Shown here piece by piece: positions 1-64,000 of a stretch of 64,000 nt of DNA (positions within the stretch are counted from its first letter, which is position 1; each line of letters starts with the position of its first letter). A program made the position numbers and the translations under genes. The DNA is from an uncultured delta proteobacterium (GTDB taxonomy: Bacteria > Desulfobacterota > Binatia > Binatales > Binataceae). The notes below the pieces were generated by a model. The model saw only the letters and a list, made by a program, of their open reading frames with translations, did no database searches and was not told the origin of the DNA. The stretch lies in contig CAVRUK010000005.1 in assembly GCA_963724395.1 (NCBI GenBank), positions 211,737 to 275,736 of the forward strand, written 5' to 3'.

Positions 1-4047
<4,047 letters not shown>

Positions 4048-4107
4048 CAGCTACCTCACTGTGCGTGCGCCACAAACTTCGGCGCGCCGTGAAGCAATAG
4101 AGGACGC

Positions 4108-4132
4108 GGGCGCAGGGGTCTCCCCCGTGCCC
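4108..4132 (-). terminator. Candidate rplL-rpoB intergenic attenuator hairpin
   Basis: Imperfect GC-rich hairpin in the 190-nt rplL-rpoB spacer (GGGCGCAGGGG tctc CCCCGTGCCC as written on the + strand). Its position matches the partial terminator known between rplL and rpoB in E. coli. There is no clean U tract. Confidence 0.25.
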
Positions 4133-4237
4133 ACGGCTTCATCGATAAAGACCGTTGGAAATTCCTGCACGCCGGCCAAGGCCGCGCTGCGTGAATTTCC
4201 CGATCCCTTGTTGTAAGTCAAAAAGACTAAATCCTTC

Positions 4238-4630
4238 CTACTTCAGCTCCACCGTGCCGCCCGCTGCCTCGAGCTTCTTCTTGATATCTTCGGCTTCGGC
4301 TTTGTTGACGCCTTCCTTGACCGCCTTCGGCGCGCCGTCGACCAGGTCCTTGGCCTCTTTCAGGCCGAGTCCGGTCAATTCGCGCACGACCTTGATCACC
4401 TGGATCTTCTTGTCGCCGGAGCCCGTCAGCACGACGTTGAACTCTTCCTTCTCGGGCGCCGCCGCTGCCGCACCACCGCCGGCCGCCGGAGCAGCCGCAG
4501 CCGCCACCGGAGCCGCAGCCGATACGCCGAGCTCGGTCTCGAGTTCCTTAACCAGAGCCGCTGCTTCCATCAGGCTGAGGTTCTTCAGATAATCCTTCAC
4601 CTGATCGCGGCTGAGTTGTGCTTCTGACAT
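4238..4630 (-). CDS. rplL: 50S ribosomal protein L7/L12
   Basis: 130-aa ORF with an Ala/Gly/Pro hinge ([22 protein letters not shown]) and the C-terminal domain [22 protein letters not shown]...[14 protein letters not shown]. It lies between rplJ and rpoB. Confidence 0.97.
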
Positions 4631-4767
4631 TTTACCTTCTCTCCTTGTTCACGCATCCGGGGAGATGTGGGAGCGCCCCAGAATCTTTTTTCAGTATTCG
4701 GTCCAAGGGGATCGTTTAACGTAATCATCGCGCGTGCCCCATGCACGCGACCCTCAAATTCAACTCG

Positions 4768-5379
4768 TCAGCCCTCGGGCGCCGCTGCCGTCGGCGGAGC
4801 CTCAGTCGGAGGCGCCGGTTCAGTTGGCGCCGCCGCAGGCGGAACTTCGGCAGGCGCCGCGCCGGCGCCGTTCTTCTTTCCAATCGCGTCGATCACGCGC
4901 GCCAGGTACGAGCCGGGCTCGTTGAGCAGGCGGACCAATTGGGTCGCCGGCGCATTGAGCAAGCCGAGCAACTGGCTGAAAATCACCTCGCGCGACGGCA
5001 ACGTCGCCAACGCCTGCACTTCGGCGGGCGTGAGCGCCTTGCCGTCGAGCACGGCGCCGCGCAGCTTGAGCTTCTCGCCCAACGGCCCGAACGACGTGAA
5101 GGTCTTCGCCAGGACGACCGGATCCTCGTAGCTCAGAATCAGCCCGACCTGCCCGCCGAGGTTGGTGTCGAGCGCTTCGAACCTGGTGCCCTTGATAGCG
5201 TGGCGGACCAGCGTGTTCTTCGCGATACGCATCTCGCCGCGCACGGCGCGCAGGCGCTTGCGCATCTCGGTCGATTCGGCCGCGGTCATCCCGCGGTATT
5301 CGGACACGAGCGCGATACTGGCGCGGCCGAAACTACTCGACAGATTTTCGACCAGCGCGGTTTTTTCTGATTTCTTCAT
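4768..5379 (-). CDS. rplJ: 50S ribosomal protein L10 with an Ala/Pro-rich C-terminal tail
   Basis: 203-aa ORF starting MKKSEKTALVENLSSSFGRASIALVSEYRGMTAAESTEMRKRLR, in the canonical position upstream of rplL. The last ~35 residues are low-complexity A/P/E/T. Confidence 0.93.
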   Translation of the reverse strand: MKKSEKTALVENLSSSFGRASIALVSEYRGMTAAESTEMRKRLRAVRGEMRIAKNTLVRHAIKGTRFEALDTNLGGQVGLILSYEDPVVLAKTFTSFGPLGEKLKLRGAVLDGKALTPAEVQALATLPSREVIFSQLLGLLNAPATQLVRLLNEPGSYLARVIDAIGKKNGAGAAPAEVPPAAAPTEPAPPTEAPPTAAAPEG

Positions 5380-5426
5380 CTAATATACCGATCCAGCTCC
5401 GACGAACGAAAAACCCATCATCATAC

Positions 5427-6141
5427 TTATGCTGCCGCCGCGAGCGCCTTGGGCGCCGCCACCGCCGTATCGACGCGGACTCCCGGGCCCATGGTCGAGG
5501 ACAGCGCGACGCTGCGAACGTAATTGCCCTTGGCGCTGGCCGGCTTGGAGCGAACGATCGCACCGAGCAGCGCGCGCACGTTGTCGAGCAGCTTCTGACT
5601 CGCCGAAACTCAGCTTGCCGACGCGCGCGTGCACGACGCCCGCCTTGTCGACGCGGTAATCGACCTTACCGGCCTTGATTTCGGCGACGGCTTTGGCGAC
5701 GTCGAAGGTAACGGTGCCGACTTTCGGATTGGGCATCAGGCCGCGCGGTCCGAGAATTTTGCCGATACGTCCGACCTGGCCCATCATGTCGGGCGTGGCA
5801 ATGACGCGGTCGAAGTCGAGCCAGTTCTCTTCCTGTATTTTCTTAATGATGTCGTCGCCGCCGACGAAGTCTGCGCCCGCTTCGCGCGCCTCGCGCTCTT
5901 TCTCGCCCTTGGCGACTACCAGCACGCGCGCGGTCGAACCGGTGCCGTGCGGCAGCACGATCGTGCCGCGGACGTTCTGATCGGCCTGGCGCGGATCGAC
6001 GCCGAGCCGCACGGCAATCTCGACCGTCTCGTCGAACTTGGCGACCTTGTTGTCGACCACCAGCTTGACGGCTTCTTCGAGCGAGTAGCGCTTTTCGCGA
6101 TCGATTTTTTTGAGCGCTTCCTTATATTTCTTGCCTGCCAT
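5427..6141 (-). CDS. rplA: 50S ribosomal protein L1, with a single-base frame break near 5598
   Basis: [14 protein letters not shown]...[10 protein letters not shown]...[15 protein letters not shown] is typical L1. After ...[10 protein letters not shown] the ORF-track frame becomes Arg/Gln-rich nonsense. Another frame continues [43 protein letters not shown]...KALAAAA to TAA at 5427-5429. The total length of 715 nt equals 3n+1. Confidence 0.9.
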
Positions 6142-6166
6142 TCTTTTTAGATCCTTTTTTTGACCA

Positions 6167-6592
6167 TCAGTCGGTGACTTCGATTCCCATGCTGCGGGCG
6201 GTCCCCGACACCGTGTTTACGGCGGCGGCGAGGTCGGCCGCAGTCAGGTCCTTGAGCTTGGTCTTGGCGATTTCCTCGACCTGCGCGCGCGTGACCTTGC
6301 CGACCTTGTTCTTGTTGGGCATCGGCGAGCCTTTTTCGATTCCCGCCGCGCGCAGCAGCAGGATCGATGCGGGCGGACTCTTGGTGACGAAGGTGAACGA
6401 GCGGTCGGCATAGACGGTGACGATCACCGGGATGACGAGGCCCTGCATGTTCTGGGTCTGCGCGTTGAAGGCCTTGCAGAACTCCATGATATTGACGCCG
6501 CGCTGGCCGAGCGCGGGTCCCACCGGCGGCGACGGATTGGCCGCGCCGGCTGGAATCTGCAGCTTGATCGATCCGACTACTTTCTTAGCCAC
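6167..6592 (-). CDS. rplK: 50S ribosomal protein L11
   Basis: 141-aa ORF: [44 protein letters not shown], the canonical L11 N-terminus. Confidence 0.97.
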
Positions 6593-6677
6593 TTTAAATC
6601 CGTTCCTGGTTGCTCAAGTCGCGAACGCCGCCCGCGCGCATCGGATGCATGCTTGACGGCGAATCGATTGTTTCGTT

Positions 6678-7259
6678 TCAGGCCTTCTCTACCTGCACAA
6701 AGTCCAGCTCGACCGGAGTTGCGCGGCCGAAGATCGAAATGAGAACACGCACCTTGCCCTTCTCCGGCTTGACTTCCTCGACGGTGCCGTTGAAGTCCTG
6801 GAACGGGCCGTCGACGACTTTGATCGCCTCGCCGACTTCGAACAGCACTTTGGGCTTGGGCCGCAGCGCGCCCTCTTCCATCTGCTGCTCGATTTCCGCA
6901 ACTTCGGAAATCGGCACTTCGGGCGGATTGGTCGAATGCCCGACGAAGCCGGTGATTTTCGGCGTGTCCTTGATCACGTGCCAGGTCTCGTCGTCGAGCA
7001 CCATCTGCACGAAAATGTAGCCGGGGAAAAATTTGCGGCTCGAAACCTTGCGCGCGCCGCCCTTGCCGAGTTCCTGCACGCGCTCGATCGGCACCAGCAC
7101 CTTGCCGATTTTCTCTTCCTTGTGCAGCGAGCGCACCCGCTCCTCGAGCGCGGCCTTGGCCTTGTGCTCGTAGCCCGAGTAGGTATGGACGATATACCAC
7201 TTCATCGCGGGCTTGGCGGTTTCGGTGGTCGGTTCAGTCATTTGGCTATCGGCGGTCAT
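6678..7259 (-). CDS. nusG: Transcription termination/antitermination factor NusG
   Basis: 193-aa ORF with an NGN domain (KWYIVHTYSGYEHKAK) and a KOW motif (GEAIKVVDGPFQDFNGTVEEV), in secE-nusG-rplK synteny. Confidence 0.96.
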   Translation of the reverse strand: MTADSQMTEPTTETAKPAMKWYIVHTYSGYEHKAKAALEERVRSLHKEEKIGKVLVPIERVQELGKGGARKVSSRKFFPGYIFVQMVLDDETWHVIKDTPKITGFVGHSTNPPEVPISEVAEIEQQMEEGALRPKPKVLFEVGEAIKVVDGPFQDFNGTVEEVKPEKGKVRVLISIFGRATPVELDFVQVEKA

Positions 7260-7277
7260 GGATCCGTTCGTTAATGT

Positions 7278-7481
7278 CTAGCGGAGCAGCATCTGCACGC
7301 CGCGCACCGCGAAAAAATCGATCACTCCGAGCCACAAAGCCATCACAAACGCCAGACCGACAACCACAATCGTGGCCTGCATGGTTTCCTTGGGCGAGGG
7401 GTAATGGACCTTGGCAAGCTCCGTCCATGCTTCCGAGACGAAACTTACGCCCTGATTGAAGTAACTTTTCAGACTATTCAT
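7278..7481 (-). CDS. secE: Preprotein translocase subunit SecE
   Basis: 67-aa ORF with a single C-terminal TM helix (TIVVVGLAFVMALWLGVIDFF), located between tRNA-Trp and nusG. Confidence 0.85.
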   Translation of the reverse strand: MNSLKSYFNQGVSFVSEAWTELAKVHYPSPKETMQATIVVVGLAFVMALWLGVIDFFAVRGVQMLLR

Positions 7482-7527
7482 TTTTCGTGCCTAAATCAAG
7501 AACCACGTGATTAATCCGTCTAATGTT

Positions 7528-7604
7528 TGGCGGGCCAGCCAGGGGTCGAACCTGGAACCCTCGGATTTGGAGTCCGATGCTCTGCCAATTGGAGCTACTG
7601 ACCC
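7528..7604 (-). tRNA. tRNA-Trp (anticodon CCA)
   Basis: Reverse complement reads GGGTCAGTAGCTCCAATTGGCAGAGCATCGGACTCCAAATCCGAGGGTTCCAGGTTCGACCCCTGGCTGGCCCGCCA. The acceptor stem pairs, the anticodon stem-loop is TCGGA-CTCCAAA-TCCGA, the T loop is GGTTCGA, and CCA is encoded. Confidence 0.93.
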
Positions 7605-7653
7605 GTTCTTTTCAGTACTGCAGAGCATCCAGCATGTGCCGGCACTCTACTGA

Positions 7654-7809
7654 TTAAGTAATTTTGCCTTCTTTGTGCACGGTATGCGAGCGGCATCGCG
7701 GACAGAATTTCTTGATCGAAAATTTGTCGGTCTGCGTCTTCTTGTTCTTGGTGGTCGTGTAGTTGCGCGACTTGCAGGTGTCGCACGAAAGCGAAATCAG
7801 ATCTCTCAT
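7654..7809 (-). CDS. rpmG: 50S ribosomal protein L33
   Basis: [51 protein letters not shown] (51 aa) carries the CxxC...CxxC zinc ribbon of L33. It is the terminal part of ORF-track entry 7654-8265, whose upstream part merely reads through tRNA genes. Confidence 0.93.
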
Positions 7810-7877
7810 TATATATCGCCTCGAAAAAAGTACTTCGCCTCGAAAAATCTCGCCATCCGGTCCGCTCAAATTTGGAA

Positions 7878-7950
<73 letters not shown>

Positions 7951-8023
7951 ATCGGCAAACTGCTCAACCGGACCAATCGACATCCACCAAAAAACTCGCC
8001 GCCTCTTCCCGTCACGGATCGTC

Positions 8024-8099
8024 TGGAGCGGGAAACGGGACTCGAACCCGCGACCCCGAGCTTGGAAGGCTCGCGCTCTACCAACTGAGCTATTCCCGC
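8024..8099 (-). tRNA. tRNA-Gly (anticodon UCC)
   Basis: Reverse complement reads GCGGGAATAGCTCAGTTGGTAGAGCGCGAGCCTTCCAAGCTCGGGGTCGCGGGTTCGAGTCCCGTTTCCCGCTCCA. The anticodon loop is CTTCCAA and CCA is encoded. Confidence 0.92.
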
Positions 8100-8125
8100 T
8101 CTCTCCGTCGAACTCATTATTATAC

Positions 8126-8211
<86 letters not shown>

Positions 8212-8234
8212 TCCCAAGGCTATCGTGCCGACCA

Positions 8235-8306
8235 AGCCGATGGCGAGAATCGAACTCGCAACCACCTGATTACAAATCAGGTGCTCTACCGTTGAGCTAC
8301 ATCGGC
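8235..8306 (-). tRNA. tRNA-Thr (anticodon UGU)
   Basis: Reverse complement reads GCCGATGTAGCTCAACGGTAGAGCACCTGATTTGTAATCAGGTGGTTGCGAGTTCGATTCTCGCCATCGGCT. The anticodon stem-loop is CCTGA-TTTGTAA-TCAGG. Confidence 0.9.
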
Positions 8307-8325
8307 AAACGACGTTAAGAAAGAA

Positions 8326-8354
8326 AAGCTATTCGCCGCGGTAGCGACTGTCAA
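8326..8354 (-). promoter_or_regulatory. Candidate sigma70-type promoter of the tRNA-rpmG-secE-nusG transcription unit
   Basis: On the minus strand: TTGACA (8354-8349), a 17-nt spacer, then TAGCTT (8331-8326). The site lies about 20 nt upstream of the 5' end of tRNA-Thr(UGU). Confidence 0.35.
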
Positions 8355-8541
8355 GCTAAACGGGGTCTGGGGGGTCTGCTTCTTGCATTCCGCGGGCCTG
8401 ATTCGCCACGCAATGCGCGCCCTCGCGGCAGAGCGAGAGCAGTGCCAGCGCAGCCTGTAGATTCTACAATCGCGTTTGGAAAACTGCGCATCGAGGTAAC
8501 GCAGGTAACAAACCAAATCTTGCGGGCGTGGGGGGGAATCC

Positions 8542-8931
8542 GTGAAAGTGATCCTCATGCCAAAAGCCAAACCATCCAGTAGCACTCTGATGGACCTCGA
8601 ATGGGCCAGAGTTTACGCGGACCGTATCAAAGATGAGCTAAAGCTGATCGCCAAGACACTGTCGGACCTCAACGCCCATGCGATGCATCCGCATCTCGTC
8701 AAGGGCGCGGTGCTGCTGAAAGCGCAGATGAAGGAAGCCAGTCAGCAGGTCGGCGGGATGAGAAAAATCGCGAGCCAGTACGAATCCAACTGGATGAGCA
8801 CGATCAAGAAGGCGCTCGAGCGGAAGTATCCTGGCTTCAACGAGGGCAAACCGGCGCGCGCCAAGCCGGCGGCCAAAAAATCCGCGAAGAAGAAATCGCG
8901 GCCAGCACGACGGCCCTCGCCACTAGCCTGA
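8542..8931 (+). CDS. Hypothetical protein with a Lys/Ala/Arg-rich C-terminal tail
   Basis: 129-aa ORF with coding-like composition and predicted helices (DRIKDELKLIAKTLSDL, LLKAQMKEASQQVGG). The tail is KPARAKPAAKKSAKKKSRPARR. No family was recognised. It converges on rlmB. Confidence 0.5.
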   Translation: MKVILMPKAKPSSSTLMDLEWARVYADRIKDELKLIAKTLSDLNAHAMHPHLVKGAVLLKAQMKEASQQVGGMRKIASQYESNWMSTIKKALERKYPGFNEGKPARAKPAAKKSAKKKSRPARRPSPLA

Positions 8932-9834
8932 ATTCTTCGCAGTAGCGCGGCGGCGGGCGATTTCGAACAGCGCGACGGCGGCGGCGACCGACACGTTGAG
9001 CGAGCCGACTTTGCCGCGCATCGGGATGTCCACGACGAAGTCCGCGCCCTTCTTCACGATGTCGCGAACGCCGCGCCCCTCGGAACCGACGATGATCGCG
9101 AGCTTGCGCGAGGTGTCGAGCGCGTAGATCGACGTGTCGCCGCCGGGTGCGAGCGCCGCCGTCCAGTAGCCCGCCTCCTTGAGCTGCTCGATAGTGCGCG
9201 CGACGTTGCCGCATCGCGCGATCTTCAGATGTATCCACGCACCGGCCGACGACTTGACCGCCGCGGGCGTAATGGCCGCGGTGCGGTCCTTCGCGATAAC
9301 GATCGCGCCGACGCCGGCGCCTTCCGCCGAGCGCATCAGGGCGCCCAGGTTGCGCGGATCGGTGACGCCGTCCACCAGCACGATGGGGTCGGGCTGCGCG
9401 GCGAGAATCTGCTCGAGCGGCGTGTACTCGTACTCGCGCATCAGGGCCGCAATCCCCTGGTGGCGCGCGGTGGGGCCCGCCAGCCGCTCCAGGCCGGCGT
9501 CATCGGCGAACTCGACGCGGCCGCCGCCGGTTCTGACGAGATCGATCTCGGCGGCGAAGCGCCGCTCGTCGCCGGATTTCACGTAGAGTACTCGAATCGA
9601 GGCGGGCGCCGCCGCGACCAGCTCGCGGATCGGCTCGACGCCGTAAACTATTTCGCGATCGTTGCCGCTCGCGCGCCGAGTCTCGCGCTCACCCGCATCC
9701 GCACGCCGATAGTCGCGCGCAGGGGGCGGCGCGGCCGCCGGTTTGGCAGGTGACGCGGGCGAATTGCGGCGCGGCGGACGCGGTGCGTTGCGGTTGAAGC
9801 GCGGATTGCGGTCCTTGTCGCGAAAGTCTCTCAT
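8923..9834 (-). CDS. rlmB: TrmH/SpoU-family rRNA 2'-O-methyltransferase (RlmB-like)
   Basis: Contains a substrate-binding N-domain (IVYGVEPIRELVAAAP..IRVLYV) and SpoU motifs (VDGVTDPRNLGALMRSAEGAGV, IIVGSEGRGVR, GKVGSLNVSVAAAVALFE). The start is taken at MRDFRDK (9834). The ORF stays open to 9981. Confidence 0.8.
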   Translation of the reverse strand: MRDFRDKDRNPRFNRNAPRPPRRNSPASPAKPAAAPPPARDYRRADAGERETRRASGNDREIVYGVEPIRELVAAAPASIRVLYVKSGDERRFAAEIDLVRTGGGRVEFADDAGLERLAGPTARHQGIAALMREYEYTPLEQILAAQPDPIVLVDGVTDPRNLGALMRSAEGAGVGAIVIAKDRTAAITPAAVKSSAGAWIHLKIARCGNVARTIEQLKEAGYWTAALAPGGDTSIYALDTSRKLAIIVGSEGRGVRDIVKKGADFVVDIPMRGKVGSLNVSVAAAVALFEIARRRATAKNSG

Positions 9835-9968
9835 CGTGGGCGATAGTATCAGAGCGTCGCGCAAGTAGCGTCGCAGTCCGCGATCGTAAGAAAATCGAAA
9901 GGCAAGTTTCAATCGCGCGGCCGGGATGTCTAAACTTGAACGCGACACTTGGCCGGCGCGATCAAACA

Positions 9969-11161
9969 ATGAGACTCGCAATCCCAGGCTTTGCCATTAT
10001 CGACCGCTACGTCGCGCGCGAAGTGCTGGCGCCGTTCGCCGTCGACGTCGGCCTGCTGACCTTCGCGCTGGTCACCGGCAAGTTGCTCAAGCTGATGGAC
10101 ATGGTCGTCAATCACGGCGTCAGCCTCGGCGAAGTGGTCGGGATCATCGGGTACATCATGCCGGCCTTCCTGGAACTCACGTTTCCGATGGCGGTGCTGC
10201 TCGGCGTGCTGATGGGATTCGGGCGGATGTCGAGCGACCAGGAGATGACCGCGGCGCGCGCGTGCGGCGTCAGCCTGTATCGGCTGGCGGTGCCGGTGAT
10301 GATGGTGGCGCTGGGCGTGTACGCGCTTTCGAGCTACTTCGCGTTCTCGCTGCGGCCGTGGGCGAATTCCAATCTGCGCAACAAGCTCTACGAACTCAGC
10401 CAGACCCGGACCAGCGCCGGGATGAAGGAAAAAATCTTCAACAGCAATTTCCCCGGGCTGGTCGTTTATGTCGACGAGATGTCCGATACCGATTCCAGTT
10501 TGAAGGGCGTCATGATCTCGGACGCGCGCGATCCGCATAACCAGAACACGATAATCGCCAAGCGTGGCGACGATGCTGCCCGACCCGAAGAACAAGTCGA
10601 TCACGCTGCGGCTGTTCGACGGTTCGATCTTCGGCGTCGAGCCGGCCAGACAACGCGACTCACGTGACCAGCTTCAAGACCTACGATCTCAGCGTCAATC
10701 CCGAGGAGGCGCTCGGCGTCAGCGACGAGGATCCGGGCGAGATGACTTACACGGCACTGCGCGCCGATATCAAGGCGGCGCGCGCCAAGGGCAAACCCGA
10801 CTACGACGCCGAGACCGAGATGGCGAGCAAGTTCACCGTCCCGTTCGCCACGATGCTGTTCGCGCTGCTCGGCATCTCGCTCGGACTCAAGCCGGCGCGC
10901 GGCGGCCATTCGGAGCGCTTCGGCGTCAGCGTCGCGCTGTTCTTTCTCTACTACTCGCTGATGCGCGTGGGCGAGACACTGGCGCAGCGCGGCAAGCTCG
11001 ACTCGTGGGTCGCGATGAGCATCCCGGACGTCGTGTTCATGGCGCTGGCGTTCTGGTTCTTCTATCGCGCCGCGTCCGACAAGGGCGACCAGGGCCGCGG
11101 CCCCGGCGACATCATCTGGGATCTCGTCGAGCGCTACGAACGCAGCAGGCAGGCCGCATGA
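9969..11161 (+). CDS. lptF: LPS export ABC permease LptF (YjgP/YjgQ family), with two single-base frame breaks (about 10567 and about 10645)
   Basis: MRLAIPGFAIIDRYVAREVLAPF... continues across three ORF-track frames: 9936-10667, then TMLPDPKNKSITLRLFDGSIFGVEPA from 10564, then VTSFKTYDLSVNPEE...FTVPFATMLFALLGISLG from 10664. The gene ends 4 nt into lptG. Confidence 0.85.
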
Positions 11162-12258
11162 GACTTCGGCCGCGCCTGTCGCCGGTGATGGACCGCTTTA
11201 TCGCGGGCCAGTTCTTCGGCCCGTTCATGGTCTGCCTGGCGGCCTTCACGGCGGCCTATCTGCTCGGCGACATGTTCGATCGATTCGACGATTTGATCCG
11301 TTACGGCGGGCTGGGACTATTGGGCCTCGAGTACTTCGCGCTCAAACTTCCCCTGATCGTCTCGCAGGTCCTGCCGGTGGCGTGCCTGGCCGGCGTGCTG
11401 CTCGGCTTCGCGCTGCTCAATCGATCGGGAGAGGTGCTCGCCTGCCAGCAACTCGGCATCAGCCGGCTCGAGATGGCGGTGCCGGTACTGCTGGTCGCAA
11501 TATTGATTTCGGGTTTTGATTTTCTCATCAGCGAAACGGTGGTTCCTGCCGCGACCCGCGAATCGAAATATATCTACGCGGTGGAACTCAAGAAGCATCA
11601 GCTGAGGGCGGTCTTCGCCAACCGGCGCATCTGGGTGCGGGTGCGCGACGGATTCGTCTCGGTCGACAGCTTCGACAAGAAAGACTCGCAACTCTCCGGC
11701 ATCACCCACTACCAACTCGACGACGATTTCGGCCTCAAGGATCTCGTGCATGCGACGGGCGCGAAATGGAACGGTCACGCCTGGGTTGCGAGCGGCTTGA
11801 ATTCGTTCCAGGTCGCCGAGGGCGGCGCGGTGACAATGACTGATGCCGCGCGCTTGGACCTCGGACTGACGCCCGCCGATTTCGGCCTGCTGCGCTTCGA
11901 CCCCGAGGAGTTCAGCCTGTGGGAGCTCGACCGCTACATCGCGGATCTGCGCAGCAAGGGACTCGACCCGGGTGGCTACGTGGTCGATCGCGACCTTAAG
12001 TACGCGATGCCGCTGGCGTGCCTGATAATGACCGCGCTCGGGATGGCGCTCAGCCTCGATCCGCTGCCGCGCAACCTGAGCCTCGGGCGCAGTTTCGGGC
12101 TGGCAATCGTCATCGGCTTCGCCTACTGGACCTCCCTCGGAATAACGTCAGCGCTGGGCCGTTCGGGCCTGCTGCCCCCGCCAGTAGCCGCATGGATTCC
12201 AAATTTCATGTTCGCGATGATCGCGATCTCGATATTTTTGTTTGGGGAAGAACGCTGA
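11158..12258 (+). CDS. lptG: LPS export ABC permease LptG (YjgP/YjgQ family)
   Basis: MRLRPRLSPVMDRFIAGQFFGPFMVCLAAFTAAYLLGDMFDRFDDL... with six predicted TM segments and a central periplasmic domain. There is an ATGA overlap with lptF. It is the in-frame tail of ORF 10564-12258. Confidence 0.88.
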   Translation: MRLRPRLSPVMDRFIAGQFFGPFMVCLAAFTAAYLLGDMFDRFDDLIRYGGLGLLGLEYFALKLPLIVSQVLPVACLAGVLLGFALLNRSGEVLACQQLGISRLEMAVPVLLVAILISGFDFLISETVVPAATRESKYIYAVELKKHQLRAVFANRRIWVRVRDGFVSVDSFDKKDSQLSGITHYQLDDDFGLKDLVHATGAKWNGHAWVASGLNSFQVAEGGAVTMTDAARLDLGLTPADFGLLRFDPEEFSLWELDRYIADLRSKGLDPGGYVVDRDLKYAMPLACLIMTALGMALSLDPLPRNLSLGRSFGLAIVIGFAYWTSLGITSALGRSGLLPPPVAAWIPNFMFAMIAISIFLFGEER

Positions 12259-12266
12259 CCGTGCAA

Positions 12267-12818
12267 TCAAGCGCGGTTGAGGGCGGCGCGGGCGCGCGCG
12301 ACGATTTCCTCTACGACTGACGTCTTGGCGTCGGCGTAGTCCTGCACGTACTTCCAGGTCTGTTTTGCGAGCTCCCGCTTGGTGCGCTCGTAAAGTTCGC
12401 GGTCCGCATCGTTGCTGCGCAGCCAGTCGCGGAACATGAGCATCTTGTCCATCTCGGGACATCCGAACGTGTACACGTGAAGATTGATGTCCGTGTCGGG
12501 GCCTTTGAACAGCCGATGCTGATGCCATTGCGGCTCGCGGATGCGGAGCACGTATCCTGCCGAGGCCATCGCGGGCACGTACGCCGGCTCGTCAGCGGAA
12601 TCCGCGACCGCGAGCAGCATGTCGATGATGGGCTTGGCGGCGAGTCCCGGCACCGATGTCGATCCGGCGTGCTCGAGCATCAGGACGCGCTCGCCGAGCG
12701 TCGCGCGAACCCGCTTCGCCTCTCGCTCGAACAGCGCAGGCCACTCGGCGTTGTACTCGATCAACTCAATCGGTGCGTTATGCACTCGCATAACGCCGCC
12801 GACATGCGCCGCCCGCAT
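12267..12818 (-). CDS. GrpB-family (UPF0157) protein
   Basis: IELIEYNAEWPALFEREAKRVRATLGERVLMLEHAGSTSVPGLAAKPIIDMLLAV...INLHVY resembles GrpB nucleotidyltransferase-fold proteins. Candidate starts are at 12818 or 12791. The longer ORF overlaps moaA. Confidence 0.7.
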   Translation of the reverse strand: MRAAHVGGVMRVHNAPIELIEYNAEWPALFEREAKRVRATLGERVLMLEHAGSTSVPGLAAKPIIDMLLAVADSADEPAYVPAMASAGYVLRIREPQWHQHRLFKGPDTDINLHVYTFGCPEMDKMLMFRDWLRSNDADRELYERTKRELAKQTWKYVQDYADAKTSVVEEIVARARAALNRA

Positions 12819-12850
12819 CTGTTCTTCGGTAGCCACGTGCGTCGGCGGTT

Positions 12851-13846
12851 TCAGCCGCCGATTTGGTACATCGAGCGGTCCTGCGTTGAGCGGCCTTCTA
12901 GCAAGTGATGGCCGGTTGGTTTTAGCTCGACTGCGCGCTTGAGGATTCGCGCGACATCCGCGATCACATTGCCGGAATTCGAGCGTAGTGCTTTGCGCAC
13001 GTCGAGTTCGTCGTCGTTCAGCAGGCATAGGTGGAATTTTCCGTCGGCCGTCAGGCGCATCCGGTTGCAGGTGCCGCAGTAGGGCTCGCTGACCGGGCTG
13101 ATGAAGCCGACTACGCCGCGCGCGCCCCGAAGCCGGTAGTTGCGCGATTCATCGGCCAGGTTTTCCGACGGCATTTCGGTTAGCGTGCCCAGCGCCGCCT
13201 CGACTCTGCGCCGCGTCTCGATGTTCGAAACGTAGCGCTTCATCGAGAGCCGCGCGCATTCGCCGCCGCCCAGCGGCATCAGCTCGATAAATCGCACGTG
13301 CCAGTCGCGCTCGAGCGTGAGGCGCGCCAATTCAATGACGTCCGACTCGTTGTAGCCGGCCGTCACCACCGAGTTGAGCTTAATCGGCGTGAGTCCCGCC
13401 TCTTCGGCGGCGACTATTCCGCGCCAGATTTTCTCGAAGCTGCCCCATCGCATCTGCCGCTCGACGGTCGCGCGGTCCAGGCTGTCGAGATGCACGTTGA
13501 TTCGATTCAGCCCCGCACGTTTCAGCGCCGGCGCAAGATCCGTGAGCAGGAGCGCGTTGGTGGTCAGCGCCAGGCCGTCCACGCCGGGCACGCGCGCGAG
13601 CCGCTCGACAATTTCGACGAGATCGAGCCGCAGCGTAGGCTCTCCCCCCGTCAGCCGGAATTTTCGGAAGCCCACGCTCACAGCGGCGCGCGCGACGGTT
13701 TCAAACTCCGCCGGGGTCAGCAATTCGTCTTTCGGAAGAAAGCGCAAGCCCTCAAGCGGCATGCAGTAAACGCATCGCAGGTTGCAGTTATCGATAACTG
13801 ACAACCGCAGATAATCTATTTCACGATTGAAGGAGTCGCGGGGCAC
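12851..13846 (-). CDS. moaA: GTP 3',8-cyclase MoaA (radical SAM, molybdenum cofactor biosynthesis)
   Basis: IDYLRLSVIDNCNLRCVYCMP is the CxxxCxxC radical-SAM cluster, and the C-terminal CGTCNRMRLTADGKFHLCL forms the second cluster. A GTG at 13846 gives a typical 331-aa MoaA. In-frame alternative starts are at 13930 (ATG) and 13990. Confidence 0.9.
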   Translation of the reverse strand: MPRDSFNREIDYLRLSVIDNCNLRCVYCMPLEGLRFLPKDELLTPAEFETVARAAVSVGFRKFRLTGGEPTLRLDLVEIVERLARVPGVDGLALTTNALLLTDLAPALKRAGLNRINVHLDSLDRATVERQMRWGSFEKIWRGIVAAEEAGLTPIKLNSVVTAGYNESDVIELARLTLERDWHVRFIELMPLGGGECARLSMKRYVSNIETRRRVEAALGTLTEMPSENLADESRNYRLRGARGVVGFISPVSEPYCGTCNRMRLTADGKFHLCLLNDDELDVRKALRSNSGNVIADVARILKRAVELKPTGHHLLEGRSTQDRSMYQIGG

Positions 13847-14007
13847 GAACCAATAGTTATTCCAGCAACCCGCGGGAAACAACTTGGCGCCGATGCGAGT
13901 TTCGATCTTGCGGATTTGCGCGCCGCCCATTATATGACGCTCAATTTCGCGGCACGCTCGGTCCGCTGTTTCGCAAGTGGTATCCGGCAACTGCCTGAGG
14001 GGAATCG

Positions 14008-15774
14008 ATGGAACATTCGGGGAGAATGAAGCTCGGCGCGATCGTAATCCTGAGCGCGGCCGCGTTTGCGATGGTGGCCATCACGGCCCTGACCGCGCCG
14101 CGCGCGCAATCGGCGAGCGCGGCTGCGTCGAGCGCGATGCCACCCGCGACGCCGCCCCCGACGCCCACGCCCGGCCCCTGGCCGACGTTCCATCACGATC
14201 TCCAACGCACCGGCTTGAGCCCGGTCAACACCAGCGCCAACTCCGGCACTCAGAAGTGGAAGTTTAACGTCGGCTACGCTCTATACTCCTCGCCGGCGAT
14301 CGGCGCCGACGGCACCATTTACTTCGGGTCACAGAATGATACGTTCTTCGCGCTTAACCCCGACGGCTCGCAGAAGTGGGCGTTTACGACCGGTGGCGCC
14401 GTGATTTCCTCGCCGGCGATTGGCCCGGACGGCACCATCTACTTTGGATCCTATGACGATAACCTCTACGCGGTGACCGATAGCGGCACCAGCGGCACGC
14501 TGAAGTGGATGTTCCCGACCGGGTCTTTGATCAGCACCGCGCCGGCGGTCGGCGCCGACGGGACCATCTACATCGGCTCCGACGACAACAACTTCTACGC
14601 GGTAAATCCCTCCGGCAGCCAGAAGTGGGCGTTCACGACCGGCAGCACTATAAACTCGGCGGCGGCGATCGGCGCCGACGGCACCATTTACGTTGGCTCC
14701 AATGACCACAACCTCTACGCGTTGACCGACGGCGGGCAAGGCACCGTCACAAAGAAGTGGGCGTTTAAGGCCGGCGCTGCGATTGACGATGCGGCGCCGG
14801 CGATGGGCGCCGACGGAACCGTCTACATTGGCTCCGACGACGGCAACCTCTACGCGCTGACTGACAACGGTACCAGTGCCACGGAGAAGTGGGCGTTCCA
14901 GACCGGCTCCGAGGTGGACACGACGCCGGCGATTGGCGCCGACGGCACCATCTACGTATTGCCCAATAGCGCCAGCTTTTACGCGATCAACCCGGGCGGC
15001 ACACAAAAGTGGGTGTTCACCGTTGACTCAATCGAATATGCGTTCGAGTCCGCGGCGGCAATCGGCGCCGACGGGACCATTTACGTGGGCGTTTCTCTGC
15101 CCGATGACGAGATCTACGCGATAACCGACAACGGTACGAGCGGCACGAAGAAGTGGGCGTTCCAGACCGGTGGCCCCGTGATCACGTCGCCGGCAATCGG
15201 CAAGGACGGGACTGTTTACGTCGGTTCCGGGGACGGTTACGTCTACGCGCTGGGCGGCACCGCCGCTTCCCCGACCCCGACCTCGACCGCAACCTCGACC
15301 AGGACAGCGACTCCGACGGGAACTGCGACTCCGACCTCGACAGCCGGCACGCCAACCCAAACGCCGACCGCGACAGCTACCGCAACTTCTACGACCACGC
15401 CGACCGCGACTGGTACCGCCACGCCCACTGCGACGCCAACGTCGGTGCCGGTGACGCTCAAGATAGAGCCGAAAGCGCTCAAGTTTTCTAAGACCGCGAT
15501 CGGAACGGCGAGCAAACCAAAGACGGTTAAGGTGTCCAATCCCAAGGGCAGCTCGAAGCATCCGGGCTTGCCGGTGCAGATCGAGATGATTTCCGATCCG
15601 GGAGTGTTCGCGCAGACCAACGACTGTACCTCGAGTCTGGCGGCCGGCGCGTCATGCACGATCTCAGTGACGTTCACTCCGAACGCCGCCACCCGGCAGA
15701 CCGGCACGCTGGTAATCACCGACAACGCGCAGCGTAATCCCCAGATGGTGCCGATGAGCGGCGTGGGTAAATAG
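14008..15774 (+). CDS. Secreted 8-bladed PQQ-like/BamB-like beta-propeller protein with a Thr/Pro linker and a C-terminal Ig-like (choice-of-anchor-D / HYDIN-like) domain
   Basis: Signal peptide (MKLGAIVILSAAAFAMVAITALTAPRAQS) followed by eight repeats of W.F.TG..I.SSPAIGADGTIY.GS.D.NLYA. Then a 62-aa T/P/A linker. The C-terminus reads LKFSKTAIGTASKPKTVKVSNP...NDCTSSLAAGASCTISVTFTPNAATRQTGTLVITDN. An alternative start is at 14026. Confidence 0.8.
   Translation: MEHSGRMKLGAIVILSAAAFAMVAITALTAPRAQSASAAASSAMPPATPPPTPTPGPWPTFHHDLQRTGLSPVNTSANSGTQKWKFNVGYALYSSPAIGADGTIYFGSQNDTFFALNPDGSQKWAFTTGGAVISSPAIGPDGTIYFGSYDDNLYAVTDSGTSGTLKWMFPTGSLISTAPAVGADGTIYIGSDDNNFYAVNPSGSQKWAFTTGSTINSAAAIGADGTIYVGSNDHNLYALTDGGQGTVTKKWAFKAGAAIDDAAPAMGADGTVYIGSDDGNLYALTDNGTSATEKWAFQTGSEVDTTPAIGADGTIYVLPNSASFYAINPGGTQKWVFTVDSIEYAFESAAAIGADGTIYVGVSLPDDEIYAITDNGTSGTKKWAFQTGGPVITSPAIGKDGTVYVGSGDGYVYALGGTAASPTPTSTATSTRTATPTGTATPTSTAGTPTQTPTATATATSTTTPTATGTATPTATPTSVPVTLKIEPKALKFSKTAIGTASKPKTVKVSNPKGSSKHPGLPVQIEMISDPGVFAQTNDCTSSLAAGASCTISVTFTPNAATRQTGTLVITDNAQRNPQMVPMSGVGK
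14257..15258 (+). repeat. Eight in-frame tandem coding repeats (about 120-144 nt each) encoding the propeller blades
   Basis: The recurring peptide GADGTIY.GS.D..(L/F)YA(L/V/I) followed by KW(A/V/M)F appears eight times. Confidence 0.85.
15259..15444 (+). repeat. Low-complexity Thr/Pro/Ala-coding tract (linker)
   Basis: TAASPTPTSTATSTRTATPTGTATPTSTAGTPTQTPTATATATSTTTPTATGTATPTATPTS, encoded by degenerate acc/ccg/gcg repeats. Confidence 0.85.
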
Positions 15775-15814
15775 CGGAAATAGAAATTTTTCCGTACTAT
15801 CGTTTGGTATCGGG

Positions 15815-16492
15815 ATGAACGGTGGCTTGAACATGGTTGGTCGATTGCGCGGGAAGTCGCGATTGAAGCTGCACTCGATACTCGCCGTCGCGATCGCCGC
15901 GTTGGGAGTCCTGGCGCTCGCCACTTCCAGCTATGCGGCCGAGGCTAATCGCGCTGCCTCCGACGCCGTCGTTACAGAGGCGGAAGCGCTTATCATGCAG
16001 GCTGGCAAGGCCGATCCCGTCGATACCAGGATGATTCATCAGGCGATGGACAAGCTGAAAGAAGCGATGCGCATCGATCCTCGCAACGATTCAGCGTACG
16101 TGGACCTCGGCTTCTGCTACGGCGTGTTGCGCGACGGGCCAAGCGCGATCGATATGTACCGCACGGCGACCGAGTTGAATCCGTCGGGCAGCAATTTCAT
16201 TGAACTGGCCGACGTGTATCTGCGCGTCGGCGACTCGGAAGATGCGTTGCTGGCGGCCAACGCCGGAATAGTCAAGGACCCCTACAACGCGCGGCTGTAC
16301 AATGCCAAGGGCATGGCGCTGAACGACTTGCAGCGCTTCGCCGAAGCTGAAGAAGCGTGGGAGAAGGCGCTGCAGCTCAATCCCAATCTGCGAGTCGCGC
16401 AGGTAAATCTCGACGCACTCAACGGCGGCTCAACGGGCCGGGGCAGTATCAGCAAGCATCGGACGCAACAGCAGTCACCCACGCCGCCCTAG
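15815..16492 (+). CDS. Secreted tetratricopeptide-repeat (TPR) protein
   Basis: Signal peptide (LHSILAVAIAALGVLALATSSYAAEA) followed by TPR-like helices (AYVDLGFCYGVLRDGPSAIDMYRTATELNP, ARLYNAKGMALNDLQRFAEAEEAWEKALQLNPN). Confidence 0.75.
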   Translation: MNGGLNMVGRLRGKSRLKLHSILAVAIAALGVLALATSSYAAEANRAASDAVVTEAEALIMQAGKADPVDTRMIHQAMDKLKEAMRIDPRNDSAYVDLGFCYGVLRDGPSAIDMYRTATELNPSGSNFIELADVYLRVGDSEDALLAANAGIVKDPYNARLYNAKGMALNDLQRFAEAEEAWEKALQLNPNLRVAQVNLDALNGGSTGRGSISKHRTQQQSPTPP

Positions 16493-16511
16493 CAAGGCGC
16501 GACTGAGAATT

Positions 16512-16847
16512 CTAGCCGCCCGTGATTGGACGCTCGGGCTCCGCGACGCAGTATGCGCATCGGCAGAGACTCCTGAGTTGCGGCATCGTGTAGATAGTCT
16601 CGTGACCGTCGGCCCATCCGATGAATACCGCCGCCTCGCCCAGCCGCGAAAGCTGACGCATGCGAACGCTGGCGGGCGGCACCTCGCCGTCCACGCCACC
16701 CTTGCACGCGTCGCACTGACATCCTCGGCGCAGATTTTCGAGCGGAAAAATACTGTCGTGACCGTCGACCCATTGCACGCCGACGGCGTAACGCCCCACT
16801 TCGTGCAGGCCTTTTATCTTCGGAGTCTTTGACTTTATAAGCGCCAT
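16512..16847 (-). CDS. DUF971 (gamma-butyrobetaine hydroxylase N-terminal-like) protein
   Basis: Two half-repeats: GRYAVGVQWVDGHDSIFPLENLRRGCQCDAC and AAVFIGWADGHETIYTMPQLRSLCRCAYC. The start is taken at MALIKSK. The ORF stays open to 16877. Confidence 0.65.
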   Translation of the reverse strand: MALIKSKTPKIKGLHEVGRYAVGVQWVDGHDSIFPLENLRRGCQCDACKGGVDGEVPPASVRMRQLSRLGEAAVFIGWADGHETIYTMPQLRSLCRCAYCVAEPERPITGG

Positions 16848-16920
16848 CGTTGCAGCTTGAGTATATCTCCCATGCACCCGCGCGTGGAAACTTTATTCTT
16901 GAAGAAGGAGACCTCGAACC

Positions 16921-17397
16921 ATGGATGAAAAAGCAAAAAAACAGGCCCTCTTGATGATTCCCTACGGGCTGTTCGTCCTCGGCGCCGGACACGGCGGCAA
17001 GGCCACCGCGGCGACCGTCAACTGGGTCACGCAAGCCAGTTTCAGCCCGCCGCTGGTGGTGGTCGGAATCAAGAAGGACTCGGGCTCGCACGCGATGGTG
17101 AAAGAATCGAAGAAGTTTGCGCTCTCGATGCTCGCTGCCGGGCAAAAGGGAATCGCGGGCGCGTTCTTTCGCCACGTCGAGCCTAAAGACGGCAAGTTCG
17201 GTGAGTTCGCGTTCGAGAGCGGCGCCAACGGCGCGCCAATCATCAGCGACGCGCCCGCGTCGGTCGAGTGCGAAGTCGTCGGCTTCTACGAACTCGGCGA
17301 TCACAGCGTCGTCGTCGGCAAGGTCACCGAGGCGCACGTCAAGCGCGACGCCGAAGCGCTGACGATGAAAGAGACCGGATGGAATTACGGCGGCTAG
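16921..17397 (+). CDS. Flavin reductase-like (FMN-binding split-barrel) protein
   Basis: 158 aa. ATVNWVTQASFSPPLVVVGIKKDS...SVECEVVGFYELGDHSVVVGKV matches the flavin reductase domain pattern. Confidence 0.7.
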   Translation: MDEKAKKQALLMIPYGLFVLGAGHGGKATAATVNWVTQASFSPPLVVVGIKKDSGSHAMVKESKKFALSMLAAGQKGIAGAFFRHVEPKDGKFGEFAFESGANGAPIISDAPASVECEVVGFYELGDHSVVVGKVTEAHVKRDAEALTMKETGWNYGG

Positions 17398-17435
17398 GCA
17401 GGGGCAGGGGTGACCCCTGCACCCAGTACTGAGAA

Positions 17436-18488
17436 ATGATGCGGGCGGAGTTTACCCTCGATGAAGTGCGCGGGGCGCTCGAGCGGCTGACGGCCCATGC
17501 CAGCCGCGAGTTGCTCGTCAAGCAGCCGCATTGGGGCGACGCGATCCTGTGCGACGGGCTTCTGTACGCCGCGCGCGTGTTGAAAACTGACGCGCCGGTC
17601 GAGGCGGCGCAGCGGTGGTTCGCGCCGAAGCTCGCGTCCGGTCCGCGCACCAAGGGATGGTTCTGGTTCTGGGCGGCCGAGGCGCTGCCCGCGCTTGATT
17701 TGCACTTGAAGACGAACGACCCGCGCTACCTGGAATACGCGCGAGCGGTCGTCGGCTTCATGGAAAATTCCGCCGCGCGAACTTCCAATGGCGCGTTCGT
17801 GCCGCATCCGCCTGCGCTCGAAGTGTGGATCGACGTCTGCTACTTCACCGCGCCCGCGATGGCTTTGCTCGCACGAATCTCGGGCGACTCGGCGATGCTG
17901 GAGTGCGCGGCTGATCAGATGATCGTTCATCGTGATCATCTGATCGATCCGGCCAGCGGACTTTTCTGGCACGTCGCCTACGTTGACCGGAAATCGCATT
18001 CGCCGTGTTTGTGGGCGCGCGGCAATAGCTGGTTTTCGATCGCCGCGCCGCAAGTAATAGCCGAGATCGAAGCGGCCGGCGGGCTTCAACCGCCAGCTGT
18101 GAAGGTTGAAATGATCCGCGGCGCACTGGCTCGACAACTTAATAGAGTCGCGACGTTGCAGGACAGTTCAGGCTTGTGGCACACGGTGATCGATCGCGAC
18201 GATTCGTACCTCGAAGCGTCGGCGGCGGCGGGATTCGCGCTCGCGCTCGGCCGCGCGCTTCGCACCCGGCTGCCCGGTCTCGACTCGGCGCGCGCCCGCG
18301 ACGCGTACACGCGCGCGCTCGGCGCGATTTGCTCGAAGATCGACGCGCACGGTGCGTTCGCCGGGGTCTCGCAGCAAACGCCGCCGGGCGACTTTGCCTT
18401 TTACAATTCGATCGAAATCGGGACAGCGCCGTTCGCGACCGGCGTGTGCATGATGGCGCTTAGCGAGGCAATTGAGACAGTCAGATGA
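17436..18488 (+). CDS. Glycoside hydrolase family 88/105-like (unsaturated glucuronyl/rhamnogalacturonyl hydrolase fold)
   Basis: 350 aa, with no signal peptide seen. Contains WGDAILCDGLLYAARV, FWHVAYVD....CLWARGNSWFSIA and LQDSSGLWHTVIDRDDSYLEASAAAGFALAL, typical of the (alpha/alpha)6 GH88/GH105 family. Confidence 0.65.
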   Translation: MMRAEFTLDEVRGALERLTAHASRELLVKQPHWGDAILCDGLLYAARVLKTDAPVEAAQRWFAPKLASGPRTKGWFWFWAAEALPALDLHLKTNDPRYLEYARAVVGFMENSAARTSNGAFVPHPPALEVWIDVCYFTAPAMALLARISGDSAMLECAADQMIVHRDHLIDPASGLFWHVAYVDRKSHSPCLWARGNSWFSIAAPQVIAEIEAAGGLQPPAVKVEMIRGALARQLNRVATLQDSSGLWHTVIDRDDSYLEASAAAGFALALGRALRTRLPGLDSARARDAYTRALGAICSKIDAHGAFAGVSQQTPPGDFAFYNSIEIGTAPFATGVCMMALSEAIETVR

Positions 18489-19540
18489 CCAACAAAAAAG
18501 TCGTAGTGATCCCCGGCGACGACGCTGCGCCGGAGGCGATGAGCGCGACGATGGACGCGCTGCGCGCCCTGAAACTTCCGATCGAGTACGTCGAATTCCC
18601 ACCTGGCGAGAAATGGGTGCGCGGCGAGACCGACGCGGCCGCGCGCAAGGCAATCGACGCGTCCGACGCCACGCTGTTCGGCTCGACGTCGGGCAAGACC
18701 ACCGCCATCACCTATCTCAGATGGGGGAAGCAGACGTTCGCCAACGTCCGGCCGGTGCGCTACTCGAAGGGTTTTTCGAGCCCGCTCAAGAGCCCCGAGG
18801 GAATCGACTTCGTGATCGTGCGCGAAAATCTCGAGGACCTGTATCTCGGCCTCGAGGGTCCGCTCGCAGCGCTCGCTCCGCTGAGGCTGATGAGCAAAAT
18901 CCTGCGCGCGCCGCTCGACACGTCGGAGCGCGGCGTCTACGCGATCAAAGTGATCACCGAGCGCGCGACGCGCCGCGTCGCCGAGTTCGCGTGCCAGCTC
19001 GCGATGAAACGCAAGCGCGCCGGTGGGATGGGCAAGCTCACCTGCACGTCGAAATACAACATGCTGCGCGAGTCCGACGGCCTGTTCCGCAAACTCGTCG
19101 AGGAAACCGCAGCCAAGTATCCCGAAATAAAGTACGAACAGTTCATCGTCGATGACTTCGCGCGCCGCCTCGTGCAGTCGCCGCACGACCTCGATGTGGT
19201 GGTCGCACCGAATCTGTACGGCGACATCCTGTCCGACGCCGCCGCGGGAACTATCGGAGGGCTGGGACTTGCGCCCAGCGGATGCTACGGCGCGGACTAC
19301 GCCTACTTCGAGTCGGTGCACGGCACGGCGCCCGACATCGTGGGGATGGGAATAATAAATCCGTCGGCGACGATGCTGTCGGCGGCGTTGATGCTCGACT
19401 ACCTGGGCTTCGGCGCCGACGCGTCGCGCCTCGACGCCGCCGTGCGCAAAGTCTACGCCGACGGCCGCGTGCTAACGCCTGACCAGGGCGGCACCGCCAG
19501 GACCTCGGAGTTTACGAGCGCGATGATCGCGAATTTGTAG
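18485..19540 (+). CDS. Isocitrate/isopropylmalate dehydrogenase-family beta-decarboxylating dehydrogenase
   Basis: 351 aa with VVVIPGDDAAPE, FANVRPVR, IVRENLEDLY and the signature APNLYGDILSDAAAGTIGGLGLAPS. There is a 4-nt overlap with the preceding GH gene. Confidence 0.85.
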   Translation: MTNKKVVVIPGDDAAPEAMSATMDALRALKLPIEYVEFPPGEKWVRGETDAAARKAIDASDATLFGSTSGKTTAITYLRWGKQTFANVRPVRYSKGFSSPLKSPEGIDFVIVRENLEDLYLGLEGPLAALAPLRLMSKILRAPLDTSERGVYAIKVITERATRRVAEFACQLAMKRKRAGGMGKLTCTSKYNMLRESDGLFRKLVEETAAKYPEIKYEQFIVDDFARRLVQSPHDLDVVVAPNLYGDILSDAAAGTIGGLGLAPSGCYGADYAYFESVHGTAPDIVGMGIINPSATMLSAALMLDYLGFGADASRLDAAVRKVYADGRVLTPDQGGTARTSEFTSAMIANL

Positions 19541-19607
19541 ATTGTGCCGGGAGTCGGTGAGGCCTGCACATTTTACAAATGTGAGGACTGTTCCCCGTCC
19601 CCCGCGC

Positions 19608-19787
19608 TCAATTACCTTTCTCTTTTTTCTCTTCGTGGATGTCGGGCAGGTCGGTAATTCCGGCAGGTTTCCGCAGTGCCAGCCCCATGACTCGCGTACG
19701 ATAGGTAATAATATGCAGCTTCAGAGTCCGCATGCTCTCCTTTAACTGTTTCAAAACGTGCGCGATATCCGGTTCTGGATCGGGCAT
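19608..19787 (-). CDS. Hypothetical small protein (59 aa) in an AT-richer patch
   Basis: MPDPEPDIAHVLKQLKESMRTLKLHIITYRTRVMGLALRKPAGITDLPDIHEEKKEKGN. The composition is protein-like, but no family was recognised and no clear ribosome-binding site was checked. Confidence 0.3.
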   Translation of the reverse strand: MPDPEPDIAHVLKQLKESMRTLKLHIITYRTRVMGLALRKPAGITDLPDIHEEKKEKGN

Positions 19788-19888
19788 TACAAAAATCAAC
19801 GCAAGCCACGGGCCACTGGAAGGATCTGTTCTCTACGGTGCGAATCACGCGCTAGTCACTTAAGCTCTATCGGCGACTCATGGTTCGA

Positions 19889-20221
19889 TTACCCCTGACT
19901 TGGCGTCGGCGTAGATGTCGGTGTCGCAGTAGATGTCGGCGTCGGACTCGGCTCACGGACGCATCCGCGCGCCTCGGCAGCAGCGGCGAAGTCCGCGTCC
20001 GAACAGGACCAGAAGTAGATCCCACCAGGTATCCACGCGCACGGCGGAGTCCTATGCACGACCAAGTGACTCATCTGATCCGCCGGCGGGCATTTCCATC
20101 CAACCAGGGGATGGCCTGGGTCTGAATAGTAGTCAACTGACACAGGACCGAAGCATCCGGTGATGGCGATCAGCGCGAAGGAGCATGCCAGCGCGAGCGC
20201 GGTCAAAATTTTTATCTGCAT
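19889..20221 (-). CDS. Small Cys-rich lipoprotein with a Thr/Pro tail
   Basis: MQIKILTALALACSFALIAITGC carries a lipobox. Four further Cys residues follow, and the C-terminus is EPSPTPTSTATPTSTPTPSQG. Confidence 0.6.
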   Translation of the reverse strand: MQIKILTALALACSFALIAITGCFGPVSVDYYSDPGHPLVGWKCPPADQMSHLVVHRTPPCAWIPGGIYFWSCSDADFAAAAEARGCVREPSPTPTSTATPTSTPTPSQG

Positions 20222-20276
20222 GCAGATTGGGCCTCGTCAAAGGTGCTAGGACATCTTTGTTTACTTTGGAAGAAAC

Positions 20277-20305
20277 TTGACTTGGGGCGTAGACGCGTGG
20301 ATATT
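20277..20305 (+). promoter_or_regulatory. Candidate sigma70-type promoter (TTGACT-17 nt-GATATT)
   Basis: TTGACT at 20277-20282, a 17-nt spacer, then GATATT at 20300-20305, in an AT-richer intergenic region upstream of the mini-ORF, terminator and RIO kinase. Confidence 0.4.
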
Positions 20306-20338
20306 TTCATGAACTCCCTGACGGGAGGTACACACGCA

Positions 20339-20407
20339 ATGAATAGCCACCTTAATGATCTTGTCGAATTGCACGAGAGTGCGCCTCCGCTGACTATTTT
20401 CCGGTAA
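20339..20407 (+). CDS. Candidate 22-codon leader/mini-ORF (MNSHLNDLVELHESAPPLTIFR)
   Basis: GGGAGG at 20323-20328 lies 10 nt upstream of the ATG at 20339. The TAA stop (20405-20407) sits in the centre of a 10+10-bp palindrome. The ORF is below the ORF-track size cutoff. Confidence 0.25.
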   Translation: MNSHLNDLVELHESAPPLTIFR

Positions 20408-20418
20408 CTTACCGGAAA
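20398..20418. promoter_or_regulatory. Perfect inverted repeat TTTCCGGTAA-c-TTACCGGAAA
   Basis: 10-bp arms separated by 1 nt. It could be a dimeric-protein operator or a short hairpin. Confidence 0.35.
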
Positions 20419-20433
20419 TTTTCCAACACCAAT

Positions 20434-20465
20434 GCCACGGAGGCGAAAGCTCCCGTGGCTTTTTT
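20434..20465 (+). terminator. Rho-independent terminator
   Basis: GCCACGGAG-gcgaaag-CTCCCGTGGC (9 bp with one bulge) followed by TTTTTT at 20460-20465. Confidence 0.6.
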
Positions 20466-20548
20466 GCGTCTGCATCGCGCGGTGCGCGCGTGCGATTTCG
20501 ACGATTCAATTTTTACGTTTCGAAAAATCGCCAATGGAGGACGGAGCC

Positions 20549-20647
20549 ATGAGGGAAAATGCGCGACAGAAAATTAAGGATGCGCGAACAGCGAAACAAC
20601 TTTTAACTATTGAGGCTCGAGATGACTACTGCTTTAGAGATCGATGA
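20549..20647 (+). CDS. Candidate 32-aa upstream ORF overlapping the RIO kinase start
   Basis: GGAGGA at 20535-20540 lies 8 nt upstream of the ATG at 20549. The peptide is MRENARQKIKDARTAKQLLTIEARDDYCFRDR, and it ends 26 nt inside the kinase ORF. An in-frame ATG also exists at 20534. Confidence 0.3.
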   Translation: MRENARQKIKDARTAKQLLTIEARDDYCFRDR

Positions 20648-21365
20648 AGGATTGCTCGACGCGTTTATCGGCGACGGGTCGATAACCGACGTCCTGTACG
20701 TGGTCCGCAGCGGGAAAGAGGCTACTGTCTATTGCTGTCGCGGCGCGGCCGCGTTCGGAGGCGGGCTGGTCGCGGCGAAAGTCTACCGGCCGCTCGAACG
20801 CCGCAATTTCCGCAACGATGCGATCTACCAGACCGGCCGTGACGCCGCGATGGAAACCCGCACCCGGCGCGCGCTGGCGAATAAAACCCGTCACGGGCGC
20901 GACGTGCAGTATGGCGCCTGGATCAACGCCGAGTTTCAGACCATGCGGATGCTCTATGCGGCCGGGGCCGACGTGCCCGAAGTATTTTCGCGATCGAATG
21001 GCGCGATCCTGATGGAATACTTCGGCGATGAGGAGGGCGCCGCGCCGATGCTCAGTCGCGTCACGCTGCCGCGCGAGGGAGCGGACCTGGTTCTGCGGCG
21101 AATTATCGACAACGTCACGCTATGGCTGACGAACCATCTCGTGCACGGAGACCTGTCGCCATACAACCTCCTCTACTGGGAGGGAAGAATCGTCGCGATC
21201 GATTTTCCGCAAGCGGTCGACCCGCGGATCAACCCGAGCGCGAAGGAGTTGCTGCGCCGCGATCTGGAAAGCGTTTGCGGCTATTTCACGAAATACGGAA
21301 TCCGCGCGGACGCAGCGAGAATCGCGAACGCGCTATGGGCAAACTACCAGACCGGGCGGTTGTAA
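20622..21365 (+). CDS. RIO1-family atypical serine protein kinase
   Basis: SGKEATVYCC (P-loop-like), AAKVYRP (catalytic Lys), RTRRALANKTRHGR...AEFQTMRMLYAAGADVP, LMEYFG, LVHGDLSPYNLLY and AIDFPQAV are the RIO catalytic and metal-binding motifs. The start is taken at MTTALEID. Confidence 0.85.
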   Translation: MTTALEIDEGLLDAFIGDGSITDVLYVVRSGKEATVYCCRGAAAFGGGLVAAKVYRPLERRNFRNDAIYQTGRDAAMETRTRRALANKTRHGRDVQYGAWINAEFQTMRMLYAAGADVPEVFSRSNGAILMEYFGDEEGAAPMLSRVTLPREGADLVLRRIIDNVTLWLTNHLVHGDLSPYNLLYWEGRIVAIDFPQAVDPRINPSAKELLRRDLESVCGYFTKYGIRADAARIANALWANYQTGRL

Positions 21366-21383
21366 TGAGAGGACCTTCTCCGG

Positions 21384-21419
21384 ATCCTAACCTCTCCTTG
21401 TCTGAGGAGAGCTTAGGAT
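21384..21419. terminator. Long hairpin between the convergent RIO kinase and lpxL genes (bidirectional terminator candidate)
   Basis: ATCCTAACCTCTCCT-tgtctg-AGGAGAGCTTAGGAT has 14 of 15 positions paired. It shares the CCTAACCTCT motif with the REP-like elements. Confidence 0.5.
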
Positions 21420-21422
21420 GGC

Positions 21423-22382
21423 CTAGTAGAAGCGCGGTTCGCCTTGGGGGCGGGTTTTCCAGCGGCGGTGGATCCAGTTCCAGTGATCGGGATGCTCGCG
21501 GATCATCTGCTCTACCGTGTCGGAGTAGAGCTGCGTGTACTGGCGCACCAGCGCCTCGCGGTTGCGGGTCTTCTCGGGAAAGAAAGCGGGCAAAATTTTG
21601 ATCTTGTGATGAACCGTGTCGCCCTCGCGCACCATGAACGCCGGCATCACCGGAGCACCGCTCGCCAATGCGATGCGCGCGACGCCGTCGCTGGTCGACG
21701 CCGGCATCCCGAAGAAATCGACGAACACGCCCTTGCGCACGTCGAGGTCGAGCGCTATCGCGATCATCCAGTTCTGCCGCAGCATCCTCATCACCTCGCG
21801 ACCGCCCGCCTTGCGCTCGATGATCCGGTTGCCGTATTTGACGCGCTCGGCGCGGATGGCAGCGTCGATGAGCGGATTGCGCAGCGGGCGGTGCACGATC
21901 GCGAGATGGTAGCCGTATATCGAGTGCGCTATCGGGAGCAGCTCGAAATTTCCGAAGTGCGCCGTCAGCACCAAAATGCCGCGACCGTTGGAGCGCCGCT
22001 CGGCTTCGTCCCAATTCTCTTTGCCCTCGTAGGTGGCGACCTGCTCGATATTAGCGCGGCTGAGCTCGGGCAAGTGGGTCCATTCGGCCAGCACGCGGCC
22101 CCAACTGCGATACATCTTGCGCAGAACATCAAGGCGGCCGGCAGGAGTCATCTCGGGGAAAGCGATTTCGAGATTTTTGAGCGCGATCGGCCGGTTGGGA
22201 CGATCGAAATTCATCGCCCATCCGCCCAGGCGTGCGCCCGCGCGGACCGCGCGTTCCAATGGCATCGCGCGCAGAGCTGCGGTGACGGCGGTGATGCCCG
22301 TGTATTCGATGCGGGCCTGAACGGGACCGATTTGCCTGGCCATGAGGGATCGAGGATGGTCCGAGAGAGCGACGGCGCGCAA
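21423..22382 (-). CDS. lpxL: Lipid A biosynthesis late acyltransferase (LpxL/HtrB family)
   Basis: 319 aa with LTAHFGNFELLP (the HX4D/E acyltransferase motif), FVDFFGMPASTSDGVARIALASGAPVMP and a C-terminal HPDHWNWIHRRWK. Confidence 0.82.
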   Translation of the reverse strand: MRAVALSDHPRSLMARQIGPVQARIEYTGITAVTAALRAMPLERAVRAGARLGGWAMNFDRPNRPIALKNLEIAFPEMTPAGRLDVLRKMYRSWGRVLAEWTHLPELSRANIEQVATYEGKENWDEAERRSNGRGILVLTAHFGNFELLPIAHSIYGYHLAIVHRPLRNPLIDAAIRAERVKYGNRIIERKAGGREVMRMLRQNWMIAIALDLDVRKGVFVDFFGMPASTSDGVARIALASGAPVMPAFMVREGDTVHHKIKILPAFFPEKTRNREALVRQYTQLYSDTVEQMIREHPDHWNWIHRRWKTRPQGEPRFY

Positions 22383-22442
22383 GCGTCGCGCCAGGAGGAA
22401 GGGAGCGACCCTTATTTTAGTGCAGCGCGGTGGATGGCTGGT

Positions 22443-22487
22443 AACCTAACCCCTAACCCCTTCCCATAGTGGGAAAGGGAATAATCG
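22443..22487 (+). repeat. REP-like hairpin element, copy 1
   Basis: AACCTAACCCCTAACCCCTTCCCatagtGGGAAAGGGAATAATCG, 14 nt downstream of the secretin stop codon. Confidence 0.7.
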
Positions 22488-22500
22488 CGCATGCGGTTAG

Positions 22501-25236
22501 TTACGGCGAGATGCCGGGGGTTACTCCCGCCGCGACTCCTGACCTGGTTGCGTCGAGCGTGGTCGACGAGGCCGCGATTCCGCCGCCGGTATCGGGGCTG
22601 TCGGCGCCGACTCGACCCGCGCCCGCATCGAACGGCGTGACTGTCGCGCCGCCGCTGGTGGCATACCGCCCGGCCGACGCCGAGTACGGCGCCGCGCTGG
22701 CCGCTGTCGCCGAAATCGTCGACGATGCGGGCACACTGATGGTAGTTGGCGCTGATGGCGCGGAGGAGTTCATCGAGGTCGGACCGATCTCAGTGGTGTT
22801 GAAGGGAGTTTCGCCGCTGCTGTTCGGCGCGGATTCGTATGCTGCGCCCGGATTTTCGGGTCCCGGAGGCGCCGCGGGACCGCCATACGGCGCGTTCAAG
22901 TCGGCCGCTGGAGAAACGGGAATCGAGAAGCTCGGCTTGTAGATTTGCTGAATCTGCGAGGCGGGCATGTCGTGGATTTCCTTGCGGCCCAGCGAATTTA
23001 CGAACTTCTGGCGCTCGTCGAGGGCCAGCTCGCGCAGCTCGCTCCGATTGCGAATGATGTGCGGCGTCAGGAAGACGATAAGGTTGTCCTTCTGCTTGTC
23101 TGTCGACTTGCTGCTGAACAGGTTGCCGATTACCGGGATGTCGGAGATGAACGGAACGCCCTGATTATCAAGCGTATCCTGGCTGGCGAGCAGGCCGCCG
23201 ACTACCGCTGTGCGATGGTTCTGGATCAGCACGCTGGTCGAGGCGGACCGGATAGTGGTGGTCGGACCGAGCGTGTTGTTCGCCGTGCCGTTAACGACGT
23301 TGGAGACCTCTTCATAAAGGTCGAGTTTGACGTAGTCGCCCTCGGAGACCTGCGGCACGATATCGAGCGTGATGCCGACGTTCTGGCGCTGGACGGAGTT
23401 GAAGATCTGCCCGGGCAGCCCGGCGTTGGCTGAGGCCGAACCGACGAAGGGCAGGTTCTGACCGACGACGATCATCGCTTCTTCGTTGTCTGCCGTGAGC
23501 AGGGTCGGCGCGGAGAGCACGTCAGCGTGAGTGTCGGTCTCAAGCGCCATCAGCAGCACAGCATCGCAGGGGAGATTTATGTTGCCGGTGGGGGTGGTGG
23601 TGGTCGTCGTCCCGGTGACGGTGGCAGCCATCGCCAGCGCCGCGGCAGAAACCGGGCACACGCTGTTCGACGCGAGGCCCAGGCCAAGCCCAGTCAAACC
23701 GAGCGGGTCGGCGAGCGTGTTCTGAAGCTGTCCGAAATTAAGCGAGCCGAAGCCGAACGCTTGTCCTCCCCCGATGCCCTGCGAGTAGAAATTGATGCCC
23801 AACTGGCGCTGGCGCTCGGCCGACACCTCGACGATGACCGCCTGCACGAAAATCTGCACGCGCGGCGTGTCGAGGTCGTCGATAATCTGCCGCAGCGTCT
23901 GCCAATCCTGCGGCGACGCGCTGATAACCATCGCGTTGGTGGCGGGATCGGCGGTGATATTTACCGGGTAGGAGAAATCTATGTTCTTGCCGGCGGAGCT
24001 GGCGGACGCCGGACCGGTGCCGGAGCCGCCGCCGCGGCTGAGCATCCCGCCGCCGCCGCTGCCGCCGCCGAAACCGCCGGAGCCGTTGGTGCCGCCGAAA
24101 GCGCCGCCGGAGGAACCGCCGAAGCTGGCGCTACTGCTCAACCCGCTGCTACCGCCGAATCCTCCCCCCATTCCGCCGAAGCCCGAACTGCCGCCATTGG
24201 CAGCGCTATTGAAGCTGGACCTGCCCAGCGAACCTTTGCCGGTGGTGGGAGTGAGCGTGCTCGGGCCGCTGCCGCCGTTGAGCAGGTTGTTGAGCACCTG
24301 GACCATCTCGAGCGCCTGCGCGTTCTTGAGCCGATAGACGTGGATTCGCGACGTCGCCAGCGGCGGATTGACGTCAAGCTTTTGTACTATTTCCTGGATC
24401 TCGCGCATCTGGAGCGGCGGCGCCAGCACGATCAGGCAATTGGTGCGCTCGTCGGGGATTACTTTGTAACCCATCCCAGGCCCGGTGGCTGATGGCGCGA
24501 CTCCACCCATCTGCGGCGGCCGTATTCCCATCTGCGAGCTGCTGCCGGGCGTGCCGCCCATCTTGGCGGTCATGAGCGCGTCGATCTCGGGCGCGAGCTC
24601 GGTGGCAAATGCGAGCCTGAGCGGGATGACCACGATCGACTGCTGCTCGCCGCGCACGTCGAGCGCGCCGATTATTTGGAGCAGGCGCTCGACGTTGTAC
24701 GCGTCGTCGGTGACGATGACGGTGTTGTCGCTGGGAAACGCAGCCACCAGGCCGTCGTGCGAAATCATCGGCTGGATAACGCCGATGATGGAAGCCGCGT
24801 CGATATTCTTGAGCCGCACCATCCGCGTGACATACTCGTCGCCCTTGGTCTCGGTAGGCACCTGCGATTCCGTCAGCGCGGCAGAGGAGCGCACGTTGCG
24901 CGCGGGCACAATCTTGATGATCTTGCCGGCCTGGACGGTAGTGAAACCTTTTACCTGGAGGACAGATTGAAAGATCGAGTAGGCTTGTTCGGGCGTGACC
25001 TTGCTCGGCGAGATGATTGTCACCTTGCCGCGCACCGACTCGTCGATGATGAAGTTGCGGCCAGTGATCTCACTGATGAATTTGGCGAGAACGGGAATAT
25101 CCACGTTCTGGAAGTTCATCGTGATGGTATTCTGGGGAGGAAGATCGGCGGAATCGGTAGCGAAGGCAGAGGACGGAAGCGTACAACCAACCAGCAGCAG
25201 CGCGGTAAAAAACGCCGCAGCGAAAACACGGTTCAT
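22501..25236 (-). CDS. gspD: GspD/PulD-type secretin with a Gly/Ser-rich insertion and a long disordered C-terminal tail
   Basis: Signal peptide MNRVFAAAFFTALLLVGCTLPSSAFA and an N0 domain (ITMNFQNVDIPVLAKFISEITGRNFIIDESVRGKVTIIS). N1-N3 repeats follow. The secretin core reads VLSAPTLLTADNEEAMIVVGQNLPF...NVGITLDIVPQVSEGDYVKLDL...VVGGLL...GVPFISDIPVIGNLFSSKS...NLIVFLTPHII. Confidence 0.9.
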   Translation of the reverse strand: MNRVFAAAFFTALLLVGCTLPSSAFATDSADLPPQNTITMNFQNVDIPVLAKFISEITGRNFIIDESVRGKVTIISPSKVTPEQAYSIFQSVLQVKGFTTVQAGKIIKIVPARNVRSSAALTESQVPTETKGDEYVTRMVRLKNIDAASIIGVIQPMISHDGLVAAFPSDNTVIVTDDAYNVERLLQIIGALDVRGEQQSIVVIPLRLAFATELAPEIDALMTAKMGGTPGSSSQMGIRPPQMGGVAPSATGPGMGYKVIPDERTNCLIVLAPPLQMREIQEIVQKLDVNPPLATSRIHVYRLKNAQALEMVQVLNNLLNGGSGPSTLTPTTGKGSLGRSSFNSAANGGSSGFGGMGGGFGGSSGLSSSASFGGSSGGAFGGTNGSGGFGGGSGGGGMLSRGGGSGTGPASASSAGKNIDFSYPVNITADPATNAMVISASPQDWQTLRQIIDDLDTPRVQIFVQAVIVEVSAERQRQLGINFYSQGIGGGQAFGFGSLNFGQLQNTLADPLGLTGLGLGLASNSVCPVSAAALAMAATVTGTTTTTTPTGNINLPCDAVLLMALETDTHADVLSAPTLLTADNEEAMIVVGQNLPFVGSASANAGLPGQIFNSVQRQNVGITLDIVPQVSEGDYVKLDLYEEVSNVVNGTANNTLGPTTTIRSASTSVLIQNHRTAVVGGLLASQDTLDNQGVPFISDIPVIGNLFSSKSTDKQKDNLIVFLTPHIIRNRSELRELALDERQKFVNSLGRKEIHDMPASQIQQIYKPSFSIPVSPAADLNAPYGGPAAPPGPENPGAAYESAPNSSGETPFNTTEIGPTSMNSSAPSAPTTISVPASSTISATAASAAPYSASAGRYATSGGATVTPFDAGAGRVGADSPDTGGGIAASSTTLDATRSGVAAGVTPGISP
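23985..24285 (-). repeat. Low-complexity Gly/Ser-coding tract inside gspD
   Basis: Encodes GGSSGFGGMGGGFGGSSGLSSSASFGGSSGGAFGGTNGSGGFGGGSGGGGMLSRGGGSG. On the + strand it appears as ccgccgccg runs. Confidence 0.8.
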
Positions 25237-25397
25237 GCGATCTCCCTCCGTCGCTCGGATCAAAACGTCGTGAGCATATTTCACGACTGCCGCACAGCGC
25301 AACCTGGAATCGTTGCAAATGTCACAAGGCTTCGCGACTATGACGATCACCGGCCCGATTTGATTCAATCGAAGACAAAAACAGGGTGCTTTACACC

Positions 25398-25438
25398 GAT
25401 TTGTTCCCCTTCTCTCGAAGGGGTTAGAGGTTAGGTTG
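25398..25438 (-). repeat. REP-like hairpin element, copy 2 (inverted relative to copy 1)
   Basis: Reverse complement reads AACCTAACCTCTAACCCCTTCgagaGAAGGGGAACAAATCGG. It lies in the divergent gspD / lolCE intergenic region. Confidence 0.7.
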
Positions 25439-25460
25439 GCTCGCGCATGAGGATTACGAG

Positions 25461-26741
25461 TTGCGCTTCGAATTCCTGATTGGGCTCCGATACCTGCGTG
25501 CGCGCCGGCGCGAGCGATTCGTGTCGCTGATCGCGATCATCTCGCTGGCCGGCATCACCATCGGGACCTTCACGCTGGCGGTCGCGTTGTCCGTCATGAG
25601 CGGCTTCGAGAAAGACTTGCGCGCGCGCCTGCTCGCGTTTACCCCGCAGGTAACCGTCGAGCGAGCCGACGGCGGAGTGTGGAATCCGGCCGCGCTCGAG
25701 AAGAAACTCTCGGCGATGCCGGGTGTGGTCGCGGTCGCCCCGTTCGTCACCTCGCTGGTGATGGCAGTCTCGAGCACGGAGTCGGGCGCGCCCGGCTTCT
25801 TCGCGGGCGGAACTCTGCGCGGGGTCGAACCGCACGACAATCCGGTGCTCAAGGAATTAAGCGACACTTTGGAGAACGGCTCGCTCTCCGACTTGGAGAC
25901 GCTGCATCCAGTGACAGTGGTCGACAAGGGCGTCAAGCGCGACGTCGATTTGCCCGGCGCCATCCTCGGCAAGGATTTGGCCTTCGAGCTGGGCGTGAAG
26001 CCTGGCGACCCGGTCGTGCTCATTTCCCCGACCAGCCTCGGAGCGGGTATCGGGCCGCCGCGCCTGAAGCGATTCGTGGTGGCGGGATTTTTCCACTCGG
26101 GCATGTACGACTTCGACTCGACGCTGGTCTTCGTCGCCTTGAAAGACGGACGCGCGTTGCTGGCCGACGACGCGTCGCTGGAAAGCGGGCTCGAACTGCG
26201 GCTGGTCAACATGCTCGACGCGCCGGCGATGCGCGCCAAAATATCGGCGCTTGCGGGGCCTGAATTCGAGGTGACCGATTGGACCACGGCCAACGCGCCG
26301 TTGTTCTCGGCGCTGGCCCTGGAGAAGCTCACCTACTTCCTGGTGCTGCTGCTGATCGTGCTGGTGGCGGCTTTCAATATCGTCGCGACCCAGGTGATGG
26401 TGGTGATGGAGCGGCGCAAGGAAATCGCGATCGTGCGCACGATGGGTGCGCGGGCGGCTTCCGTGGCCTCGATCTTTTTGAGCCAGGGCGCGGTGCTGGG
26501 CGTGCTCGGCACGGTGCTAGGGGATGGGGCAGGTTTCGTCACGGCGTACCTTATCGGCAAGTATCACTTGATTCATCTGCCGCCCGACATGTTCATGTTG
26601 AGCAACGTGCCGGTCGAGCTGAAACCACTGAACTTCGTCGTGATCGCGGCGGCGACCATCGTGCTGTGCCTGCTGGCATCGATTTACCCGGCATTGCAGG
26701 CGGCCAGGCTCTCGCCGGTCGAGGTGATTCGCTATGAGTGA
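25461..26741 (+). CDS. lolE: Lipoprotein-releasing system permease (LolC/LolE family, FtsX-type)
   Basis: MRFEFLIGLRYLRARRRERFVSLIAIISLAGITIGTFTLAVALSVMSGFEKDLRARLL, a large periplasmic domain and three C-terminal TM helices. The start codon is TTG. Confidence 0.88.
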   Translation: MRFEFLIGLRYLRARRRERFVSLIAIISLAGITIGTFTLAVALSVMSGFEKDLRARLLAFTPQVTVERADGGVWNPAALEKKLSAMPGVVAVAPFVTSLVMAVSSTESGAPGFFAGGTLRGVEPHDNPVLKELSDTLENGSLSDLETLHPVTVVDKGVKRDVDLPGAILGKDLAFELGVKPGDPVVLISPTSLGAGIGPPRLKRFVVAGFFHSGMYDFDSTLVFVALKDGRALLADDASLESGLELRLVNMLDAPAMRAKISALAGPEFEVTDWTTANAPLFSALALEKLTYFLVLLLIVLVAAFNIVATQVMVVMERRKEIAIVRTMGARAASVASIFLSQGAVLGVLGTVLGDGAGFVTAYLIGKYHLIHLPPDMFMLSNVPVELKPLNFVVIAAATIVLCLLASIYPALQAARLSPVEVIRYE

Positions 26742-27468
26742 AGCTCGACGCGCGGCGCCATCGACAGCGAAACCGAAACCCGCGAAGGGGCGTCTTATCG
26801 AGGTGCGCGGCCTCGACAAGACATTCTACGACGCCGATCGCGAGGTTCGCGTGCTGCGCAAACTCGATCTGAACGTCGAGGCGGGCGAGGAAATCGCCGT
26901 GGTCGGACAATCGGGAACCGGCAAGTCCACCCTGCTACACATCATCGGGAGCCTCGAGGAGCCGACCGCGGGCAAAGTTTTTTTCGAGGGCGAGGATTTG
27001 TTTGCGCTCGACCAGAAATCGCTGGCGGAGTTCCGCAACCTGGAGCTGGGCTTCGTGTTCCAGTTCCATTACCTGCTCGCCGACTTTACGGCGCTGGAAA
27101 ACGTGATGATGCCCGCACTGATCGGCAGAATCGACGACGCCGAAGCGAGCCGCCGCGCGACCGAGATGCTCGAAATCGTGGGACTGGGCGACAAGCTCAA
27201 GCGCCGGCCGGCCGAGCTGTCCGGCGGCGAGCAGCAGCGCGTCGCGGTGGCGCGCGCCGTGGTCCTGCGGCCCAAGCTGCTGCTGGCGGACGAGCCGACC
27301 GGCAATCTCGATCCGCATACGGCGGACGGGGTGCACGAGCTGTTTCACAAGCTCAATCGCGAGCTGGGAATCACGCTGGTGATCGCGACGCATAACGAGC
27401 AGTTGACGCGCAGCGTAGGCCGCGCGCTGCGCCTGACTGAAGGCAAGCTGGTAGACGAACGCCGGTGA
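26734..27468 (+). CDS. lolD: Lipoprotein-releasing system ATP-binding protein LolD
   Basis: Walker A (GQSGTGKST), ABC signature (LSGGEQQRVAVARA) and Walker B (LLLADEPTGNLD). There is an 8-nt overlap with lolE. Confidence 0.9.
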   Translation: MSEARRAAPSTAKPKPAKGRLIEVRGLDKTFYDADREVRVLRKLDLNVEAGEEIAVVGQSGTGKSTLLHIIGSLEEPTAGKVFFEGEDLFALDQKSLAEFRNLELGFVFQFHYLLADFTALENVMMPALIGRIDDAEASRRATEMLEIVGLGDKLKRRPAELSGGEQQRVAVARAVVLRPKLLLADEPTGNLDPHTADGVHELFHKLNRELGITLVIATHNEQLTRSVGRALRLTEGKLVDERR

Positions 27469-27478
27469 GGGGGAACAG

Positions 27479-27523
27479 AAACCTAACCCTTCCCCCTTCC
27501 GATTGTGGGAAGGGGAACAATCG
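27479..27523 (+). repeat. REP-like hairpin element, copy 3
   Basis: AACCTAACCCTTCCCCCTTCCgattgtGGGAAGGGGAACAATCG, with an 8-bp stem at 27493-27500 / 27508-27515. It lies between lolD and bamA. Confidence 0.7.
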
Positions 27524-27600
27524 AGATTAGCCGATTCTGCGGGCTCGGTTTACATGGCGGGACCGATTGGCTAGTTTGGTCGCGTTTTTGGTGTGTCTGA

Positions 27601-30060
27601 GTGACATCGGGGAAATTCAACGTGCGCACGACGCGCGCGCCGTCATCCTGGGGGCTTCATCGTCCGGAGCGTGGACTATTGCCGCCACACGGCGCGTTGA
27701 CGATTGCGCTGCTGGCGGTCTTCTCGATGCTCGCGGCGGCAATCGCGCGAGCGCAGGGTCCGGCGCCAGTAATTTCTAGAATTCAGATCGCCGGAAACCA
27801 GCGCGTCGAAGACGACGCGATTCGAATCCACATCACGCAGCAGCCCAACCAGCCGCTCGATCAGGCGGCTGTCGATGCCGACATCAAGTCGATCTACCGG
27901 ATGGGTTTTTTCGAATCGGTCACGGCGCACGTCGAGCAGCAGGGCGGCCGCGACGTGCTGGTGTATCGGGTCAAGGAGCGCCCGCAGATTACCGACGTCA
28001 AGTTCTACGGGATGAAGGCGATCCGGTCGAACGACGACAAGATCGTCGCGGCGACCAGGTTGCATCCGGGCGCGATCCTCGATCCGGTCGCGGTCAAGGA
28101 CACTATCAACGCCGTCGAGCAGGTCTACGCGGACAAGGGTTACTCCGACGCCAAGGTCACCTTCAGGCCGATTCCGCAGCCCGACAACACGGCGTTCGGC
28201 GAATTCGACGTGGTCGAAGGGCCCAAGGTTGAGATCACCAAAATCCAGTTCGTTGGCAATCATGCGTTTTCGTCGTCGGTTCTAGCCGGCCAGATGGAAA
28301 CGAAAACCTACAGCCGGCTGCTGAGCTGGGTCACCGGATGGGGCGCGCTCGATCAGAAGAAAATCCAGGAAGACGTCGATCGGATCACGGCCTTCTACTA
28401 CGACAACGGCTACCTGAACGTGGCGGTCGCGCAGCCGCAGATCGTGCGCAGCGGCAGCAATATTACCATCGTAATAAATATCGACGAGGGCACCCCGTAC
28501 CGGGTCGGCCGCATCAATATCGAGGGTAACCTGAAGTTTCCGCGCCGCGAGCTGCGCAAGCAGCTCACGATGAAATCTGGGCAGCTGTTCCGCGGTTCGA
28601 CGCTGCAGCGCCAGGTGCTGGCGCTGTCGGACTTCTACTCGAACCGCGGCTACGCGTACGTCAACGTTGACCCACGCACGCAGTTGGTCCACACCACCAA
28701 GCGCGTCAACGTGGTGTTCGTCATCAACCCGGGTCACGAAGTGATCGTCGACCGCATCAATATCAGCGGCAACACCAAGACCTCGGACAAGGTTATCCGC
28801 CGCGAGATCCAGGTGCAGGAGCAGGAGCCGTACAGCGCCGAGGAGATCCGCGATTCGCAGACCCGCCTGCAACGGCTGGGATTCTTCACCGATTCGCGCA
28901 TCACCACCTCGCCGGCCGCGCAGCCCGACAAGATAAACCTGGACGTGAACGTGACCGAGGCCAACACCGCGTCGTTCCAGGTGGCGGGCGGATTCGACAG
29001 CTACCAATCCCTGTTCGGTAACTTCACGCTGGGCAACACCAACCTGTTCGGCGGCGGCGAATCGCTCATCGCCAATGCGCAGGTCGGCTTCCTGTTCCAG
29101 AATTACAGCATAAGTTACACCGAGCCGTGGTTCCTGGACATCCCGCTCAGCGTGGGCATGCAACTGTTCGACAACAAGACTTACCTGATCAGCTTCAACC
29201 AGTCGTCGGCGGGCTTCACCTTGACGACCACGTATCCGTTGACCGAGCTCGGCTTCAAGAAGCTCGGGCCGTTCTCTCTCAAAGACATCACGCTGGGACT
29301 GGGTTACTCCTATGAGAGCATTGGAATCACGGGGCTGAACCAGTTCACGACCTTCCCAATCGCGCGCTACAAGGGCTACACGCAGATCTCGCAATTTACG
29401 CCGACATTACGGCGCTTCACGGTGGACAATCCGGTCGATCCGCGCACCGGCACCGTCGAGAGTCTCAGCCTGCAGTTCGGCGGATTCGGCGGCAGCCAGG
29501 AGTTCGTCAAGGGCGTCGTGCATTTTCGATATTTCTACCCGTTCCTGAAGAGCCAGACGCTCGGGACCTTCGTGGTGTCGCAGGGAATCACCTTCGGCAT
29601 CGGCACCAACCTGCAAAGCGGGACCGGCGGCGAGTTGCCGCTGTACGAGCGATTCTTCCCGGGAGGAGTCGGCGGTCCGGGCGACGTGCGCGGCTATCAG
29701 CTCTATTCATTGGGACCGCAAACGACGATCTACAGTCAAAACGGCACTCCGCTCAGCGTTCAGGATTACGGCGGCAGCGAGGAATTGTTGCTGAGCAACG
29801 AAATCACGTTCCCGATCCTGTCGGGATTGGGAATCCGCGGGGTCGTATTCAGCGACGCCGGGCAGTCTTTCCTGCTCCATCCACCACCAGGTGCTGTACC
29901 AGGTTCATTGAGCATCACCAATCTGCAGGCGTCGGTTGGATTCGGCGTGCGCTGGAAGTCGCCATTCGGACCGCTGGCGGTGGATATCGCCTTCCCGATC
30001 AACCCGCGGCCGGCCGACCAGAGCACGGTCTTCGAAGTCGGGGCAGGCTCGCCGCTGTAG
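27601..30060 (+). CDS. bamA: Outer membrane protein assembly factor BamA
   Basis: Five POTRA-like repeats (IQIAGNQRVEDDAIR..., VKFYGMKAIRSND..., IQFVGNHAFSS..., INIEGNLKFPRRELR..., INISGNTKTSDKVIRRE) and a C-terminal 16-strand barrel ending with the GVRWKSPFGPLAVDIAFPI motif. The start is uncertain (GTG 27601, TTG 27679). Confidence 0.93.
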   Translation: MTSGKFNVRTTRAPSSWGLHRPERGLLPPHGALTIALLAVFSMLAAAIARAQGPAPVISRIQIAGNQRVEDDAIRIHITQQPNQPLDQAAVDADIKSIYRMGFFESVTAHVEQQGGRDVLVYRVKERPQITDVKFYGMKAIRSNDDKIVAATRLHPGAILDPVAVKDTINAVEQVYADKGYSDAKVTFRPIPQPDNTAFGEFDVVEGPKVEITKIQFVGNHAFSSSVLAGQMETKTYSRLLSWVTGWGALDQKKIQEDVDRITAFYYDNGYLNVAVAQPQIVRSGSNITIVINIDEGTPYRVGRINIEGNLKFPRRELRKQLTMKSGQLFRGSTLQRQVLALSDFYSNRGYAYVNVDPRTQLVHTTKRVNVVFVINPGHEVIVDRINISGNTKTSDKVIRREIQVQEQEPYSAEEIRDSQTRLQRLGFFTDSRITTSPAAQPDKINLDVNVTEANTASFQVAGGFDSYQSLFGNFTLGNTNLFGGGESLIANAQVGFLFQNYSISYTEPWFLDIPLSVGMQLFDNKTYLISFNQSSAGFTLTTTYPLTELGFKKLGPFSLKDITLGLGYSYESIGITGLNQFTTFPIARYKGYTQISQFTPTLRRFTVDNPVDPRTGTVESLSLQFGGFGGSQEFVKGVVHFRYFYPFLKSQTLGTFVVSQGITFGIGTNLQSGTGGELPLYERFFPGGVGGPGDVRGYQLYSLGPQTTIYSQNGTPLSVQDYGGSEELLLSNEITFPILSGLGIRGVVFSDAGQSFLLHPPPGAVPGSLSITNLQASVGFGVRWKSPFGPLAVDIAFPINPRPADQSTVFEVGAGSPL

Positions 30061-30222
30061 CTTCTACCAAGCGTGCAATATTATGAGATGCAGCGCCTCT
30101 GGCGGCGTAGCAACTGGATTTAATACCCTGTGAAGTATTATTGTGTATATTTCCCGTTCACGAGTGATGCGCCGCGGCGACGCGTCCGACGTAGCGGGTC
30201 AGCAGGAGGCTTTCCGGGCTCT

Positions 30223-30879
30223 ATGAGGCAACGGTTGTTCATCGGTGCGATGTTCGGTGTGTTCCTTGCGGTGATGTCCGCGGCGGTGCCAGCGCATGCC
30301 GACCTCAAGTTCGCGTATGTGGACGTGCAGCGAGCGCTCAACGAGTGCGACGCCGGCAAGAAGGCCAAGGCCGAATTCCAGGGCCGTGTCACGTCGCTCG
30401 AAGCGCGCCTGCAGCGGCAGCAGAACGAAGTCCAGGCACTCAAGGACGAGATGGAGAAAAAGGGCATGCTGATGAACCCGGATCAGCGCCAGAGTCTCCA
30501 GGACCAGTACATGGATAAGCTCAAAAACTTCGAGCGCGACTACAAAGACTCGAAGGACGAATTGCAGGCGAAGGACCAGGAGGTCACCGCGAAAATCGTG
30601 CATGACCTCGCGCAGGTCATTCGCACGCTTGGCGAGCGCGACAACTACACGATGGTCTTCGAAAAAGGATCGATCCTGTGGGGCACGCCCGCCATCGATA
30701 TCACCGACCAGGTGATCCGTAGTTACAACGCGACACACGTGGCGATAGGTTCGCTCGGTGAAGGCACCAGCGGCGGAGTTGCGCGCACCAGCATGCGGGC
30801 CCAGGATGCGGGCGCGGGCGCGTCGGAGCCGTCGGATTTCGGCGCGGATGCGGCCAAGAAGTCGACGATCTCGAAGTAG
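30223..30879 (+). CDS. skp: Periplasmic chaperone Skp (OmpH family)
   Basis: Signal peptide MRQRLFIGAMFGVFLAVMSAAVPAHA, then LKFAYVDVQRALNECDAGKKAK and a coiled-coil. It sits in the classic position after bamA. Confidence 0.85.
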   Translation: MRQRLFIGAMFGVFLAVMSAAVPAHADLKFAYVDVQRALNECDAGKKAKAEFQGRVTSLEARLQRQQNEVQALKDEMEKKGMLMNPDQRQSLQDQYMDKLKNFERDYKDSKDELQAKDQEVTAKIVHDLAQVIRTLGERDNYTMVFEKGSILWGTPAIDITDQVIRSYNATHVAIGSLGEGTSGGVARTSMRAQDAGAGASEPSDFGADAAKKSTISK

Positions 30880-30928
30880 CGCTCGAGGTGAAGTAGCGCT
30901 CGAGGTAAGGTGCGCGAAGTAATTCCCG

Positions 30929-31384
30929 GTGCCTGACGACGCCAAAGTCGGAGAGCTCGAGCGCGTGATGGGGCTGCTGCCCCATCGCTACCCTTTTCTG
31001 CTGGTCGATCGCATCGTTGAGCTGGGCAAGGGCCGCGTCGTAACGATCAAGAACGTAACCTTCAACGAACCGTACTTCGCGGGGCATTTTCCGGGTCATC
31101 CCGTGATGCCGGGTGTGCTGATCGTCGAGGCGCTGGCGCAATCGGGGGCGATCCTCGCGCTCAACGAAGTCGGCGGAGATCCGACGCGCTTGTTCATGCT
31201 GACCGGGCTGGACAAAGTGCGCTTTCGACGCCGCGTAATTCCGGGCGATCAGCTGCGGATAGAAGTGAAAATTCTGAAATTCCATCGTCCGCTGTGGCGG
31301 ATGCAGGCGACGGCGCGCGTCGGCGACGAGTTGGCGGCCGAAGCGGAATTGTCGGCGATGGAAGTCGAGGAGCAAGTTCGATAG
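30929..31384 (+). CDS. fabZ: 3-hydroxyacyl-ACP dehydratase FabZ
   Basis: LLPHRYPFLLVDRI, FFAGHFPGHPVMPGVLIVEALAQ and a 151-aa length. Confidence 0.95.
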   Translation: MPDDAKVGELERVMGLLPHRYPFLLVDRIVELGKGRVVTIKNVTFNEPYFAGHFPGHPVMPGVLIVEALAQSGAILALNEVGGDPTRLFMLTGLDKVRFRRRVIPGDQLRIEVKILKFHRPLWRMQATARVGDELAAEAELSAMEVEEQVR

Positions 31385-32175
31385 CGGGCCGAATCCATCC
31401 TTCCGCGGTCATCGACAATCGCGCCGAACTCGACACGAGCGTCGACGTCGGCGCGGGCGCGGTGATCGGGCCCAACGTCAGGATCGGCGCGGGCACGCTG
31501 ATCGGTCCGTGCGCGATGATCGAGCGCAACACCACGATTGGCGCGCGCAATCGCATCTGGCAGTTCGCGGCGATCGGCGCGGAACCGCAGGATCTCAAAT
31601 TCAAGGGTGAGCCGTCGGTCGTCGAAATCGGCGACGACAACATGATTCGCGAGTTCGCGACCATTCACCGCGGCACCGAAGGCGGCGGGATGATCACAAA
31701 GGTCGGGAGTCACACGCTGGTGATGACATACGCGCACGTTGCGCACGACTGCATCATCGGCGATCACGTGATCCTTGCTGCGTCGACGGGCCTCGCGGGC
31801 CATTGCGTGATCGACGAGTACGCGATTTGCGAGGGCCAGGTCGGGGTGCATCAGTTCACTCGCATCGGCACTCATGCGATCGTGGCGGCCGGCGCCAAGG
31901 TCGCGCAGGACGTGCCGCCGTACTCGATGGTGGCGGGCACGGAGCGCGCACGGCTGGCGGGCGTCAACGAAGTCGGTCTGAATAGGCGCGGCTTCAAGCC
32001 CGAAACGGTTGCGGCGCTGAAGTCGGCGATTCGCACGCTGTTTTTCTCGAAGATGCTGCGCGAGGAAGCGATCGCGAAAACTCTCGAAGAACACGGTGAG
32101 CTTGCGGAAGTGCGCCGCCTGGTCGATTTCATAAACAACTCGAAGCGCGGAGTCGTTGGCCGCGAGCGTGAATAA
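31381..32175 (+). CDS. lpxA: UDP-N-acetylglucosamine acyltransferase LpxA (start codon unresolved)
   Basis: RIHPSAVIDNRAELDTSVDVGAGAVIGPNVRIGAGT hexapeptide repeats, with IREFATIHRGT and VGVHQFTRIG. There is no ATG/GTG/TTG in frame between the fabZ stop and the conserved IHPSA. The next upstream in-frame start is GTG 31294, overlapping fabZ by 91 nt. Confidence 0.88.
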   Translation: MAGRIHPSAVIDNRAELDTSVDVGAGAVIGPNVRIGAGTLIGPCAMIERNTTIGARNRIWQFAAIGAEPQDLKFKGEPSVVEIGDDNMIREFATIHRGTEGGGMITKVGSHTLVMTYAHVAHDCIIGDHVILAASTGLAGHCVIDEYAICEGQVGVHQFTRIGTHAIVAAGAKVAQDVPPYSMVAGTERARLAGVNEVGLNRRGFKPETVAALKSAIRTLFFSKMLREEAIAKTLEEHGELAEVRRLVDFINNSKRGVVGRERE

Positions 32176-32983
32176 GCTCGGGCTCATCGCGGGCAACGGC
32201 ATCTTCCCGCTCGAAGTAGCGCGCGCCGCACGCGAGCGCGGAATCGAGATCGTCGCCGTCGCGCACGTGAATGAAAGCGAGCGCGCGCTCGACTCGGTTG
32301 CCGGCGAAGTCACCTGGATCAAAGTCGGCGAGCTGCAGAAAATAATCGACGTGTTCAAAAGCGCCGGAGTGTTGGAAGCCGCGATGGCCGGCGGCATCTC
32401 ACGCGCGCGGCTGAAAGATTCCTTCGCGCCCGACGCGCGGGCGCTCAAGATGCTCGCGGGAATCGCGCGCTTCAGCGACGACGCAGTGCTGCGAGGTATC
32501 GCGCACGAAGTCGAGACTGATGGAATCAAAATGATCGATCCGGTGCCGATGATCGAGCATTGGCTCGCGCGGGCCGGCGTCGGCGCCGGTCCAGAGCCAA
32601 CTCCCGCGCAGCGCCGCGATCTCGACCTCGCGTTCGCGGTCGCGCGCCGGCTCGGCAGCTACGACATCGGCCAGACGGTCGCGGTTCGCGACGGAATGGT
32701 CGCCGCGGTGGAAGCGCTGGAAGGAACCGACGCCGCAATCCGCCGCGCGGCCGCGCTGGTAGGCGCGGGACTCGTGGTGGCCAAGGCGGCGAAACCGGGA
32801 CAGGACCTGCGCTTCGATCGGCCCGCGATTGGCCCGGACACCGTTCAATTGCTCGCCGAGGTCGGCGCGGCGGTGCTGGGCGTCGAAGCAGGAGTCGCGC
32901 TGATTCTCGAACGCGATCGCACGCTCGAACTAGCGCGCGCGAAAAACGTGACGATATACGGCTATGCCGAAACCAGTGGCTGA
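32156..32983 (+). CDS. lpxI: UDP-2,3-diacylglucosamine pyrophosphatase LpxI (DUF1009)
   Basis: LGLIAGNGIFPLEVARAARERGIEIVAVAH...GQTVAVRDGMVAAVEALEGTDAAIRRA is the LpxI family pattern. It lies between lpxA and lpxB as in LpxI-type lipid A clusters. Confidence 0.82.
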   Translation: MAASVNKLGLIAGNGIFPLEVARAARERGIEIVAVAHVNESERALDSVAGEVTWIKVGELQKIIDVFKSAGVLEAAMAGGISRARLKDSFAPDARALKMLAGIARFSDDAVLRGIAHEVETDGIKMIDPVPMIEHWLARAGVGAGPEPTPAQRRDLDLAFAVARRLGSYDIGQTVAVRDGMVAAVEALEGTDAAIRRAAALVGAGLVVAKAAKPGQDLRFDRPAIGPDTVQLLAEVGAAVLGVEAGVALILERDRTLELARAKNVTIYGYAETSG

Positions 32984-33923
32984 GCTGCGCGCCGCGGTGA
33001 TCGGCGCGGGCCGGCTGGGCACTCTCCACGCGCGCAAGTACGCCGCGATTGCCGGAATCAGGCTCGCGCACATCGTCGATATCGATCGCGAGCGGGCCGG
33101 AGCGCTGGCGTCGGAAGTTGGCGCGACGCCGACTACCGATTACAAGATGCTCGCGGGCAAGGTTGACCTAGTGACGGTCGCGTCGCCGGGCGTGACGCAT
33201 CATGAGATCGCATCCGCGATGCTGAAAGCGGGCATCGACGTCCTGCTGGAAAAGCCGATGGCCGAGACGCTGGCGCAGGCGCGCGACCTGGCCGCGCTGG
33301 CGTCGGGATGTGGACGCATTCTTCAGATCGGCCACCTCGAGCGTTTCAATCCGGCGGTCGTGCATCTGCATTCGATCGTGAAAAATCCGCGCTTCGTGGA
33401 ATGCCATCGGCTGGCGCCGTTCACCGAGCGCGGCACCGACGTGGACGTGCTGCTCGATCTGATGGTGCACGATCTCGACGTGATCCTGTCGCTGGCGCCC
33501 TCGGAAGTCGCGTCGCTCGAGGCCGTTGGCGTCGCAATTCTTACCGATCGAATCGACCTCGCGAACGCGCGCATCCGCTTCCAGAGCGGCCTCATCGCAA
33601 ACCTGGTCACCAGCCGCGTGTCGGCGCGGCGCGAGCGCAAGATTCGCTTCTTCCAGCCCGACGCGTACATCTCGGTCGATTACGAAGCGCGCAGCATCCA
33701 GGTGTATCGCAAAACTCCGCCGGCGCGGGGCGCGCAATTTCCGACAATTTCGGCCGAGCAAATCGATTTCGGCGAAGGCGATCCGCTCGCCGACGAAGTC
33801 AATGCGTTCGTCGCTGCCGTTCGCAGCAGGTCCACGCCGGCGGTCAGCGCCGACGACGGACTCCGCGTGATGGAGCTGACCGAGAGAATCAAGGAAGTGA
33901 TGCTGACGGATTCGGTGCCTTGA
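32964..33923 (+). CDS. Gfo/Idh/MocA-family NAD(P)-dependent oxidoreductase
   Basis: Rossmann N-terminus (LRAAVIGAGRLGTLHARKY), VLLEKPMA and GHLERFNP. This gene is commonly co-located with lpxI/lpxB. Confidence 0.82.
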   Translation: MPKPVAELRAAVIGAGRLGTLHARKYAAIAGIRLAHIVDIDRERAGALASEVGATPTTDYKMLAGKVDLVTVASPGVTHHEIASAMLKAGIDVLLEKPMAETLAQARDLAALASGCGRILQIGHLERFNPAVVHLHSIVKNPRFVECHRLAPFTERGTDVDVLLDLMVHDLDVILSLAPSEVASLEAVGVAILTDRIDLANARIRFQSGLIANLVTSRVSARRERKIRFFQPDAYISVDYEARSIQVYRKTPPARGAQFPTISAEQIDFGEGDPLADEVNAFVAAVRSRSTPAVSADDGLRVMELTERIKEVMLTDSVP

Positions 33924-33957
33924 CGCCTGCGGTCCGCTGCGACAGCATTGGTCTGCG

Positions 33958-34404
33958 ATGCGTCTGACCAGGCTAAGAATTCTCGGCGCTGTCATACTCG
34001 CGGCCGGCGCAGCGTTTCTCATCTTCACCGCGACCACAGATTGCACGCCGGTAACCGGCAGCGACGACGTCGCCATCAACGTGTCCGCGCTGCGTCCCGG
34101 CAGCGCGCGGCTTTTCTGTTACACCGACAACGCAGGCGAACGTCTGCGGTTCGTCCTCGCACGCGGCAACGACGGCAGGGTGAGCTCGGTGTTCGACGCG
34201 TGCCGCCAATGCTTCGCGTTCCATCGCGGCTACCGGATAGCTGGCGGCGAACTGATTTGCCGGGTGTGCGGGAATCACTACCCGATCGATCGGATGACGG
34301 AAGGTAAAGCGTCGTGCGTGCCCGTCAGCCTGCGGCATGAAGACGATTCCGGAATCGTGCACATCAAGACCGCGGATCTCAAGGCCGGGGGCGCGCTCTT
34401 CTGA
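33958..34404 (+). CDS. Membrane-anchored CxxC/CxxC zinc-ribbon protein, DUF2318-like
   Basis: N-terminal TM (LRILGAVILAAGAAFLIF) followed by FDACRQCFAFHRGYRIAGGELICRVCGNHYPIDRM. This resembles the DUF2318 proteins found with metal-uptake and thioredoxin genes. Confidence 0.5.
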   Translation: MRLTRLRILGAVILAAGAAFLIFTATTDCTPVTGSDDVAINVSALRPGSARLFCYTDNAGERLRFVLARGNDGRVSSVFDACRQCFAFHRGYRIAGGELICRVCGNHYPIDRMTEGKASCVPVSLRHEDDSGIVHIKTADLKAGGALF

Positions 34405-34429
34405 CTATCCGAGTAGCTATAGCAAGTTC

Positions 34430-35041
34430 ATGATTTTCAACACCATAAGGAACTATAGCCGCGTTCTGGGAATAGTCAGTCTCGCCGCGCTTCTTACTCT
34501 GTCGGCCTGCGGCGATCGTGAAGCCATGGGCGACTATCCGGCGGCTAACGGGAACAATTGCCTGCCGGAAGTGAGTCTGATCGATCAGCACGGTGCCACC
34601 ATCTCACTCGCGTCGCTGAAAGGTAAGCCGGTCCTGATCGATTTTATCTACACCTCGTGCGCATCGACTTGCCCGATGCTGACGGCAAAGATGGCGGCGA
34701 TCGCGCATCAGCTTGGTCCCGCTCTGGGAGCCGACGTTACGATAGTGTCGATCACGCTCGATCCCGAGCACGACAGCCCCGCGGAACTCGCAAAGTACGC
34801 GAAGAGCCACGACGCCGGCGGCAACGGCTGGATTTTTCTGACCGGGACGCCCGCGCAAATCGACCAGGTGCTCGCATTGTTCAAGTTGCGCCGGACGCGC
34901 GAGAGCGATGGATCGATCACGCATTCGATAGAAGCATTCCTGCTCGGTCCCGACGGCCATCAGATTCGGCAGTACAACGCACTCGACGTGAGCCCGGACG
35001 CAGTCGCCGCCGACGTTGATCGCGCCCGCAGCAAAGGCTAA
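34430..35041 (+). CDS. SCO1/SenC-family copper chaperone / thiol-disulfide oxidoreductase (paralog 1, lipoprotein)
   Basis: Lipobox LTLSAC, the CxxxC motif in FIYTSCASTCPM, DPEHDSP, and the conserved His in GSITHSIEAFLLGPDG. Confidence 0.85.
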   Translation: MIFNTIRNYSRVLGIVSLAALLTLSACGDREAMGDYPAANGNNCLPEVSLIDQHGATISLASLKGKPVLIDFIYTSCASTCPMLTAKMAAIAHQLGPALGADVTIVSITLDPEHDSPAELAKYAKSHDAGGNGWIFLTGTPAQIDQVLALFKLRRTRESDGSITHSIEAFLLGPDGHQIRQYNALDVSPDAVAADVDRARSKG

Positions 35042-35052
35042 GAGCACAGACG

Positions 35053-35373
35053 ATGGCAACCTCGCTGACGATCGACCGTACTTCGATGCGGCAAATTGCC
35101 GCGGCGATGGCGTTCGTCATGATGATGGCGAGTCTGCCGTCGATCGGCGTGATCGTCATTTCGGATCGTTCCGGGCCGAGTATCTCGATGGACATCTGCC
35201 ATCCGCTGCAATCGCTCGACAGCGCGCCCAGCGCCGTGCCAATCGCACGCCCTGCGCAGCCCGGCATCGGCGCGAGGATTCTTTCGCACGAGAGACTCGC
35301 TCAATTCGTTCCCATTCTGAAGAGTAAATTAGCCGACGCTCCCGACCCGCCACCGCCCAAGCTGTTCTGCTAG
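35053..35373 (+). CDS. Hypothetical membrane/secreted protein ending in a C-terminal Cys
   Basis: 106 aa, starting 12 nt after the SCO stop. It has a hydrophobic segment (IAAAMAFVMMMASLPSIGVIVI), MDICHP, and a Pro-rich end (ADAPDPPPPKLFC). No family was recognised. Confidence 0.4.
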   Translation: MATSLTIDRTSMRQIAAAMAFVMMMASLPSIGVIVISDRSGPSISMDICHPLQSLDSAPSAVPIARPAQPGIGARILSHERLAQFVPILKSKLADAPDPPPPKLFC

Positions 35374-35473
35374 CAGGGCACTTTCAAATTTTCATCAAGA
35401 GATGATTGCGCGCGAGCCTCGACGGTTCGCGAGCACATGGGTGCGGCCTTAGTTGGCCGGGGATGGGTGTTCT

Positions 35474-36469
35474 ATGCGGAGCAATCATATGTCGTGGCGC
35501 CTGGCTTTCTCTAAGTCGGCCAGACGCGTGTTGGTGGCGACAATTTTCGCGATCGGTCTAACGCCCGGTCTGGTTTGGGCGTGTGCATGCGGATGCGGAG
35601 TTTTCGAGGTGGATACCGAAGCTCTAATTCCCCAGGGAACGGGAGGCCAAGTGTGGTTTCAATATGAATACATGGATCAGTACATAAACTTTAAAGCAAC
35701 TCAGCCAGCCTCTGAATTCCAGAATAACGACAAGTACATCCGAACCAATTTCATGGAAGTCGGCGGACAGTACATGTTCAATCGGAGTTGGGGAGTGATG
35801 CTCGAGGTGCCCTATTGGTCGCGCTACTACAAGGGTGCCTATGTCGGCAACAACGCCGACATTCATTCGTTCCAGGACGACTCGATCGGCGATATCCGAA
35901 TCCAGGGGATGTATACGGGTCTCTCGGAGGACATGTCGACCGGACTGATGGCGGGAGTCAAGGTCCCGAGCGGCCAGTGGACCTATCCACCCTACGATCG
36001 GGACACGCAGATCGGCACTGGAAGCACCGATCTTCTCCTGGGCGCTTACCACATCGGATCATTACCGACGAAGTTGGGGACCTTGCCGTTGACCTTCAAG
36101 GAGCGCCCCTTCAATTACTTCGTGCAGGTCAACTACGATCTGCCGCTGTGGGAACAGGACCAGTACACGCCTGGTAGGGAAGTCGACGGCGCAGTAGGAG
36201 CCTACTACGATTTCGGCAAAGTTGGTTTTCTCAAGGAACTCGCACCGATGCTGACCTTCCTCGCCTCTGACCGTACGCGGGATACTGGAAATAACGCAAA
36301 CCCCGGCGCCAGCGGCTACACGCGTTTGCTCCTGGCTCCGGGAGGCGAAATCAAAATCGGGGTCATCAGGGCCTACGCAGACATTGAGGTCCCGGTTTTT
36401 CAAAACGTGAGGGGCTATCAGCTGACTGCGGCCTACGCGACCAAGCTGATCCTGAGCTACAGCTTCTGA
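35474..36469 (+). CDS. Outer-membrane beta-barrel protein (PF13557 / MetA-pathway transporter-like) with an N-terminal CACGCG motif
   Basis: Signal peptide ending GLVWA, then CACGCGVFEV. It shows an alternating beta-strand pattern, VKVPSG...IGTGSTDLLLGAY, and the terminal LILSYSF (C-terminal Phe, an OMP signature). The region is AT-richer than its surroundings. Confidence 0.6.
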   Translation: MRSNHMSWRLAFSKSARRVLVATIFAIGLTPGLVWACACGCGVFEVDTEALIPQGTGGQVWFQYEYMDQYINFKATQPASEFQNNDKYIRTNFMEVGGQYMFNRSWGVMLEVPYWSRYYKGAYVGNNADIHSFQDDSIGDIRIQGMYTGLSEDMSTGLMAGVKVPSGQWTYPPYDRDTQIGTGSTDLLLGAYHIGSLPTKLGTLPLTFKERPFNYFVQVNYDLPLWEQDQYTPGREVDGAVGAYYDFGKVGFLKELAPMLTFLASDRTRDTGNNANPGASGYTRLLLAPGGEIKIGVIRAYADIEVPVFQNVRGYQLTAAYATKLILSYSF

Positions 36470-36546
36470 AGCGAAGGGAGGGACAACCTTGAGCTATCGG
36501 CTTTTAACCTGCAACTCAGAAACCATAACTACCATAGGATACAGAT

Positions 36547-37137
36547 ATGAGTATTCATCGTAATCTCAGATCTCTCGGAATAGCGTTAGTCGTAGTGTCA
36601 AGCTTGTTCGCGGCTGCTGGATGCCACAGCGACTCAACCGCGGAGGGCGCTAGTGTCCTCACGGACACCAAGCTCGTCGATCAGAATGGCAATACGCTCA
36701 CGCTCGAGTCGCTCAAGGGCAAGCCGATGGTGGTGGATTTCATCTATACGACGTGCCCGGGTCCCTGCCTGATGGAGACGGCAAAGTTTGCGAACGTCGC
36801 GCTACGGCTGGGCAACGATCTCGGTTCGAAGGTGATTCTCGTTTCGATCACTGTCGATCCCGAGCATGACGGCCCTAAACAGTTGCTCGACTACTCGCAT
36901 CAGCAGGGCGCGGATGAGAAGGGCTGGTATTTCCTGACTGGAGGGCCCGCGGACGTCGATAAGGCGCTGGCGGGTTTCAAGCTCAGCCGGCAAATCGAGC
37001 CCGACGGTTCGGTTGGCCACATGATTGCTATGATGCTGATCGGCCCGGATGGGCGGATAGTTAGAGAATACAACGGCGAAGCCGTGAGGGCCCAGGACAT
37101 CGTCCAGGATGTCAAGAAAACGCTCAACGAGGGCTGA
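36547..37137 (+). CDS. SCO1/SenC-family protein (paralog 2, lipoprotein)
   Basis: Lipobox FAAAGC, the CxxxC motif in FIYTTCPGPCLM, DPEHDGP, and GSVGHMIAMMLIGPDG. Confidence 0.88.
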   Translation: MSIHRNLRSLGIALVVVSSLFAAAGCHSDSTAEGASVLTDTKLVDQNGNTLTLESLKGKPMVVDFIYTTCPGPCLMETAKFANVALRLGNDLGSKVILVSITVDPEHDGPKQLLDYSHQQGADEKGWYFLTGGPADVDKALAGFKLSRQIEPDGSVGHMIAMMLIGPDGRIVREYNGEAVRAQDIVQDVKKTLNEG

Positions 37138-37147
37138 GAGACGCAGC

Positions 37148-37730
37148 ATGAAGCGAGGGAACCCGAGCGTGAGGCGAACGACATTGTGGGCTGCTGGCGC
37201 GGGAGTTGCCGCGATCATTTGCATGGCTGCGCTGGCGTTCGCCTCCGCGACTGTCGGTAACGCTGCGCCGGCGCTGGAGGTGCCCGAACTGGACGGTCAG
37301 ACATTCAATCTAAGTGCACAACGTGGGAAAGTCGTGATCGTCAACTTCTGGGCGACCTGGTGTCCGCCTTGCCGCGAGGAAATGCCGGCGCTGGACGCTT
37401 TCTACCGGCGCTATCATGGTCAAGGTCTTCGAGCTGATCGGCGTGAGCGCCGACCGCCCGCACGACCGCTCCGATGTGGTCAAAGTCATGCAGTCGTTCA
37501 GCTATCCCGCGGCCATGCTCGATGACGCCAACGTCAACGATTTCGGCCCACCCAACAGCTTGCCAATGACTGTTGTCGTGGACAGTAATGGGGTGGTGCG
37601 TGCGGAGTTTACGCCCGATCAGGCCAAGGTCACGGAGAAGAGCCTATCGGACGCCGTGCTGCCACTGCTGCCGCAGAGTTCTGCGGCGCATGCATCAGCG
37701 AATCCAGGTAGCGCTGACGCCAAGCCTTGA
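37148..37730 (+). CDS. tlpA: TlpA/ResA-like periplasmic thiol-disulfide oxidoreductase, with a single-base frame break near 37430
   Basis: Signal anchor, then GKVVIVNFWATWCPPCREEMPALDAFYRRYHGQGL in one frame. It continues ELIGVSADRPHDRSDVVKVMQSFSYPAAMLDD...LPMTVVVDSNGVVRAEF in the next frame (ORF 37416-37730). Confidence 0.82.
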
Positions 37731-37763
37731 CCCCAGGAGCAGTCCTCGTTGCAACCGCGTCAA

Positions 37764-38153
37764 GTGAAGAAGCTCGCGCTAGTCGCAGTTATCCTGATGG
37801 CTGGATGCGCTGCTTCGAACAGCTGGGACGTCGATTCGGATCCGAAGCTCGCGCAGTTGGAAAAACAGAGACTGTCCCTCGACGCGAGCGAGAAGCGCTG
37901 CATCGATGAAGCGCAGGTCCGTAGCCGTGATAAGATGGCAGGCATGGCATCAGGTCCCGACGCTCCCGTGGAATCGCAGCCGCAGGGGGCAGATGACGAG
38001 CGCGATCGGGAAATTTCGCAATGCCGGGCCTGGGCGGATCAGGAAAACGCGAATATCGCCGAACAGGAGCGCAACGAATATGAGCTTCAAGCACAGCAAG
38101 AGCGCAGTCGCGCCTTGTTCATGGCGGTTATTACGAGTCCCCCGTTGCACTGA
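37764..38153 (+). CDS. Hypothetical coiled-coil lipoprotein
   Basis: VKKLALVAVILMAGC lipobox followed by charged helical sequence with two Cys (EKRCIDEA, EISQCRAW). No family was recognised. Confidence 0.5.
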   Translation: MKKLALVAVILMAGCAASNSWDVDSDPKLAQLEKQRLSLDASEKRCIDEAQVRSRDKMAGMASGPDAPVESQPQGADDERDREISQCRAWADQENANIAEQERNEYELQAQQERSRALFMAVITSPPLH

Positions 38154-38174
38154 AACCTATCCAGAAAAATTGCG

Positions 38175-38771
38175 ATGCAGTCTTCAGCAGAGTCATCGGT
38201 AGTCACCCAGGATCCGGCGTACGTGCCTCAAGCGAGGCGTCTCGCATCGCGGATTCTGCGCGATCTCGGAGTCGTTGTCCTGCTCGCAATCGCATCGCTC
38301 ATGGCTGGACTCACGATCAACCATTTTTCACTCGCTCCGCAGCCCATCCTCTATCAAACGCCGGAGCAGCGGTTCGATGCCGAGTTGACGACTCTGGTCG
38401 CCGCGCCGCCGTTCAAGATCGCGCCCGCGGCAACCATCGGACTCGATAAATTCCGCACAGCCGTCGACAGCAAGCGTGTACTCATCCTTGATGCGCGCCC
38501 GTCGGTGTTCTTCGAAAATGGGCACGTCCCCGGCGCAAGCAACCTCGCGCGGGACAACTTCGCGCAGGATTATCGGCGCCTGACCGGCGTGCTCGAAGCC
38601 AACCGTGACAAGCCGATCATCGTGTATTGCTCCGGCGGCGAATGCCACGACAGCAAGCTCGTCGCGAACGCACTGCTGAGTCTCGGCTTCGGCAATGTCA
38701 GCGTCTTCACTGGTGGATGGGAAGCATGGTCGGCAGCTGGATTGCCGGCATCGAAGGGGCGCGAACCATGA
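38175..38771 (+). CDS. Membrane-anchored rhodanese-domain protein
   Basis: TM segment (LGVVVLLAIASLMAGLTI) followed by VLILDARPSVFFENGHVPGASNL...PIIVYCSGGECHDSKLVANALLSLGFGNVSVFTGGWEAW. Confidence 0.78.
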   Translation: MQSSAESSVVTQDPAYVPQARRLASRILRDLGVVVLLAIASLMAGLTINHFSLAPQPILYQTPEQRFDAELTTLVAAPPFKIAPAATIGLDKFRTAVDSKRVLILDARPSVFFENGHVPGASNLARDNFAQDYRRLTGVLEANRDKPIIVYCSGGECHDSKLVANALLSLGFGNVSVFTGGWEAWSAAGLPASKGREP

Positions 38772-39211
38772 TGCCCCGCAACAATTCGCGTCGCTATGTG
38801 GTGCTCGCAGCCAGCGTAGCCATGGCCGCCATATTCACTTACGCAGGCATCGACAAGATCCGCGACCCGCTGTCGTTCGCCGATAGCGTCGCCGGATTCG
38901 CGATCCTGCCAGCCGTGCTGATCAACCTGCTCGCGATAGGTCTGCCGCCATTTGAGATCGCGAGCGGCCTCATGTTGCTCGGGCCGTGGACCAGGCGGGT
39001 CGGAGCGCTCGCGGTCGCTGTACTCTCGATAATATTTTTCACGGCATTGGCGTCGGCGCTGCTTCGAGGTCTCACGCTCGACTGCGGCTGCTTCGGGACC
39101 GGCGCCCCGTCACGACCAAGAATGTGGCTGGAGCTTGGACTGGACGCGGTGTTGTTCTCAGCTGCGGTCTTCGTCTATCTACGCTCGACTACCCAGATGT
39201 CGCCGGAATAA
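38768..39211 (+). CDS. MauE/DoxX-family membrane protein
   Basis: Four TM helices and the family motif LTLDCGCFG. There is an ATGA overlap with the rhodanese gene. Confidence 0.72.
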   Translation: MMPRNNSRRYVVLAASVAMAAIFTYAGIDKIRDPLSFADSVAGFAILPAVLINLLAIGLPPFEIASGLMLLGPWTRRVGALAVAVLSIIFFTALASALLRGLTLDCGCFGTGAPSRPRMWLELGLDAVLFSAAVFVYLRSTTQMSPE

Positions 39212-39266
39212 TTGCCTATCGGAAATGGTCTTATCGATCGGCCCGATACGGCCGGTATGGATGTTT

Positions 39267-40175
39267 ATGCGGAAGAAAATAATTTTCGCGCTGATGGTGC
39301 TGTTCGCGATGCGCGCGAGCGCGGTGCATGCACACGGCGTTGTTGGCGATTACATATTCCTGGAGCCGCTGGTGACCGACGACGCGACCCCGGCCAACGA
39401 AATGGATATCGTGGAGCCGAACTGGAACCGGAACTCCGGCGGCCGGACTTTCTCGATCGGTTCGTCAATCGAAAAGCTGCTTGGCACCGATAGCGATAAC
39501 TTGCCGCGATTCAGCATCGGCGGCGGCTCGACGTGGATCTCTCAATCGCCAAAGCAGGGACCTGATGTCAGCGGGTTCGACGTCTTGGGACTGTTCGCCA
39601 AGTATGCGTTTCTAATCGTTCCGGAACATGAATTTATATTGTCGGCCAAGGCGGTGCTGGATTTACCCACGGGCAATCCGTCCGTTACGTCCCAGCAGCA
39701 TACGAGCCTTGGCCCGGAATTGATCGGAGCGAAGGCGCTTGGCGACCTGCCCAACACAACGCTGCTGAAGTGGCTGCGGCCGGTCGGATTCCAGTTTGAC
39801 TACGGCTACCTTCCCGCGTTGGGAGGCCATACCAGTCATCACATGTTTGCCGACGGTATGATCGAGTACTCGCTCCCCTACCTGAGCAACAACGTGCAGG
39901 ACATCGGACTGAAGTGGCCGCTGCGCAATATGTTTCTGTTCAACGAATTCAACTATGACCAGTTGATCTCCGGGCCGCCGCATCAGACCTTCCCCACAAT
40001 CCTGGCGACGCCCGGAATCGCATACATCAGCTATCGTTTCGAAGTCAGCGTCGGTACCCAGTTCGCTCTCAACCAGGCGAGCGTGCCCGGCAATCATGCT
40101 GCAATTCTCGGGCTATTGGACATTTTCTACGACTCGATAATTCCGCAGGGCAATTGGAAACTGTTCGGAGAATGA
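39267..40175 (+). CDS. Outer-membrane beta-barrel protein (PF13557 / MetA-pathway transporter-like), second copy
   Basis: Signal peptide MRKKIIFALMVLFAMRASAVHA, with VLDLPTGNPS...LGPELIGAKALG and alternating strand patterns. The region is AT-richer. It overlaps copC by 4 nt. Confidence 0.55.
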   Translation: MRKKIIFALMVLFAMRASAVHAHGVVGDYIFLEPLVTDDATPANEMDIVEPNWNRNSGGRTFSIGSSIEKLLGTDSDNLPRFSIGGGSTWISQSPKQGPDVSGFDVLGLFAKYAFLIVPEHEFILSAKAVLDLPTGNPSVTSQQHTSLGPELIGAKALGDLPNTTLLKWLRPVGFQFDYGYLPALGGHTSHHMFADGMIEYSLPYLSNNVQDIGLKWPLRNMFLFNEFNYDQLISGPPHQTFPTILATPGIAYISYRFEVSVGTQFALNQASVPGNHAAILGLLDIFYDSIIPQGNWKLFGE

Positions 40176-40561
40176 CAACCATGATCGTTCGAAAAGTCTC
40201 GCTGTTGGCCCTCGGGCTACTGGCTATTGAAGTGAGTACGCCGGCGATTACGGCAGCGCATTCGTTCCCGGAACAGGAAACTCCATCGGCGGGACAGAAA
40301 GTCGCTTCGCCTCCTCCCGAAGTTGTGATCAAGTTTGACGCACCGATAGAGAAGCTGTTCGCCAAGCTGGAAGTGACAGGCGCCGACGGTACGAATCAGG
40401 CAGTCGGCGCGCCCCAGGTCAGCGACGACGGGATTCAGCTGTCGGTCAAGCTCGGCACGCTCAAACCCGGCGATTACACGGTCAAGTGGGCGGTCGTGTG
40501 TATCGATACGCATCACACGGAAGGTTCGTATACCTTCTCGGTCGCGAACGGCGGATCGTGA
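40172..40561 (+). CDS. copC: Periplasmic copper-binding protein CopC
   Basis: The signal peptide ends ...PAITAA, so the mature protein starts HSFPEQETPSAGQKVASPPPEVVIKFDAPIE (N-terminal His typical of CopC). It also contains GDYTVKWAVVCIDTHHTEGSYTFSV. Confidence 0.85.
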   Translation: MTTMIVRKVSLLALGLLAIEVSTPAITAAHSFPEQETPSAGQKVASPPPEVVIKFDAPIEKLFAKLEVTGADGTNQAVGAPQVSDDGIQLSVKLGTLKPGDYTVKWAVVCIDTHHTEGSYTFSVANGGS

Positions 40562-41424
40562 TTCCGCAGCCAATATTCGCGTGGCCGTTGGTAGGGTCGC
40601 AAGTGCTGATATTCGGAACGACAGCTTTTGCGCTGATGGCGGCGCCGCGCGACGTCGCCGCGGCCGATCGTTCGAGTCAAAGCCTGGCGAAGCTATGGAG
40701 GATGCTCGCGCTGATCGTTCTGGTGGTGTCGCCGCTGAGACTTTTGTCGGTCGCGGCCGGAATGGCGGACTCGACCTTCAGAGAAGTGCTTCCGATGATG
40801 CCGCAGATAATGCGCGAGACCTTTGCTGGCCGGGTATGGACGTGGCGGCTCGCGACCGCGCTGTTGTTGGCCGGGGTCGCGTGGATTCCCGCGCCCGGAC
40901 GCCTCGCGACGACGCTGATGCTCGTCATCTCGGCGGCTCTGCTCGCATTGCAAAGCGTCACGAGTCATGCGGTGGACAAGGGCGCGTTCGCGATCGCCGT
41001 TCACTTTACGCATCAGGCAGCCGCCGGCTTGTGGATCGGGGCGTTAGTCTCACTGCTGATAGGCGCGACCTACGGACATGCCGGCGCGAACTGGCTGCGG
41101 TCGGCGACCTCGCGAGTATCAAGGATTGCGGGATGGTCCGTCGCGGCGCTGATAGTGACCGGCGTGATCAGAGCATGGGACGCGCTGGGACTGCGACTCG
41201 ATCTGCTGGTGAACTCGATCTACGGGCGGACATTACTGTGGAAAGTCGGCACTGCCGCCACGGTGATTTTAATTGGCGGCTACAACCGCTATCGGCTGGT
41301 AGGGTCGGTCGGAGAGTCGTCAGCGCGCGCGGCTCTTATTCGCAATGTGGCCGTGGAATGCGCTCTGCTGGCTGTCGTGCTTGGATGGTCGGTAGTGCTG
41401 GCCAATACGCCGCCGCCGCATTGA
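40558..41424 (+). CDS. copD: Copper resistance/import membrane protein CopD
   Basis: Eight hydrophobic segments, with SVTSHAV...AVHFTHQAAAGLWIGAL and GGYNRYRL. The GTG start overlaps the copC stop. Confidence 0.8.
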   Translation: MIPQPIFAWPLVGSQVLIFGTTAFALMAAPRDVAAADRSSQSLAKLWRMLALIVLVVSPLRLLSVAAGMADSTFREVLPMMPQIMRETFAGRVWTWRLATALLLAGVAWIPAPGRLATTLMLVISAALLALQSVTSHAVDKGAFAIAVHFTHQAAAGLWIGALVSLLIGATYGHAGANWLRSATSRVSRIAGWSVAALIVTGVIRAWDALGLRLDLLVNSIYGRTLLWKVGTAATVILIGGYNRYRLVGSVGESSARAALIRNVAVECALLAVVLGWSVVLANTPPPH

Positions 41425-41475
41425 GTAACGTGCGTTTACCATGTAACGAATGTACAATTAGCAAGAGATGCACGT

Positions 41476-42081
41476 ATGACTATTCATCGCAACCTCAGAT
41501 CTTTCGCGATTGTGCTAGTCGCAATGTCGAGTTTGTTTGCGGCTGCTGGATGCCATCGCGACTCCGACGGCGCCGCGGCCTCCGCGAGTGTTCTCACTGA
41601 CACCAAGCTGGTCGATCAGAATGGCAACACCGTCGCGCTCACCTCGCTCAAGGGCAAACCGCTGGTGGTCGACTTCATCTATACGTCGTGTCCGGGGCCG
41701 TGTCTGATGGAGACGGCGAAGTTGGCGAACGTCGCGCTGCGACTGGGCAACGACCTCGGTTCGAAAGTGACGATCGTTTCGATCAGCGTCGATCCCGAGC
41801 ATGACGGCCCCAAGCAGTTGCTCGACTACTCGCGTCAGCAGGGAGCGGACGAGAAGGGATGGTATTTTCTGACCGGCGGTCCTGGAGATATCGATCGGGC
41901 GCTGGCGGGCTTCAAGCTCAGCCGGCAAATCGAGCCGGATGGTTCAGTCGGGCACCTCGTGAATATGATGTTGATCGGACCGGACGGGCGCTTGGTGCGC
42001 GAATACAACGGCGAAATTGTCAAAGCGCAGGACATCGTCGATGACGTCAAGAAGACTTTGAACAAGGGCGGTGCGGCATGA
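41476..42081 (+). CDS. SCO1/SenC-family protein (paralog 3, close duplicate of paralog 2)
   Basis: LFAAAGCH lipobox, FIYTSCPGPCLM, DPEHDGPKQLLDYSRQQGADEKGWYFLTGGP and GSVGHLVNMMLIGPDG. It is near-collinear with 36547-37137. Confidence 0.88.
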   Translation: MTIHRNLRSFAIVLVAMSSLFAAAGCHRDSDGAAASASVLTDTKLVDQNGNTVALTSLKGKPLVVDFIYTSCPGPCLMETAKLANVALRLGNDLGSKVTIVSISVDPEHDGPKQLLDYSRQQGADEKGWYFLTGGPGDIDRALAGFKLSRQIEPDGSVGHLVNMMLIGPDGRLVREYNGEIVKAQDIVDDVKKTLNKGGAA

Positions 42082-42548
42082 AACGGGCAATAATTTTCGG
42101 CTCGTCGCTTGCGACAATCCTGGCGCTGGCATATCTGTGGCCACTGATCGGCGGTTCCGCATTCGAAAATGGCAGTGCGCGCGGAGCGATGTGCATCGCG
42201 GGCCATTGCTGCTGCTCGGGACGCGCGGAGGCCGAGACCGTCGCGGCAAACAACGAAAGGACGCAGGGGCGCTTGACGCTCGACCCAAATCAGTTCGTCG
42301 GCCCAGTTAAGGAAGCCTACAAATACGCGGAGAAAAATCCCGCGCTGCTGGCGCAACTGCATTGCTATTGCGGATGCGACAGGGCCGAAGGTCATCAGAA
42401 CCTCCTCGACTGTTATCGCGGTATGCACGCGTCGTCGTGCGAAATCTGCACCGGCGAGGTGCTGATGGCGAAGCGAATGGCAGAGCAAGGCTCGCCGGTC
42501 GATCAGATCCGCGACGCGATCCGCAGGAATTTCGCGCAGGACAATTGA
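42078..42548 (+). CDS. PCYCGC-motif (PF13798-like) Cys-rich protein
   Basis: N-terminal TM, MCIAGHCCCSG, then LAQLHCYCGCDRAEGHQNLLDCYRGMHASSCEICTGEVLMA. There is a 4-nt overlap with the preceding SCO gene. Confidence 0.7.
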   Translation: MKRAIIFGSSLATILALAYLWPLIGGSAFENGSARGAMCIAGHCCCSGRAEAETVAANNERTQGRLTLDPNQFVGPVKEAYKYAEKNPALLAQLHCYCGCDRAEGHQNLLDCYRGMHASSCEICTGEVLMAKRMAEQGSPVDQIRDAIRRNFAQDN

Positions 42549-42603
42549 ATCGCACGGGCGGGGCTATTTGCGGCGTCGGGTTTTTCAATCACAATCGGCG
42601 TCG

Positions 42604-43806
42604 ATGCCGTTGAATGCCGAAGCGCCGCCTCCCGTTGCTAAACGCCTGAAAGAGACCGCCCACAAGGGCCGCATCATGATCGTCGCCGGTGAGGCGTCGG
42701 GCGATCTTCATGGCGGCGACTTGGCGCGGGAGATTCTCGCGCGCGATCCATCGTGCGACCTGTTCGGAATTGCTGGCGAGAAAATGCGCGCGGCCGGAGT
42801 GCGCGCGCTCGTCAACACCGAGGACATCCACGGGCTCGGACTTTCGGAGCTGGCTTCGACCATTGGCCGCACGCTTGGCGCGTTTCGCGCGCTGCGCCGG
42901 ATCATCCGTCGCGAGAAGCCGGACCTTGTGATCCTGATTGACTACGCCGAGTTCAACCTGATTCTCTCCGGCACCGCCCGGCGCGCGGGCGTGCCGGTGC
43001 TCTACTACATCACGCCGCAAGTGTGGGCATGGCGGCGCGGCCGCATCGACAAGCTCGTCGATCGCGCCGATCGCCTCGCTGTAGTGCTGCCCTTCGAGGC
43101 CGAACTGTTCCACCGCGCGGGCGAGCGCGTTTCATTCGTCGGTCATCCGCTGCTCGATCGGATCGCCACGCTGCAGAGCCGGGACGAAACGCTGAGGCGC
43201 CATGGATTCCCGCCGCGCGCCCGAATCATCTCGATCCTGCCCGGCAGCCGCCGCGCCGAAGTTCGCTACCTGCTCGATCCGATGGTCAAGGCTGCGCGGA
43301 TTGTCGCGCGCGATCACAATCTTGAAATAGCGCTCGCGCTTGCGCCGACGCTGACGCGCCCCGAGCTAATCGAGGTTGGACGCGCGGACCTCGCGGGAAT
43401 CAAAATTGTCGAGGGCGACACCTATAACATCGTCGCGGCGAGCGAACTCGCGCTGGTCGCGTCGGGCACCGCCACGCTGGAGACCGCGCTGCTCGGATGC
43501 CCCGAGGTAATCGCTTACAAAGTGTCTCCCCTTACCTATATTCTAGGGCGGATGCTCGTAACGGGAGTGGATTTCATCGGGATGCCGAATATTCTGGCGG
43601 GCCGCCAGATCGTGCCGGAACTGATCCAGCGCGACGTGACCGTCGCGAAGCTTGTGCGAGCCGCCGAACCTCTGCTGAGCGACACGATCCGCGCGGACAC
43701 TGTGACAGCGCTGAAAGCGTTGCGCGCGAAGCTCGGGACGCCGGGCGCAGCGGGCCGCGTCGCGACGATCGCGCTCGAGATGATCGCATCGAGGCCGCCG
43801 GCGTGA
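42604..43806 (+). CDS. lpxB: Lipid-A-disaccharide synthase LpxB
   Basis: IMIVAGEASGDLHGGDLAREI, VILIDYAEFNL, YYITPQVWAWRRGR, SGTATLETALLGCP and MPNILAG. The start is uncertain (42604 ATG, or a later Met). Confidence 0.9.
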   Translation: MPLNAEAPPPVAKRLKETAHKGRIMIVAGEASGDLHGGDLAREILARDPSCDLFGIAGEKMRAAGVRALVNTEDIHGLGLSELASTIGRTLGAFRALRRIIRREKPDLVILIDYAEFNLILSGTARRAGVPVLYYITPQVWAWRRGRIDKLVDRADRLAVVLPFEAELFHRAGERVSFVGHPLLDRIATLQSRDETLRRHGFPPRARIISILPGSRRAEVRYLLDPMVKAARIVARDHNLEIALALAPTLTRPELIEVGRADLAGIKIVEGDTYNIVAASELALVASGTATLETALLGCPEVIAYKVSPLTYILGRMLVTGVDFIGMPNILAGRQIVPELIQRDVTVAKLVRAAEPLLSDTIRADTVTALKALRAKLGTPGAAGRVATIALEMIASRPPA

Positions 43807-45596
43807 AGCTGCTGACCCCATTGCAATGGCGCCTATACGGCTACCTGCGCCGGTACATGTTTCCGTATGTGCTGTTGCTGGGCATCGCGATGGCCGTGTT
43901 GTCGGCAGCCAGCGCCGGAATCCCTTTCATCATGAAGTTCGTCGTCGATCTCGTGACCAATCTGAAAGTCGGTCATCAGCTCGACGCGCACAGCGCCCTG
44001 AAGCTGCGCGAATACTCGCTGTTGCTCGCGGGATTATTTCTGCTCCGCGCGCTCGCGAATTTTTCCGACGATTACTTGAGCGCCTACATCGCTCAGAAGC
44101 TGACGCTGGATATCCGCGCCGACCTCAACGAAAGCCTGCAACGTCAATCGCTCGGGTTTTTCAATCGCACTCCCACCGGCGTGATGGTCTCGCGAATCAT
44201 CAACGACGTCGGCGTGGTTGTGACGAGCCTCAGCGGCGGCGTGTTCTCGATCTTCGGCGACGGCATGTCGCTGATCGCGCTGCTGGTGACGGCCTTCGCG
44301 CTCGACTGGCAGCTCGCGATCGTCGCCTTCATCGGTTTTCCGATCATCGTCCTGCCGATCGCCAGCCTTTCCAAGAAAGTTCGCCGCGAAACCAAGAATC
44401 AGCAAAAGCAGTTGAGCGGGTTGCAGTCGCTGCTGCATGAAACTTTCCAGGGCAATCGCGTCGTCAAGGCTTTCGGCATGGAAGACTACGAGCGCGCACG
44501 CTTCAATCGCGAGCTCAAGCGGCTGTTTCGAATTTTCATGCGCGTCGCGCGGATCAAGGCGTTCACCGGACCGGTGATCGAGGCGATGGGAGCGATTGCC
44601 GTCGTCGCCGTCGTCTGGTGGGCGGTGGGTTCGCTGCAGGCCGGCACGCGCACGCTCGGACAATTCGCCGCATTCTTCACCACCATGATTCTCGTCTACC
44701 GGCCGTTCAAAGCGCTCGGCAAGACCAACAACAGCATTCAGCAGGGGCTGGCCGCGGCCGAGCGCGTCTTTGAGATGATGGACCAGCCGAGCGAGGTTCC
44801 CGACGATCCCAACGGAATCGAGCTGCGGCCCGGCCCGCACCGGGTCGCGTTCGAAAATGTCAGCTTCCGCTACGGCGACGAATGGGTGCTGCACGATATC
44901 AACCTCGAGATCGGCGTTGGCCAGGTCGTGGCGCTGGTCGGGATGAGCGGCGGCGGCAAATCCACGATGGCGGATTTGATTCCGCGCTTTTATGACGTGC
45001 AGCAAGGCCGCGTCACGGTTGACGGTATCGACGTGCGCAAGCTGCGGATCGCTTCGCTGCGCTCCGAAATCGGCCTGGTCACCCAGAACACGTTTCTGTT
45101 CGACGACACGATTCGCGCCAATATCGCGTACGGCAGCAGCGACAAGAAACTCAAGCGCGTGATCGCCGCCGCCAAGCTCGCCAACGCTCACGAATTCATC
45201 TCGCGGCTGCCCAACGGTTACGAGACGATGGTCGGCGAGCTGGGCGTGCGCATCTCGGGCGGGGAGCGCCAGCGAATCGCGATCGCGCGCGCGCTGCTCA
45301 AGGACGCGCCGATTCTGATCCTCGACGAGGCAACCTCGTCGCTCGATTCGGCCGCCGAGCGCTCAGTGCAGGAGGCGCTCGAGCATCTGATGGCGAACCG
45401 CACGACGCTGGTCATAGCGCATCGGCTGTCCACGGTCCGTCGCGCGGACCGTATCGTCGTGGTCGTTCACGGCCGCATCGTCGAAGACGGCACCCACGAC
45501 GAATTGTTCGCGCGCGGTCAGGAGTACCGAAAGCTCTACGACCTGCAATTCATGTCGCCCGAAGATCTGGCCGGCAACGCCGGTCTCGTCAACTGA
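43803..45596 (+). CDS. msbA: Lipid A export ABC transporter (flippase) MsbA
   Basis: Six-TM domain followed by Walker A (GMSGGGKST), the signature ISGGERQRIAIARA and Walker B (ILILDEATSSLD). The GTG start overlaps the lpxB stop. The upstream part of ORF 43497-45596 is read-through over lpxB. Confidence 0.9.
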   Translation: MKLLTPLQWRLYGYLRRYMFPYVLLLGIAMAVLSAASAGIPFIMKFVVDLVTNLKVGHQLDAHSALKLREYSLLLAGLFLLRALANFSDDYLSAYIAQKLTLDIRADLNESLQRQSLGFFNRTPTGVMVSRIINDVGVVVTSLSGGVFSIFGDGMSLIALLVTAFALDWQLAIVAFIGFPIIVLPIASLSKKVRRETKNQQKQLSGLQSLLHETFQGNRVVKAFGMEDYERARFNRELKRLFRIFMRVARIKAFTGPVIEAMGAIAVVAVVWWAVGSLQAGTRTLGQFAAFFTTMILVYRPFKALGKTNNSIQQGLAAAERVFEMMDQPSEVPDDPNGIELRPGPHRVAFENVSFRYGDEWVLHDINLEIGVGQVVALVGMSGGGKSTMADLIPRFYDVQQGRVTVDGIDVRKLRIASLRSEIGLVTQNTFLFDDTIRANIAYGSSDKKLKRVIAAAKLANAHEFISRLPNGYETMVGELGVRISGGERQRIAIARALLKDAPILILDEATSSLDSAAERSVQEALEHLMANRTTLVIAHRLSTVRRADRIVVVVHGRIVEDGTHDELFARGQEYRKLYDLQFMSPEDLAGNAGLVN

Positions 45597-45645
45597 GATT
45601 TGCCGATCGTAAATTCGACTCGTCGATGTGCTGGATGATGATCGC

Positions 45646-45962
45646 ATGAGCGATGGGACAACTCACAATCCTGCGGTTTCGGTGGTCATACCCACTCACA
45701 ACCGCGCCCGCAGTCTGCGCCGAACGCTGTGCGCGTTGGCCACACAGACTTTCCCAACCGATCATTTCGAGACGCTAATAATCGCAAATGGCTGCCACGC
45801 CGATATGGGGAGACAGTGCGCGCGCTCGCCACGCCTTTCGCGCTGCGGCTGGTCGAACTATCGGCCTCTGGCGTTAGCTTGGCCGGCAGCTACGGTTTGG
45901 CGTGGCTGCGGATGCAAAGGCGCTGGAATCGTCTTATAGATTGCGCCACCGATTACTGGTAG
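45646..45962 (+). pseudogene. Truncated, frameshifted family-2 glycosyltransferase remnant
   Basis: MSDGTTHNPAVSVVIPTHNRARSLRRTLCALATQTFPTDHFETLIIANG is a GT2 N-terminus. It continues only in other frames (GETVRALATPFALRLVELSASGVSLAGSYGLAW; AKGAGIVL) and stops after about 105 codons, without the DxD or acceptor half. Confidence 0.7.
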
Positions 45963-46076
45963 CTCCGCGGTGTGGCCGACGAACTCGGAAGCCGGGCGGC
46001 CACGGCTGCGTTTCTCGCAGATCTGAAGTCGCCTCGGACCTAACCTGATGGCGGTCCGGCACGGGCGGCAAGCGCC

Positions 46077-47072
46077 TTATCCATGGCCTTGCTTAGACTC
46101 GCGGCGCCGGCGCCGCCATGCCGCTTGCCCCCTGACAGCGCGCCGGCCCAAAGTGGTCCGCTTCAGACGCGGCACGATCAACGCAAACCACATCGCGCGG
46201 GTTGCGGTCAGCAAACGTTGGTCGCTGACGTGGATGGCAAGTCTGAACTCGTGCCAGGCCTTGTTGACATCGCCAGCCAGCAGCCATCGCTGCCCGCGAA
46301 ACAGATACACGTTTGTGTATGCGATAGATTTCATTGCGCGGACCGCGGGTGGCAGATCCGGGTCGCTGAATAGCCGATCCAGGGGCACTGTCCGCGTATC
46401 GAGAACATCTGCGAACCGAGCCGAGTGCGCCCCGGTGAGATTGTCATCGTGCCATCGAACATGGGCGAGAACCCGGTCCACGAAGCAGAAACGACAGTGG
46501 CGCGCCAAACGCAAGCGCATGTCCCAATCTTCGTTGGCAATCAGCGACTCGTCATAAAGACCGGTGCGGTCGAAGCAGGAGCGTCGCGCCAAGAGCGCGA
46601 TATTACAAATGCAGTCGTCGTAGACCAGAGTGCGCAAAGTGTCGCCCGGAAAGCGCTCCCGCATTCCGAATACTTCCGGCAGTAAATGCCCGTTGCTGTC
46701 GATCGCCTGGCCCTTGGCGGAGGCAACACCGATTTCAGGGCGCGCCTCAAGAACTCCTACCAGCGTTAGAAGCATGTCCGGCATCCAGAGGTCATCCGAA
46801 TCCAACCGCGCGACGAAGTCGCCACTTGCAGCCCGCATCCCCGCGTTCATCGCAGCGCTGATGCCGCGATTAAGCTGCCGAACGCAACGCATCCGCGGAT
46901 CGGTGATCGCACGGAGCAGTGCGGGCGTTGCATCGGTCGATCCGTCATCAACCACGATCAGCTCGAGGTCCGATAATTCCTGATCCAGAACGCTCTTGAT
47001 CGCCTCGCCCAGGTAGCGGGCGCGGTTATAGGTGGGAATGATGACCGTGACCTTGGGCGGGTGGATGGGCAT
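46077..47072 (-). CDS. Family-2 glycosyltransferase
   Basis: VTVIIPTYNRARYLGEAIKSVLDQ, LIVVDDGSTD, ARLDSDDLW and NEDWDMRLRLA. It is 331 aa and lies in the opposite orientation to the flanking lipid A genes. Confidence 0.85.
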   Translation of the reverse strand: MPIHPPKVTVIIPTYNRARYLGEAIKSVLDQELSDLELIVVDDGSTDATPALLRAITDPRMRCVRQLNRGISAAMNAGMRAASGDFVARLDSDDLWMPDMLLTLVGVLEARPEIGVASAKGQAIDSNGHLLPEVFGMRERFPGDTLRTLVYDDCICNIALLARRSCFDRTGLYDESLIANEDWDMRLRLARHCRFCFVDRVLAHVRWHDDNLTGAHSARFADVLDTRTVPLDRLFSDPDLPPAVRAMKSIAYTNVYLFRGQRWLLAGDVNKAWHEFRLAIHVSDQRLLTATRAMWFALIVPRLKRTTLGRRAVRGQAAWRRRRRESKQGHG

Positions 47073-47079
47073 ATATTTT

Positions 47080-47480
47080 TTGGGAAAAGTCCAGGCGCGC
47101 GATCGCGGTGCGAGTGCGAGCTATTCGGCGGTGGCCATAGGGCACTTTCTAAAAGATCACTTCGCCGCGACGCGAGCGCCACAACATGCCCCGCCAATAG
47201 CTTTCAACGATTTTGGCACGCTCATACTCGGCAATAACTCCGTGAACCTGAGTCAGCAGACACACTTGCGGATCATTATCCAAGCGCGAACGCATCTATG
47301 AAAGGCGCGCGCACGGCCTGCCGGCACATTAGGGCGGTGACTCTCAAAACTCTAGACTTTTTCGCCGCTTTCGGAGTTTTCAGTAGGCACAGGCCCTCTC
47401 AGGCCGGTCGTTTACCGGAAAAGCCTTCAACGCGACAACGGCATGCAATTTCAGGTAGTGTCCTGACCTGAGGCTTACTC
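47080..47480 (-). pseudogene. Degraded serine recombinase (resolvase-domain) relic
   Basis: Minus-strand fragments in shifting frames: EGFSGKRPA followed by a stop (47428-47402); then APFIDAFAL; then a 48-codon ORF at 47295-47149, MRSRLDNDPQVCLLTQVHGVIAEYERAKIVESYWRGMLWRSRRGEVIF; then, after the stop, KVPYGHRRI. These match the D.G.SG...RP, AE(F/Y)ER..I.ER and PYGYR motifs of large serine recombinases. Confidence 0.6.
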
Positions 47481-47699
47481 TATCCGGCCAATGCCCAGCA
47501 GCAAATCAATAGCGGTGATCCGCGGACCTAGGCAAACCGCACCCGGATAGGTTTTGCCAGAATTGCGGAATTTGCGCGACAGGAGAGATTCTCCGGGTCC
47601 GCGGGCGATCGCAAATCGCGTTTGCGCACGCCCGGATTTCGATCGATTCTCCCGCGTGGCCGAATCCCTGGAGACTGAGGTGTAATCGACGACGCTCGG

Positions 47700-48959
47700 A
47701 TGCTAAGCGCACTGTACAACATATTGTGGTATCCGGCGCTGCCGTTTGCGCTGCTCGCGGCGCATCCGGGCAACCTGCGCGACTATCGCGAGCGGATGGG
47801 GCACGGCGATTTCCCGGACGCCGCCGGCGCGCTGCGAATCTGGATTCATGCGGCGTCGGTCGGCGAGATCGAAGCGATTCGGCCGGTCGCCATCGGCCTG
47901 CTGGAGCGTTATCCCGACGCGGTCATGGCGATCACCACGATGACGGCGACGGGACGCGAGGCTGCCATGCGCCGAATCCCGAGCGCGGCGGCGTGGATGC
48001 TTGCGCCGCTCGACAATCGCCGCGCGGTGCGATCCTTTCTTCAGCACGTTCGGCCGAACATCGTGCTGATCACCGAGACTGAAATCTGGCCGAACTACTT
48101 CATCGAGTCTGCGCGGAGCGGCGCGACGATTGCGGTGGTCAACGGCCGGATTTCGGAACGATCGCTGCGCCGCTACCTGCGCGCGCGCAGCCTGTTTGAA
48201 GACGCGCTCGGCCACGCAACCCTGATTCTGACGCAGAGCGTCGACAACGCGCATCGCTATGCGGAGTTCGAGATTCCGGCGAAGGTGGTCGTCACCGGCA
48301 ACACCAAGATCGAAACGGCGCGGGCGAGTGAAGAACCGATTCGTCCCGAGCTGCTGGCGTTTGCGCCGGGGCGCAAGATTTTCATCGCGGGATCGACCGC
48401 GCCGGGCGAAGCCGCCGTGATCGCGGATGCTTACCGTCAACTGCGCAAGGACTTTCCCGAGCTCGCGCTGGCGATTGCACCACGCCATCTCGAGCGCACG
48501 CCTGACGTCGAAAACGCGCTGCGCGCGGCCTCGCTGGATTACGTCAAGGCGTCGCAACTCAGTTCTCCGCCTGCGGTGCGCGACGCCAGCGTTCTGATCC
48601 TCGACACGATGGGCGAGCTGCGCAGCTTCTATCGTCGCGGCGCGATTGCGTTCGTCGGCGGCAGTCTCGCGCCGGGCCGCGGTGGGCAAAATCCCGCCGA
48701 GCCCGCGTTGGTCGAGGTCCCGGTGCTGATCGGTCCGTATCACGAGAACCAGCGGCAAATAGTGTCGTCGATTGTCAGCTCAGGCGGCGCGAGAATCGTC
48801 AAAGAGGCGCGCGACATCGTCATCGAAACTTCGAAATGGCTCGGCGACGAGGCCGCCCGACAACAAGCGGGCCGGAGCGCGCGCGCGACGGTGAACCGAG
48901 GGGCCGGCGGCGCGCAGCTCGCCTTGAAGCATCTCGAAGCGCTCATTAATCTCGGCTGA
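47700..48959 (+). CDS. waaA: 3-deoxy-D-manno-octulosonic acid (Kdo) transferase WaaA/KdtA
   Basis: LYNILWYPALPFALL, IWIHAASVGEIEAIRPV, ETEIWPN and GGSLAPGRGGQNPAEP. Confidence 0.9.
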   Translation: MLSALYNILWYPALPFALLAAHPGNLRDYRERMGHGDFPDAAGALRIWIHAASVGEIEAIRPVAIGLLERYPDAVMAITTMTATGREAAMRRIPSAAAWMLAPLDNRRAVRSFLQHVRPNIVLITETEIWPNYFIESARSGATIAVVNGRISERSLRRYLRARSLFEDALGHATLILTQSVDNAHRYAEFEIPAKVVVTGNTKIETARASEEPIRPELLAFAPGRKIFIAGSTAPGEAAVIADAYRQLRKDFPELALAIAPRHLERTPDVENALRAASLDYVKASQLSSPPAVRDASVLILDTMGELRSFYRRGAIAFVGGSLAPGRGGQNPAEPALVEVPVLIGPYHENQRQIVSSIVSSGGARIVKEARDIVIETSKWLGDEAARQQAGRSARATVNRGAGGAQLALKHLEALINLG

Positions 48960-48962
48960 CCG

Positions 48963-50084
48963 ATGCCCCCCAGCCAGCCGAGTCCGAATCGCCCGCCAAT
49001 CGAGCGATTTTGGCAGCGCGATCTTCGCGCGCGCCTCTTCCCGGCGTGGGTCGGCCTCGCGGCTGCCGCCGGTCTCTACCGAATCGGCGTCGGCGCCCGT
49101 CACCTTTACTGGCGGACGATGAAACGGCGCGCTCCCGTGCTGACGATCAGCGTCGGCAACCTGACCGTCGGCGGAACCGGCAAGACTCCATTCACGTTGT
49201 TCCTCGCCAACCGCTTGCAGAGCCACGGCCTGCGCGTTGGAATCGTGAGCCGGGGCTATCGGCGCAAGCAGTCGAAAGCGCGGGCCGAGTTGGTCGCCGA
49301 CGGCGGCCAATTGAAAATCGCCGCGGAAGACGCGGGCGACGAACCGGCGATGATGGCGCGGTCGTTCACCGGACCGATTGCGGTTGCGCGGCGGCGCATC
49401 GACGCCATCGAGCTGCTGCGCAAGCTTGGTCCGCTCGACGCAGTGATCCTGGACGACGGCTTTCAGCACGTGCGCTTGAATCGCGACATCGATCTCGTGC
49501 TGGTGAACAACCAGCGCGGCTTCGGCAATGGCTGGATGATCCCGGCCGGGCCGATGCGCGAACCGATCCGCGCCGTCAATCGTGCCGATGCGATCATAGT
49601 GATGAACTCCGGGAGCGGCCCGTCGTCAATTCAACCGTCGCAGATGAAGCAACTGACCGCGCGCAAGCTGCTTCACGCGTCGGTGCGGCCGCGCGCGTTG
49701 CTGATCACCGAGAACGGGATGTGGCGCGAAACCCCACTGGGACTTGGAGGACGACGCGTGCTGGCGGTCAGCGGTCTCGCGGATTCGGGCGGGTTCTACG
49801 CTATGCTGCGCGAGCTCGACGCGGACCTGGTCGGCGTTTTCGAATATCCCGACCATCACGCCTACACGAACGCTGACTGGCAGGCTATGGTGAATGCGAT
49901 GCGCGACACCGACCTGCTCGTCACCACTGAGAAGGACCTGGTCAAGCTCGAGCGGTTTCCGTTCCCGCGCGATTCGCTATACGCTCTCAGGCTCGAAGTG
50001 ACGATGGACGCGGATGATGCGCGCGCTCTGGACGAATTGATACTCGGACGCATAACGGTGCCGGCGGCCGCCGTGGACGGGTAA
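48963..50084 (+). CDS. lpxK: Tetraacyldisaccharide 4'-kinase LpxK
   Basis: VLTISVGNLTVGGTGKTPF (P-loop), SRGY, DEPAMMA and ILDDGFQH. Confidence 0.9.
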   Translation: MPPSQPSPNRPPIERFWQRDLRARLFPAWVGLAAAAGLYRIGVGARHLYWRTMKRRAPVLTISVGNLTVGGTGKTPFTLFLANRLQSHGLRVGIVSRGYRRKQSKARAELVADGGQLKIAAEDAGDEPAMMARSFTGPIAVARRRIDAIELLRKLGPLDAVILDDGFQHVRLNRDIDLVLVNNQRGFGNGWMIPAGPMREPIRAVNRADAIIVMNSGSGPSSIQPSQMKQLTARKLLHASVRPRALLITENGMWRETPLGLGGRRVLAVSGLADSGGFYAMLRELDADLVGVFEYPDHHAYTNADWQAMVNAMRDTDLLVTTEKDLVKLERFPFPRDSLYALRLEVTMDADDARALDELILGRITVPAAAVDG

Positions 50085-50095
50085 GAGGTAAAAAA

Positions 50096-50266
50096 ATGGC
50101 GCTGAGTCAGGAATTGCTCGACATCCTCGCGTGCCCGAAATGCAAGGGCGATCTGCATCTCAACGACAAGCAGGACGGCCTGGTCTGCAGCTCGTGCAAA
50201 CTCGAATATCCGGTGCGCGATGACATTCCAATCATGCTGATCGAGGAAGCCAAGCCGATCGCGTGA
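50096..50266 (+). CDS. ycaR: Trm112/YcaR (UPF0434) small zinc-ribbon protein
   Basis: 56 codons, not present in the ORF track: MALSQELLDILACPKCKGDLHLNDKQDGLVCSSCKLEYPVRDDIPIMLIEEAKPIA. It lies downstream of lpxK, as ycaR does in E. coli. Confidence 0.85.
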   Translation: MALSQELLDILACPKCKGDLHLNDKQDGLVCSSCKLEYPVRDDIPIMLIEEAKPIA

Positions 50267-50298
50267 CCTCGCCGCGGCGCGCGGCCAGCCTGCCCGCG

Positions 50299-51483
50299 AT
50301 GAAAACCATCGACGCGACGCGCGCCCGCCAGTTCGCATGGCTCGCGTTGGCTGCTTACCTCGTCGCGCTCGGCATCTCGGCGACGTTCCGCTCGCAGGGC
50401 GACTTCAACGTCTATTATCGCACGGGACATCGCGTGCTTCACGGCCTCGCGATCTATCCGCCGGACGACTCCGATCGTTTTCTCTACGCGCCCATCTTTG
50501 CGATCGGATTCGCACCCTTCGCCGCGCTGCCACGCCATCTCGCGCAGTTCGTTTTCTTCGCAATCAACGCATTCTCTCTGATCGAATTGATCCTCGGCGC
50601 CGGCGTGATGCTGTTCGGCCGCGAGCGGCGCTTGCCGGCCATGCTGGTCGTCGTCCCGGTGTTGCTGTCGTTCAGATTTATCGACAACAACTTCGATCAC
50701 GGCCAGATAAACCTCCCGACTCTCGCGCTAATCGTGTGGACGATCGTTTACGCCGACGAATCCCGCAACGCGTGGGCGGGCCTGATGATTGCGGCTGCCA
50801 TACTGATCAAGCCGTTCGCAGTACTGGCCGCGCTTCACCTGGCGATTCGCCGAAACTTCGCCTCGCTCGGATGGGCAGTCGCGGCCGGAATCGCGCTCCT
50901 GGTCGCGCCAATCGTGGTCTTCGGCCCGCACAGATGGATCGATCAAACCGGCGCGTACGCGAACGCGATCGTTTCGATGACGAATCGCTATCGCACGATG
51001 CTCACGAACCAGTCGGCCGTCTCCGCGGTCGCGCGCCTGATGAGTCTTCGAGTCGGAGATGCCGCGGAAACGTCGCCAACTGCCACGCTTGTTGGAATGG
51101 CTCTCGAAATAGTGCTCATCGCGGCAGTGTCGCTCTGGGACTGGATGAGCGGCGTGCGGAGAAACTTCGCGAGCAGCCTCGCGCTGTGCGGTTTGTTCTG
51201 CCTGATGCCCTCGTTCGCGCCGATTTCGTGGAAGAGTTACTACGCGGCGATGCTCGTTCCATATATGGCTCTGACCTCGGCGCTCTGGACCGATCGCGGC
51301 ACCGGCAAAAGCGCACCGATTTCCGTGAAGACACTTTTTGCGATCTCGGTTGTGCTCAATCTCGCGACGGGAAACTATTTAAACCGCCTCGCCCTCTTCT
51401 ACTCGGCGCACTTCCTTTCATCGTTGCTCGCGCTCACCGCGTTGTTCGCATTGTGGCGCACGAGCGAGGCAGTTCAAACGTGA
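50299..51483 (+). CDS. Polytopic GT-C-type glycosyltransferase, family 87 / DUF2029-like
   Basis: About 10 TM helices, with DFNVYYRTGHRVLHGLAIYPP...FLYAPIFAIGFAPFA and IDNNFDHGQINLPTLAL. The start is at 50299 (ATG) or 50263. Confidence 0.65.
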   Translation: MKTIDATRARQFAWLALAAYLVALGISATFRSQGDFNVYYRTGHRVLHGLAIYPPDDSDRFLYAPIFAIGFAPFAALPRHLAQFVFFAINAFSLIELILGAGVMLFGRERRLPAMLVVVPVLLSFRFIDNNFDHGQINLPTLALIVWTIVYADESRNAWAGLMIAAAILIKPFAVLAALHLAIRRNFASLGWAVAAGIALLVAPIVVFGPHRWIDQTGAYANAIVSMTNRYRTMLTNQSAVSAVARLMSLRVGDAAETSPTATLVGMALEIVLIAAVSLWDWMSGVRRNFASSLALCGLFCLMPSFAPISWKSYYAAMLVPYMALTSALWTDRGTGKSAPISVKTLFAISVVLNLATGNYLNRLALFYSAHFLSSLLALTALFALWRTSEAVQT

Positions 51484-51497
51484 GACCGCCAGCGCAA

Positions 51498-52223
51498 ATG
51501 AAGTGGCGCCCCGATCCGAACTTCTCGACGTTCAGGGTCGGACGCGGCGAACTAGTGATTCATCGCGACATCGCCGCACACGCCGCGCAAATCATACTGA
51601 AGCTCGACGAGCTTACATCGTCGCCGGAAGCGGGCGCGGGAAATCGCCAGAGCGCATTTCGGATGAACCTCGGCGGCGTCGAATTGTATGCTCGCCGAGG
51701 TCGTCGGGGAGGAATGATCGGATCGATTCTCAGCGACGTTTATCTCGGCCTGACGCCGCGCCCGCTGACTGAACTCAATGTGACTATTGAAGCTATGCGC
51801 CGCGGAATTCCCGTGGCTGAGCCGATGGGCGCGATGGTCGAATGGATCGGTCCCGCTCTTTATCGCGGATTTTTCCTGACCCGCGCGGTGAGCGGAATGA
51901 CATTGTGGGAATTCGTGAAGACTGACGACGATCCGACCGTTCGTAATCACGTTCTCGCGCGGGCGCGCACGGCAATCGAGACGATGCACGACAAGGGGCT
52001 CTTTCACGCGGATCTCAATCTTCACAACTTGCTGGTGACGCGAGCGCGCGAGAGTTTCACCGTAATTGTTCTCGACCTCGACAAGGCACGGCTTTTCGAC
52101 GCGCCACTGTCGCCGTCGATGCGCCGGGCGAACGTAGCGCGCTTGATCCGGTCGGCGCGCAAGCTCGATCCGTCCGGCCAATTTCTCGACGCAGCCGCGC
52201 TAGCGATTCTGAATCTGGAATGA
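51498..52223 (+). CDS. Lipopolysaccharide kinase (Kdo/WaaP/InaA) family protein
   Basis: ELYARRGRRGG, LTRAVSGMTLWEF and GLFHADLNLHNLLV...VIVLDLDKA are catalytic-loop and DxD-like motifs of the LPS kinase family. It is the in-frame tail of ORF 50337-52223. An alternative GTG start is at 51480. Confidence 0.72.
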   Translation: MKWRPDPNFSTFRVGRGELVIHRDIAAHAAQIILKLDELTSSPEAGAGNRQSAFRMNLGGVELYARRGRRGGMIGSILSDVYLGLTPRPLTELNVTIEAMRRGIPVAEPMGAMVEWIGPALYRGFFLTRAVSGMTLWEFVKTDDDPTVRNHVLARARTAIETMHDKGLFHADLNLHNLLVTRARESFTVIVLDLDKARLFDAPLSPSMRRANVARLIRSARKLDPSGQFLDAAALAILNLE

Positions 52224-52232
52224 CTTGTGAAT

Positions 52233-52616
52233 CTAGTCACGTTTCAGCGCGATCGCGTCGATCTCGATTCGAGCGTTGCGCGGCAGCGCCGCGACCTGCA
52301 CGGTCGAGCGTGCGGGATACGGAGGATCGAAGTGCTCTCCGTAGATGCGGTTGACGATTTCAAACTCAGCCAGATCGATCATGAAGATTGTCGTCCTCAC
52401 GACATCGACAAAATCCAGGCCCGCGGCAGCCAGCACTTCGCCGAGGTTCTGCAGCACCCGCCGAGTCTCAAATTCGATCCCGCCCTCCACGAGCACGCCC
52501 GACGCCGGGTCGAGCGCGATCTGTCCCGAGCAGAAGACGATGCCGTTTTGCTCGACCGCCTGCGAATACGGACCAATTGCGGCCGGCGCCTGCCTGCTGT
52601 GAATCGAGGTTTTCAT
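52233..52616 (-). CDS. ridA: RidA/YjgF-family reactive intermediate deaminase
   Basis: APAAIGPYSQAV, VFCSGQIALDP and YPARSTVQVAALPRNARIEIDAIA. Confidence 0.92.
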   Translation of the reverse strand: MKTSIHSRQAPAAIGPYSQAVEQNGIVFCSGQIALDPASGVLVEGGIEFETRRVLQNLGEVLAAAGLDFVDVVRTTIFMIDLAEFEIVNRIYGEHFDPPYPARSTVQVAALPRNARIEIDAIALKRD

Positions 52617-54832
52617 CCGTAACGATTACCGTTGTGCTGGCCGAGGCGCGAGACCCGCATGACGCCGTCGATCGCGCCGATCGAGTTCATCAGGTTGTTC
52701 AATTGACGCGCGCTGCTGACGCTGACCTCGAACACCGCCAGCGCGCGTCCGTCGGCGCCGTGAGTCTTCACTTCCGCCGTCGAAATATTAACCCCCGCCG
52801 ACGCGATCGCCTTGGTCATCGCGGCGAGCAGGCCCGGCTGATCGGCGCATAGCACTTCCAGCCGAATCGGGCGCGGCGCTTCCTCGCCGTCCTTCCACAC
52901 CACCGGCACCCGCCGCTGCGGATCGGTGTTGAGCGCATGCGGGCATCCCGCGACGTGCACCGTAACCCCGCGGCCGCGCGTGATGAACCCGGTGATCGCC
53001 TCGCCCGGGAGCGGATTACAGCATCGCGCGAATCGCACCAGCATGTCGCCGACGCCCGATACCACGACTGCGCCGCTGGCGGACTTGCGCGCTTCCTTGG
53101 CCGCGCGTTCCCGTTGCGCCGGCCCCAGCGGAGTGGGCGCTTTTTCGGGACGATAGATTTTCAGTTCGTCGGCCGTGAGAAGTTTCGCCAGCAACTGCGC
53201 CGGCGTGATTATTCCGTAGCCGACCGCCGCGAGCAGCCCGTCGACGTCGCGCTGGGAGAAGTCCCCGAGCACGCCCTCCAGACGCTTGCCCGATCTGAGC
53301 TGCGTGACGCTCAGCTTGACGGGTTCGAGCTCGCGATCGAGCAGCGATATTCCCAGGTCGCGCGAGCGTTCCGCTTGTTGATTGCGCAGCCATTGGCGGA
53401 TGCGCGATTTCGCGCGCGCGGTGGCCGCATAGTTCGTCCAATCCTTGCCCGGCACCTGCTTTTCCGACGTCAGCACCTCGACCGTATCGCCCGATCGCAG
53501 CCGGTAGCGCAGCGGGACCATCCGCCCGTTGACGCGCGCGCCGGCGAGATGGTTGCCGACTTGCGAATGGATTCGGTACGCAAAGTCGATCACCGTCGAG
53601 CCGAGCGGAAAATCGAAGACGTCGCCCTTGGGCGTGAACACGAAAACTTCCTCGGGAAACAAATCGTCCTTGACAGTCGACAGAAATTCCTGCGGGTCCT
53701 TGAGATTCTGCTGCCATTCAATCAGCCGCCGCAGCCACGCGAACCGCTCCGTGTCCTTGACCTCTTTCGAGTTGCCGTCCTTGTAGCTCCAGTGCGCCGC
53801 GATTCCTTCCTCGGCTACCTTGTGCATCTCGCGCGTGCGAATCTGCACTTCCATCCGCTGCCCGCGCGGACCGATCACTGTGGTATGCAGCGATTGATAC
53901 ATGTTGGCCTTGGGCAGCGCGATGTAATCCTTGAAACGGCCGGGTACCGGCTTCCAGTTGGCGTGCACGACCCCGAGCGCCTCGTAACATTCGCGCACCG
54001 TGTCCACTATGATGCGGAACGCGACCAGGTCGTAGATCTCTTCGAAGCTCAGCCCAAGCTCCTGCATTTTGGAGTGAATCGAAAAAAAATGTTTCGGCCG
54101 GCCGGTGACCTCCGCCGTCACCCCGCTGTCAGACATGCGCCGCGACAGGATCTCGATGACGTTGGCGATATACTCCTCGCGCTCCTTGCGCTTCGCCGCG
54201 ACGAAGGCCTTGAGCGTCTGGTACGCGCTGGGATTCAGATAGCGAAACGACAGGTCTTCGAGCTCCGACTTGAGCCAGTAGATTCCCAGCCGATGCGCAA
54301 TCGGCGCGTAGATCTCCATCGTTTCGCGCGCGATTTCCTGCTGCCGGTCGGCGGCCAGATGGTCGAGCGTGCGCATGTTGTGCAGACGGTCGGCGAGCTT
54401 GATCAGCACGACGCGAATGTCCTTCGCCATCGCGATGATCATCTTGCGGAAATTCTCCGCCTGCTTTTCCTCGCGGCTCTGGAACGTGATCTTCGAGACC
54501 TTGGTCACCCCGTCAACCAGTTGCGCGACCTCGGGGCCGAAATCCGTCTGCACCTCGGCGAGCGACGTCTCGGTGTCCTCGACGACGTCGTGCAAGAGGC
54601 CGGTGACTATAGAGGGCACGTCGAGTTTGAGTTGCGCGATGATCATCGCGACGTTGAGCGGATGCGTGACGTAGGGCTCGCCCGACTCGCGCTTCTGATC
54701 GAGATGCATCCGCGCCGAGTAGTCGTACGCGCGCCGGATCAGCTCGACGTCGGCCTGCGGATTGTAGCTCTGCACCCGCCCGATCAGGCCGGCGAGTTGG
54801 TCGGGAACACTGCTTTGCGCTAACTCTTCCAC
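52613..54832 (-). CDS. spoT: Bifunctional (p)ppGpp synthetase/hydrolase (RelA/SpoT homolog)
   Basis: HD domain (HPLNVAMIIAQLKLDVPSIVTGLLHDVVEDT), synthetase domain (YQSLHTTVIG, EVQIRTREMH), TGS domain (VFVFTPKGDV) and a C-terminal ACT domain. Confidence 0.95.
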   Translation of the reverse strand: MEELAQSSVPDQLAGLIGRVQSYNPQADVELIRRAYDYSARMHLDQKRESGEPYVTHPLNVAMIIAQLKLDVPSIVTGLLHDVVEDTETSLAEVQTDFGPEVAQLVDGVTKVSKITFQSREEKQAENFRKMIIAMAKDIRVVLIKLADRLHNMRTLDHLAADRQQEIARETMEIYAPIAHRLGIYWLKSELEDLSFRYLNPSAYQTLKAFVAAKRKEREEYIANVIEILSRRMSDSGVTAEVTGRPKHFFSIHSKMQELGLSFEEIYDLVAFRIIVDTVRECYEALGVVHANWKPVPGRFKDYIALPKANMYQSLHTTVIGPRGQRMEVQIRTREMHKVAEEGIAAHWSYKDGNSKEVKDTERFAWLRRLIEWQQNLKDPQEFLSTVKDDLFPEEVFVFTPKGDVFDFPLGSTVIDFAYRIHSQVGNHLAGARVNGRMVPLRYRLRSGDTVEVLTSEKQVPGKDWTNYAATARAKSRIRQWLRNQQAERSRDLGISLLDRELEPVKLSVTQLRSGKRLEGVLGDFSQRDVDGLLAAVGYGIITPAQLLAKLLTADELKIYRPEKAPTPLGPAQRERAAKEARKSASGAVVVSGVGDMLVRFARCCNPLPGEAITGFITRGRGVTVHVAGCPHALNTDPQRRVPVVWKDGEEAPRPIRLEVLCADQPGLLAAMTKAIASAGVNISTAEVKTHGADGRALAVFEVSVSSARQLNNLMNSIGAIDGVMRVSRLGQHNGNRYG

Positions 54833-55476
54833 GGCGCGAATTCGCCGCGCAGTCGGCCGACCTTCAGCCGCTCCGCGTTTACGATCGTTTCGAGCCGCGC
54901 GACCGACTTGCCTATCTCGGCGTTGACGATCAGGTAGTCGTATTCAGGATAGGCCTCGGCTTCTTCGCGCGCCTTGTGAAGACGATGCTGGATTTTCGAT
55001 TCTTCCTCGGTGGCGCGCCCGCGCAGGCGCCCCTCGAGTTCGGCGAAAGTCGGCGGCAGCACAAATATCCCGACCGCGTCGTGCGGATACTTTGCGCGAA
55101 TCTGCCGCGCGCCCTGGATGTCGATATCGAGCAGGATGTCGCGGCCCGTCGCGACCGCGTTGTCCAGCGGCGCCCGCGGCGTGCCATAAGATGACTCGAA
55201 CACCCGCGCCCATTCGGCGAGCTCGCCCGACGATTGTCTGCGCTTGAACTCTTCCTCACTCACGAAGCTGTAATCGATTCCGTCCGCCTCGCCTTCCCGC
55301 GGCGCGCGCGTGGTCAGGGATATGGAAAACTCCAACCCCGCTATCGCCTTCAGCGCCGCGCGATAGATCGTCGTCTTGCCCGCGCCCGACGGCGCCGAAA
55401 GGATGAAGATTATACCACGTCTCGGCGGCAACGGATCGTCTGATTTCAAGCGTATAGAACCATCAACCGGCTGCAA
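54820..55476 (-). CDS. gmk: Guanylate kinase
   Basis: GIIFILSAPSGAGKTT P-loop, TTRAPREGE and ILLDIDIQGA. The start codon is TTG. The 3' end overlaps the spoT start by 13 nt. Confidence 0.92.
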   Translation of the reverse strand: MQPVDGSIRLKSDDPLPPRRGIIFILSAPSGAGKTTIYRAALKAIAGLEFSISLTTRAPREGEADGIDYSFVSEEEFKRRQSSGELAEWARVFESSYGTPRAPLDNAVATGRDILLDIDIQGARQIRAKYPHDAVGIFVLPPTFAELEGRLRGRATEEESKIQHRLHKAREEAEAYPEYDYLIVNAEIGKSVARLETIVNAERLKVGRLRGEFAPWKS

Positions 55477-55494
55477 AGGCCCTTGCAGTATATA

Positions 55495-56370
55495 CTATTC
55501 GACGTTCTGGACCTGCTCGCGCATCTTTTCCGCTTCTGCCTTAACTTCAACCGTTACTTGAGATAACGCCGCGTTCTGCGACTTCGAGCCCATCGTATTC
55601 ACTTCGCGATTTATTTCCTGCAGCAGAAATTCAATCGACTTCCCCACCTGCCCCTTGCGCTTGAGCAGCGCCTTCAGCCCCTCGAGATGCGTCCGCAGCC
55701 GCGTGATCTCTTCGCTGATATCGCCGTGCTGCGACGCCGACGACGCCTCCTCGTAGAGGCGTTTCTCGTTCACCGGCAGGTCCTCGAGCAGCTCGCGAAT
55801 GCGCTTGTGGAAATTCTCCATGATCTCCGCGCGCGACTGTTCCGCCAGCCGTTCAATCCTCGGCACCGCCGCTTCTATCTTGCGTATCCGCGCCTCGAAA
55901 TCGTCATGCAGGCTGCGGCCTTCGCGCACGCGCTCCGCTTCCAGCGCCTTCAACGCGCGAACCAGCGCCTTGTGGCCGAGCGTGAACGCCCCGCGCGACT
56001 CGTGCTCCTCCTCGACCACGTGAAAAATCTCGGGCCGGTTCAGGATCGATCCGATTTCCGGATTGCCGTTGAGATGAAGCTGCTTGCCGAGACGCCGCAG
56101 TTCAGCGACGTACAGATTCGCCAGCCGGTCGTTCACTTCCAGCCGCACCGGCGGCGGCTTCAGCGCAACCGCCTTGATAAAAATTTCGACCCGCCCGCGC
56201 GCCACCACGCTCTGCACCGTCTTGCGAATCTCCGCTTCATGCTCGCCCCATCCACGCGGCACCGCCAGCTTGAGTTCAAAAAATCTTTGGTTGAGTGCCC
56301 GCACTTCCGCAGTCACTCGAGTGCCGTCGTGTTCGGCGATAGCCCGGCCGAATCCAGTCATGCTTTTCAT
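55495..56370 (-). CDS. yicC: YicC/YloC-family protein (stress-induced endoribonuclease family)
   Basis: MKSMTGFGRA N-terminus and C-terminal EFLLQEINREVNTMGSKS. Confidence 0.88.
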   Translation of the reverse strand: MKSMTGFGRAIAEHDGTRVTAEVRALNQRFFELKLAVPRGWGEHEAEIRKTVQSVVARGRVEIFIKAVALKPPPVRLEVNDRLANLYVAELRRLGKQLHLNGNPEIGSILNRPEIFHVVEEEHESRGAFTLGHKALVRALKALEAERVREGRSLHDDFEARIRKIEAAVPRIERLAEQSRAEIMENFHKRIRELLEDLPVNEKRLYEEASSASQHGDISEEITRLRTHLEGLKALLKRKGQVGKSIEFLLQEINREVNTMGSKSQNAALSQVTVEVKAEAEKMREQVQNVE

Positions 56371-57548
56371 GCAACTTCGTCCCTTTCTCCCCGCGTTTTT
56401 CTCACGCACGCGCGATAGAGTGCCAGCGTCCGCCCCGCCATCTTTTCCATCGAGTAATTTTCCATGACGCGCGCGCGCGCCGCCGCGCCCATCTGCGCCC
56501 GCAACCCGGCCGATTCCGCCAGCCGATGAATCGCCGACGCAATTTTTTCAGGATGCGCCGGCGGCACGAGGTCTCCCGTGCGATCGTCCGCCACTTCGCG
56601 AAGGCCGCCGACGTCGCTCGCAATCAATGGAAGACCGCTCGCCATGGCTTCCAGAGCGGCCACGCCGAGCCCTTCTTTCAGTGACGGCATTACGAAAATG
56701 TCCGACGCCCAGAGAATTTCGCGCGGGTCATCGACTCTGCCCAGCAGCTCGATTCGCTGAGTGCATCGGACTACCGCAATTTCTCGTTGCAGTACTACGC
56801 GAATCGATCCCTGACCAGCGATAAGACACTTGAACTTCCCGGTTGCCGCGAGCGCTCCGATCGCTTCGATCAGAAAGCGGTGACCCTTGCGCTGCTCGAG
56901 CGCACCGACCGCTGATATCACGATTTCATCATCCGAAATTCCAAGCGCGGCTCGCGCATCCGCACGTTCCTGCGGAGTTGGCCGGCGGAAGCGTTCGCAA
57001 TCCACGCCACTATGAACCACCGTGACGCGTCGTCGATCGACGCCCGCCGCCGCCAGCGAATCAGCCACGCCCCCTGAGATGGCGACCACCGCATCGACCG
57101 CCCGATTGTACAGGTACGGCGCAAACACGCGATTGGGCCTGTCGTCCATCCGCCGCGTAACGACCAGCGCTCGCGCGAAACCGCGCGCAAACGGCGCCAT
57201 CGAATGCGCACGCGAGGTGTGGAAATGCACTACGTCATAGTGCTCGCGTTTAAGTATCGCGCGCAGCCGGATACCGGCCACCAGGTCGATCGCGTTGTGG
57301 ATTCGGATCGGATGACATCTTATCCCCGCCGCGGCGGCCCGCTCCCAGAGCCATCCCGCGGGATCGCAAATCAGCTCCGCGCGATGCCCCTCGGCGGCCA
57401 GCGCGAGCGTCAATCCCAACACCTGCGTCTCGCCGCCGGCGAAGCCGAGTTCGGGATCGACGCCGACGATGCTCAACGCCGACGCGTCGGCCGTGTCGCT
57501 GTCGTCAGGCACTTGAATGGCCTCATCAAGTTGAGCCGTCTGCGTCAT
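56367..57548 (-). CDS. Family-4 (GT-B, group 1) glycosyltransferase
   Basis: GGETQVLGLTLALAAEGH, and the C-terminal EGLGVAALEAMASGLPLIASDVGGLREV (the E-x7-E region). Confidence 0.82.
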   Translation of the reverse strand: MTQTAQLDEAIQVPDDSDTADASALSIVGVDPELGFAGGETQVLGLTLALAAEGHRAELICDPAGWLWERAAAAGIRCHPIRIHNAIDLVAGIRLRAILKREHYDVVHFHTSRAHSMAPFARGFARALVVTRRMDDRPNRVFAPYLYNRAVDAVVAISGGVADSLAAAGVDRRRVTVVHSGVDCERFRRPTPQERADARAALGISDDEIVISAVGALEQRKGHRFLIEAIGALAATGKFKCLIAGQGSIRVVLQREIAVVRCTQRIELLGRVDDPREILWASDIFVMPSLKEGLGVAALEAMASGLPLIASDVGGLREVADDRTGDLVPPAHPEKIASAIHRLAESAGLRAQMGAAARARVMENYSMEKMAGRTLALYRACVRKTRGERDEVA

Positions 57549-57566
57549 ATCACAGTTTGGACCGCA

Positions 57567-58259
57567 TCAATTGAAAAATCTGTAATACAAAATTGCGCAG
57601 ACCGCCGTCAGCGCGTCGCGAATGCCTATTTTCTTGCCTTCTTCGTAGGTCCGTCCCGCGTACGACACCGGCACTTCATAGATTCGCCATCGCGCACGCG
57701 CCGCCTTCGCCGTAATCTCGGGCTCGAAGGTGAAGCGATTGGCGTTGAGCTTCAGCAACATCAGCTTCTCGCGCACGAATGCCTTCATACCGGTCTCCAT
57801 GTCGGTCAGGTTGAGATCGTTGACCATGTCGGAGAGCAGCGTTATCGAGCGGTTCGCTACGTAATGCCAGAAGAACATGACGCGATGCGGCCCCGACAGG
57901 AAGCGCGAGCCGAAAACCATGTCGGCGCGGCCGTCGAGCATCGGCTCGATCATCGCGGCGTAGTCGCGCGGATCGTATTCGAGGTCGGCGTCCTGCACGA
58001 ACAGATAAGGATGTTTCGCCGCCGCGAAGCCCAGCCGCAGCGCGGCGCCTTTGCCGCGGTTGACCTCGTGAAAAAAACATCGAACTTGTGGATGCTCGAG
58101 CTGGCGCAGATATTTCGCCGTGCCGTCGGTCGAAGCGTCGTCGACCACGATGATCTCAGGATCAAACCCGCAATCCAGCACGCGCTCGATCACGCGGCCA
58201 ATCGTGGCCGCCTCGTTATACACAGGAATCACCACCGAAATCTTGATCCGCTCCGTCAT
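57567..58259 (-). CDS. Family-2 glycosyltransferase (dolichyl/polyprenyl-phosphate sugar synthase-like)
   Basis: ISVVIPVYNEAATI, IIVVDDASTDGT, NRGKGAALRLG and VQDADLEYDP. The start is taken at MTERIK. Confidence 0.85.
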   Translation of the reverse strand: MTERIKISVVIPVYNEAATIGRVIERVLDCGFDPEIIVVDDASTDGTAKYLRQLEHPQVRCFFHEVNRGKGAALRLGFAAAKHPYLFVQDADLEYDPRDYAAMIEPMLDGRADMVFGSRFLSGPHRVMFFWHYVANRSITLLSDMVNDLNLTDMETGMKAFVREKLMLLKLNANRFTFEPEITAKAARARWRIYEVPVSYAGRTYEEGKKIGIRDALTAVCAILYYRFFN

Positions 58260-59122
58260 CAGCTTCCCCTCGCCTCTCTGTGTTGCCCGACAGACGACGA
58301 CGAGCGGGATGCCACCGCTGCGTCTTTGCGTTCGAGCACCATTCTCGCCTCCAGCATTGCTGTAACCCGCCGCCGTTGTACCCGCGGACGCCGCGCGGAA
58401 AACACCGCGGAGTATCCGCACCACACGCGCATACGATCTGTATTCGTCACGCCGCCGACGTCCAGATGCCCCAGTTGAACCAGGTTGCGCATCCGCGGCC
58501 GCTCGAAACGGCTCAGAATCGTCCGCCGCGTCCGTTCGTGATCGATGAATACGAATTGCGGCGGCTCGTGTCCCGTAACAAAGACATTGTAAGGCGTCAG
58601 GTCGCCGTGGATATATCCGGCGCGATGCAGCCGCGCGACCTCCGCGCCCAGCGCTCGCAACACGACGCGCCTGGACGCGAGCTTCGCACGCTTCAAATGA
58701 CGCGCAACATTGGTTCCGTTGACCCGCTCGGTGACTATGATCTCGCGGCCGCCACGGCGCTCGGTGCCGAGCAGTAGAATTTCCGGGACTCCCATCGCGT
58801 CGGCTCGCAGATGCTTCGATATCGACGCAACGTGCGCCGCCCGGCTACGCCTGAAAATCCACCTGATTCGATTCAGCCCGCGAATCGGGTCGAGCACTTT
58901 GAAATAGGCGTCCGGACCTCCGACATGCTGAAAATGCGCGGACCATGTCTCGGCGTGACGCGAGCGTCGCACTCGCGTAGCCAGCGTGCCGTCGATCGCG
59001 GCAAATGCGGAATCGATCAGGCTCTCGCGCAACTCCGCGGAAAATCGCGCGTCGTAGCCCGGGAATAAAAAGGTCCATCCGCCGCGCGTCAACGGCACCC
59101 CGTCCGTCATCCACCGCGTCAT
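58259..59122 (-). CDS. Lipopolysaccharide kinase (Kdo/WaaP) family protein, second copy
   Basis: AYFKVL, IIVTERVNGTN and LHRAGYIHGDLTPYNVFV...FVFIDHERT. There is an ATGA overlap with the upstream heptosyltransferase and a 1-nt overlap with the GT2 gene. Confidence 0.72.
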   Translation of the reverse strand: MTRWMTDGVPLTRGGWTFLFPGYDARFSAELRESLIDSAFAAIDGTLATRVRRSRHAETWSAHFQHVGGPDAYFKVLDPIRGLNRIRWIFRRSRAAHVASISKHLRADAMGVPEILLLGTERRGGREIIVTERVNGTNVARHLKRAKLASRRVVLRALGAEVARLHRAGYIHGDLTPYNVFVTGHEPPQFVFIDHERTRRTILSRFERPRMRNLVQLGHLDVGGVTNTDRMRVWCGYSAVFSARRPRVQRRRVTAMLEARMVLERKDAAVASRSSSSVGQHREARGS

Positions 59123-60192
59123 TGCGCCACTCCGCGCATCGCGAGCGCGCGTCTGACGGTCAGGCTTACTTCGTCGGGTGATATTCGCCGCATGCATTCG
59201 CGCCCAATCGGGCACTGACGAAGATAGCAAGGATGACAGGGGATCGCGCCGCTGATTGCCAGCTCCGCGAAGCCCCAAGGCGCGGACCGCTCCGCCGCCG
59301 TCGCACCCCACAGCGACACGACCGGGCATCCAACGGCGGCCGCGATATGCATCGGGCCGGAGTCAGGCCCGAACGCGACCGCGCATTCGGGAAAGATCGC
59401 GATCAGATCGCGCAGCGAGGTGCGTCCGGCCAGGTTGAGCGCCGGCACACCGTCAAGATTGCGCATGACTTCGCCGGCGAGCGTCGTCTCGTCGGGACCG
59501 CCGAGCAACACCGGAAAAAGCCCCGGGCTCTCGCCGTCAGGGCTCGCGACCCTGCGAATCACCGCCGCGGTCGATTCGGGAAAGTAGATGCGGCTCACCC
59601 ACGACGAGCCAAGAATCACCGCCAGCAGAGGTCGCGGCGCATCGCGCAGCATTTCGAGCGCGCGGGCGCGTTCGGCGTCGGTCGCAGCGAGTCCAAACTC
59701 TATCGGCGACGGCGCAATGTCGAGCGCGTCGCCGAAAGCCTGGTATTGCAGGAGCTTCAGCCGCATATTCGGCTGCGCCGCGATCCGATGATTCGAAAAA
59801 AGATAGTTAAACTCCTTGGTATTCGGCGCGGAGAAACCAAACCGTTCGCGGGCGCCGGAGATCCACGACGTGAATCCGCTTTTCAGATGCCGCTGCAGAT
59901 CTATGACCAGGTCGAAATGCCCTTTGCGAACCCGCCACAGAAACGGAATGAACGTCCACGGCGCGTGCGCGCGATCGTACTCGATGATTTCGTCGAGCCA
60001 GCGATGGTGTTCAAGCACCGCCTTCGACTTGGGTTCCACCGCCCACGCGATGTGCGCATTGGGCCACGCGTTGCGGATGCGCCCGAGCAATGGCAGCGCA
60101 CGAACCACGTCGCCAATGGCACCAAGCAGCACGATCAACACGCGGCCAGGCGGCGGCGCGATTTGCGGTGCGATGGCTTCAGCGGAGGACAT
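59119..60192 (-). CDS. Family-9 glycosyltransferase (ADP-heptose:LPS heptosyltransferase, WaaC/WaaF-like)
   Basis: RVLIVLLGAIGDVVRALPLL, AWAVEPKSKAVLE and FGPDSGPMHIAAAVGCPVVSLWG. The start is taken at MSSAEAI. The upstream part of ORF 59119-60672 has no coding character. Confidence 0.82.
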   Translation of the reverse strand: MSSAEAIAPQIAPPPGRVLIVLLGAIGDVVRALPLLGRIRNAWPNAHIAWAVEPKSKAVLEHHRWLDEIIEYDRAHAPWTFIPFLWRVRKGHFDLVIDLQRHLKSGFTSWISGARERFGFSAPNTKEFNYLFSNHRIAAQPNMRLKLLQYQAFGDALDIAPSPIEFGLAATDAERARALEMLRDAPRPLLAVILGSSWVSRIYFPESTAAVIRRVASPDGESPGLFPVLLGGPDETTLAGEVMRNLDGVPALNLAGRTSLRDLIAIFPECAVAFGPDSGPMHIAAAVGCPVVSLWGATAAERSAPWGFAELAISGAIPCHPCYLRQCPIGRECMRRISPDEVSLTVRRALAMRGVAQ

Positions 60193-60334
60193 CTTGAGAC
60201 TGGTCGAGGCCGGTTCAACTCCAACGCTCGATGATAACGACGCGGACCGGCGCCGCAAAGAGCACTTGCGCCGTCTGTTCGCCGCGACCCCATCCACGTA
60301 TAAGAGGCGCTGAGATGGCGGAGGCAATCCTGAT

Positions 60335-62716
60335 TTGACGGACGAACTGCGCCGCCCGGGCAGTCTCATCGGGCCAATCACGCTCGCGATTCTGATCCTG
60401 CTCGGATTGCTGGCGATCCGCAGCATCGAGCCTCCACCTGCCGTTGACGCGAATGCGCCCGCCACGGAGTTCTCAGCGGCGCGCGCGATGCGCGAGGTGC
60501 GAGAGATCGCCAAAAGGCCCCATCCGCTCGGCTCCGCCGAAAATGATCGGGTGCGCGAGTACCTCGTCGGGCGCTTCCGCGAGCTCGGCGCGAATCCCGA
60601 GGTCCAGACCGTGACCGTCGCGCGCCACATTCCATTTGGGCCGGATACGTGGGCCGTGGCGAACAATCTCATAGCGAAGATTCCCGGTACGCACCCGACC
60701 GGCGCAGTGATGATCGTCGCGCACTACGACTCGGTGCCGAGCGGTCCCGGCGCAGGCGACGACGCCGCGTCGGTCGCGGCAATCCTCGAAACGATTCGCG
60801 CGCTTAAGGCTGGCGCGACCCCGCTGCGCAACGATCTGATGGTTCTGTTCACCGATGGCGAGGAACTCGGGCTGCTCGGCGCGAAGGGTTTTGTCGAAAC
60901 GTACCCGGGGCTCCGCAACATCAAGGTCGTGCTGAACTTCGAGATGCGCGGCGACTACGGTCCATCGATGATGTTCCAGGCCAGCGCCCACGATTCGTGG
61001 CTGATCGATCAACTAGCGGCCGCGGCGCCATTTCCTTACGCCACCTCGGCCGCCGCGGCCGTGTACAAGCGCTTGCCGAATGACACGGACTTGACGGTTT
61101 TTCTCGACGCCGGCATGGCTGGGATGAACTTCGCGGCGGCCGGGGGAATCACGCGCTATCACACCGCACTCGACAACGCCGACTTGCTCAATCAGCGCAC
61201 ACTGCAACATCAGGGGACGTACGCGCTCTCGATGGCGCAGCGGTTCGGCTCGATTGATCTGAACGATCCGCGCACGGACGATGCGGTTTTCTTCTCCGTC
61301 GCCGAAACGTTGATTCACTACACGTCACGACTCGCGCTTCCTCTCGCGATCCTGGTGACGATCCTGTTTATCGTTGTCATCTGGCTTGGAATTCGCGACG
61401 GACGTTTCAGCATCGGCGCCATTGCGGCCGGCGTTGCGATCTATGCGATTGCAATCGCAGTCGCGCTCGCCGAGGCGCGCGGTGTGTGGTGGATGATGGC
61501 GACGTTCGCGGGCTGGCGAATGTTGCCGGTCCACACAACCTACGGCGGCTTCTACTATTCGGTCGGGGCGGACGCGCTGATATTCGGCACGTTGTGGGCC
61601 GCGTATGCGCTGATCAGCCGCTCGATTCGTTTGCAAAACCTTGGCGCGGGCGCGCTCGCGGTGTGGACGCTCATGATGCTCGCCACGAGCATCGCGATGC
61701 CCGGCGGCAGTTACATCCTGACGTGGCCGCTGCTGTTCGCGACGCTCGCGATGTTCTATCGCCCGGTCGCGACCGACCGGCGCGCCGCGATTCTCGCGTT
61801 GGTGGCGTTGGCGCCGGGAACCGTGATGCTCGCGCCGTCGTTCGCCGCAAGCGCCGACGGCACCATGCTGTTTCTCGTACTTTGCGGGTTGACGGCCACC
61901 CTGCTCTTCGGCTTGTTCATCCCTTACATCGAGTTTCTCACCGACGGACGGCAATGGATCGTGCCTGCCGTGCTCGGAATGCTCGCGATCGCGATGTTCG
62001 TGCAGGGCAACGTATTCAGCAACTTCGACGCATCTCGGCCGCATCCCGACAGTATCTTTTATTTTCTCGACGCCGACCGCGGACGCGCGCGATGGGTCAG
62101 TCTTGATTCACGGCCCGACAGCTTCACGTCGCAGTTTTTCCAGCATCACGTGCGCGGCGGGTGGCTGCCGCGGCTCACTGGTCTCGCGACCGACGACACG
62201 CCGACGCCGAGCCTCGCGAGCATCTCGACCAAATATCGCGACTTCGCGCATCTGAATCGCGGCCGAACGACCGAGGGCGACGCGCCTCTAATCAACGCGT
62301 CGCCGCCGGAGCTCAAGGTTCTCGACGACTCGACGATAGCCGGCGTCCGCACCGTGAAGATGCATATCGGGTCGGCGCGCGGCGCATCGATCGTGTGGAT
62401 GTCGGTGCCGGTAGGCGTGACGGTGATCGGCAGCTCGATCGACGGCAAGTCGCCGGGCGATCAGATCACCGACGGCTGGTCGGGATGGTACCGGCACGCG
62501 CCGCTGAGCGGCTTCGACCTCGAACTCAAACTCGCGGCGCCCGCGCCGTTCTTCGTCACTGTGATCGATCAGACCGACGGGTTGCCTGTGACGCCGGACT
62601 TCTCATTCAAGCCGCGGCCGGCCGTTACGATGCCGACGCCGTTCCTGTTTTTCGATTCGACAACGCTGGTCAGAAAGACGTTTGCGATTGGCGGCGAGCG
62701 GGTGGCCCGCCGCTGA
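60335..62716 (+). CDS. M28-family metallopeptidase fused to a polytopic membrane domain and a C-terminal extracytoplasmic domain
   Basis: N-terminal TM, then the M28 motifs VAHYDSV, GAGDDAASVAAILE and LFTDGEELGLLGAKGF. About 8 TM helices follow (residues ~330-560), then a ~230-aa soluble tail. The start codon is TTG. Confidence 0.8.
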   Translation: MTDELRRPGSLIGPITLAILILLGLLAIRSIEPPPAVDANAPATEFSAARAMREVREIAKRPHPLGSAENDRVREYLVGRFRELGANPEVQTVTVARHIPFGPDTWAVANNLIAKIPGTHPTGAVMIVAHYDSVPSGPGAGDDAASVAAILETIRALKAGATPLRNDLMVLFTDGEELGLLGAKGFVETYPGLRNIKVVLNFEMRGDYGPSMMFQASAHDSWLIDQLAAAAPFPYATSAAAAVYKRLPNDTDLTVFLDAGMAGMNFAAAGGITRYHTALDNADLLNQRTLQHQGTYALSMAQRFGSIDLNDPRTDDAVFFSVAETLIHYTSRLALPLAILVTILFIVVIWLGIRDGRFSIGAIAAGVAIYAIAIAVALAEARGVWWMMATFAGWRMLPVHTTYGGFYYSVGADALIFGTLWAAYALISRSIRLQNLGAGALAVWTLMMLATSIAMPGGSYILTWPLLFATLAMFYRPVATDRRAAILALVALAPGTVMLAPSFAASADGTMLFLVLCGLTATLLFGLFIPYIEFLTDGRQWIVPAVLGMLAIAMFVQGNVFSNFDASRPHPDSIFYFLDADRGRARWVSLDSRPDSFTSQFFQHHVRGGWLPRLTGLATDDTPTPSLASISTKYRDFAHLNRGRTTEGDAPLINASPPELKVLDDSTIAGVRTVKMHIGSARGASIVWMSVPVGVTVIGSSIDGKSPGDQITDGWSGWYRHAPLSGFDLELKLAAPAPFFVTVIDQTDGLPVTPDFSFKPRPAVTMPTPFLFFDSTTLVRKTFAIGGERVARR

Positions 62717-62719
62717 CGG

Positions 62720-63934
62720 TTAGCGGTCGCATTCGCCGCCGATCATGTTGATCATTCCGAAGGTCGTGATGATGTCCGGGATCATGCGGCCTATCAGCAT
62801 CTTGTTTAGTGCTCCCATGCCCAGGAAACATGGCGGGCGCACGCGGACGCGGTAGGGACGGCCGCTGCCGTCGCTTACGACGTAAAATCCCAACTCGCCG
62901 TTGGCGCCCTCGACCGCCTGGTAAACCTCGCCGGCGGGCACGTGGATGCCCTCCATGATCAGCTTGAAGTGGTTCATCAGGCCTTCGATCGAGTTGTAAA
63001 CTTTCTCTTTTTCCGGCAGCACGACTTTTGGATCGGTGATCGTGACCGGCCCTTGGGGCAGCGCCTTGAGCGCCTGCTCGATGATTCGCTTCGACTGATA
63101 CATCTCCTGGAAGCGGACGTTGAAGCGATCGTAGTTGTCGCCGCGGTCGCCCACCGGCACCTCGAACTCCATCCGGTCGTACACCAGGTACGGATGCGCC
63201 TTGCGCACGTCGTACGACACGCCGGTCGCGCGCAGCAGAGGACCGCTTAGCCCGTACGAGATTGCCTCCTGCCGCGAAAACTTCCCGACTCCGGCCATCC
63301 TGTCGATGAATACGCGATTGCGCGAGAGCAGCTTGTCGCAGTCGCTGAGAACCTGGTCGAGCCGCGCGAACGACGCCTTCATCCGATCCGGAAAGTCCGC
63401 GGGCAGGTCATGCGTCATGCCGCCGACGCGGCACCATGTTACGGTGAGCCGCGCGCCTGTGACCGCTTCGATCAGGTCGTAGAGAAATTCGCGCGCCTCC
63501 AGCATGTAGAAGGCCACGGTCGTCGCGCCGACTTCGCTCGACGCCATCCCGAGGCACGTCAGGTGGTCGGCGATGCGCGCGACTTCGCTCATGATCATGC
63601 GCACGTACTTGCATCGCTCGGTCGTGTCGAGGGCGAGCAGGCGTTCGACGGCCAGCGCGAAGCCGACGTTGTTGATGCATGGCGACGCGTAGTTCAGCCG
63701 GTCGGTGTAGGGGAAGCATTGCGTCCAGGTGCCCTGCTCGCACATCTTTTCGAACCCGCGATGCAGGAAGCCGACTTCGACGTCGCAATCGACGATGCGC
63801 TCGCCGTCGAGCTTGAGGTTGAACTTGATGGTGCCGTGGGACGCAGGATGCGACGGCCCCATTTGGAGTTCCATGATCTCGTCGGACGGATCCGACGGCA
63901 CGATTTTGTCCTTCCAGCGCGCGGGTAGTGCCAT
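62720..63934 (-). CDS. nuoD: NADH-quinone oxidoreductase subunit D
   Basis: MELQMGPSHPASHGTIKF, GFLHRGFEKM, RICAEL-equivalent region and the C-terminal DIITTFGMINMIGGECDR. Confidence 0.95.
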   Translation of the reverse strand: MALPARWKDKIVPSDPSDEIMELQMGPSHPASHGTIKFNLKLDGERIVDCDVEVGFLHRGFEKMCEQGTWTQCFPYTDRLNYASPCINNVGFALAVERLLALDTTERCKYVRMIMSEVARIADHLTCLGMASSEVGATTVAFYMLEAREFLYDLIEAVTGARLTVTWCRVGGMTHDLPADFPDRMKASFARLDQVLSDCDKLLSRNRVFIDRMAGVGKFSRQEAISYGLSGPLLRATGVSYDVRKAHPYLVYDRMEFEVPVGDRGDNYDRFNVRFQEMYQSKRIIEQALKALPQGPVTITDPKVVLPEKEKVYNSIEGLMNHFKLIMEGIHVPAGEVYQAVEGANGELGFYVVSDGSGRPYRVRVRPPCFLGMGALNKMLIGRMIPDIITTFGMINMIGGECDR

Positions 63935-63955
63935 GGCTTGTGTCGAGTCGTGTCT

Positions 63956-64000
63956 TCAGCGCGAGGAGCGGATCGGATTCACGACCGGGTCGATCTCCGG
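63956..64000 (-). CDS. 3' end of the upstream nuo gene (probably nuoC), truncated by the window edge
   Basis: The open frame ends ...PEIDPVVNPIRSSR followed by TGA at 63958-63956, 21 nt upstream of nuoD. Identity is inferred from synteny only. Confidence 0.4.
   Translation of the reverse strand, partial: PEIDPVVNPIRSSR

What the first reader, a model, noticed from the sequence alone, without database searches (positions are those of the whole stretch)
33958..42548. An 8.6-kb copper / thiol-redox island splits the lipid A operon between the lpxI-linked oxidoreductase and lpxB
fabZ-lpxA-lpxI-(Gfo/Idh/MocA)-lpxB is normally contiguous. Here 14 same-strand, tightly packed ORFs are inserted:
- a DUF2318-like CxxC/CxxC membrane protein
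- three SCO1/SenC proteins (CASTCP, CPGPC x2)
- a TlpA-type thioredoxin (WCPPC)
- CopC (mature N-terminal His) and CopD
- a rhodanese plus MauE/DoxX pair (CGCFG)
- a PCYCGC-motif protein
- two porin-like beta-barrels
- a coiled-coil lipoprotein and a 106-aa unknown
There is no regulator, P-type ATPase, multicopper oxidase, CusCBA system or cuproenzyme client. Parts are clearly AT-richer than the flanks (I count 23/60 G+C at 35641-35700 and 28/60 at 39601-39660, versus 43/60 at 33001-33060), which argues for acquisition. Read as a unit, it looks like a self-contained envelope Cu(I) acquisition and relay pathway. Copper would enter through the OM barrels and pass to periplasmic SCO/CopC chaperones. 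These would be kept reduced by TlpA, rhodanese and MauE, with import through CopD. I do not know of this exact ensemble, or this insertion site, having been described.
Basis: partly seen in the sequence, partly recalled or inferred. Interest (0 to 1): 0.7.

Follow-up and report, generated by a model that had tools for sequence, protein, structure and literature searches.

The report
Modular copper-uptake cluster inside lipid A operon
A soil bacterium of the uncultured family Binataceae carries, wedged inside its lipid A operon, a 14-gene envelope copper-handling cluster built from two reusable modules, each pairing a previously unannotated outer-membrane barrel with copper chaperones and probably switched by a small copper-sensing leader peptide.

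Summary
Between the LpxI-linked oxidoreductase (stop 33923) and lpxB there are 14 same-strand, tightly packed genes. Eleven have family matches:
- FtrD-like
- three SCO
- a TlpA-like thioredoxin
- rhodanese
- MauE
- CopC and CopD
- a CYCXC/PCYCGC protein

The two "porins" match no Pfam family. Both model as 12-stranded barrels of the FapF/COG4313 fold.

The interpretation needs three corrections.

1. It is not a one-off acquired island. Across 80 related genomes the junction is empty only in outgroup Binatia. Within Binataceae it holds 1 to 16 genes in nested, modular versions. The modules also occur free-standing elsewhere in the same genomes.

2. "No regulator" is probably wrong. The 106-aa unknown has the architecture of CruR/CutF copper-sensing leader peptides:
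- an export signal
- an invariant Cys
- a fixed 49-residue spacer
- a PPPPK motif three codons before the stop

It sits directly upstream of a barrel gene in 66 of 72 cases. No sequence homology to DUF2946 was detected.

3. The cluster looks like two routes, not one Cu(I) relay:
- CxCxC barrel, SCO, TlpA and rhodanese/MauE
- His1 barrel, CopC (Cu(II)-type) and CopD

The copper link of the CxCxC barrel holds in four other phyla. The function is inferred, not shown. The TlpA frameshift is probably an assembly error.

The parts
33958..34404 (+). FtrD-like (PF10080) membrane-anchored Cys-rich protein ('F'). It is the first gene of every module version.
   Evidence: Pfam score 65.5 bits against a cutoff of 26.3. 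C82, C85, C101, C104 and C120 are invariant in 60 homologues. It heads both the junction clusters and the free-standing modules.
34430..35041 (+). SCO1/SenC lipoprotein 'SCOa' (CASTCP motif). It is the gene type found alone at this junction in many Binataceae.
   Evidence: PF02630, E 2.7e-28. It has a lipobox LSAC. It is the sole insert in about 13 loci.
35053..35373 (+). 'u': a candidate copper-sensing leader (arrest) peptide. It has an N-terminal export signal or TM segment, an invariant Cys49 (motif DIC[H/Q]PLQ), and an invariant PDPPPPK motif followed by 3 residues and the stop.
   Evidence: It has no Pfam or NCBIfam hit. In 44 homologues the Cys-to-Pro spacing is 48-50 (exactly 49 in 38), and 41 have exactly 3 residues after the motif. 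A profile search found 616 homologues, almost all 104 aa long. It is followed by a barrel gene in 66 of 72 cases. The geometry matches the DUF2946 ORFs upstream of B1 in Alphaproteobacteria, and published CruR.
35374..35473 (+). Structured 100-nt leader between u and barrel 1.
   Evidence: The fold z-score is -2.4. Two hairpins are conserved in 12 close relatives. Free-standing copies carry a conserved GC hairpin plus a T-run, and a hairpin next to the Shine-Dalgarno site. Covariation is weak, so a regulatory role is inferred only.
35474..36469 (+). Barrel 1 (B1): a 12-stranded outer-membrane beta-barrel. It has an invariant CACGCG (CxCxC) motif at the predicted mature N-terminus.
   Evidence: C44, C46 and C48 are invariant in alignment A1. 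The model has pLDDT 73.5. Best fold matches are FapF (E 1.7e-8) and COG4313 4rl8 (TM 0.57/0.69). There are 2125 homologues, none annotated. Its neighbours are copper genes in five phyla.
36547..37137 (+). SCO1/SenC lipoprotein 'SCOb' (CPGPC motif).
   Evidence: PF02630, E 1.5e-24. It is a direct-repeat paralogue of SCOc.
37109..37730 (+). TlpA-like membrane-anchored thioredoxin (WCPPC motif). It is split by a +1 frameshift at about 37428 in this assembly.
   Evidence: AhpC-TSA, Redoxin and Thioredoxin hits on the N-terminal half. The C-terminal half lies in another frame. There is a single extra T relative to L029. The gene is intact and in frame in relatives.
37749..38153 (+). Lipoprotein 'cc' with two further invariant Cys residues. 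No family match.
   Evidence: Lipobox C20, C51 and C92 are invariant in 31 homologues. It has no significant family hit. It always follows TlpA.
38175..38771 (+). Membrane-anchored rhodanese-domain protein with a CSGGEC (C-X4-C) active-site loop.
   Evidence: PF00581, E 3.5e-20. C152 and C157 are invariant in 42 homologues. Its best NCBIfam matches, all below their cut-offs, are the redox rhodanese (seleno)protein families, including the rhodanese/DsbD-like TsoB.
38768..39211 (+). MauE/DoxX-family integral membrane protein with an invariant CGC motif. Its start codon overlaps the rhodanese stop (ATGA).
   Evidence: PF07291, 91.9 bits. C106 and C108 are invariant. The R-M pair is always adjacent.
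39267..40175 (+). Barrel 2 (B2): a 12-stranded outer-membrane beta-barrel. Its predicted mature N-terminus is the invariant HGVVGDYxFLEP.
   Evidence: H24 to G28 are invariant in alignment A2. The model has pLDDT 65.9. Fold matches are FapF, COG4313, and PcoB at rank 26. It is followed by CopC-CopD in 78 of 79 loci. The family was seen only in Binataceae-type genomes.
40172..40561 (+). CopC with a mature N-terminal His and a D-x-H site. There is no Met-rich Cu(I) site.
   Evidence: PF04234, E 2.9e-20. H36 is 89% conserved, and D118 and H120 at least 80%. The mature part contains no Met.
40486..41424 (+). CopD inner-membrane protein (longest ORF given; the likely start is near 40558).
   Evidence: PF05425 scores 53.8 bits against a cutoff of 32.1. 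NF033808 scores 125 bits, below its equivalog cutoff of 195.
41476..42081 (+). SCO1/SenC lipoprotein 'SCOc' (CPGPC motif).
   Evidence: PF02630, E 1e-23. It forms part of the minimal 'F Sc Y' version in close relatives.
42078..42548 (+). CYCXC/PCYCGC-family membrane-anchored Cys/His-rich protein 'Y'.
   Evidence: NF041379 scores 111 bits against a cutoff of 90, and PF13798 also matches. Ten Cys and three His are at least 86% conserved in 49 homologues.

Best explanation
The region is a lineage-specific, operon-like envelope copper acquisition and delivery supercluster. It is assembled from two conserved modules that have accreted at the gfo-lpxB junction of Binataceae.

**Module 1, the thiolate route.**
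- The small exported peptide 'u' precedes barrel B1.
- B1's periplasmic N-terminus carries an invariant CxCxC motif.
- Copper entering through B1 is passed to SCO lipoproteins (CxxxC plus His).
- The cysteines of the SCO proteins are kept reduced by the membrane-anchored TlpA-like thioredoxin.
- The rhodanese (C-X4-C) and MauE (CGC) pair acts as a transmembrane electron conduit, analogous to DsbD/ScsB.

**Module 2, the N/O-ligand route.**
- Barrel B2 has a mature N-terminus beginning with an invariant His.
- B2 feeds CopC (His1/Asp/His Cu(II)-type site).
- CopC feeds CopD for import across the inner membrane.

**Shared components and control.**
- The FtrD-like Cys4 protein and the Cys/His-rich CYCXC protein are shared membrane-anchored accessory metal or redox proteins.
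- Expression of the barrel genes is set by 'u'. It works like CruR/CutF. While being exported, the nascent peptide senses periplasmic copper through Cys49. This modulates ribosome pausing at the PPPPK motif three codons before the stop. That in turn controls the structured leader RNA upstream of the barrel gene.

**What is shown:** gene content, co-conservation, modularity, the invariant motifs, the barrel folds, and the copper neighbourhoods in other phyla.

**What is inferred:** copper as the transported species, the direction of transport (uptake), the hand-off partners, the electron route, and the leader-peptide mechanism.
For: **Family assignments.**

**Co-conservation.**
- 'u' is followed by a barrel in 66 of 72 cases.
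- B1 is followed by TlpA in 50 and by SCO in 16 of 82 cases.
- B2 is followed by CopC in 27 of 28 cases, and by CopC-CopD in 78 of 79 loci.
- Rhodanese and MauE are always adjacent, with overlapping stop and start codons.

**Free-standing modules.** 'F u B2 C D' and 'F u B1 (S Y) Tlp cc R M' recur away from the lpx junction. One contig carries up to three B1 modules.

**Independent copper link of B1.**

| Lineage | Gene order around B1 |
|---|---|
| Acetobacteraceae | DUF2946-B1-TlpA-PCuAC |
| Alphaproteobacteria | DUF2946-B1-TlpA, then DUF2946-CopC::PCuAC |
| Verrucomicrobia | small ORF-B1-(cydAB)-SCO-CusF::SCO |
| Lysobacterales | B1 next to a CusB-like gene |

**Invariant ligand motifs.**
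- At the mature N-termini of both barrels.
- In rhodanese, MauE, CYCXC, FtrD-like and cc.

**Barrel folds.**

**Evidence that 'u' is a leader peptide.**
- It has a fixed 49-residue ruler and a motif 3 codons before the stop. This geometry is identical to that of the bona fide DUF2946 ORFs upstream of B1.
- Published CruR has CXXC, 45 residues, then RAPP 3 residues from the end. It heads Cu-acquisition operons containing OM transporters, Sco, PCuAC, CopC and AhpC_TSA genes (PMC9426467).
- CutF has the same logic, with a proline-rich C-terminus and a downstream stem-loop (PMC9973294).
- The u-to-barrel leaders contain conserved hairpins.

**Arguments for uptake over detoxification.**
- The cluster has no efflux pump, multicopper oxidase or P-type ATPase.
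- Relatives' versions include a CuA/COX2-domain protein and a YHS protein.

**Ecology.** Binatales live mainly in acidic, organic-rich soils and encode cuproenzymes such as CuMMO and amicyanin-dependent methylamine dehydrogenase (PMC8262859).
Against: - Nothing here was measured. No metal binding, transport or expression data exist for any of these proteins.
- The two barrels and 'u' match no curated family. Their barrel models are of only moderate confidence, and the N-terminal motif regions have pLDDT below 50.
- 'u' shows no detectable sequence homology to DUF2946 (hhalign probability 1.7%; local hmmsearch not significant).
- 'u' has a single conserved Cys instead of CXXC or CXXXC.
- In the window, B2 is not directly preceded by 'u'.
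- RNA covariation in the leader is weak.
- CutF-type leaders can control detoxification genes as well as uptake genes.
- CopC and CopD were first described in a resistance operon.
- The rhodanese/MauE conduit idea rests on analogy only. No paper in the library links MauE, rhodanese and copper.
- The thioredoxin is frameshifted in this assembly.
Confidence: 0.55

Rival explanations
1. It is a copper-stress (or general thiophilic-metal stress) defence and envelope thiol-repair system, not an uptake system. Thioredoxin, SCO, rhodanese/MauE and the Cys-rich proteins would buffer periplasmic Cu(I) and repair copper-damaged cysteines, as the Salmonella ScsABCD system does. CopC and CopD would act as in the Pseudomonas syringae cop resistance operon. 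The leader peptide would switch the genes on when copper is high, as CutF does.
For: - The cluster is dominated by thiol-redox proteins.
- CutF-type leaders control detoxification genes in the presence of copper (PMC9973294).
- A copper-induced Scs thiol-oxidoreductase system is described in the literature listing.
- One Lysobacterales B1 sits next to a CusB-like gene and a histidine kinase.
Against: - No efflux pump, multicopper oxidase, CopB/PcoB or P-type ATPase appears in any of the roughly 150 cluster versions examined by similarity, or in the window.
- Dedicated outer-membrane channels with metal-ligand N-termini, together with the importer CopD, fit entry better than defence.
- The closest architectural analogue, CruR, heads acquisition operons with the same accessory genes.
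Confidence: 0.2
2. It is mainly a maturation line for one or a few periplasmic or membrane cuproproteins, such as CuA-type cupredoxins, haem-copper oxidase or CuMMO. This is the TlpA-ScoI-PcuC logic of Bradyrhizobium. On this reading the barrels play a secondary or unrelated role, for example general diffusion.
For: - Three SCO proteins plus a TlpA-like thioredoxin resemble the known CuA-assembly set (PMC6669012, listed).
- A CuA/COX2-domain protein is encoded inside the cluster of relative L001.
- The ancestral insert at this junction is a single SCO.
- Binatales encode CuMMO.
Against: - The window's cluster has no client gene, and the 64-kb window encodes none.
- The barrels are the most tightly linked members and carry invariant metal-ligand motifs.
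- CopC and CopD point to cytoplasmic import, which CuA assembly does not need.
- This rival overlaps with the best explanation and does not exclude it.
Confidence: 0.15
3. The cluster handles something other than copper. Candidates are iron (FtrD-like), sulfane sulfur or selenium (rhodanese and the CYCXC '(seleno)protein' family), or another soft metal such as mercury or silver.
For: - PF10080 is named after the iron-uptake component FtrD.
- A PCYCGC lipoprotein lies next to an Fe3+ binding protein in Parageobacillus (PMC13068155).
- The NCBIfam hits for the rhodanese and the CYCXC protein are to families known with selenocysteine forms.
- Some CutF-like leaders are linked to nickel or cobalt genes.
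Against: - No FTR1 permease or P19 partner, no mer genes, and no selenium-utilisation genes are present.
- Five genes (three SCO, CopC, CopD) are copper families.
- The B1 neighbours in other phyla are PCuAC, CusF, SCO and CopC.
Confidence: 0.07
4. One reading: the 8.6 kb is a recently, horizontally acquired genomic island.
For: - The junction is empty in 15 of 15 outgroup Binatia and in 12 Binataceae.
- G+C and GC3 are slightly lower than in the flanking lpx genes.
- Content differs between close relatives.
Against: - All 25 close relatives (gfo 83-97% identical) have the site occupied. The same first gene is present and the versions are nested.
- There is no tRNA, integrase or flanking repeat.
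- GC3 lies within the range of other native ORFs.
- B2 and 'u' are families seen essentially only in Binataceae.
- Paralogous modules exist elsewhere in the same genomes. One free-standing B1 is 93% identical to the window's copy. This points to within-lineage duplication and recombination.
Confidence: 0.1

Closest known systems
CruR (DUF2946)-headed copper acquisition operons, e.g. Bordetella pertussis bp2923-bfrG-bp2921 (PMC9426467)
   Same: - A small exported peptide is encoded first and is followed by a long leader.
- An outer-membrane transporter gene comes next.
- Operon partners in the family include Sco, PCuAC, CopC and AhpC_TSA/thioredoxin genes.
- A Cys sensor lies about 45-49 residues upstream of a proline-containing motif, which sits 3 residues before the stop.
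   Different: - The outer-membrane protein here is a 12-stranded barrel, not a TonB-dependent transporter.
- The leader has one conserved Cys (C-[H/Q]-P) and PPPPK instead of CXXC and RAPP.
- No detectable sequence homology to PF11162.
- Copper dependence is untested.
CutF of the Rhodobacter capsulatus cutFOG operon (PMC9973294)
   Same: - A Sec-exported nascent peptide carries a Cys motif and a proline-rich C-terminus.
- It acts in cis through a downstream stem-loop.
   Different: - CutF switches on a multicopper oxidase for detoxification. No oxidase is present here.
- The motif details differ.
TlpA-ScoI-PcuC CuA assembly pathway (Bradyrhizobium; PMC6669012)
   Same: A membrane-anchored thioredoxin occurs together with SCO copper chaperones carrying CxxxC plus His.
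   Different: - There is no PCuAC in the window and no adjacent oxidase.
- There are three SCO paralogues.
- Barrels, CopC/CopD, rhodanese/MauE and Cys-rich proteins are added.
CopCD / YcnJ-type copper import
   Same: A CopC with a Cu(II)-type His1 site is encoded immediately before CopD.
   Different: Here the pair is invariably preceded by a dedicated outer-membrane barrel with its own N-terminal His. It is embedded in a larger cluster.
COG4313 (Pput2725, PDB 4rl8) and FapF 12-stranded outer-membrane channels
   Same: They are the best structural matches of both barrel models (TM up to 0.69). All have an N-terminal extension ahead of a 12-stranded barrel.
   Different: - No sequence-level membership (no PF13557 hit).
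- The known members are linked to hydrophobic molecules or amyloid secretion, not metals.
- The CxCxC and His1 motifs are specific to the families found here.
Salmonella ScsABCD and DsbD-type envelope reductase systems; mycobacterial DoxX-SseA (rhodanese) complex (the latter from my own knowledge of Nambi et al. 2015)
   Same: - Copper-linked periplasmic thioredoxin-fold proteins are fed by a membrane redox protein.
- An integral DoxX/MauE-type membrane protein is paired with a rhodanese.
   Different: - There is no DsbD/ScsB homologue.
- The rhodanese is periplasmic-anchored with a C-X4-C loop.
- No superoxide dismutase partner is present.
- The role is inferred only.

Membership tests
SCO1/SenC (PF02630) | Thioredoxin-fold SCO domain above the Pfam cutoff | tested here: met
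   Scores are 99, 86.9 and 84.2 bits against a cutoff of 22.8.
SCO1/SenC (PF02630) | CxxxC motif plus a distal His copper ligand | tested here: met
   CASTC, CPGPC and CPGPC motifs are present. His is present in the ITHS, VGHM and VGHL contexts (by inspection).
CopC (PF04234) | CopC domain; mature N-terminal His and a D-x-H Cu(II) site | tested here: met
   Score 73.5 bits. The predicted cleavage AITAA|HSF gives His1. D118-x-H120 is at least 80% conserved.
CopC (PF04234) | Met-rich Cu(I) site (present only in the two-site class) | tested here: not met
   There is no Met in the mature sequence. It is therefore a Cu(II)-only type CopC.
CopD (PF05425 / NF033808) | CopD domain above the curated cutoff | tested here: inconclusive
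   Pfam scores 53.8 bits, above its cutoff of 32.1. The NCBIfam equivalog scores 125 bits, below its cutoff of 195.
TlpA-like periplasmic thioredoxin | WCxxC active site, N-terminal membrane anchor, intact reading frame | tested here: inconclusive
   The WCPPC motif and the anchor are present. The frame is broken by one extra T at about 37428. This is probably an assembly error, because rpoB is also fragmented.
MauE (PF07291) as part of a methylamine dehydrogenase (mau) cluster | MauE domain; neighbouring mauA, mauB and mauD genes | tested here: not met
   The domain is met (91.9 bits). No mau genes are in the cluster. The partner is a rhodanese.
CYCXC / PCYCGC family (NF041379, PF13798) | Model score above the curated cutoff; CYCGC motif | tested here: met
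   NF041379 scores 111.3 bits against a cutoff of 90. PF13798 scores 35.9 against 25. C96, C98 and C100 are invariant.
FtrABCD iron uptake system | FtrD-like domain together with P19 (FtrA) and FTR1-type permease (FtrC) genes | tested here: not met
   PF10080 is met. No P19 or FTR1 gene is in the cluster or the window.
DUF2946 / CruR / CutF copper-sensing leader peptides | Match to PF11162 or demonstrable homology | tested here: not met
   No Pfam hit at E<=10. hhalign probability is 1.7%. hmmsearch is not significant.
DUF2946 / CruR / CutF copper-sensing leader peptides | N-terminal export signal | tested here: met
   A hydrophobic N-terminal segment is conserved in 45 homologues. This was judged by inspection. 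No signal-peptide predictor was available.
DUF2946 / CruR / CutF copper-sensing leader peptides | CXXC or CXXXC copper-binding motif | tested here: not met
   Only one Cys is invariant (C49, followed by H or Q, then P).
DUF2946 / CruR / CutF copper-sensing leader peptides | C-terminal proline-containing arrest-like motif about 3 residues before the stop, at a fixed distance of about 45 residues from the Cys motif | tested here: met
   A PPP(P)[K/R] motif with exactly 3 residues after it occurs in 41 of 44 members. The spacer is 48-50 residues in all 44.
DUF2946 / CruR / CutF copper-sensing leader peptides | First position, directly upstream of a copper-related gene, with a long or structured intergenic region | tested here: met
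   'u' is followed by a barrel in 66 of 72 cases. The leaders are about 95-125 nt long and contain conserved hairpins.
DUF2946 / CruR / CutF copper-sensing leader peptides | Copper-dependent control of downstream expression in cis | not testable with these tools
   This needs reporter fusions, toeprinting or transcript profiling.
COG4313 / PF13557 outer-membrane channels | Sequence match to PF13557 | tested here: not met
   Neither barrel has a hit at E<=10.
COG4313 / PF13557 outer-membrane channels | 12-stranded barrel with an N-terminal extension | tested here: inconclusive
   Foldseek TM scores to 4rl8 are 0.57/0.69 for B1 and 0.52/0.57 for B2. Model confidence is moderate.
Horizontally acquired genomic island | Mobility signatures at the borders (tRNA, integrase, direct repeats) | tested here: not met
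   None were found. The flanks are lpx genes.
Horizontally acquired genomic island | Site empty in close relatives; foreign composition | tested here: not met
   The site is occupied in 25 of 25 close relatives and is empty only at 73% gfo identity or lower. GC3 is only slightly lower than in the flanks.

The most novel reading that the evidence does not exclude
Three parts of this cluster may be new.

1. B1 and B2 are two unrecognised families of small, TonB-independent outer-membrane copper channels. Each carries a periplasmic N-terminal hand-off motif matched to its chaperone: CxCxC to SCO thiolates, and an amino-terminal His to CopC.
2. Each barrel is governed by a new class of copper-sensing ribosome-arrest leader peptide. 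It has a single Cys, a fixed 49-residue ruler, and a PPPPK motif three codons before the stop. It converges on the geometry of CruR/CutF without detectable homology.
3. The rhodanese (C-X4-C) and MauE (CGC) pair is a new transmembrane reductase supplying the TlpA/SCO branch.
Probability: 0.3. Interest if true: 0.8.

Novelty: new variant of a known kind. Interest (0 to 1): 0.62.

Why it matters
How copper crosses the bacterial outer membrane is known for only a few TonB-dependent receptors. Otherwise it is attributed vaguely to porins.

This cluster offers directly testable material:
- Two abundant, unannotated barrel families. B1 has 2125 homologues in the protein search and occurs in at least five phyla. 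B2 has 405 in the same kind of search. Both have invariant metal-ligand N-termini and very tight linkage to copper chaperones, which makes them concrete candidates for dedicated copper channels.
- A leader peptide that would extend the recently discovered CruR/CutF mode of metal sensing by nascent exported peptides. It would reach a new sequence class and new phyla. Its ruler is very precise (49 residues, then 3 codons to the stop).
- A rhodanese/MauE pair that suggests a new way of powering periplasmic thiol reduction.

For Binataceae, abundant in acidic peat and forest soils, the cluster may explain how cuproenzymes are supplied where copper is bound to organic matter.

The nested series of 1 to 16 genes at one conserved junction is also a clean natural example of stepwise operon accretion by module shuffling.

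Tried and rejected
- **PF13557 membership of the barrels.** Rejected: no hit at E<=10. Only fold-level similarity remains.
- **Relatedness of B1 and B2 to each other.** Not detectable by BLASTP.
- **Homology of 'u' to DUF2946.** Tested by hhalign and local hmmsearch, with no signal. Only 3 of 10 positional equivalents outside Binataceae match PF11162. I therefore claim architecture and analogy, not membership.
- **Known RNA elements in the cluster.** No Rfam match at E<=0.1.
- **Promoter and terminator consensus scan.** Counts were no higher than in shuffled sequence, so it was not used.
- **Leader RNA covariation.** Hairpins are conserved, but only 3-4 pairs show compensatory changes. This is too weak to claim a structure as shown.
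- **Mobile-element hallmarks.** No tRNA within 25 kb, and no inverted or flanking direct repeats.
- **Cuproenzyme client in the window.** None was found among 20 further ORFs.
- **TlpA as a true pseudogene.** Considered and judged unlikely, because essential rpoB is also fragmented in this assembly.
- **Literature.** No paper in the library links MauE, rhodanese and copper. Nothing was found on TsoB beyond a review table.
- **Tools left unused.** I did not use the representative-protein search or the metagenome scan. Their output lacks context or would again be dominated by close Binataceae relatives.

Full report
**What is there**

The window is core chromosome of an uncultured Binataceae bacterium (Binatia). 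Its closest public locus is contig CAWHWI010000001. That locus has 97% protein identity for the oxidoreductase and 95% nucleotide identity across the thioredoxin gene. The surrounding genes are housekeeping and envelope biogenesis genes:
- rpoB and a tRNA cluster
- lptF/G
- a lipid A acyltransferase
- a secretin
- bamA-skp-fabZ-lpxA-lpxI-gfo
- lpxB-msbA, kdtA and lpxK
- relA/spoT and nuoD

Fourteen + strand genes lie between the stop of the Gfo/Idh/MocA oxidoreductase (33923) and lpxB. Their gaps range from -4 to 100 nt. Curated models confirm eleven of them:
- an FtrD-like PF10080 protein
- three SCO1/SenC lipoproteins (CASTCP, CPGPC, CPGPC)
- a TlpA-like thioredoxin (WCPPC)
- a membrane-anchored rhodanese
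- a MauE protein (CGCFG)
- CopC and CopD
- a CYCXC/PCYCGC protein, which passes the NCBIfam cutoff (111 against 90 bits)

The two barrel candidates, the 106-aa ORF and the lipoprotein have no family, even at E<=10.

**The barrels**

Both belong to large families annotated only as "hypothetical" (2125 and 405 homologues). AlphaFold models built on 23-24 homologues have pLDDT 73.5 and 65.9. Both show 12-stranded barrels. Their best solved matches are FapF and the COG4313 channel 4rl8, with TM scores up to 0.69. PcoB appears lower in the list for B2.

The informative part is the roughly 20 residues between the signal peptide and the first strand:
- In B1 this is an invariant A-C-A-C-G-C-G-V-F-E-V, with three invariant Cys.
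- In B2 it is an invariant H-G-V-V-G-D-Y-x-F-L-E-P. The His is the first residue after a V-H-A cleavage site.

The N-termini of outer-membrane barrels face the periplasm or plug the lumen. These motifs are therefore well placed to receive or hand off a metal. That role is inference.

**Is it an island?**

Using the oxidoreductase as an anchor, I fetched 80 genomes and mapped all 14 proteins onto them.

| Group (gfo identity to window) | State of the gfo-lpxB junction |
|---|---|
| Outgroup Binatia (52-55%), 15 loci | All empty; gfo and lpxB are 4-89 bp apart |
| Binataceae (65-79%) | 12 empty; about 13 with a single SCO; 4 with SCO+CopC; 8 with F-SCO-(u)-B2-CopC-(CopD) variants |
| Close relatives (83-97%), 25 loci | All occupied and all begin with the FtrD-like gene |

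Among the close relatives the content ranges as follows:
- three genes (F-SCO-Y)
- eight genes (F-SCO-u-B2-C-D-SCO-Y)
- 14 to 16 genes

The operon is therefore truly interrupted relative to the outgroup. But the site has been occupied and remodelled throughout the family.

Several further observations argue against recent foreign acquisition:
- There is no tRNA, integrase or border repeat.
- GC3 is only slightly lower than in the flanking genes: 0.65-0.77 against 0.74-0.82.
- Searches anchored on B1 and B2 show that the same gene sets exist as free-standing modules elsewhere in the same genomes. These are 'F u B2 CopC CopD (SCO/Y)' and 'F u B1 (SCO Y) TlpA cc (SCO) Rhod MauE'.
- One contig has three B1 modules.
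- One free-standing B1 is 93% identical to the window's copy.

The window's arrangement reads as the B1 module inserted between 'u' and B2 of the eight-gene version. The two 78-84% identical SCO genes, 4.9 kb apart, are obvious substrates for further rearrangement. I conclude that this is lineage-internal modular accretion, not a recent foreign island.

**Is it a functional unit, and is it about copper?**

Linkage is very tight:
- B2 is followed by CopC-CopD in 78 of 79 loci.
- B1 is followed by the thioredoxin in 50 cases and by SCO in 16, of 82.
- Rhodanese and MauE are always adjacent, with overlapping stop and start codons.

Outside Binataceae, the CxCxC barrel occurs in these contexts:

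| Lineage | Context of B1 |
|---|---|
| Acetobacteraceae | DUF2946-B1-TlpA-PCuAC |
| An alphaproteobacterium | DUF2946-B1-TlpA, followed by DUF2946-CopC::PCuAC |
| Verrucomicrobia | small ORF-B1-(cydAB)-SCO-CusF::SCO |
| Planctomycetes | next to a thioredoxin/SCO-like gene |
| Lysobacterales | next to a CusB-like gene |

This is independent support for a copper role of B1.

Relatives' versions of the junction cluster also contain a CuA/COX2-domain protein and a YHS-domain protein.

The redox and metal motifs are invariant across homologues:
- rhodanese C-X4-C
- MauE C-G-C
- ten Cys and three His in the CYCXC protein
- five Cys in the FtrD-like protein
- two Cys plus the lipobox Cys in the lipoprotein

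CopC has the mature His1 and a conserved D-x-H, but no Met. It is therefore the Cu(II)-only type, not a Cu(I) carrier.

**The 106-aa unknown**

This ORF ('u') is the most interesting piece. Forty-five Binataceae homologues share only the following features:
- an N-terminal hydrophobic export segment
- one invariant Cys, in D-I-C-[H/Q]-P-L-Q
- an A-R-P-A patch
- an invariant P-[D/E]-x-P-P-P-K near the C-terminus

The geometry is rigid:
- The spacer between the Cys and the first Pro is 48-50 residues in all 44 sequences that carry both motifs, and exactly 49 in 38 of them.
- Exactly three residues follow the motif in 41 of those 44.

A profile search finds 616 homologues, nearly all exactly 104 aa long and none annotated. 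The gene sits immediately upstream of B1 or B2 in 66 of 72 cases.

In Alphaproteobacteria the ORF at the same position is a bona fide DUF2946 protein. It has CXXC, then 47-49 residues, then R[A/G]PP, then 3 residues, then the stop.

DUF2946 is the family of two characterised leader peptides:
- CruR of Bordetella pertussis is a copper-sensing upstream ORF. Its CXXC and its RAPP motif (3 residues from the end, 45 residues apart) control an outer-membrane transporter gene post-transcriptionally. Its homologues head operons containing Sco, PCuAC, CopC and AhpC_TSA genes (PMC9426467).
- CutF of Rhodobacter capsulatus is an exported nascent peptide. Its Cys motif and proline-rich C-terminus act through a downstream stem-loop (PMC9973294).

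The Binataceae 'u' shows no detectable sequence homology to DUF2946 and has one Cys instead of two. I therefore do not file it as a member. It does meet the architectural criteria.

The leaders between u and the barrel are 95-125 nt long and carry conserved hairpins. In free-standing copies these are a GC hairpin plus a T-run, and a hairpin next to the Shine-Dalgarno site. The window type has two hairpins. Covariation is weak.

I therefore propose, as inference, that 'u' is the missing regulator. It would be a copper-sensing arrest peptide of a new sequence class.

**Mechanism proposed**

There are two parallel entry and delivery routes under leader-peptide control.
- *Thiolate route:* B1 (CxCxC) passes copper to SCO lipoproteins. 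The TlpA-like thioredoxin keeps them reduced. Electrons come through the rhodanese/MauE pair, by analogy with DsbD/ScsB-type systems and with the mycobacterial DoxX-rhodanese complex. The latter comparison is from my own knowledge.
- *N/O-ligand route:* B2 (His1) passes copper to CopC (His1/Asp/His) and then to CopD, for import.

The FtrD-like, CYCXC and cc proteins are conserved accessory Cys-rich membrane or lipoproteins of unknown step.

Uptake is favoured over detoxification for three reasons. No efflux or oxidase genes occur in any version. The closest architectural analogue controls acquisition. CopD is an importer by established knowledge of the family. However, the direction of transport is not shown.

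Binatales live mostly in acidic organic soils and encode CuMMO and amicyanin-dependent enzymes (PMC8262859). This gives a plausible demand for copper.

**Data-quality note**

The thioredoxin is split by one extra T at about 37428 relative to the closest relative. Relatives have it intact. The essential rpoB gene in the same window is also split into at least three frames. The frameshift is therefore most likely an assembly error and not a pseudogene.

**Verdict**

- The functional reading (an envelope copper and thiol-redox unit) is largely supported by co-conservation and by copper contexts in other phyla.
- The "acquired island", "no regulator" and "Cu(I) relay through CopC" parts are not supported.
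- Relative to what is known, this is a new variant of leader-peptide-controlled copper acquisition operons. It contains three unannotated families (two barrels and one leader) and an unprecedented rhodanese/MauE partner.
- Interest is moderately high because the parts are directly testable. They bear on how copper crosses the outer membrane.

Noticed in passing
window 96-4047 (- strand): The essential rpoB gene is fragmented into at least three reading frames. One ORF (3070-4047) encodes residues ~5-240 and another (849-3293) encodes domains 2 to 6 in part. The rest lies in another frame. This indicates indel errors in the assembly, typical of long-read MAGs.
   Followed up: partly
window ~37428: There is a single extra T (GGTCTTCGAG against GGTC-TCGAG in L029). 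It splits the TlpA-like thioredoxin into two frames. The gene is intact in all relatives examined.
   Followed up: yes
window 36527-36922 and 41456-41857: SCOb and SCOc, including about 20 nt upstream, are 78-84% identical direct repeats 4.9 kb apart. They bracket the TlpA-to-CopD segment and are likely recombination substrates behind the many cluster variants.
   Followed up: partly
L001 16397-16999 (relative's cluster): A 200-aa protein with a COX2/CuA cupredoxin domain (PF00116, E 2e-13) is encoded between an SCO and the rhodanese. It is a possible client cuproprotein and is absent from the window. L018 has an unassigned gap of similar size (685 nt) at the same position, but I did not scan it.
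   Followed up: partly
L020 13479-13883; L013 12796-13605: Other versions of the same junction carry a YHS-domain protein (L020) or a sulfotransferase (L013). Several further ORFs in mid-distance relatives (L026, L028, L030, L033, L048, L052) have no Pfam family.
   Followed up: partly
L093, L094, L137, L134 and others, ~45-90 nt after the u stop codon: Free-standing u-B1 modules have a conserved GC-rich hairpin (GACGCCGC...GCGGCGTC) followed by a T-run. It looks like an intrinsic terminator or attenuator between the leader ORF and the barrel gene. The window's own leader lacks the T-run.
   Followed up: partly
L158 6650-9086; L156 (Verrucomicrobia): In L158, cytochrome bd oxidase genes cydAB are inserted between the CxCxC barrel and the SCO / CusF-SCO genes. 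L156 has ORFs of the same sizes at the same position, but these were not scanned. In L159 the SCO genes follow the barrel directly.
   Followed up: no
window 10555-26738 and 46080-60723: The copper cluster sits inside a very large envelope and LPS biogenesis neighbourhood. It includes lptF/G, a lipid A acyltransferase, a secretin, a LolC/E-like gene, bamA, the lpx genes, msbA, kdtA, lpxK, GT2/GT87/GT9 glycosyltransferases and a heptosyltransferase-like gene.
   Followed up: partly
L037, L210 (labelled Acidiferrales); L031, L214 (labelled Thermodesulfobacteriota); L218 (labelled Actinomycetes): Contigs carrying Binataceae-type genes are deposited under other taxon names. L037 and L031 carry gfo at 91% and 73% identity, and L037 also the start of the copper cluster. 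L210, L214 and L218 carry the B2-CopC-CopD module. These are probably mis-binned or mislabelled MAG contigs.
   Followed up: no

What the first reader, a model, noticed from the sequence alone, without database searches (positions are those of the whole stretch)
35474..36469. Porin-like outer-membrane barrel whose mature N-terminus is a CACGCG cysteine cluster
After the predicted signal peptide (…TPGLVWA), the protein begins CACGCGVFEV. That is three Cys in five residues, an arrangement suited to Cu(I)/thiolate binding, or to lipidation at the first Cys. The rest shows the alternating-strand pattern, the VKVPSG...IGTGSTDL motif and the terminal Phe of PF13557-type (MetA-pathway) barrels, which have no known role in metal transport. 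A second barrel of the same general type (39267-40175), lacking the Cys cluster but having an HAHG N-terminus, immediately precedes copCD with a 4-nt overlap. Together they are candidates for a new class of outer-membrane copper entry channels.
Basis: inference. Interest (0 to 1): 0.55.

Follow-up and report, generated by a model that had tools for sequence, protein, structure and literature searches.

The report
Cysteine-tipped outer-membrane barrel linked to copper
This gene encodes a small outer-membrane barrel whose first mature residues are three cysteines (CACGCG); it belongs to a large unnamed family that sits next to copper-handling genes in several phyla, which makes it a testable candidate for how copper crosses the outer membrane.

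Summary
ORF 35474-36469 encodes a 331-aa protein with a signal peptide ending VWA, followed directly by CACGCG, and it ends in Phe. The motif is the hallmark of a large unnamed family: 946 clusters at 50% identity, more than 541 loci in species-representative genomes, in Binatia, Alpha- and Gammaproteobacteria, Verrucomicrobiota, Omnitrophota and Oligoflexia. The residues before Cys1 fit signal peptidase I in 188/195 sequences and a lipobox in 2/195. In 133/141 members there is no other Cys.

The model is a 12-stranded barrel closest to the COG4313 channel Pput2725 (Z 23) and to FapF. The window protein misses Pfam PF13557; only fringe members touch it.

Copper linkage holds across phyla:
- a TlpA/ResA-like redoxin lies directly downstream (46/49 Binatia loci, 16/29 others);
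- SCO1, PCuAC, CopCD and cupredoxin are neighbours;
- a leader ORF with a Pro-rich tail lies upstream in 76/90 loci; some proteobacterial ones match DUF2946 or carry its RAPP/RGPP tail (CruR/CutF type).

Best reading (about 0.5): a copper-acquisition barrel whose N-terminal thiolates bind Cu(I) and are kept reduced by the redoxin. No experiment exists. Transport direction, and ion versus chelate as substrate, remain open. The second barrel (invariant N-terminal His) always precedes copCD. This scan had already noted the same barrel in other genomes.

The parts
35053..35373 (+). Leader ORF (106 aa): N-terminal hydrophobic helix, a single conserved Cys (DICHP) and a C-terminal Pro-rich tail (APDPPPPKLFC). 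It is a candidate CutF/CruR-like copper-sensing arrest peptide.
   Evidence: A homologous ORF lies upstream of the barrel in 39/49 Binatia loci. A Pro-rich tail occurs in 76/90 loci against 5.4% of random windows. The window ORF does not match DUF2946; a few upstream ORFs in proteobacterial loci do, mostly below the Pfam cut-off.
35406..35434 (+). Stem-loop in the 100-nt spacer between the leader ORF and the barrel gene.
   Evidence: The fold of 35340-35490 gives an 8-bp hairpin. The whole stretch has z = -2.39. This is weak and was not tested for conservation.
35474..35581 (+). Signal peptide of the barrel protein (residues 1-36, ending VWA).
   Evidence: The AXA-type site is conserved in 188/195 family members. 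AF2 models residues 6-28 as a helix.
35582..35599 (+). CACGCG cluster, the first six residues of the predicted mature protein.
   Evidence: Invariant in A1, A3 and A5. These are the only Cys residues of the mature protein.
35474..36469 (+). Outer-membrane 12-stranded barrel of COG4313/FapF type (331 aa).
   Evidence: AF2 pLDDT 73.8. VIA-align Z 23.0 to 4rl8_C and 22.1 to FapF. A profile hit to FapF at E 1e-4.
36547..37137 (+). SCO1/SenC copper chaperone. In this genome it is inserted between the barrel and its usual redoxin neighbour.
   Evidence: PF02630, E 1.5e-24. SCO lies within the locus in 41/49 Binatia loci.
37109..37730 (+). TlpA/ResA-like membrane-anchored thioredoxin (WCPPC). Here it is split by a frame change near 37416-37430.
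   Evidence: Two overlapping ORFs. It is a single ORF in the other loci. It lies next to the barrel in 46/49 Binatia loci and 16/29 other loci. The NCBIfam ResA/TlpA hits lie below the family cut-offs.
39267..40175 (+). Second putative barrel, with an invariant predicted N-terminal His (AxA|HGVVGD).
   Evidence: Alignment A4. Low-confidence model. In the atlas, the nearest named cluster carries PF13557 in 39% of its members. copCD follow it in 52/52 loci.
40172..41424 (+). copC (40172-40561; PF04234) and copD (ORF 40486-41424).
Evidence: CopC matches Pfam at E 2.9e-20.
33958..34404 (+). FtrD-like/DUF2318 Cys-rich membrane protein, a frequent upstream neighbour.
   Evidence: PF10080, E 5e-18. 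Present in 23/49 Binatia loci.
38175..39211 (+). Rhodanese (38175-38771) and MauE/DoxX-like membrane protein (38771-39211).
   Evidence: Pfam. The pair is present in about 30/49 Binatia loci and was not seen next to the barrel outside Binatia.
42078..42548 (+). CYCXC/PCYCGC family protein (CYCGC motif), which follows an SCO gene.
   Evidence: NF041379, 111 bits, above its cut-off. Present in 25/49 Binatia loci.

Best explanation
The gene encodes the founding type of an undescribed family of small outer-membrane barrels. They are 12-stranded and COG4313/FapF-like, and they appear to work in copper acquisition for the cell envelope.

Proposed mechanism:
1. Signal peptidase I cuts after AxA, so the mature protein starts with Cys-Ala-Cys-Gly-Cys-Gly. 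These are its only cysteines.
2. By analogy with the solved COG4313 channel, the roughly 20 residues before strand 1 fold into the barrel lumen from the periplasmic side. That would place a three-thiolate Cu(I) site in or at the mouth of the pore (inferred).
3. Copper reaching the site is bound as Cu(I). Cu(II) would oxidise the thiols.
4. The TlpA/ResA-like periplasmic redoxin encoded next to the barrel re-reduces the cluster, as TlpA does for ScoI and CoxB (inferred).
5. Copper is then handed to periplasmic carriers encoded nearby (SCO1, PCuAC, CopC/CopD) for CuA and other cuproenzymes (inferred).
6. Expression is probably set by an upstream leader peptide of the CruR/CutF kind: exported, Cys-bearing, with a Pro-rich arrest tail (inferred for Binatia).

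Shown here: the motif, its conservation, the cleavage-site type, the fold class and the cross-phylum gene neighbourhood.

Inferred: copper binding, the position of the cluster in the lumen, the redoxin-substrate relation, and import as the direction of transport.
For: - Motif: invariant and family-defining. There are no other Cys residues in 133/141 members, so the cysteines are not structural disulfides with the barrel.
- Cleavage: the site is AXA-type, not a lipobox.
- Fold: Z 23.0, rmsd 2.7 A, 248/268 residues aligned to Pput2725, with model residues 45-331 matching chain residues 1-268. In that structure the N-terminal ~14 residues occupy the lumen (PMC4493636).
- Redoxin neighbour: directly downstream, often overlapping the barrel gene, in 46/49 Binatia loci and 16/29 loci of other phyla. 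The same holds in Ralstonia megaplasmids.
- Copper genes next to the barrel:
  - SCO in 41/49 Binatia loci;
  - a neighbour cluster present in 7 non-Binatia loci, whose 3 scanned members are all PCuAC;
  - cupredoxin, cytochrome c and SCO.
- Leader ORFs:
  - DUF2946: one upstream ORF above the Pfam cut-off and two just below it, further ORFs with RAPP/RGPP tails, and an ORF annotated DUF2946 in Ralstonia.
  - Published work shows such ORFs are copper-sensing leaders. They head copper operons that otherwise contain TonB-dependent copper receptors, PCuAC, Sco and 'AhpC_TSA' genes (PMC9426467; PMC9973294).
  - A Pro-tailed leader lies upstream in 76/90 loci, against 5.4% of control windows.
- Own genome (93% complete): four CuA (COX2) domains, but no OprC-type receptor, CopB/PcoB or PCuAC was found.
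- Complex prediction (barrel plus redoxin from locus L104): weak support only.
  - ipSAE 0.42, best control 0.00.
  - The runs agree in at least 85% of contacts; partner pLDDT is at least 87.
  - The pass mark was reached by 58/80 solved complexes and 2/110 mismatched pairs.
  - At a score of 0.60 or below, only 7 of the 80 solved complexes passed, as did both mismatches.
  - Such a pass is more often wrong than right unless the pairing was already likely.
Against: - No experimental datum exists for any member, and no paper was found.
- The Cys segment is modelled with pLDDT below 50, so its place in the lumen rests on analogy only.
- Characterised COG4313 relatives carry hydrophobic molecules, and FapF exports a polypeptide. 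None is known to carry a metal.
- The Binatia leader ORF has one Cys and does not match DUF2946. CutF-type leaders can switch genes on with copper, so the direction (uptake or defence) is open.
- In Verrucomicrobiota the neighbours include a CDF efflux pump and no redoxin.
- Most of the counts come from related genomes and are not independent.
- In this window the redoxin gene carries a frame break.
Confidence: 0.5

Rival explanations
1. Copper defence rather than uptake. The barrel and its thiolate tip sequester periplasmic Cu(I) or let it out, as proposed for PcoB/CopB-type outer-membrane proteins. The redoxin and SCO-like proteins would protect envelope thiols.
For: - CutF-type leader peptides switch on the copper-detoxifying oxidase CutO when copper rises (PMC9973294).
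- A CDF efflux pump lies next to the barrel in Verrucomicrobiota loci.
- Several SCO paralogues and a CYCXC protein sit in the island.
Against: - The most frequent partners (TlpA-like redoxin, SCO1, PCuAC, CopCD) belong to cuproenzyme assembly and uptake.
- No CopA-type oxidase, Cus or P-type ATPase genes were seen next to the barrel in the loci examined.
- The RAPP-tailed DUF2946 leader that has been characterised (CruR) represses an uptake operon when copper is present (PMC9426467).
Confidence: 0.17
2. A channel for a small, partly hydrophobic copper chelate or thiol compound, not for the bare ion. This is in keeping with what COG4313 channels are thought to carry. The Cys tip would act as a ligand-exchange or redox (CGC-type) site.
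For: - The closest fold is a COG4313 channel with bound detergent and a proposed hydrophobic substrate (PMC4493636).
- In Ralstonia the barrel-redoxin pair is followed by a second DUF2946 ORF and a MoeZ - JAMM peptidase - MoaD/ThiS sulfur-carrier set. From my own knowledge, such a set is the kind used to make thiocarboxylate metallophores.
- A rhodanese-MauE pair lies in the Binatia islands.
Against: - No metallophore biosynthesis genes were seen next to the barrel in Binatia or in most other loci.
- The rhodanese-MauE pair was not seen outside Binatia.
- The Ralstonia protein belongs to the sister branch with CxxCxC.
Confidence: 0.13
3. A thiol-gated channel or redox relay unrelated to copper as cargo. 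The N-terminal plug is locked or released by oxidation of the CxCxC cysteines, and the redoxin opens it. The cargo could be another thiophilic metal or a sulfur species.
For: - The barrel has an obligate redoxin neighbour.
- The Ralstonia locus lies beside genes annotated 'arsenate reductase (azurin)' large and small subunits. I read these as arsenite-oxidase-like genes; that is my own reading, not tested here.
Against: - Three cysteines with no partner elsewhere give no stable lock to the barrel wall.
- The neighbourhood is specifically copper-related (SCO1, PCuAC, CopC, cupredoxin, DUF2946) in independent phyla.
Confidence: 0.1
4. A lipoprotein whose Cys1 is acylated, so that the cluster is merely a lipid anchor region.
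For: Cys directly follows an Ala or Gly at the end of a signal peptide.
Against: - Only 2/195 sequences fit a lipobox.
- Position -3 is S/A/V/G rather than Leu, and position -2 is W/R/H in most.
- Integral barrels do not need a lipid anchor.
- Cys3 and Cys5 are equally invariant, which an anchor would not explain.
Confidence: 0.03

Closest known systems
COG4313 / PF13557 (Phenol_MetA_deg) outer-membrane channels, e.g. Pput2725 of Pseudomonas putida F1 (PDB 4rl8)
   Same: - Size and signal peptide.
- 12-stranded barrel: Z 23.0, rmsd 2.7 A over 248/268 residues.
- A short segment before strand 1, which in Pput2725 fills the lumen (PMC4493636).
- A KLPTG-like motif and a terminal aromatic residue.
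- A few family members reach PF13557.
   Different: - The window protein has no PF13557 match.
- Sequence identity to the solved channel is 7%.
- Known members are linked to hydrophobic substrates.
- In the literature I read, none is described with an N-terminal Cys cluster, a dedicated redoxin or copper neighbours.
FapF amyloid secretion channel of Pseudomonas (PDB 5o65)
   Same: The barrel fold (Z 22.1) and a weak profile match at E 1e-4.
   Different: - FapF has a long N-terminal coiled coil, forms trimers and lies in the fap operon.
- None of that is present here: the mature N-terminal segment is about 20 residues long, and no fap genes are nearby.
CruR(DUF2946)-led copper uptake operons with a TonB-dependent receptor (Bordetella bp2923-bfrG-bp2921; OprC-type receptors)
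   Same: In proteobacterial loci a DUF2946 ORF with a RAPP/RGPP tail precedes the barrel, PCuAC and/or an AhpC/TSA-type redoxin. These are the same partner set reported for CruR operons (PMC9426467).
   Different: - The outer-membrane component is a 300-residue barrel with no TonB box or plug domain, not a 22-stranded receptor.
- The Binatia leader ORF is not a DUF2946 match.
TlpA - ScoI - PcuC - CoxB CuA assembly pathway of Bradyrhizobium diazoefficiens
   Same: A TlpA-like redoxin, SCO1 and (in other phyla) PCuAC are encoded next to the barrel. In that pathway TlpA keeps copper-binding cysteines reduced (PMC6669012; the TlpA substrate role is from my own knowledge).
   Different: That pathway has no known outer-membrane component. 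Here the redoxin gene is coupled to the barrel gene rather than to sco or coxB.
PcoB/CopB outer-membrane copper proteins (PF05275; PDB 7pge)
   Same: A small outer-membrane barrel linked to copper.
   Different: - No PF05275 match.
- Structural similarity is no better than to unrelated 12-strand barrels (Z 12.7).
- PcoB uses a Met/His-rich N-terminal region, not Cys (from my own knowledge).

Membership tests
PF13557 / COG4313 outer-membrane channels | Match to the Pfam model above its gathering score. | tested here: not met
   The window protein has no hit even at E<=10, apart from OMP_b-brl at E 0.25. Six of 39 family members touch PF13557 at E<=0.1. A distant member, P0388, reaches 29.2 bits against a cut-off of 22.
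PF13557 / COG4313 outer-membrane channels | Monomeric 12-stranded barrel like Pput2725. | tested here: met
   AF2 model with pLDDT 73.8. Z 23.0, rmsd 2.7 A, 248/268 residues aligned to 4rl8_C. The oligomeric state was not tested.
PF13557 / COG4313 outer-membrane channels | The N-terminal segment before strand 1 is inserted in the lumen. | tested here: inconclusive
   A 20-residue, highly conserved segment precedes strand 1. It is modelled with pLDDT below 50, and no coordinates were available.
FapF-type secretion channels | N-terminal coiled-coil domain and fap operon context. | tested here: not met
   The mature N-terminal segment is only about 20 residues. The neighbours are copper and thiol-redox genes.
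Bacterial lipoproteins | Lipobox [LVI][ASTVI][GAS]C at the end of the signal peptide. | tested here: not met
   2/195 sequences are lipobox-like and 188/195 are AXA-like. The window sequence has VWA|C.
OprC/NosA TonB-dependent copper receptors (TIGR01778) | A receptor of about 650-700 residues with a plug domain and TonB box. | tested here: not met
   The protein is 331 aa and a 12-strand barrel. The genome has no TIGR01778 match.
PcoB/CopB (PF05275) | Pfam CopB match. | tested here: not met
   No Pfam hit. Z to 7pge is only 12.7.
Fused cytochrome-porins (Cyc2 type) | CXXCH haem-binding motif near the mature N-terminus. | tested here: not met
   The sequence is CACGCGVF, with no His after the cysteines.
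CruR/CutF (DUF2946) copper-sensing leader ORFs (for the upstream ORF 35053-35373) | Exported small protein with a CXXC/CxxxC motif and a C-terminal RAPP or Pro-rich arrest motif, heading the operon. | tested here: inconclusive
   The window ORF has a hydrophobic N-terminus, one Cys (DICHP) and the tail APDPPPPKLFC, but no DUF2946 match. In proteobacterial loci the upstream ORFs carry RAPP/RGPP tails; one matches DUF2946 above the Pfam cut-off, two just below it, and the Ralstonia one is annotated DUF2946.
TlpA/ResA/CcmG reductive periplasmic thioredoxins (for the downstream partner) | Membrane-anchored thioredoxin fold with a WCxxC motif. | tested here: met
   WCPPC in the window. AhpC-TSA, Redoxin and Thioredoxin_8 Pfam hits. 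ResA and TlpA NCBIfam hits lie below the equivalog cut-offs. The window copy is frame-broken.

The most novel reading that the evidence does not exclude
This is a previously unrecognised and widespread route by which diderm bacteria take up copper without a TonB-dependent receptor.
- The route would use a passive 12-stranded barrel carrying a redox-maintained Cys3 Cu(I) site on its lumen-inserted N-terminus.
- The barrel would be serviced by its own TlpA-like reductase and switched by copper-sensing arrest peptides.
- A parallel barrel, whose first mature residue is an invariant His, would feed CopCD.
- Together the two would define 'N-terminal ligand' barrels as a new class of outer-membrane metal gates.
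Probability: 0.35. Interest if true: 0.85.

Novelty: new variant of a known kind. Interest (0 to 1): 0.68.

Why it matters
How copper crosses the outer membrane is unsettled for most bacteria. To my knowledge only a few TonB-dependent receptors (OprC/NosA type), PcoB and general porins have been implicated.

This family is large, spans at least six phyla and has no Pfam or NCBIfam model, so domain-based synteny surveys cannot see it. Yet it occupies the slot of the outer-membrane component in operons that carry copper chaperones and copper-sensing leader peptides.

If it binds and passes copper, it would add an outer-membrane step to the TlpA-Sco-PCuAC pathway of cytochrome oxidase assembly. 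It would also give TlpA-like redoxins a new class of substrate.

It can be tested directly, because a sister branch (CxxCxC) is present in cultured Ralstonia strains.

Tried and rejected
Neighbourhoods were obtained instead through the genome search, the fetch from genomes and the search for related loci.
- A phylum-wide genome sample gave almost nothing: 3/201 genomes, two of them weak. The sample held few Binataceae; the family-level search found the barrel in 88/151 genomes.
- The search for related loci with the broad alignment A2 failed for lack of a conserved stretch. The narrower alignment A3 worked.
- NCBIfam gave no family for the barrel or for its distant relatives.
- Literature searches found nothing on this family. 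The terms tried were PCYCGC, COG4313 plus copper, CXCXC plus outer membrane plus copper, MetA-pathway plus copper, and Binatota plus copper.
- Barrel 1 against barrel 2 by hhalign gave probability 4%. Only the KLPTG-like stretch aligned, so the two are not shown to be one family.
- The AF2 model of barrel 2 was poor (pLDDT 59.6). Its Foldseek hits (COG4313 and FapF among the top, TM about 0.35) cannot be relied on.
- The promoter and terminator scan of the island found no more sites than in shuffled sequence.
- The lipoprotein reading was rejected on the lipobox test.
- A haem-binding (Cyc2-like) reading was rejected because there is no CXXCH.
- The PmoA search of the own genome was uninformative, because the control genomes gave no hit either.
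- Sequencing runs and expression data were not sought. The source is a soil metagenome-assembled genome.
Full report
**1. What is in the sequence**

ORF 35474-36469 (+) encodes 331 residues. A TTG at 35453 could extend it by seven codons. Homologues, however, also begin with MR..., which favours the ATG at 35474.

The N-terminus has a basic stretch and a hydrophobic core and ends ...GLTPGLVWA. The next residues are CACGCGVFEV, with the six codons at 35582-35599. The mature protein has exactly three cysteines, all within its first five residues.

**2. The motif is a family hallmark, not chance**

- A word-indexed search found 3123 relatives. All are unnamed and without Pfam domains, and the best-named ones come from Candidatus Binataceae.
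- In 29 relatives down to 58% identity, C37-A38-C39-G40-C41 are invariant.
- A profile search of 1.84 billion cluster representatives found 946 clusters at E<=0.001.
- Nearly all N-terminally complete representatives carry CACGC directly after the signal peptide. Rare variants are CGCGC, CSCGC and CNCGC. A distant branch carries CS[ST]CGC.
- Of 195 sequences with the motif, 165 read exactly CACGCG.
- Of 141 full-length members, 133 have no other Cys.
- The 20 residues after the cleavage site are the best-conserved part of the protein.

**3. Cleavage site**

Position -1 is A/G/S in 189/195 sequences. Position -3 is S/A/V/G/T, and position -2 is mostly W, then L/R/H. This is the AXA rule of signal peptidase I (188/195). 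Only 2/195 fit a lipobox. Cys1 is therefore most likely the free N-terminal residue, and lipidation is unlikely.

**4. Fold and family**

- The window protein matches no Pfam or NCBIfam model.
- An AlphaFold2 model built from 29 sequences has pLDDT 73.8 and is an all-beta barrel. The Cys segment (residues 28-44) is below pLDDT 50.
- Foldseek ranks FapF and the COG4313 channel Pput2725 first (E about 1e-7).
- VIA-align gives Z 23.0 (rmsd 2.7 A, 248/268 residues, model 45-331 against chain 1-268) to 4rl8_C, and Z 22.1 to FapF. Autotransporter barrels reach about 18-19. The copper protein PcoB reaches only 12.7.
- A family profile hits FapF in the PDB at E 1e-4.
- Six of 39 members touch PF13557 at E<=0.1, and one distant member exceeds its cut-off. 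The protein atlas places the protein next to clusters in which 13% of members carry PF13557.

The family is therefore a remote, unmodelled branch of the COG4313/FapF barrel superfamily. 'PF13557-type' holds for the fold but not for formal membership.

In Pput2725 the N-terminal ~14 residues fold into the lumen from the periplasmic side and nearly close the pore (PMC4493636). Model residues from 45 onward align with chain residue 1 onward. By analogy, the CACGCG tip would be an eight-residue extension of that inserted segment. This is an inference, and I could not inspect coordinates.

**5. Gene neighbourhood in Binataceae**

The barrel occurs in 88 of 151 sampled Binataceae genomes, usually as one copy. 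The window's own genome has one copy.

In 20 loci from different genera and 49 loci from species-representative genomes, the common order is FtrD-like/DUF2318 - small leader ORF - barrel - TlpA-like thioredoxin - small ORF - SCO1 - rhodanese - MauE, often followed by a CYCXC protein or by a second barrel with CopCD. Counts in the 49 loci:

| Neighbour | Loci (of 49) |
|---|---|
| TlpA-like redoxin | 46 |
| SCO | 41 |
| Leader ORF | 39 |
| Rhodanese / MauE | 31 / 30 |
| CYCXC | 25 |
| FtrD-like | 23 |
| Barrel 2 + CopD | 11 |

These genomes are related, so the counts show conserved synteny rather than independent events.

**6. Gene neighbourhood in other phyla**

A pattern scan of one genome per species found more than 541 loci. 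They include Alpha- and Gammaproteobacteria, Verrucomicrobiota, Omnitrophota and Oligoflexia. In 29 such loci:

- A TlpA/ResA-like redoxin follows the barrel directly in 16, with gaps of a few bases or overlapping reading frames.
- A neighbour cluster present in 7 loci is PCuAC; all 3 members scanned matched.
- Other neighbours include a cupredoxin, a cytochrome c, SCO and, in Verrucomicrobiota, a CDF pump.
- A sister branch exists whose mature N-terminus is CATCGC.
  - It is found on 129 Ralstonia megaplasmids.
  - There the gene order is DUF2946 - barrel - 'alkyl hydroperoxide reductase' (an AhpC/TSA-type redoxin overlapping by 11 nt) - a second DUF2946 - MoeZ - peptidase - MoaD/ThiS.

**7. 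The upstream leader ORF**

In proteobacterial loci, three of the ORFs just upstream of the barrel (or of PCuAC plus the barrel) match DUF2946. One is above the Pfam cut-off and two are just below it. These and several unscanned ones end in ...PR[AG]PP plus 3-4 residues.

Published work shows what such proteins do:
- The DUF2946 protein CruR of Bordetella pertussis is a copper-sensing upstream ORF.
  - Its CXXC and C-terminal RAPP arrest motif control a downstream TonB-dependent transporter.
  - Its homologues head operons with TBDT, PCuAC, Sco, CopC, YcnI and AhpC_TSA genes (PMC9426467).
- CutF of Rhodobacter capsulatus, also DUF2946, uses a CxxxC motif and a Pro-rich C-terminus to couple periplasmic copper to translation of the next gene (PMC9973294).

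Other lineages have comparable leaders:
- In Verrucomicrobiota and Oligoflexia the upstream ORF has CxxC and ends ...PP[TV]PPPR.
- In Binatia, including window ORF 35053-35373, it has a hydrophobic N-terminus, a conserved [ND]IC[QH]P and the tail (A)PD[TP]PPPK.

Such a Pro-tailed ORF ends within about 40-520 nt upstream of the Cys motif in 76/90 loci, against 5.4% of random windows in the same DNA. The window ORF does not match DUF2946, so for Binatia the likeness is functional inference only. A hairpin lies in the 100-nt spacer, which is weak evidence.

In these operons the barrel thus stands where a copper-receptor gene stands in described CruR operons. Because it has no Pfam domain, the published domain-based synteny survey could not have seen it.

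**8. Genome context**

The genome is 93% complete. It has four CuA (COX2) domains. I found no PCuAC, no OprC-type receptor and no CopB/PcoB. Absence in an incomplete genome is not proof, but it fits a need for another outer-membrane copper route.

**9. Redoxin-barrel contact**

A complex prediction used the L104 pair (barrel residues 42-324, redoxin residues 25-172, each with an alignment). It gave weak support: ipSAE 0.42 against a best control of 0.00. The runs agreed in at least 85% of contacts, and partner pLDDT was at least 87.

The tool's calibration says the pass mark was reached by 58/80 solved complexes and 2/110 mismatched pairs. At scores of 0.60 or below, only 7 of the 80 solved complexes passed, as did both mismatches. 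Such a pass is therefore more often wrong than right unless the pairing was already likely. Conserved adjacency makes the pairing likely beforehand, so I count this as a slight plus and no more.

**10. Mechanism proposed**

*Shown:*
- a secreted barrel of the COG4313 type;
- a free N-terminal Cys-x-Cys-x-Cys that is its only thiol content;
- an adjacent reductive-type thioredoxin;
- copper chaperones and copper-sensing leaders as neighbours.

*Inferred:*
- The tip binds Cu(I). CxC motifs are classical Cu(I) ligands, for example in CCS and metallothioneins (my own knowledge).
- It lies in or at the pore.
- Cu(II) arriving from outside would oxidise the thiols.
- The redoxin restores them, as TlpA does for ScoI and CoxB (PMC6669012 for the pathway; the substrate role from my own knowledge).
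- Copper passes on to SCO1, PCuAC or CopC.

Import seems more likely than export, because the partners are assembly and uptake factors. The evidence does not settle this.

**11. The second barrel**

ORF 39267-40175 belongs to a separate Binataceae-centred family (398 hits). Its predicted first mature residue, His23, is invariant (AxA|HGVVGD[YF].FLEP). CopC or CopD follows it in 52/52 metagenome loci that have at least 700 nt of downstream DNA. An orf106-type leader often precedes it.

Its fold is not established:
- the model has pLDDT 59.6;
- the Foldseek TM-scores are low;
- hhalign against barrel 1 gives probability 4%;
- in the atlas, the nearest named cluster carries PF13557 in 39% of members.

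The parallel is suggestive: two barrels, each with a metal-ligand residue as its first mature residue, and one tied to CopCD, whose CopC also starts with His. It remains unproven.

**12. Comparison and novelty**

The fold is known. The function, the N-terminal Cys cluster, the dedicated redoxin and the copper-leader context are not described for any COG4313/FapF relative in the literature I could search. I file this as a new variant of a known kind: an outer-membrane barrel adapted to metal handling.

This scan had already flagged the same CACGCG barrel in other genomes (e1-5243345, e1-1530196). One follow-up described a related Binataceae copper operon (e1-4851470). Those are AI notes and do not count as independent evidence.

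**13. Verdict**

A copper-related function of the barrel is likely (about 0.8, summing the copper readings). The specific uptake mechanism is plausible (about 0.5). Nothing has been tested experimentally.

Noticed in passing
window 37109-37730: The TlpA-like thioredoxin gene is split into two overlapping frames near 37416-37430. It is one ORF in every other locus compared. This is either an assembly error or a recent pseudogene.
   Followed up: partly
window 39267-40175 and loci L133-L212: The second putative barrel has an invariant predicted N-terminal His (AxA|HGVVGD). It is followed by copC/copD in 52/52 loci with enough downstream DNA. A Pro-tailed leader ORF of the orf106 type often precedes it.
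   Followed up: partly
L213 (Ralstonia solanacearum megaplasmid CP023017.1) 4347-9093: The gene order is DUF2946 - barrel homologue with mature CATCGC - AhpC/TSA redoxin - second DUF2946 - MoeZ - JAMM-type peptidase - MoaD/ThiS. This sulfur-carrier set might make a thio-metallophore under copper control. Genes annotated 'arsenate reductase (azurin)' subunits, which look arsenite-oxidase-like to me, lie next to it.
   Followed up: no
window 42078-42548: A CYCXC/PCYCGC family protein (CYCGC motif, NF041379) follows an SCO gene. The SCO-CYCXC pair recurs in 25/49 Binatia loci. The own genome shows no PCuAC, so this protein might stand in as a Cu(I) chaperone.
   Followed up: no
window 33958-34404: An FtrD-like/DUF2318 membrane protein with CxxC...CxxC is a frequent first gene of the island (23/49 loci). 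Its role next to thioredoxin-like proteins is unexplained.
   Followed up: no
window 38175-39211: A rhodanese is translationally coupled to a MauE/DoxX-like membrane protein. The pair occurs in about 30/49 Binatia islands but not next to the barrel in other phyla.
   Followed up: no
window 37749-38153: A small conserved ORF (134 aa, lipoprotein-like N-terminus, no family) follows the redoxin in 26/49 Binatia loci.
   Followed up: no
loci L117, L119, L130 (Verrucomicrobiota): In these loci the barrel lies next to a CDF cation-efflux gene and a squalene/phytoene synthase gene, and it lacks the redoxin neighbour.
   Followed up: no
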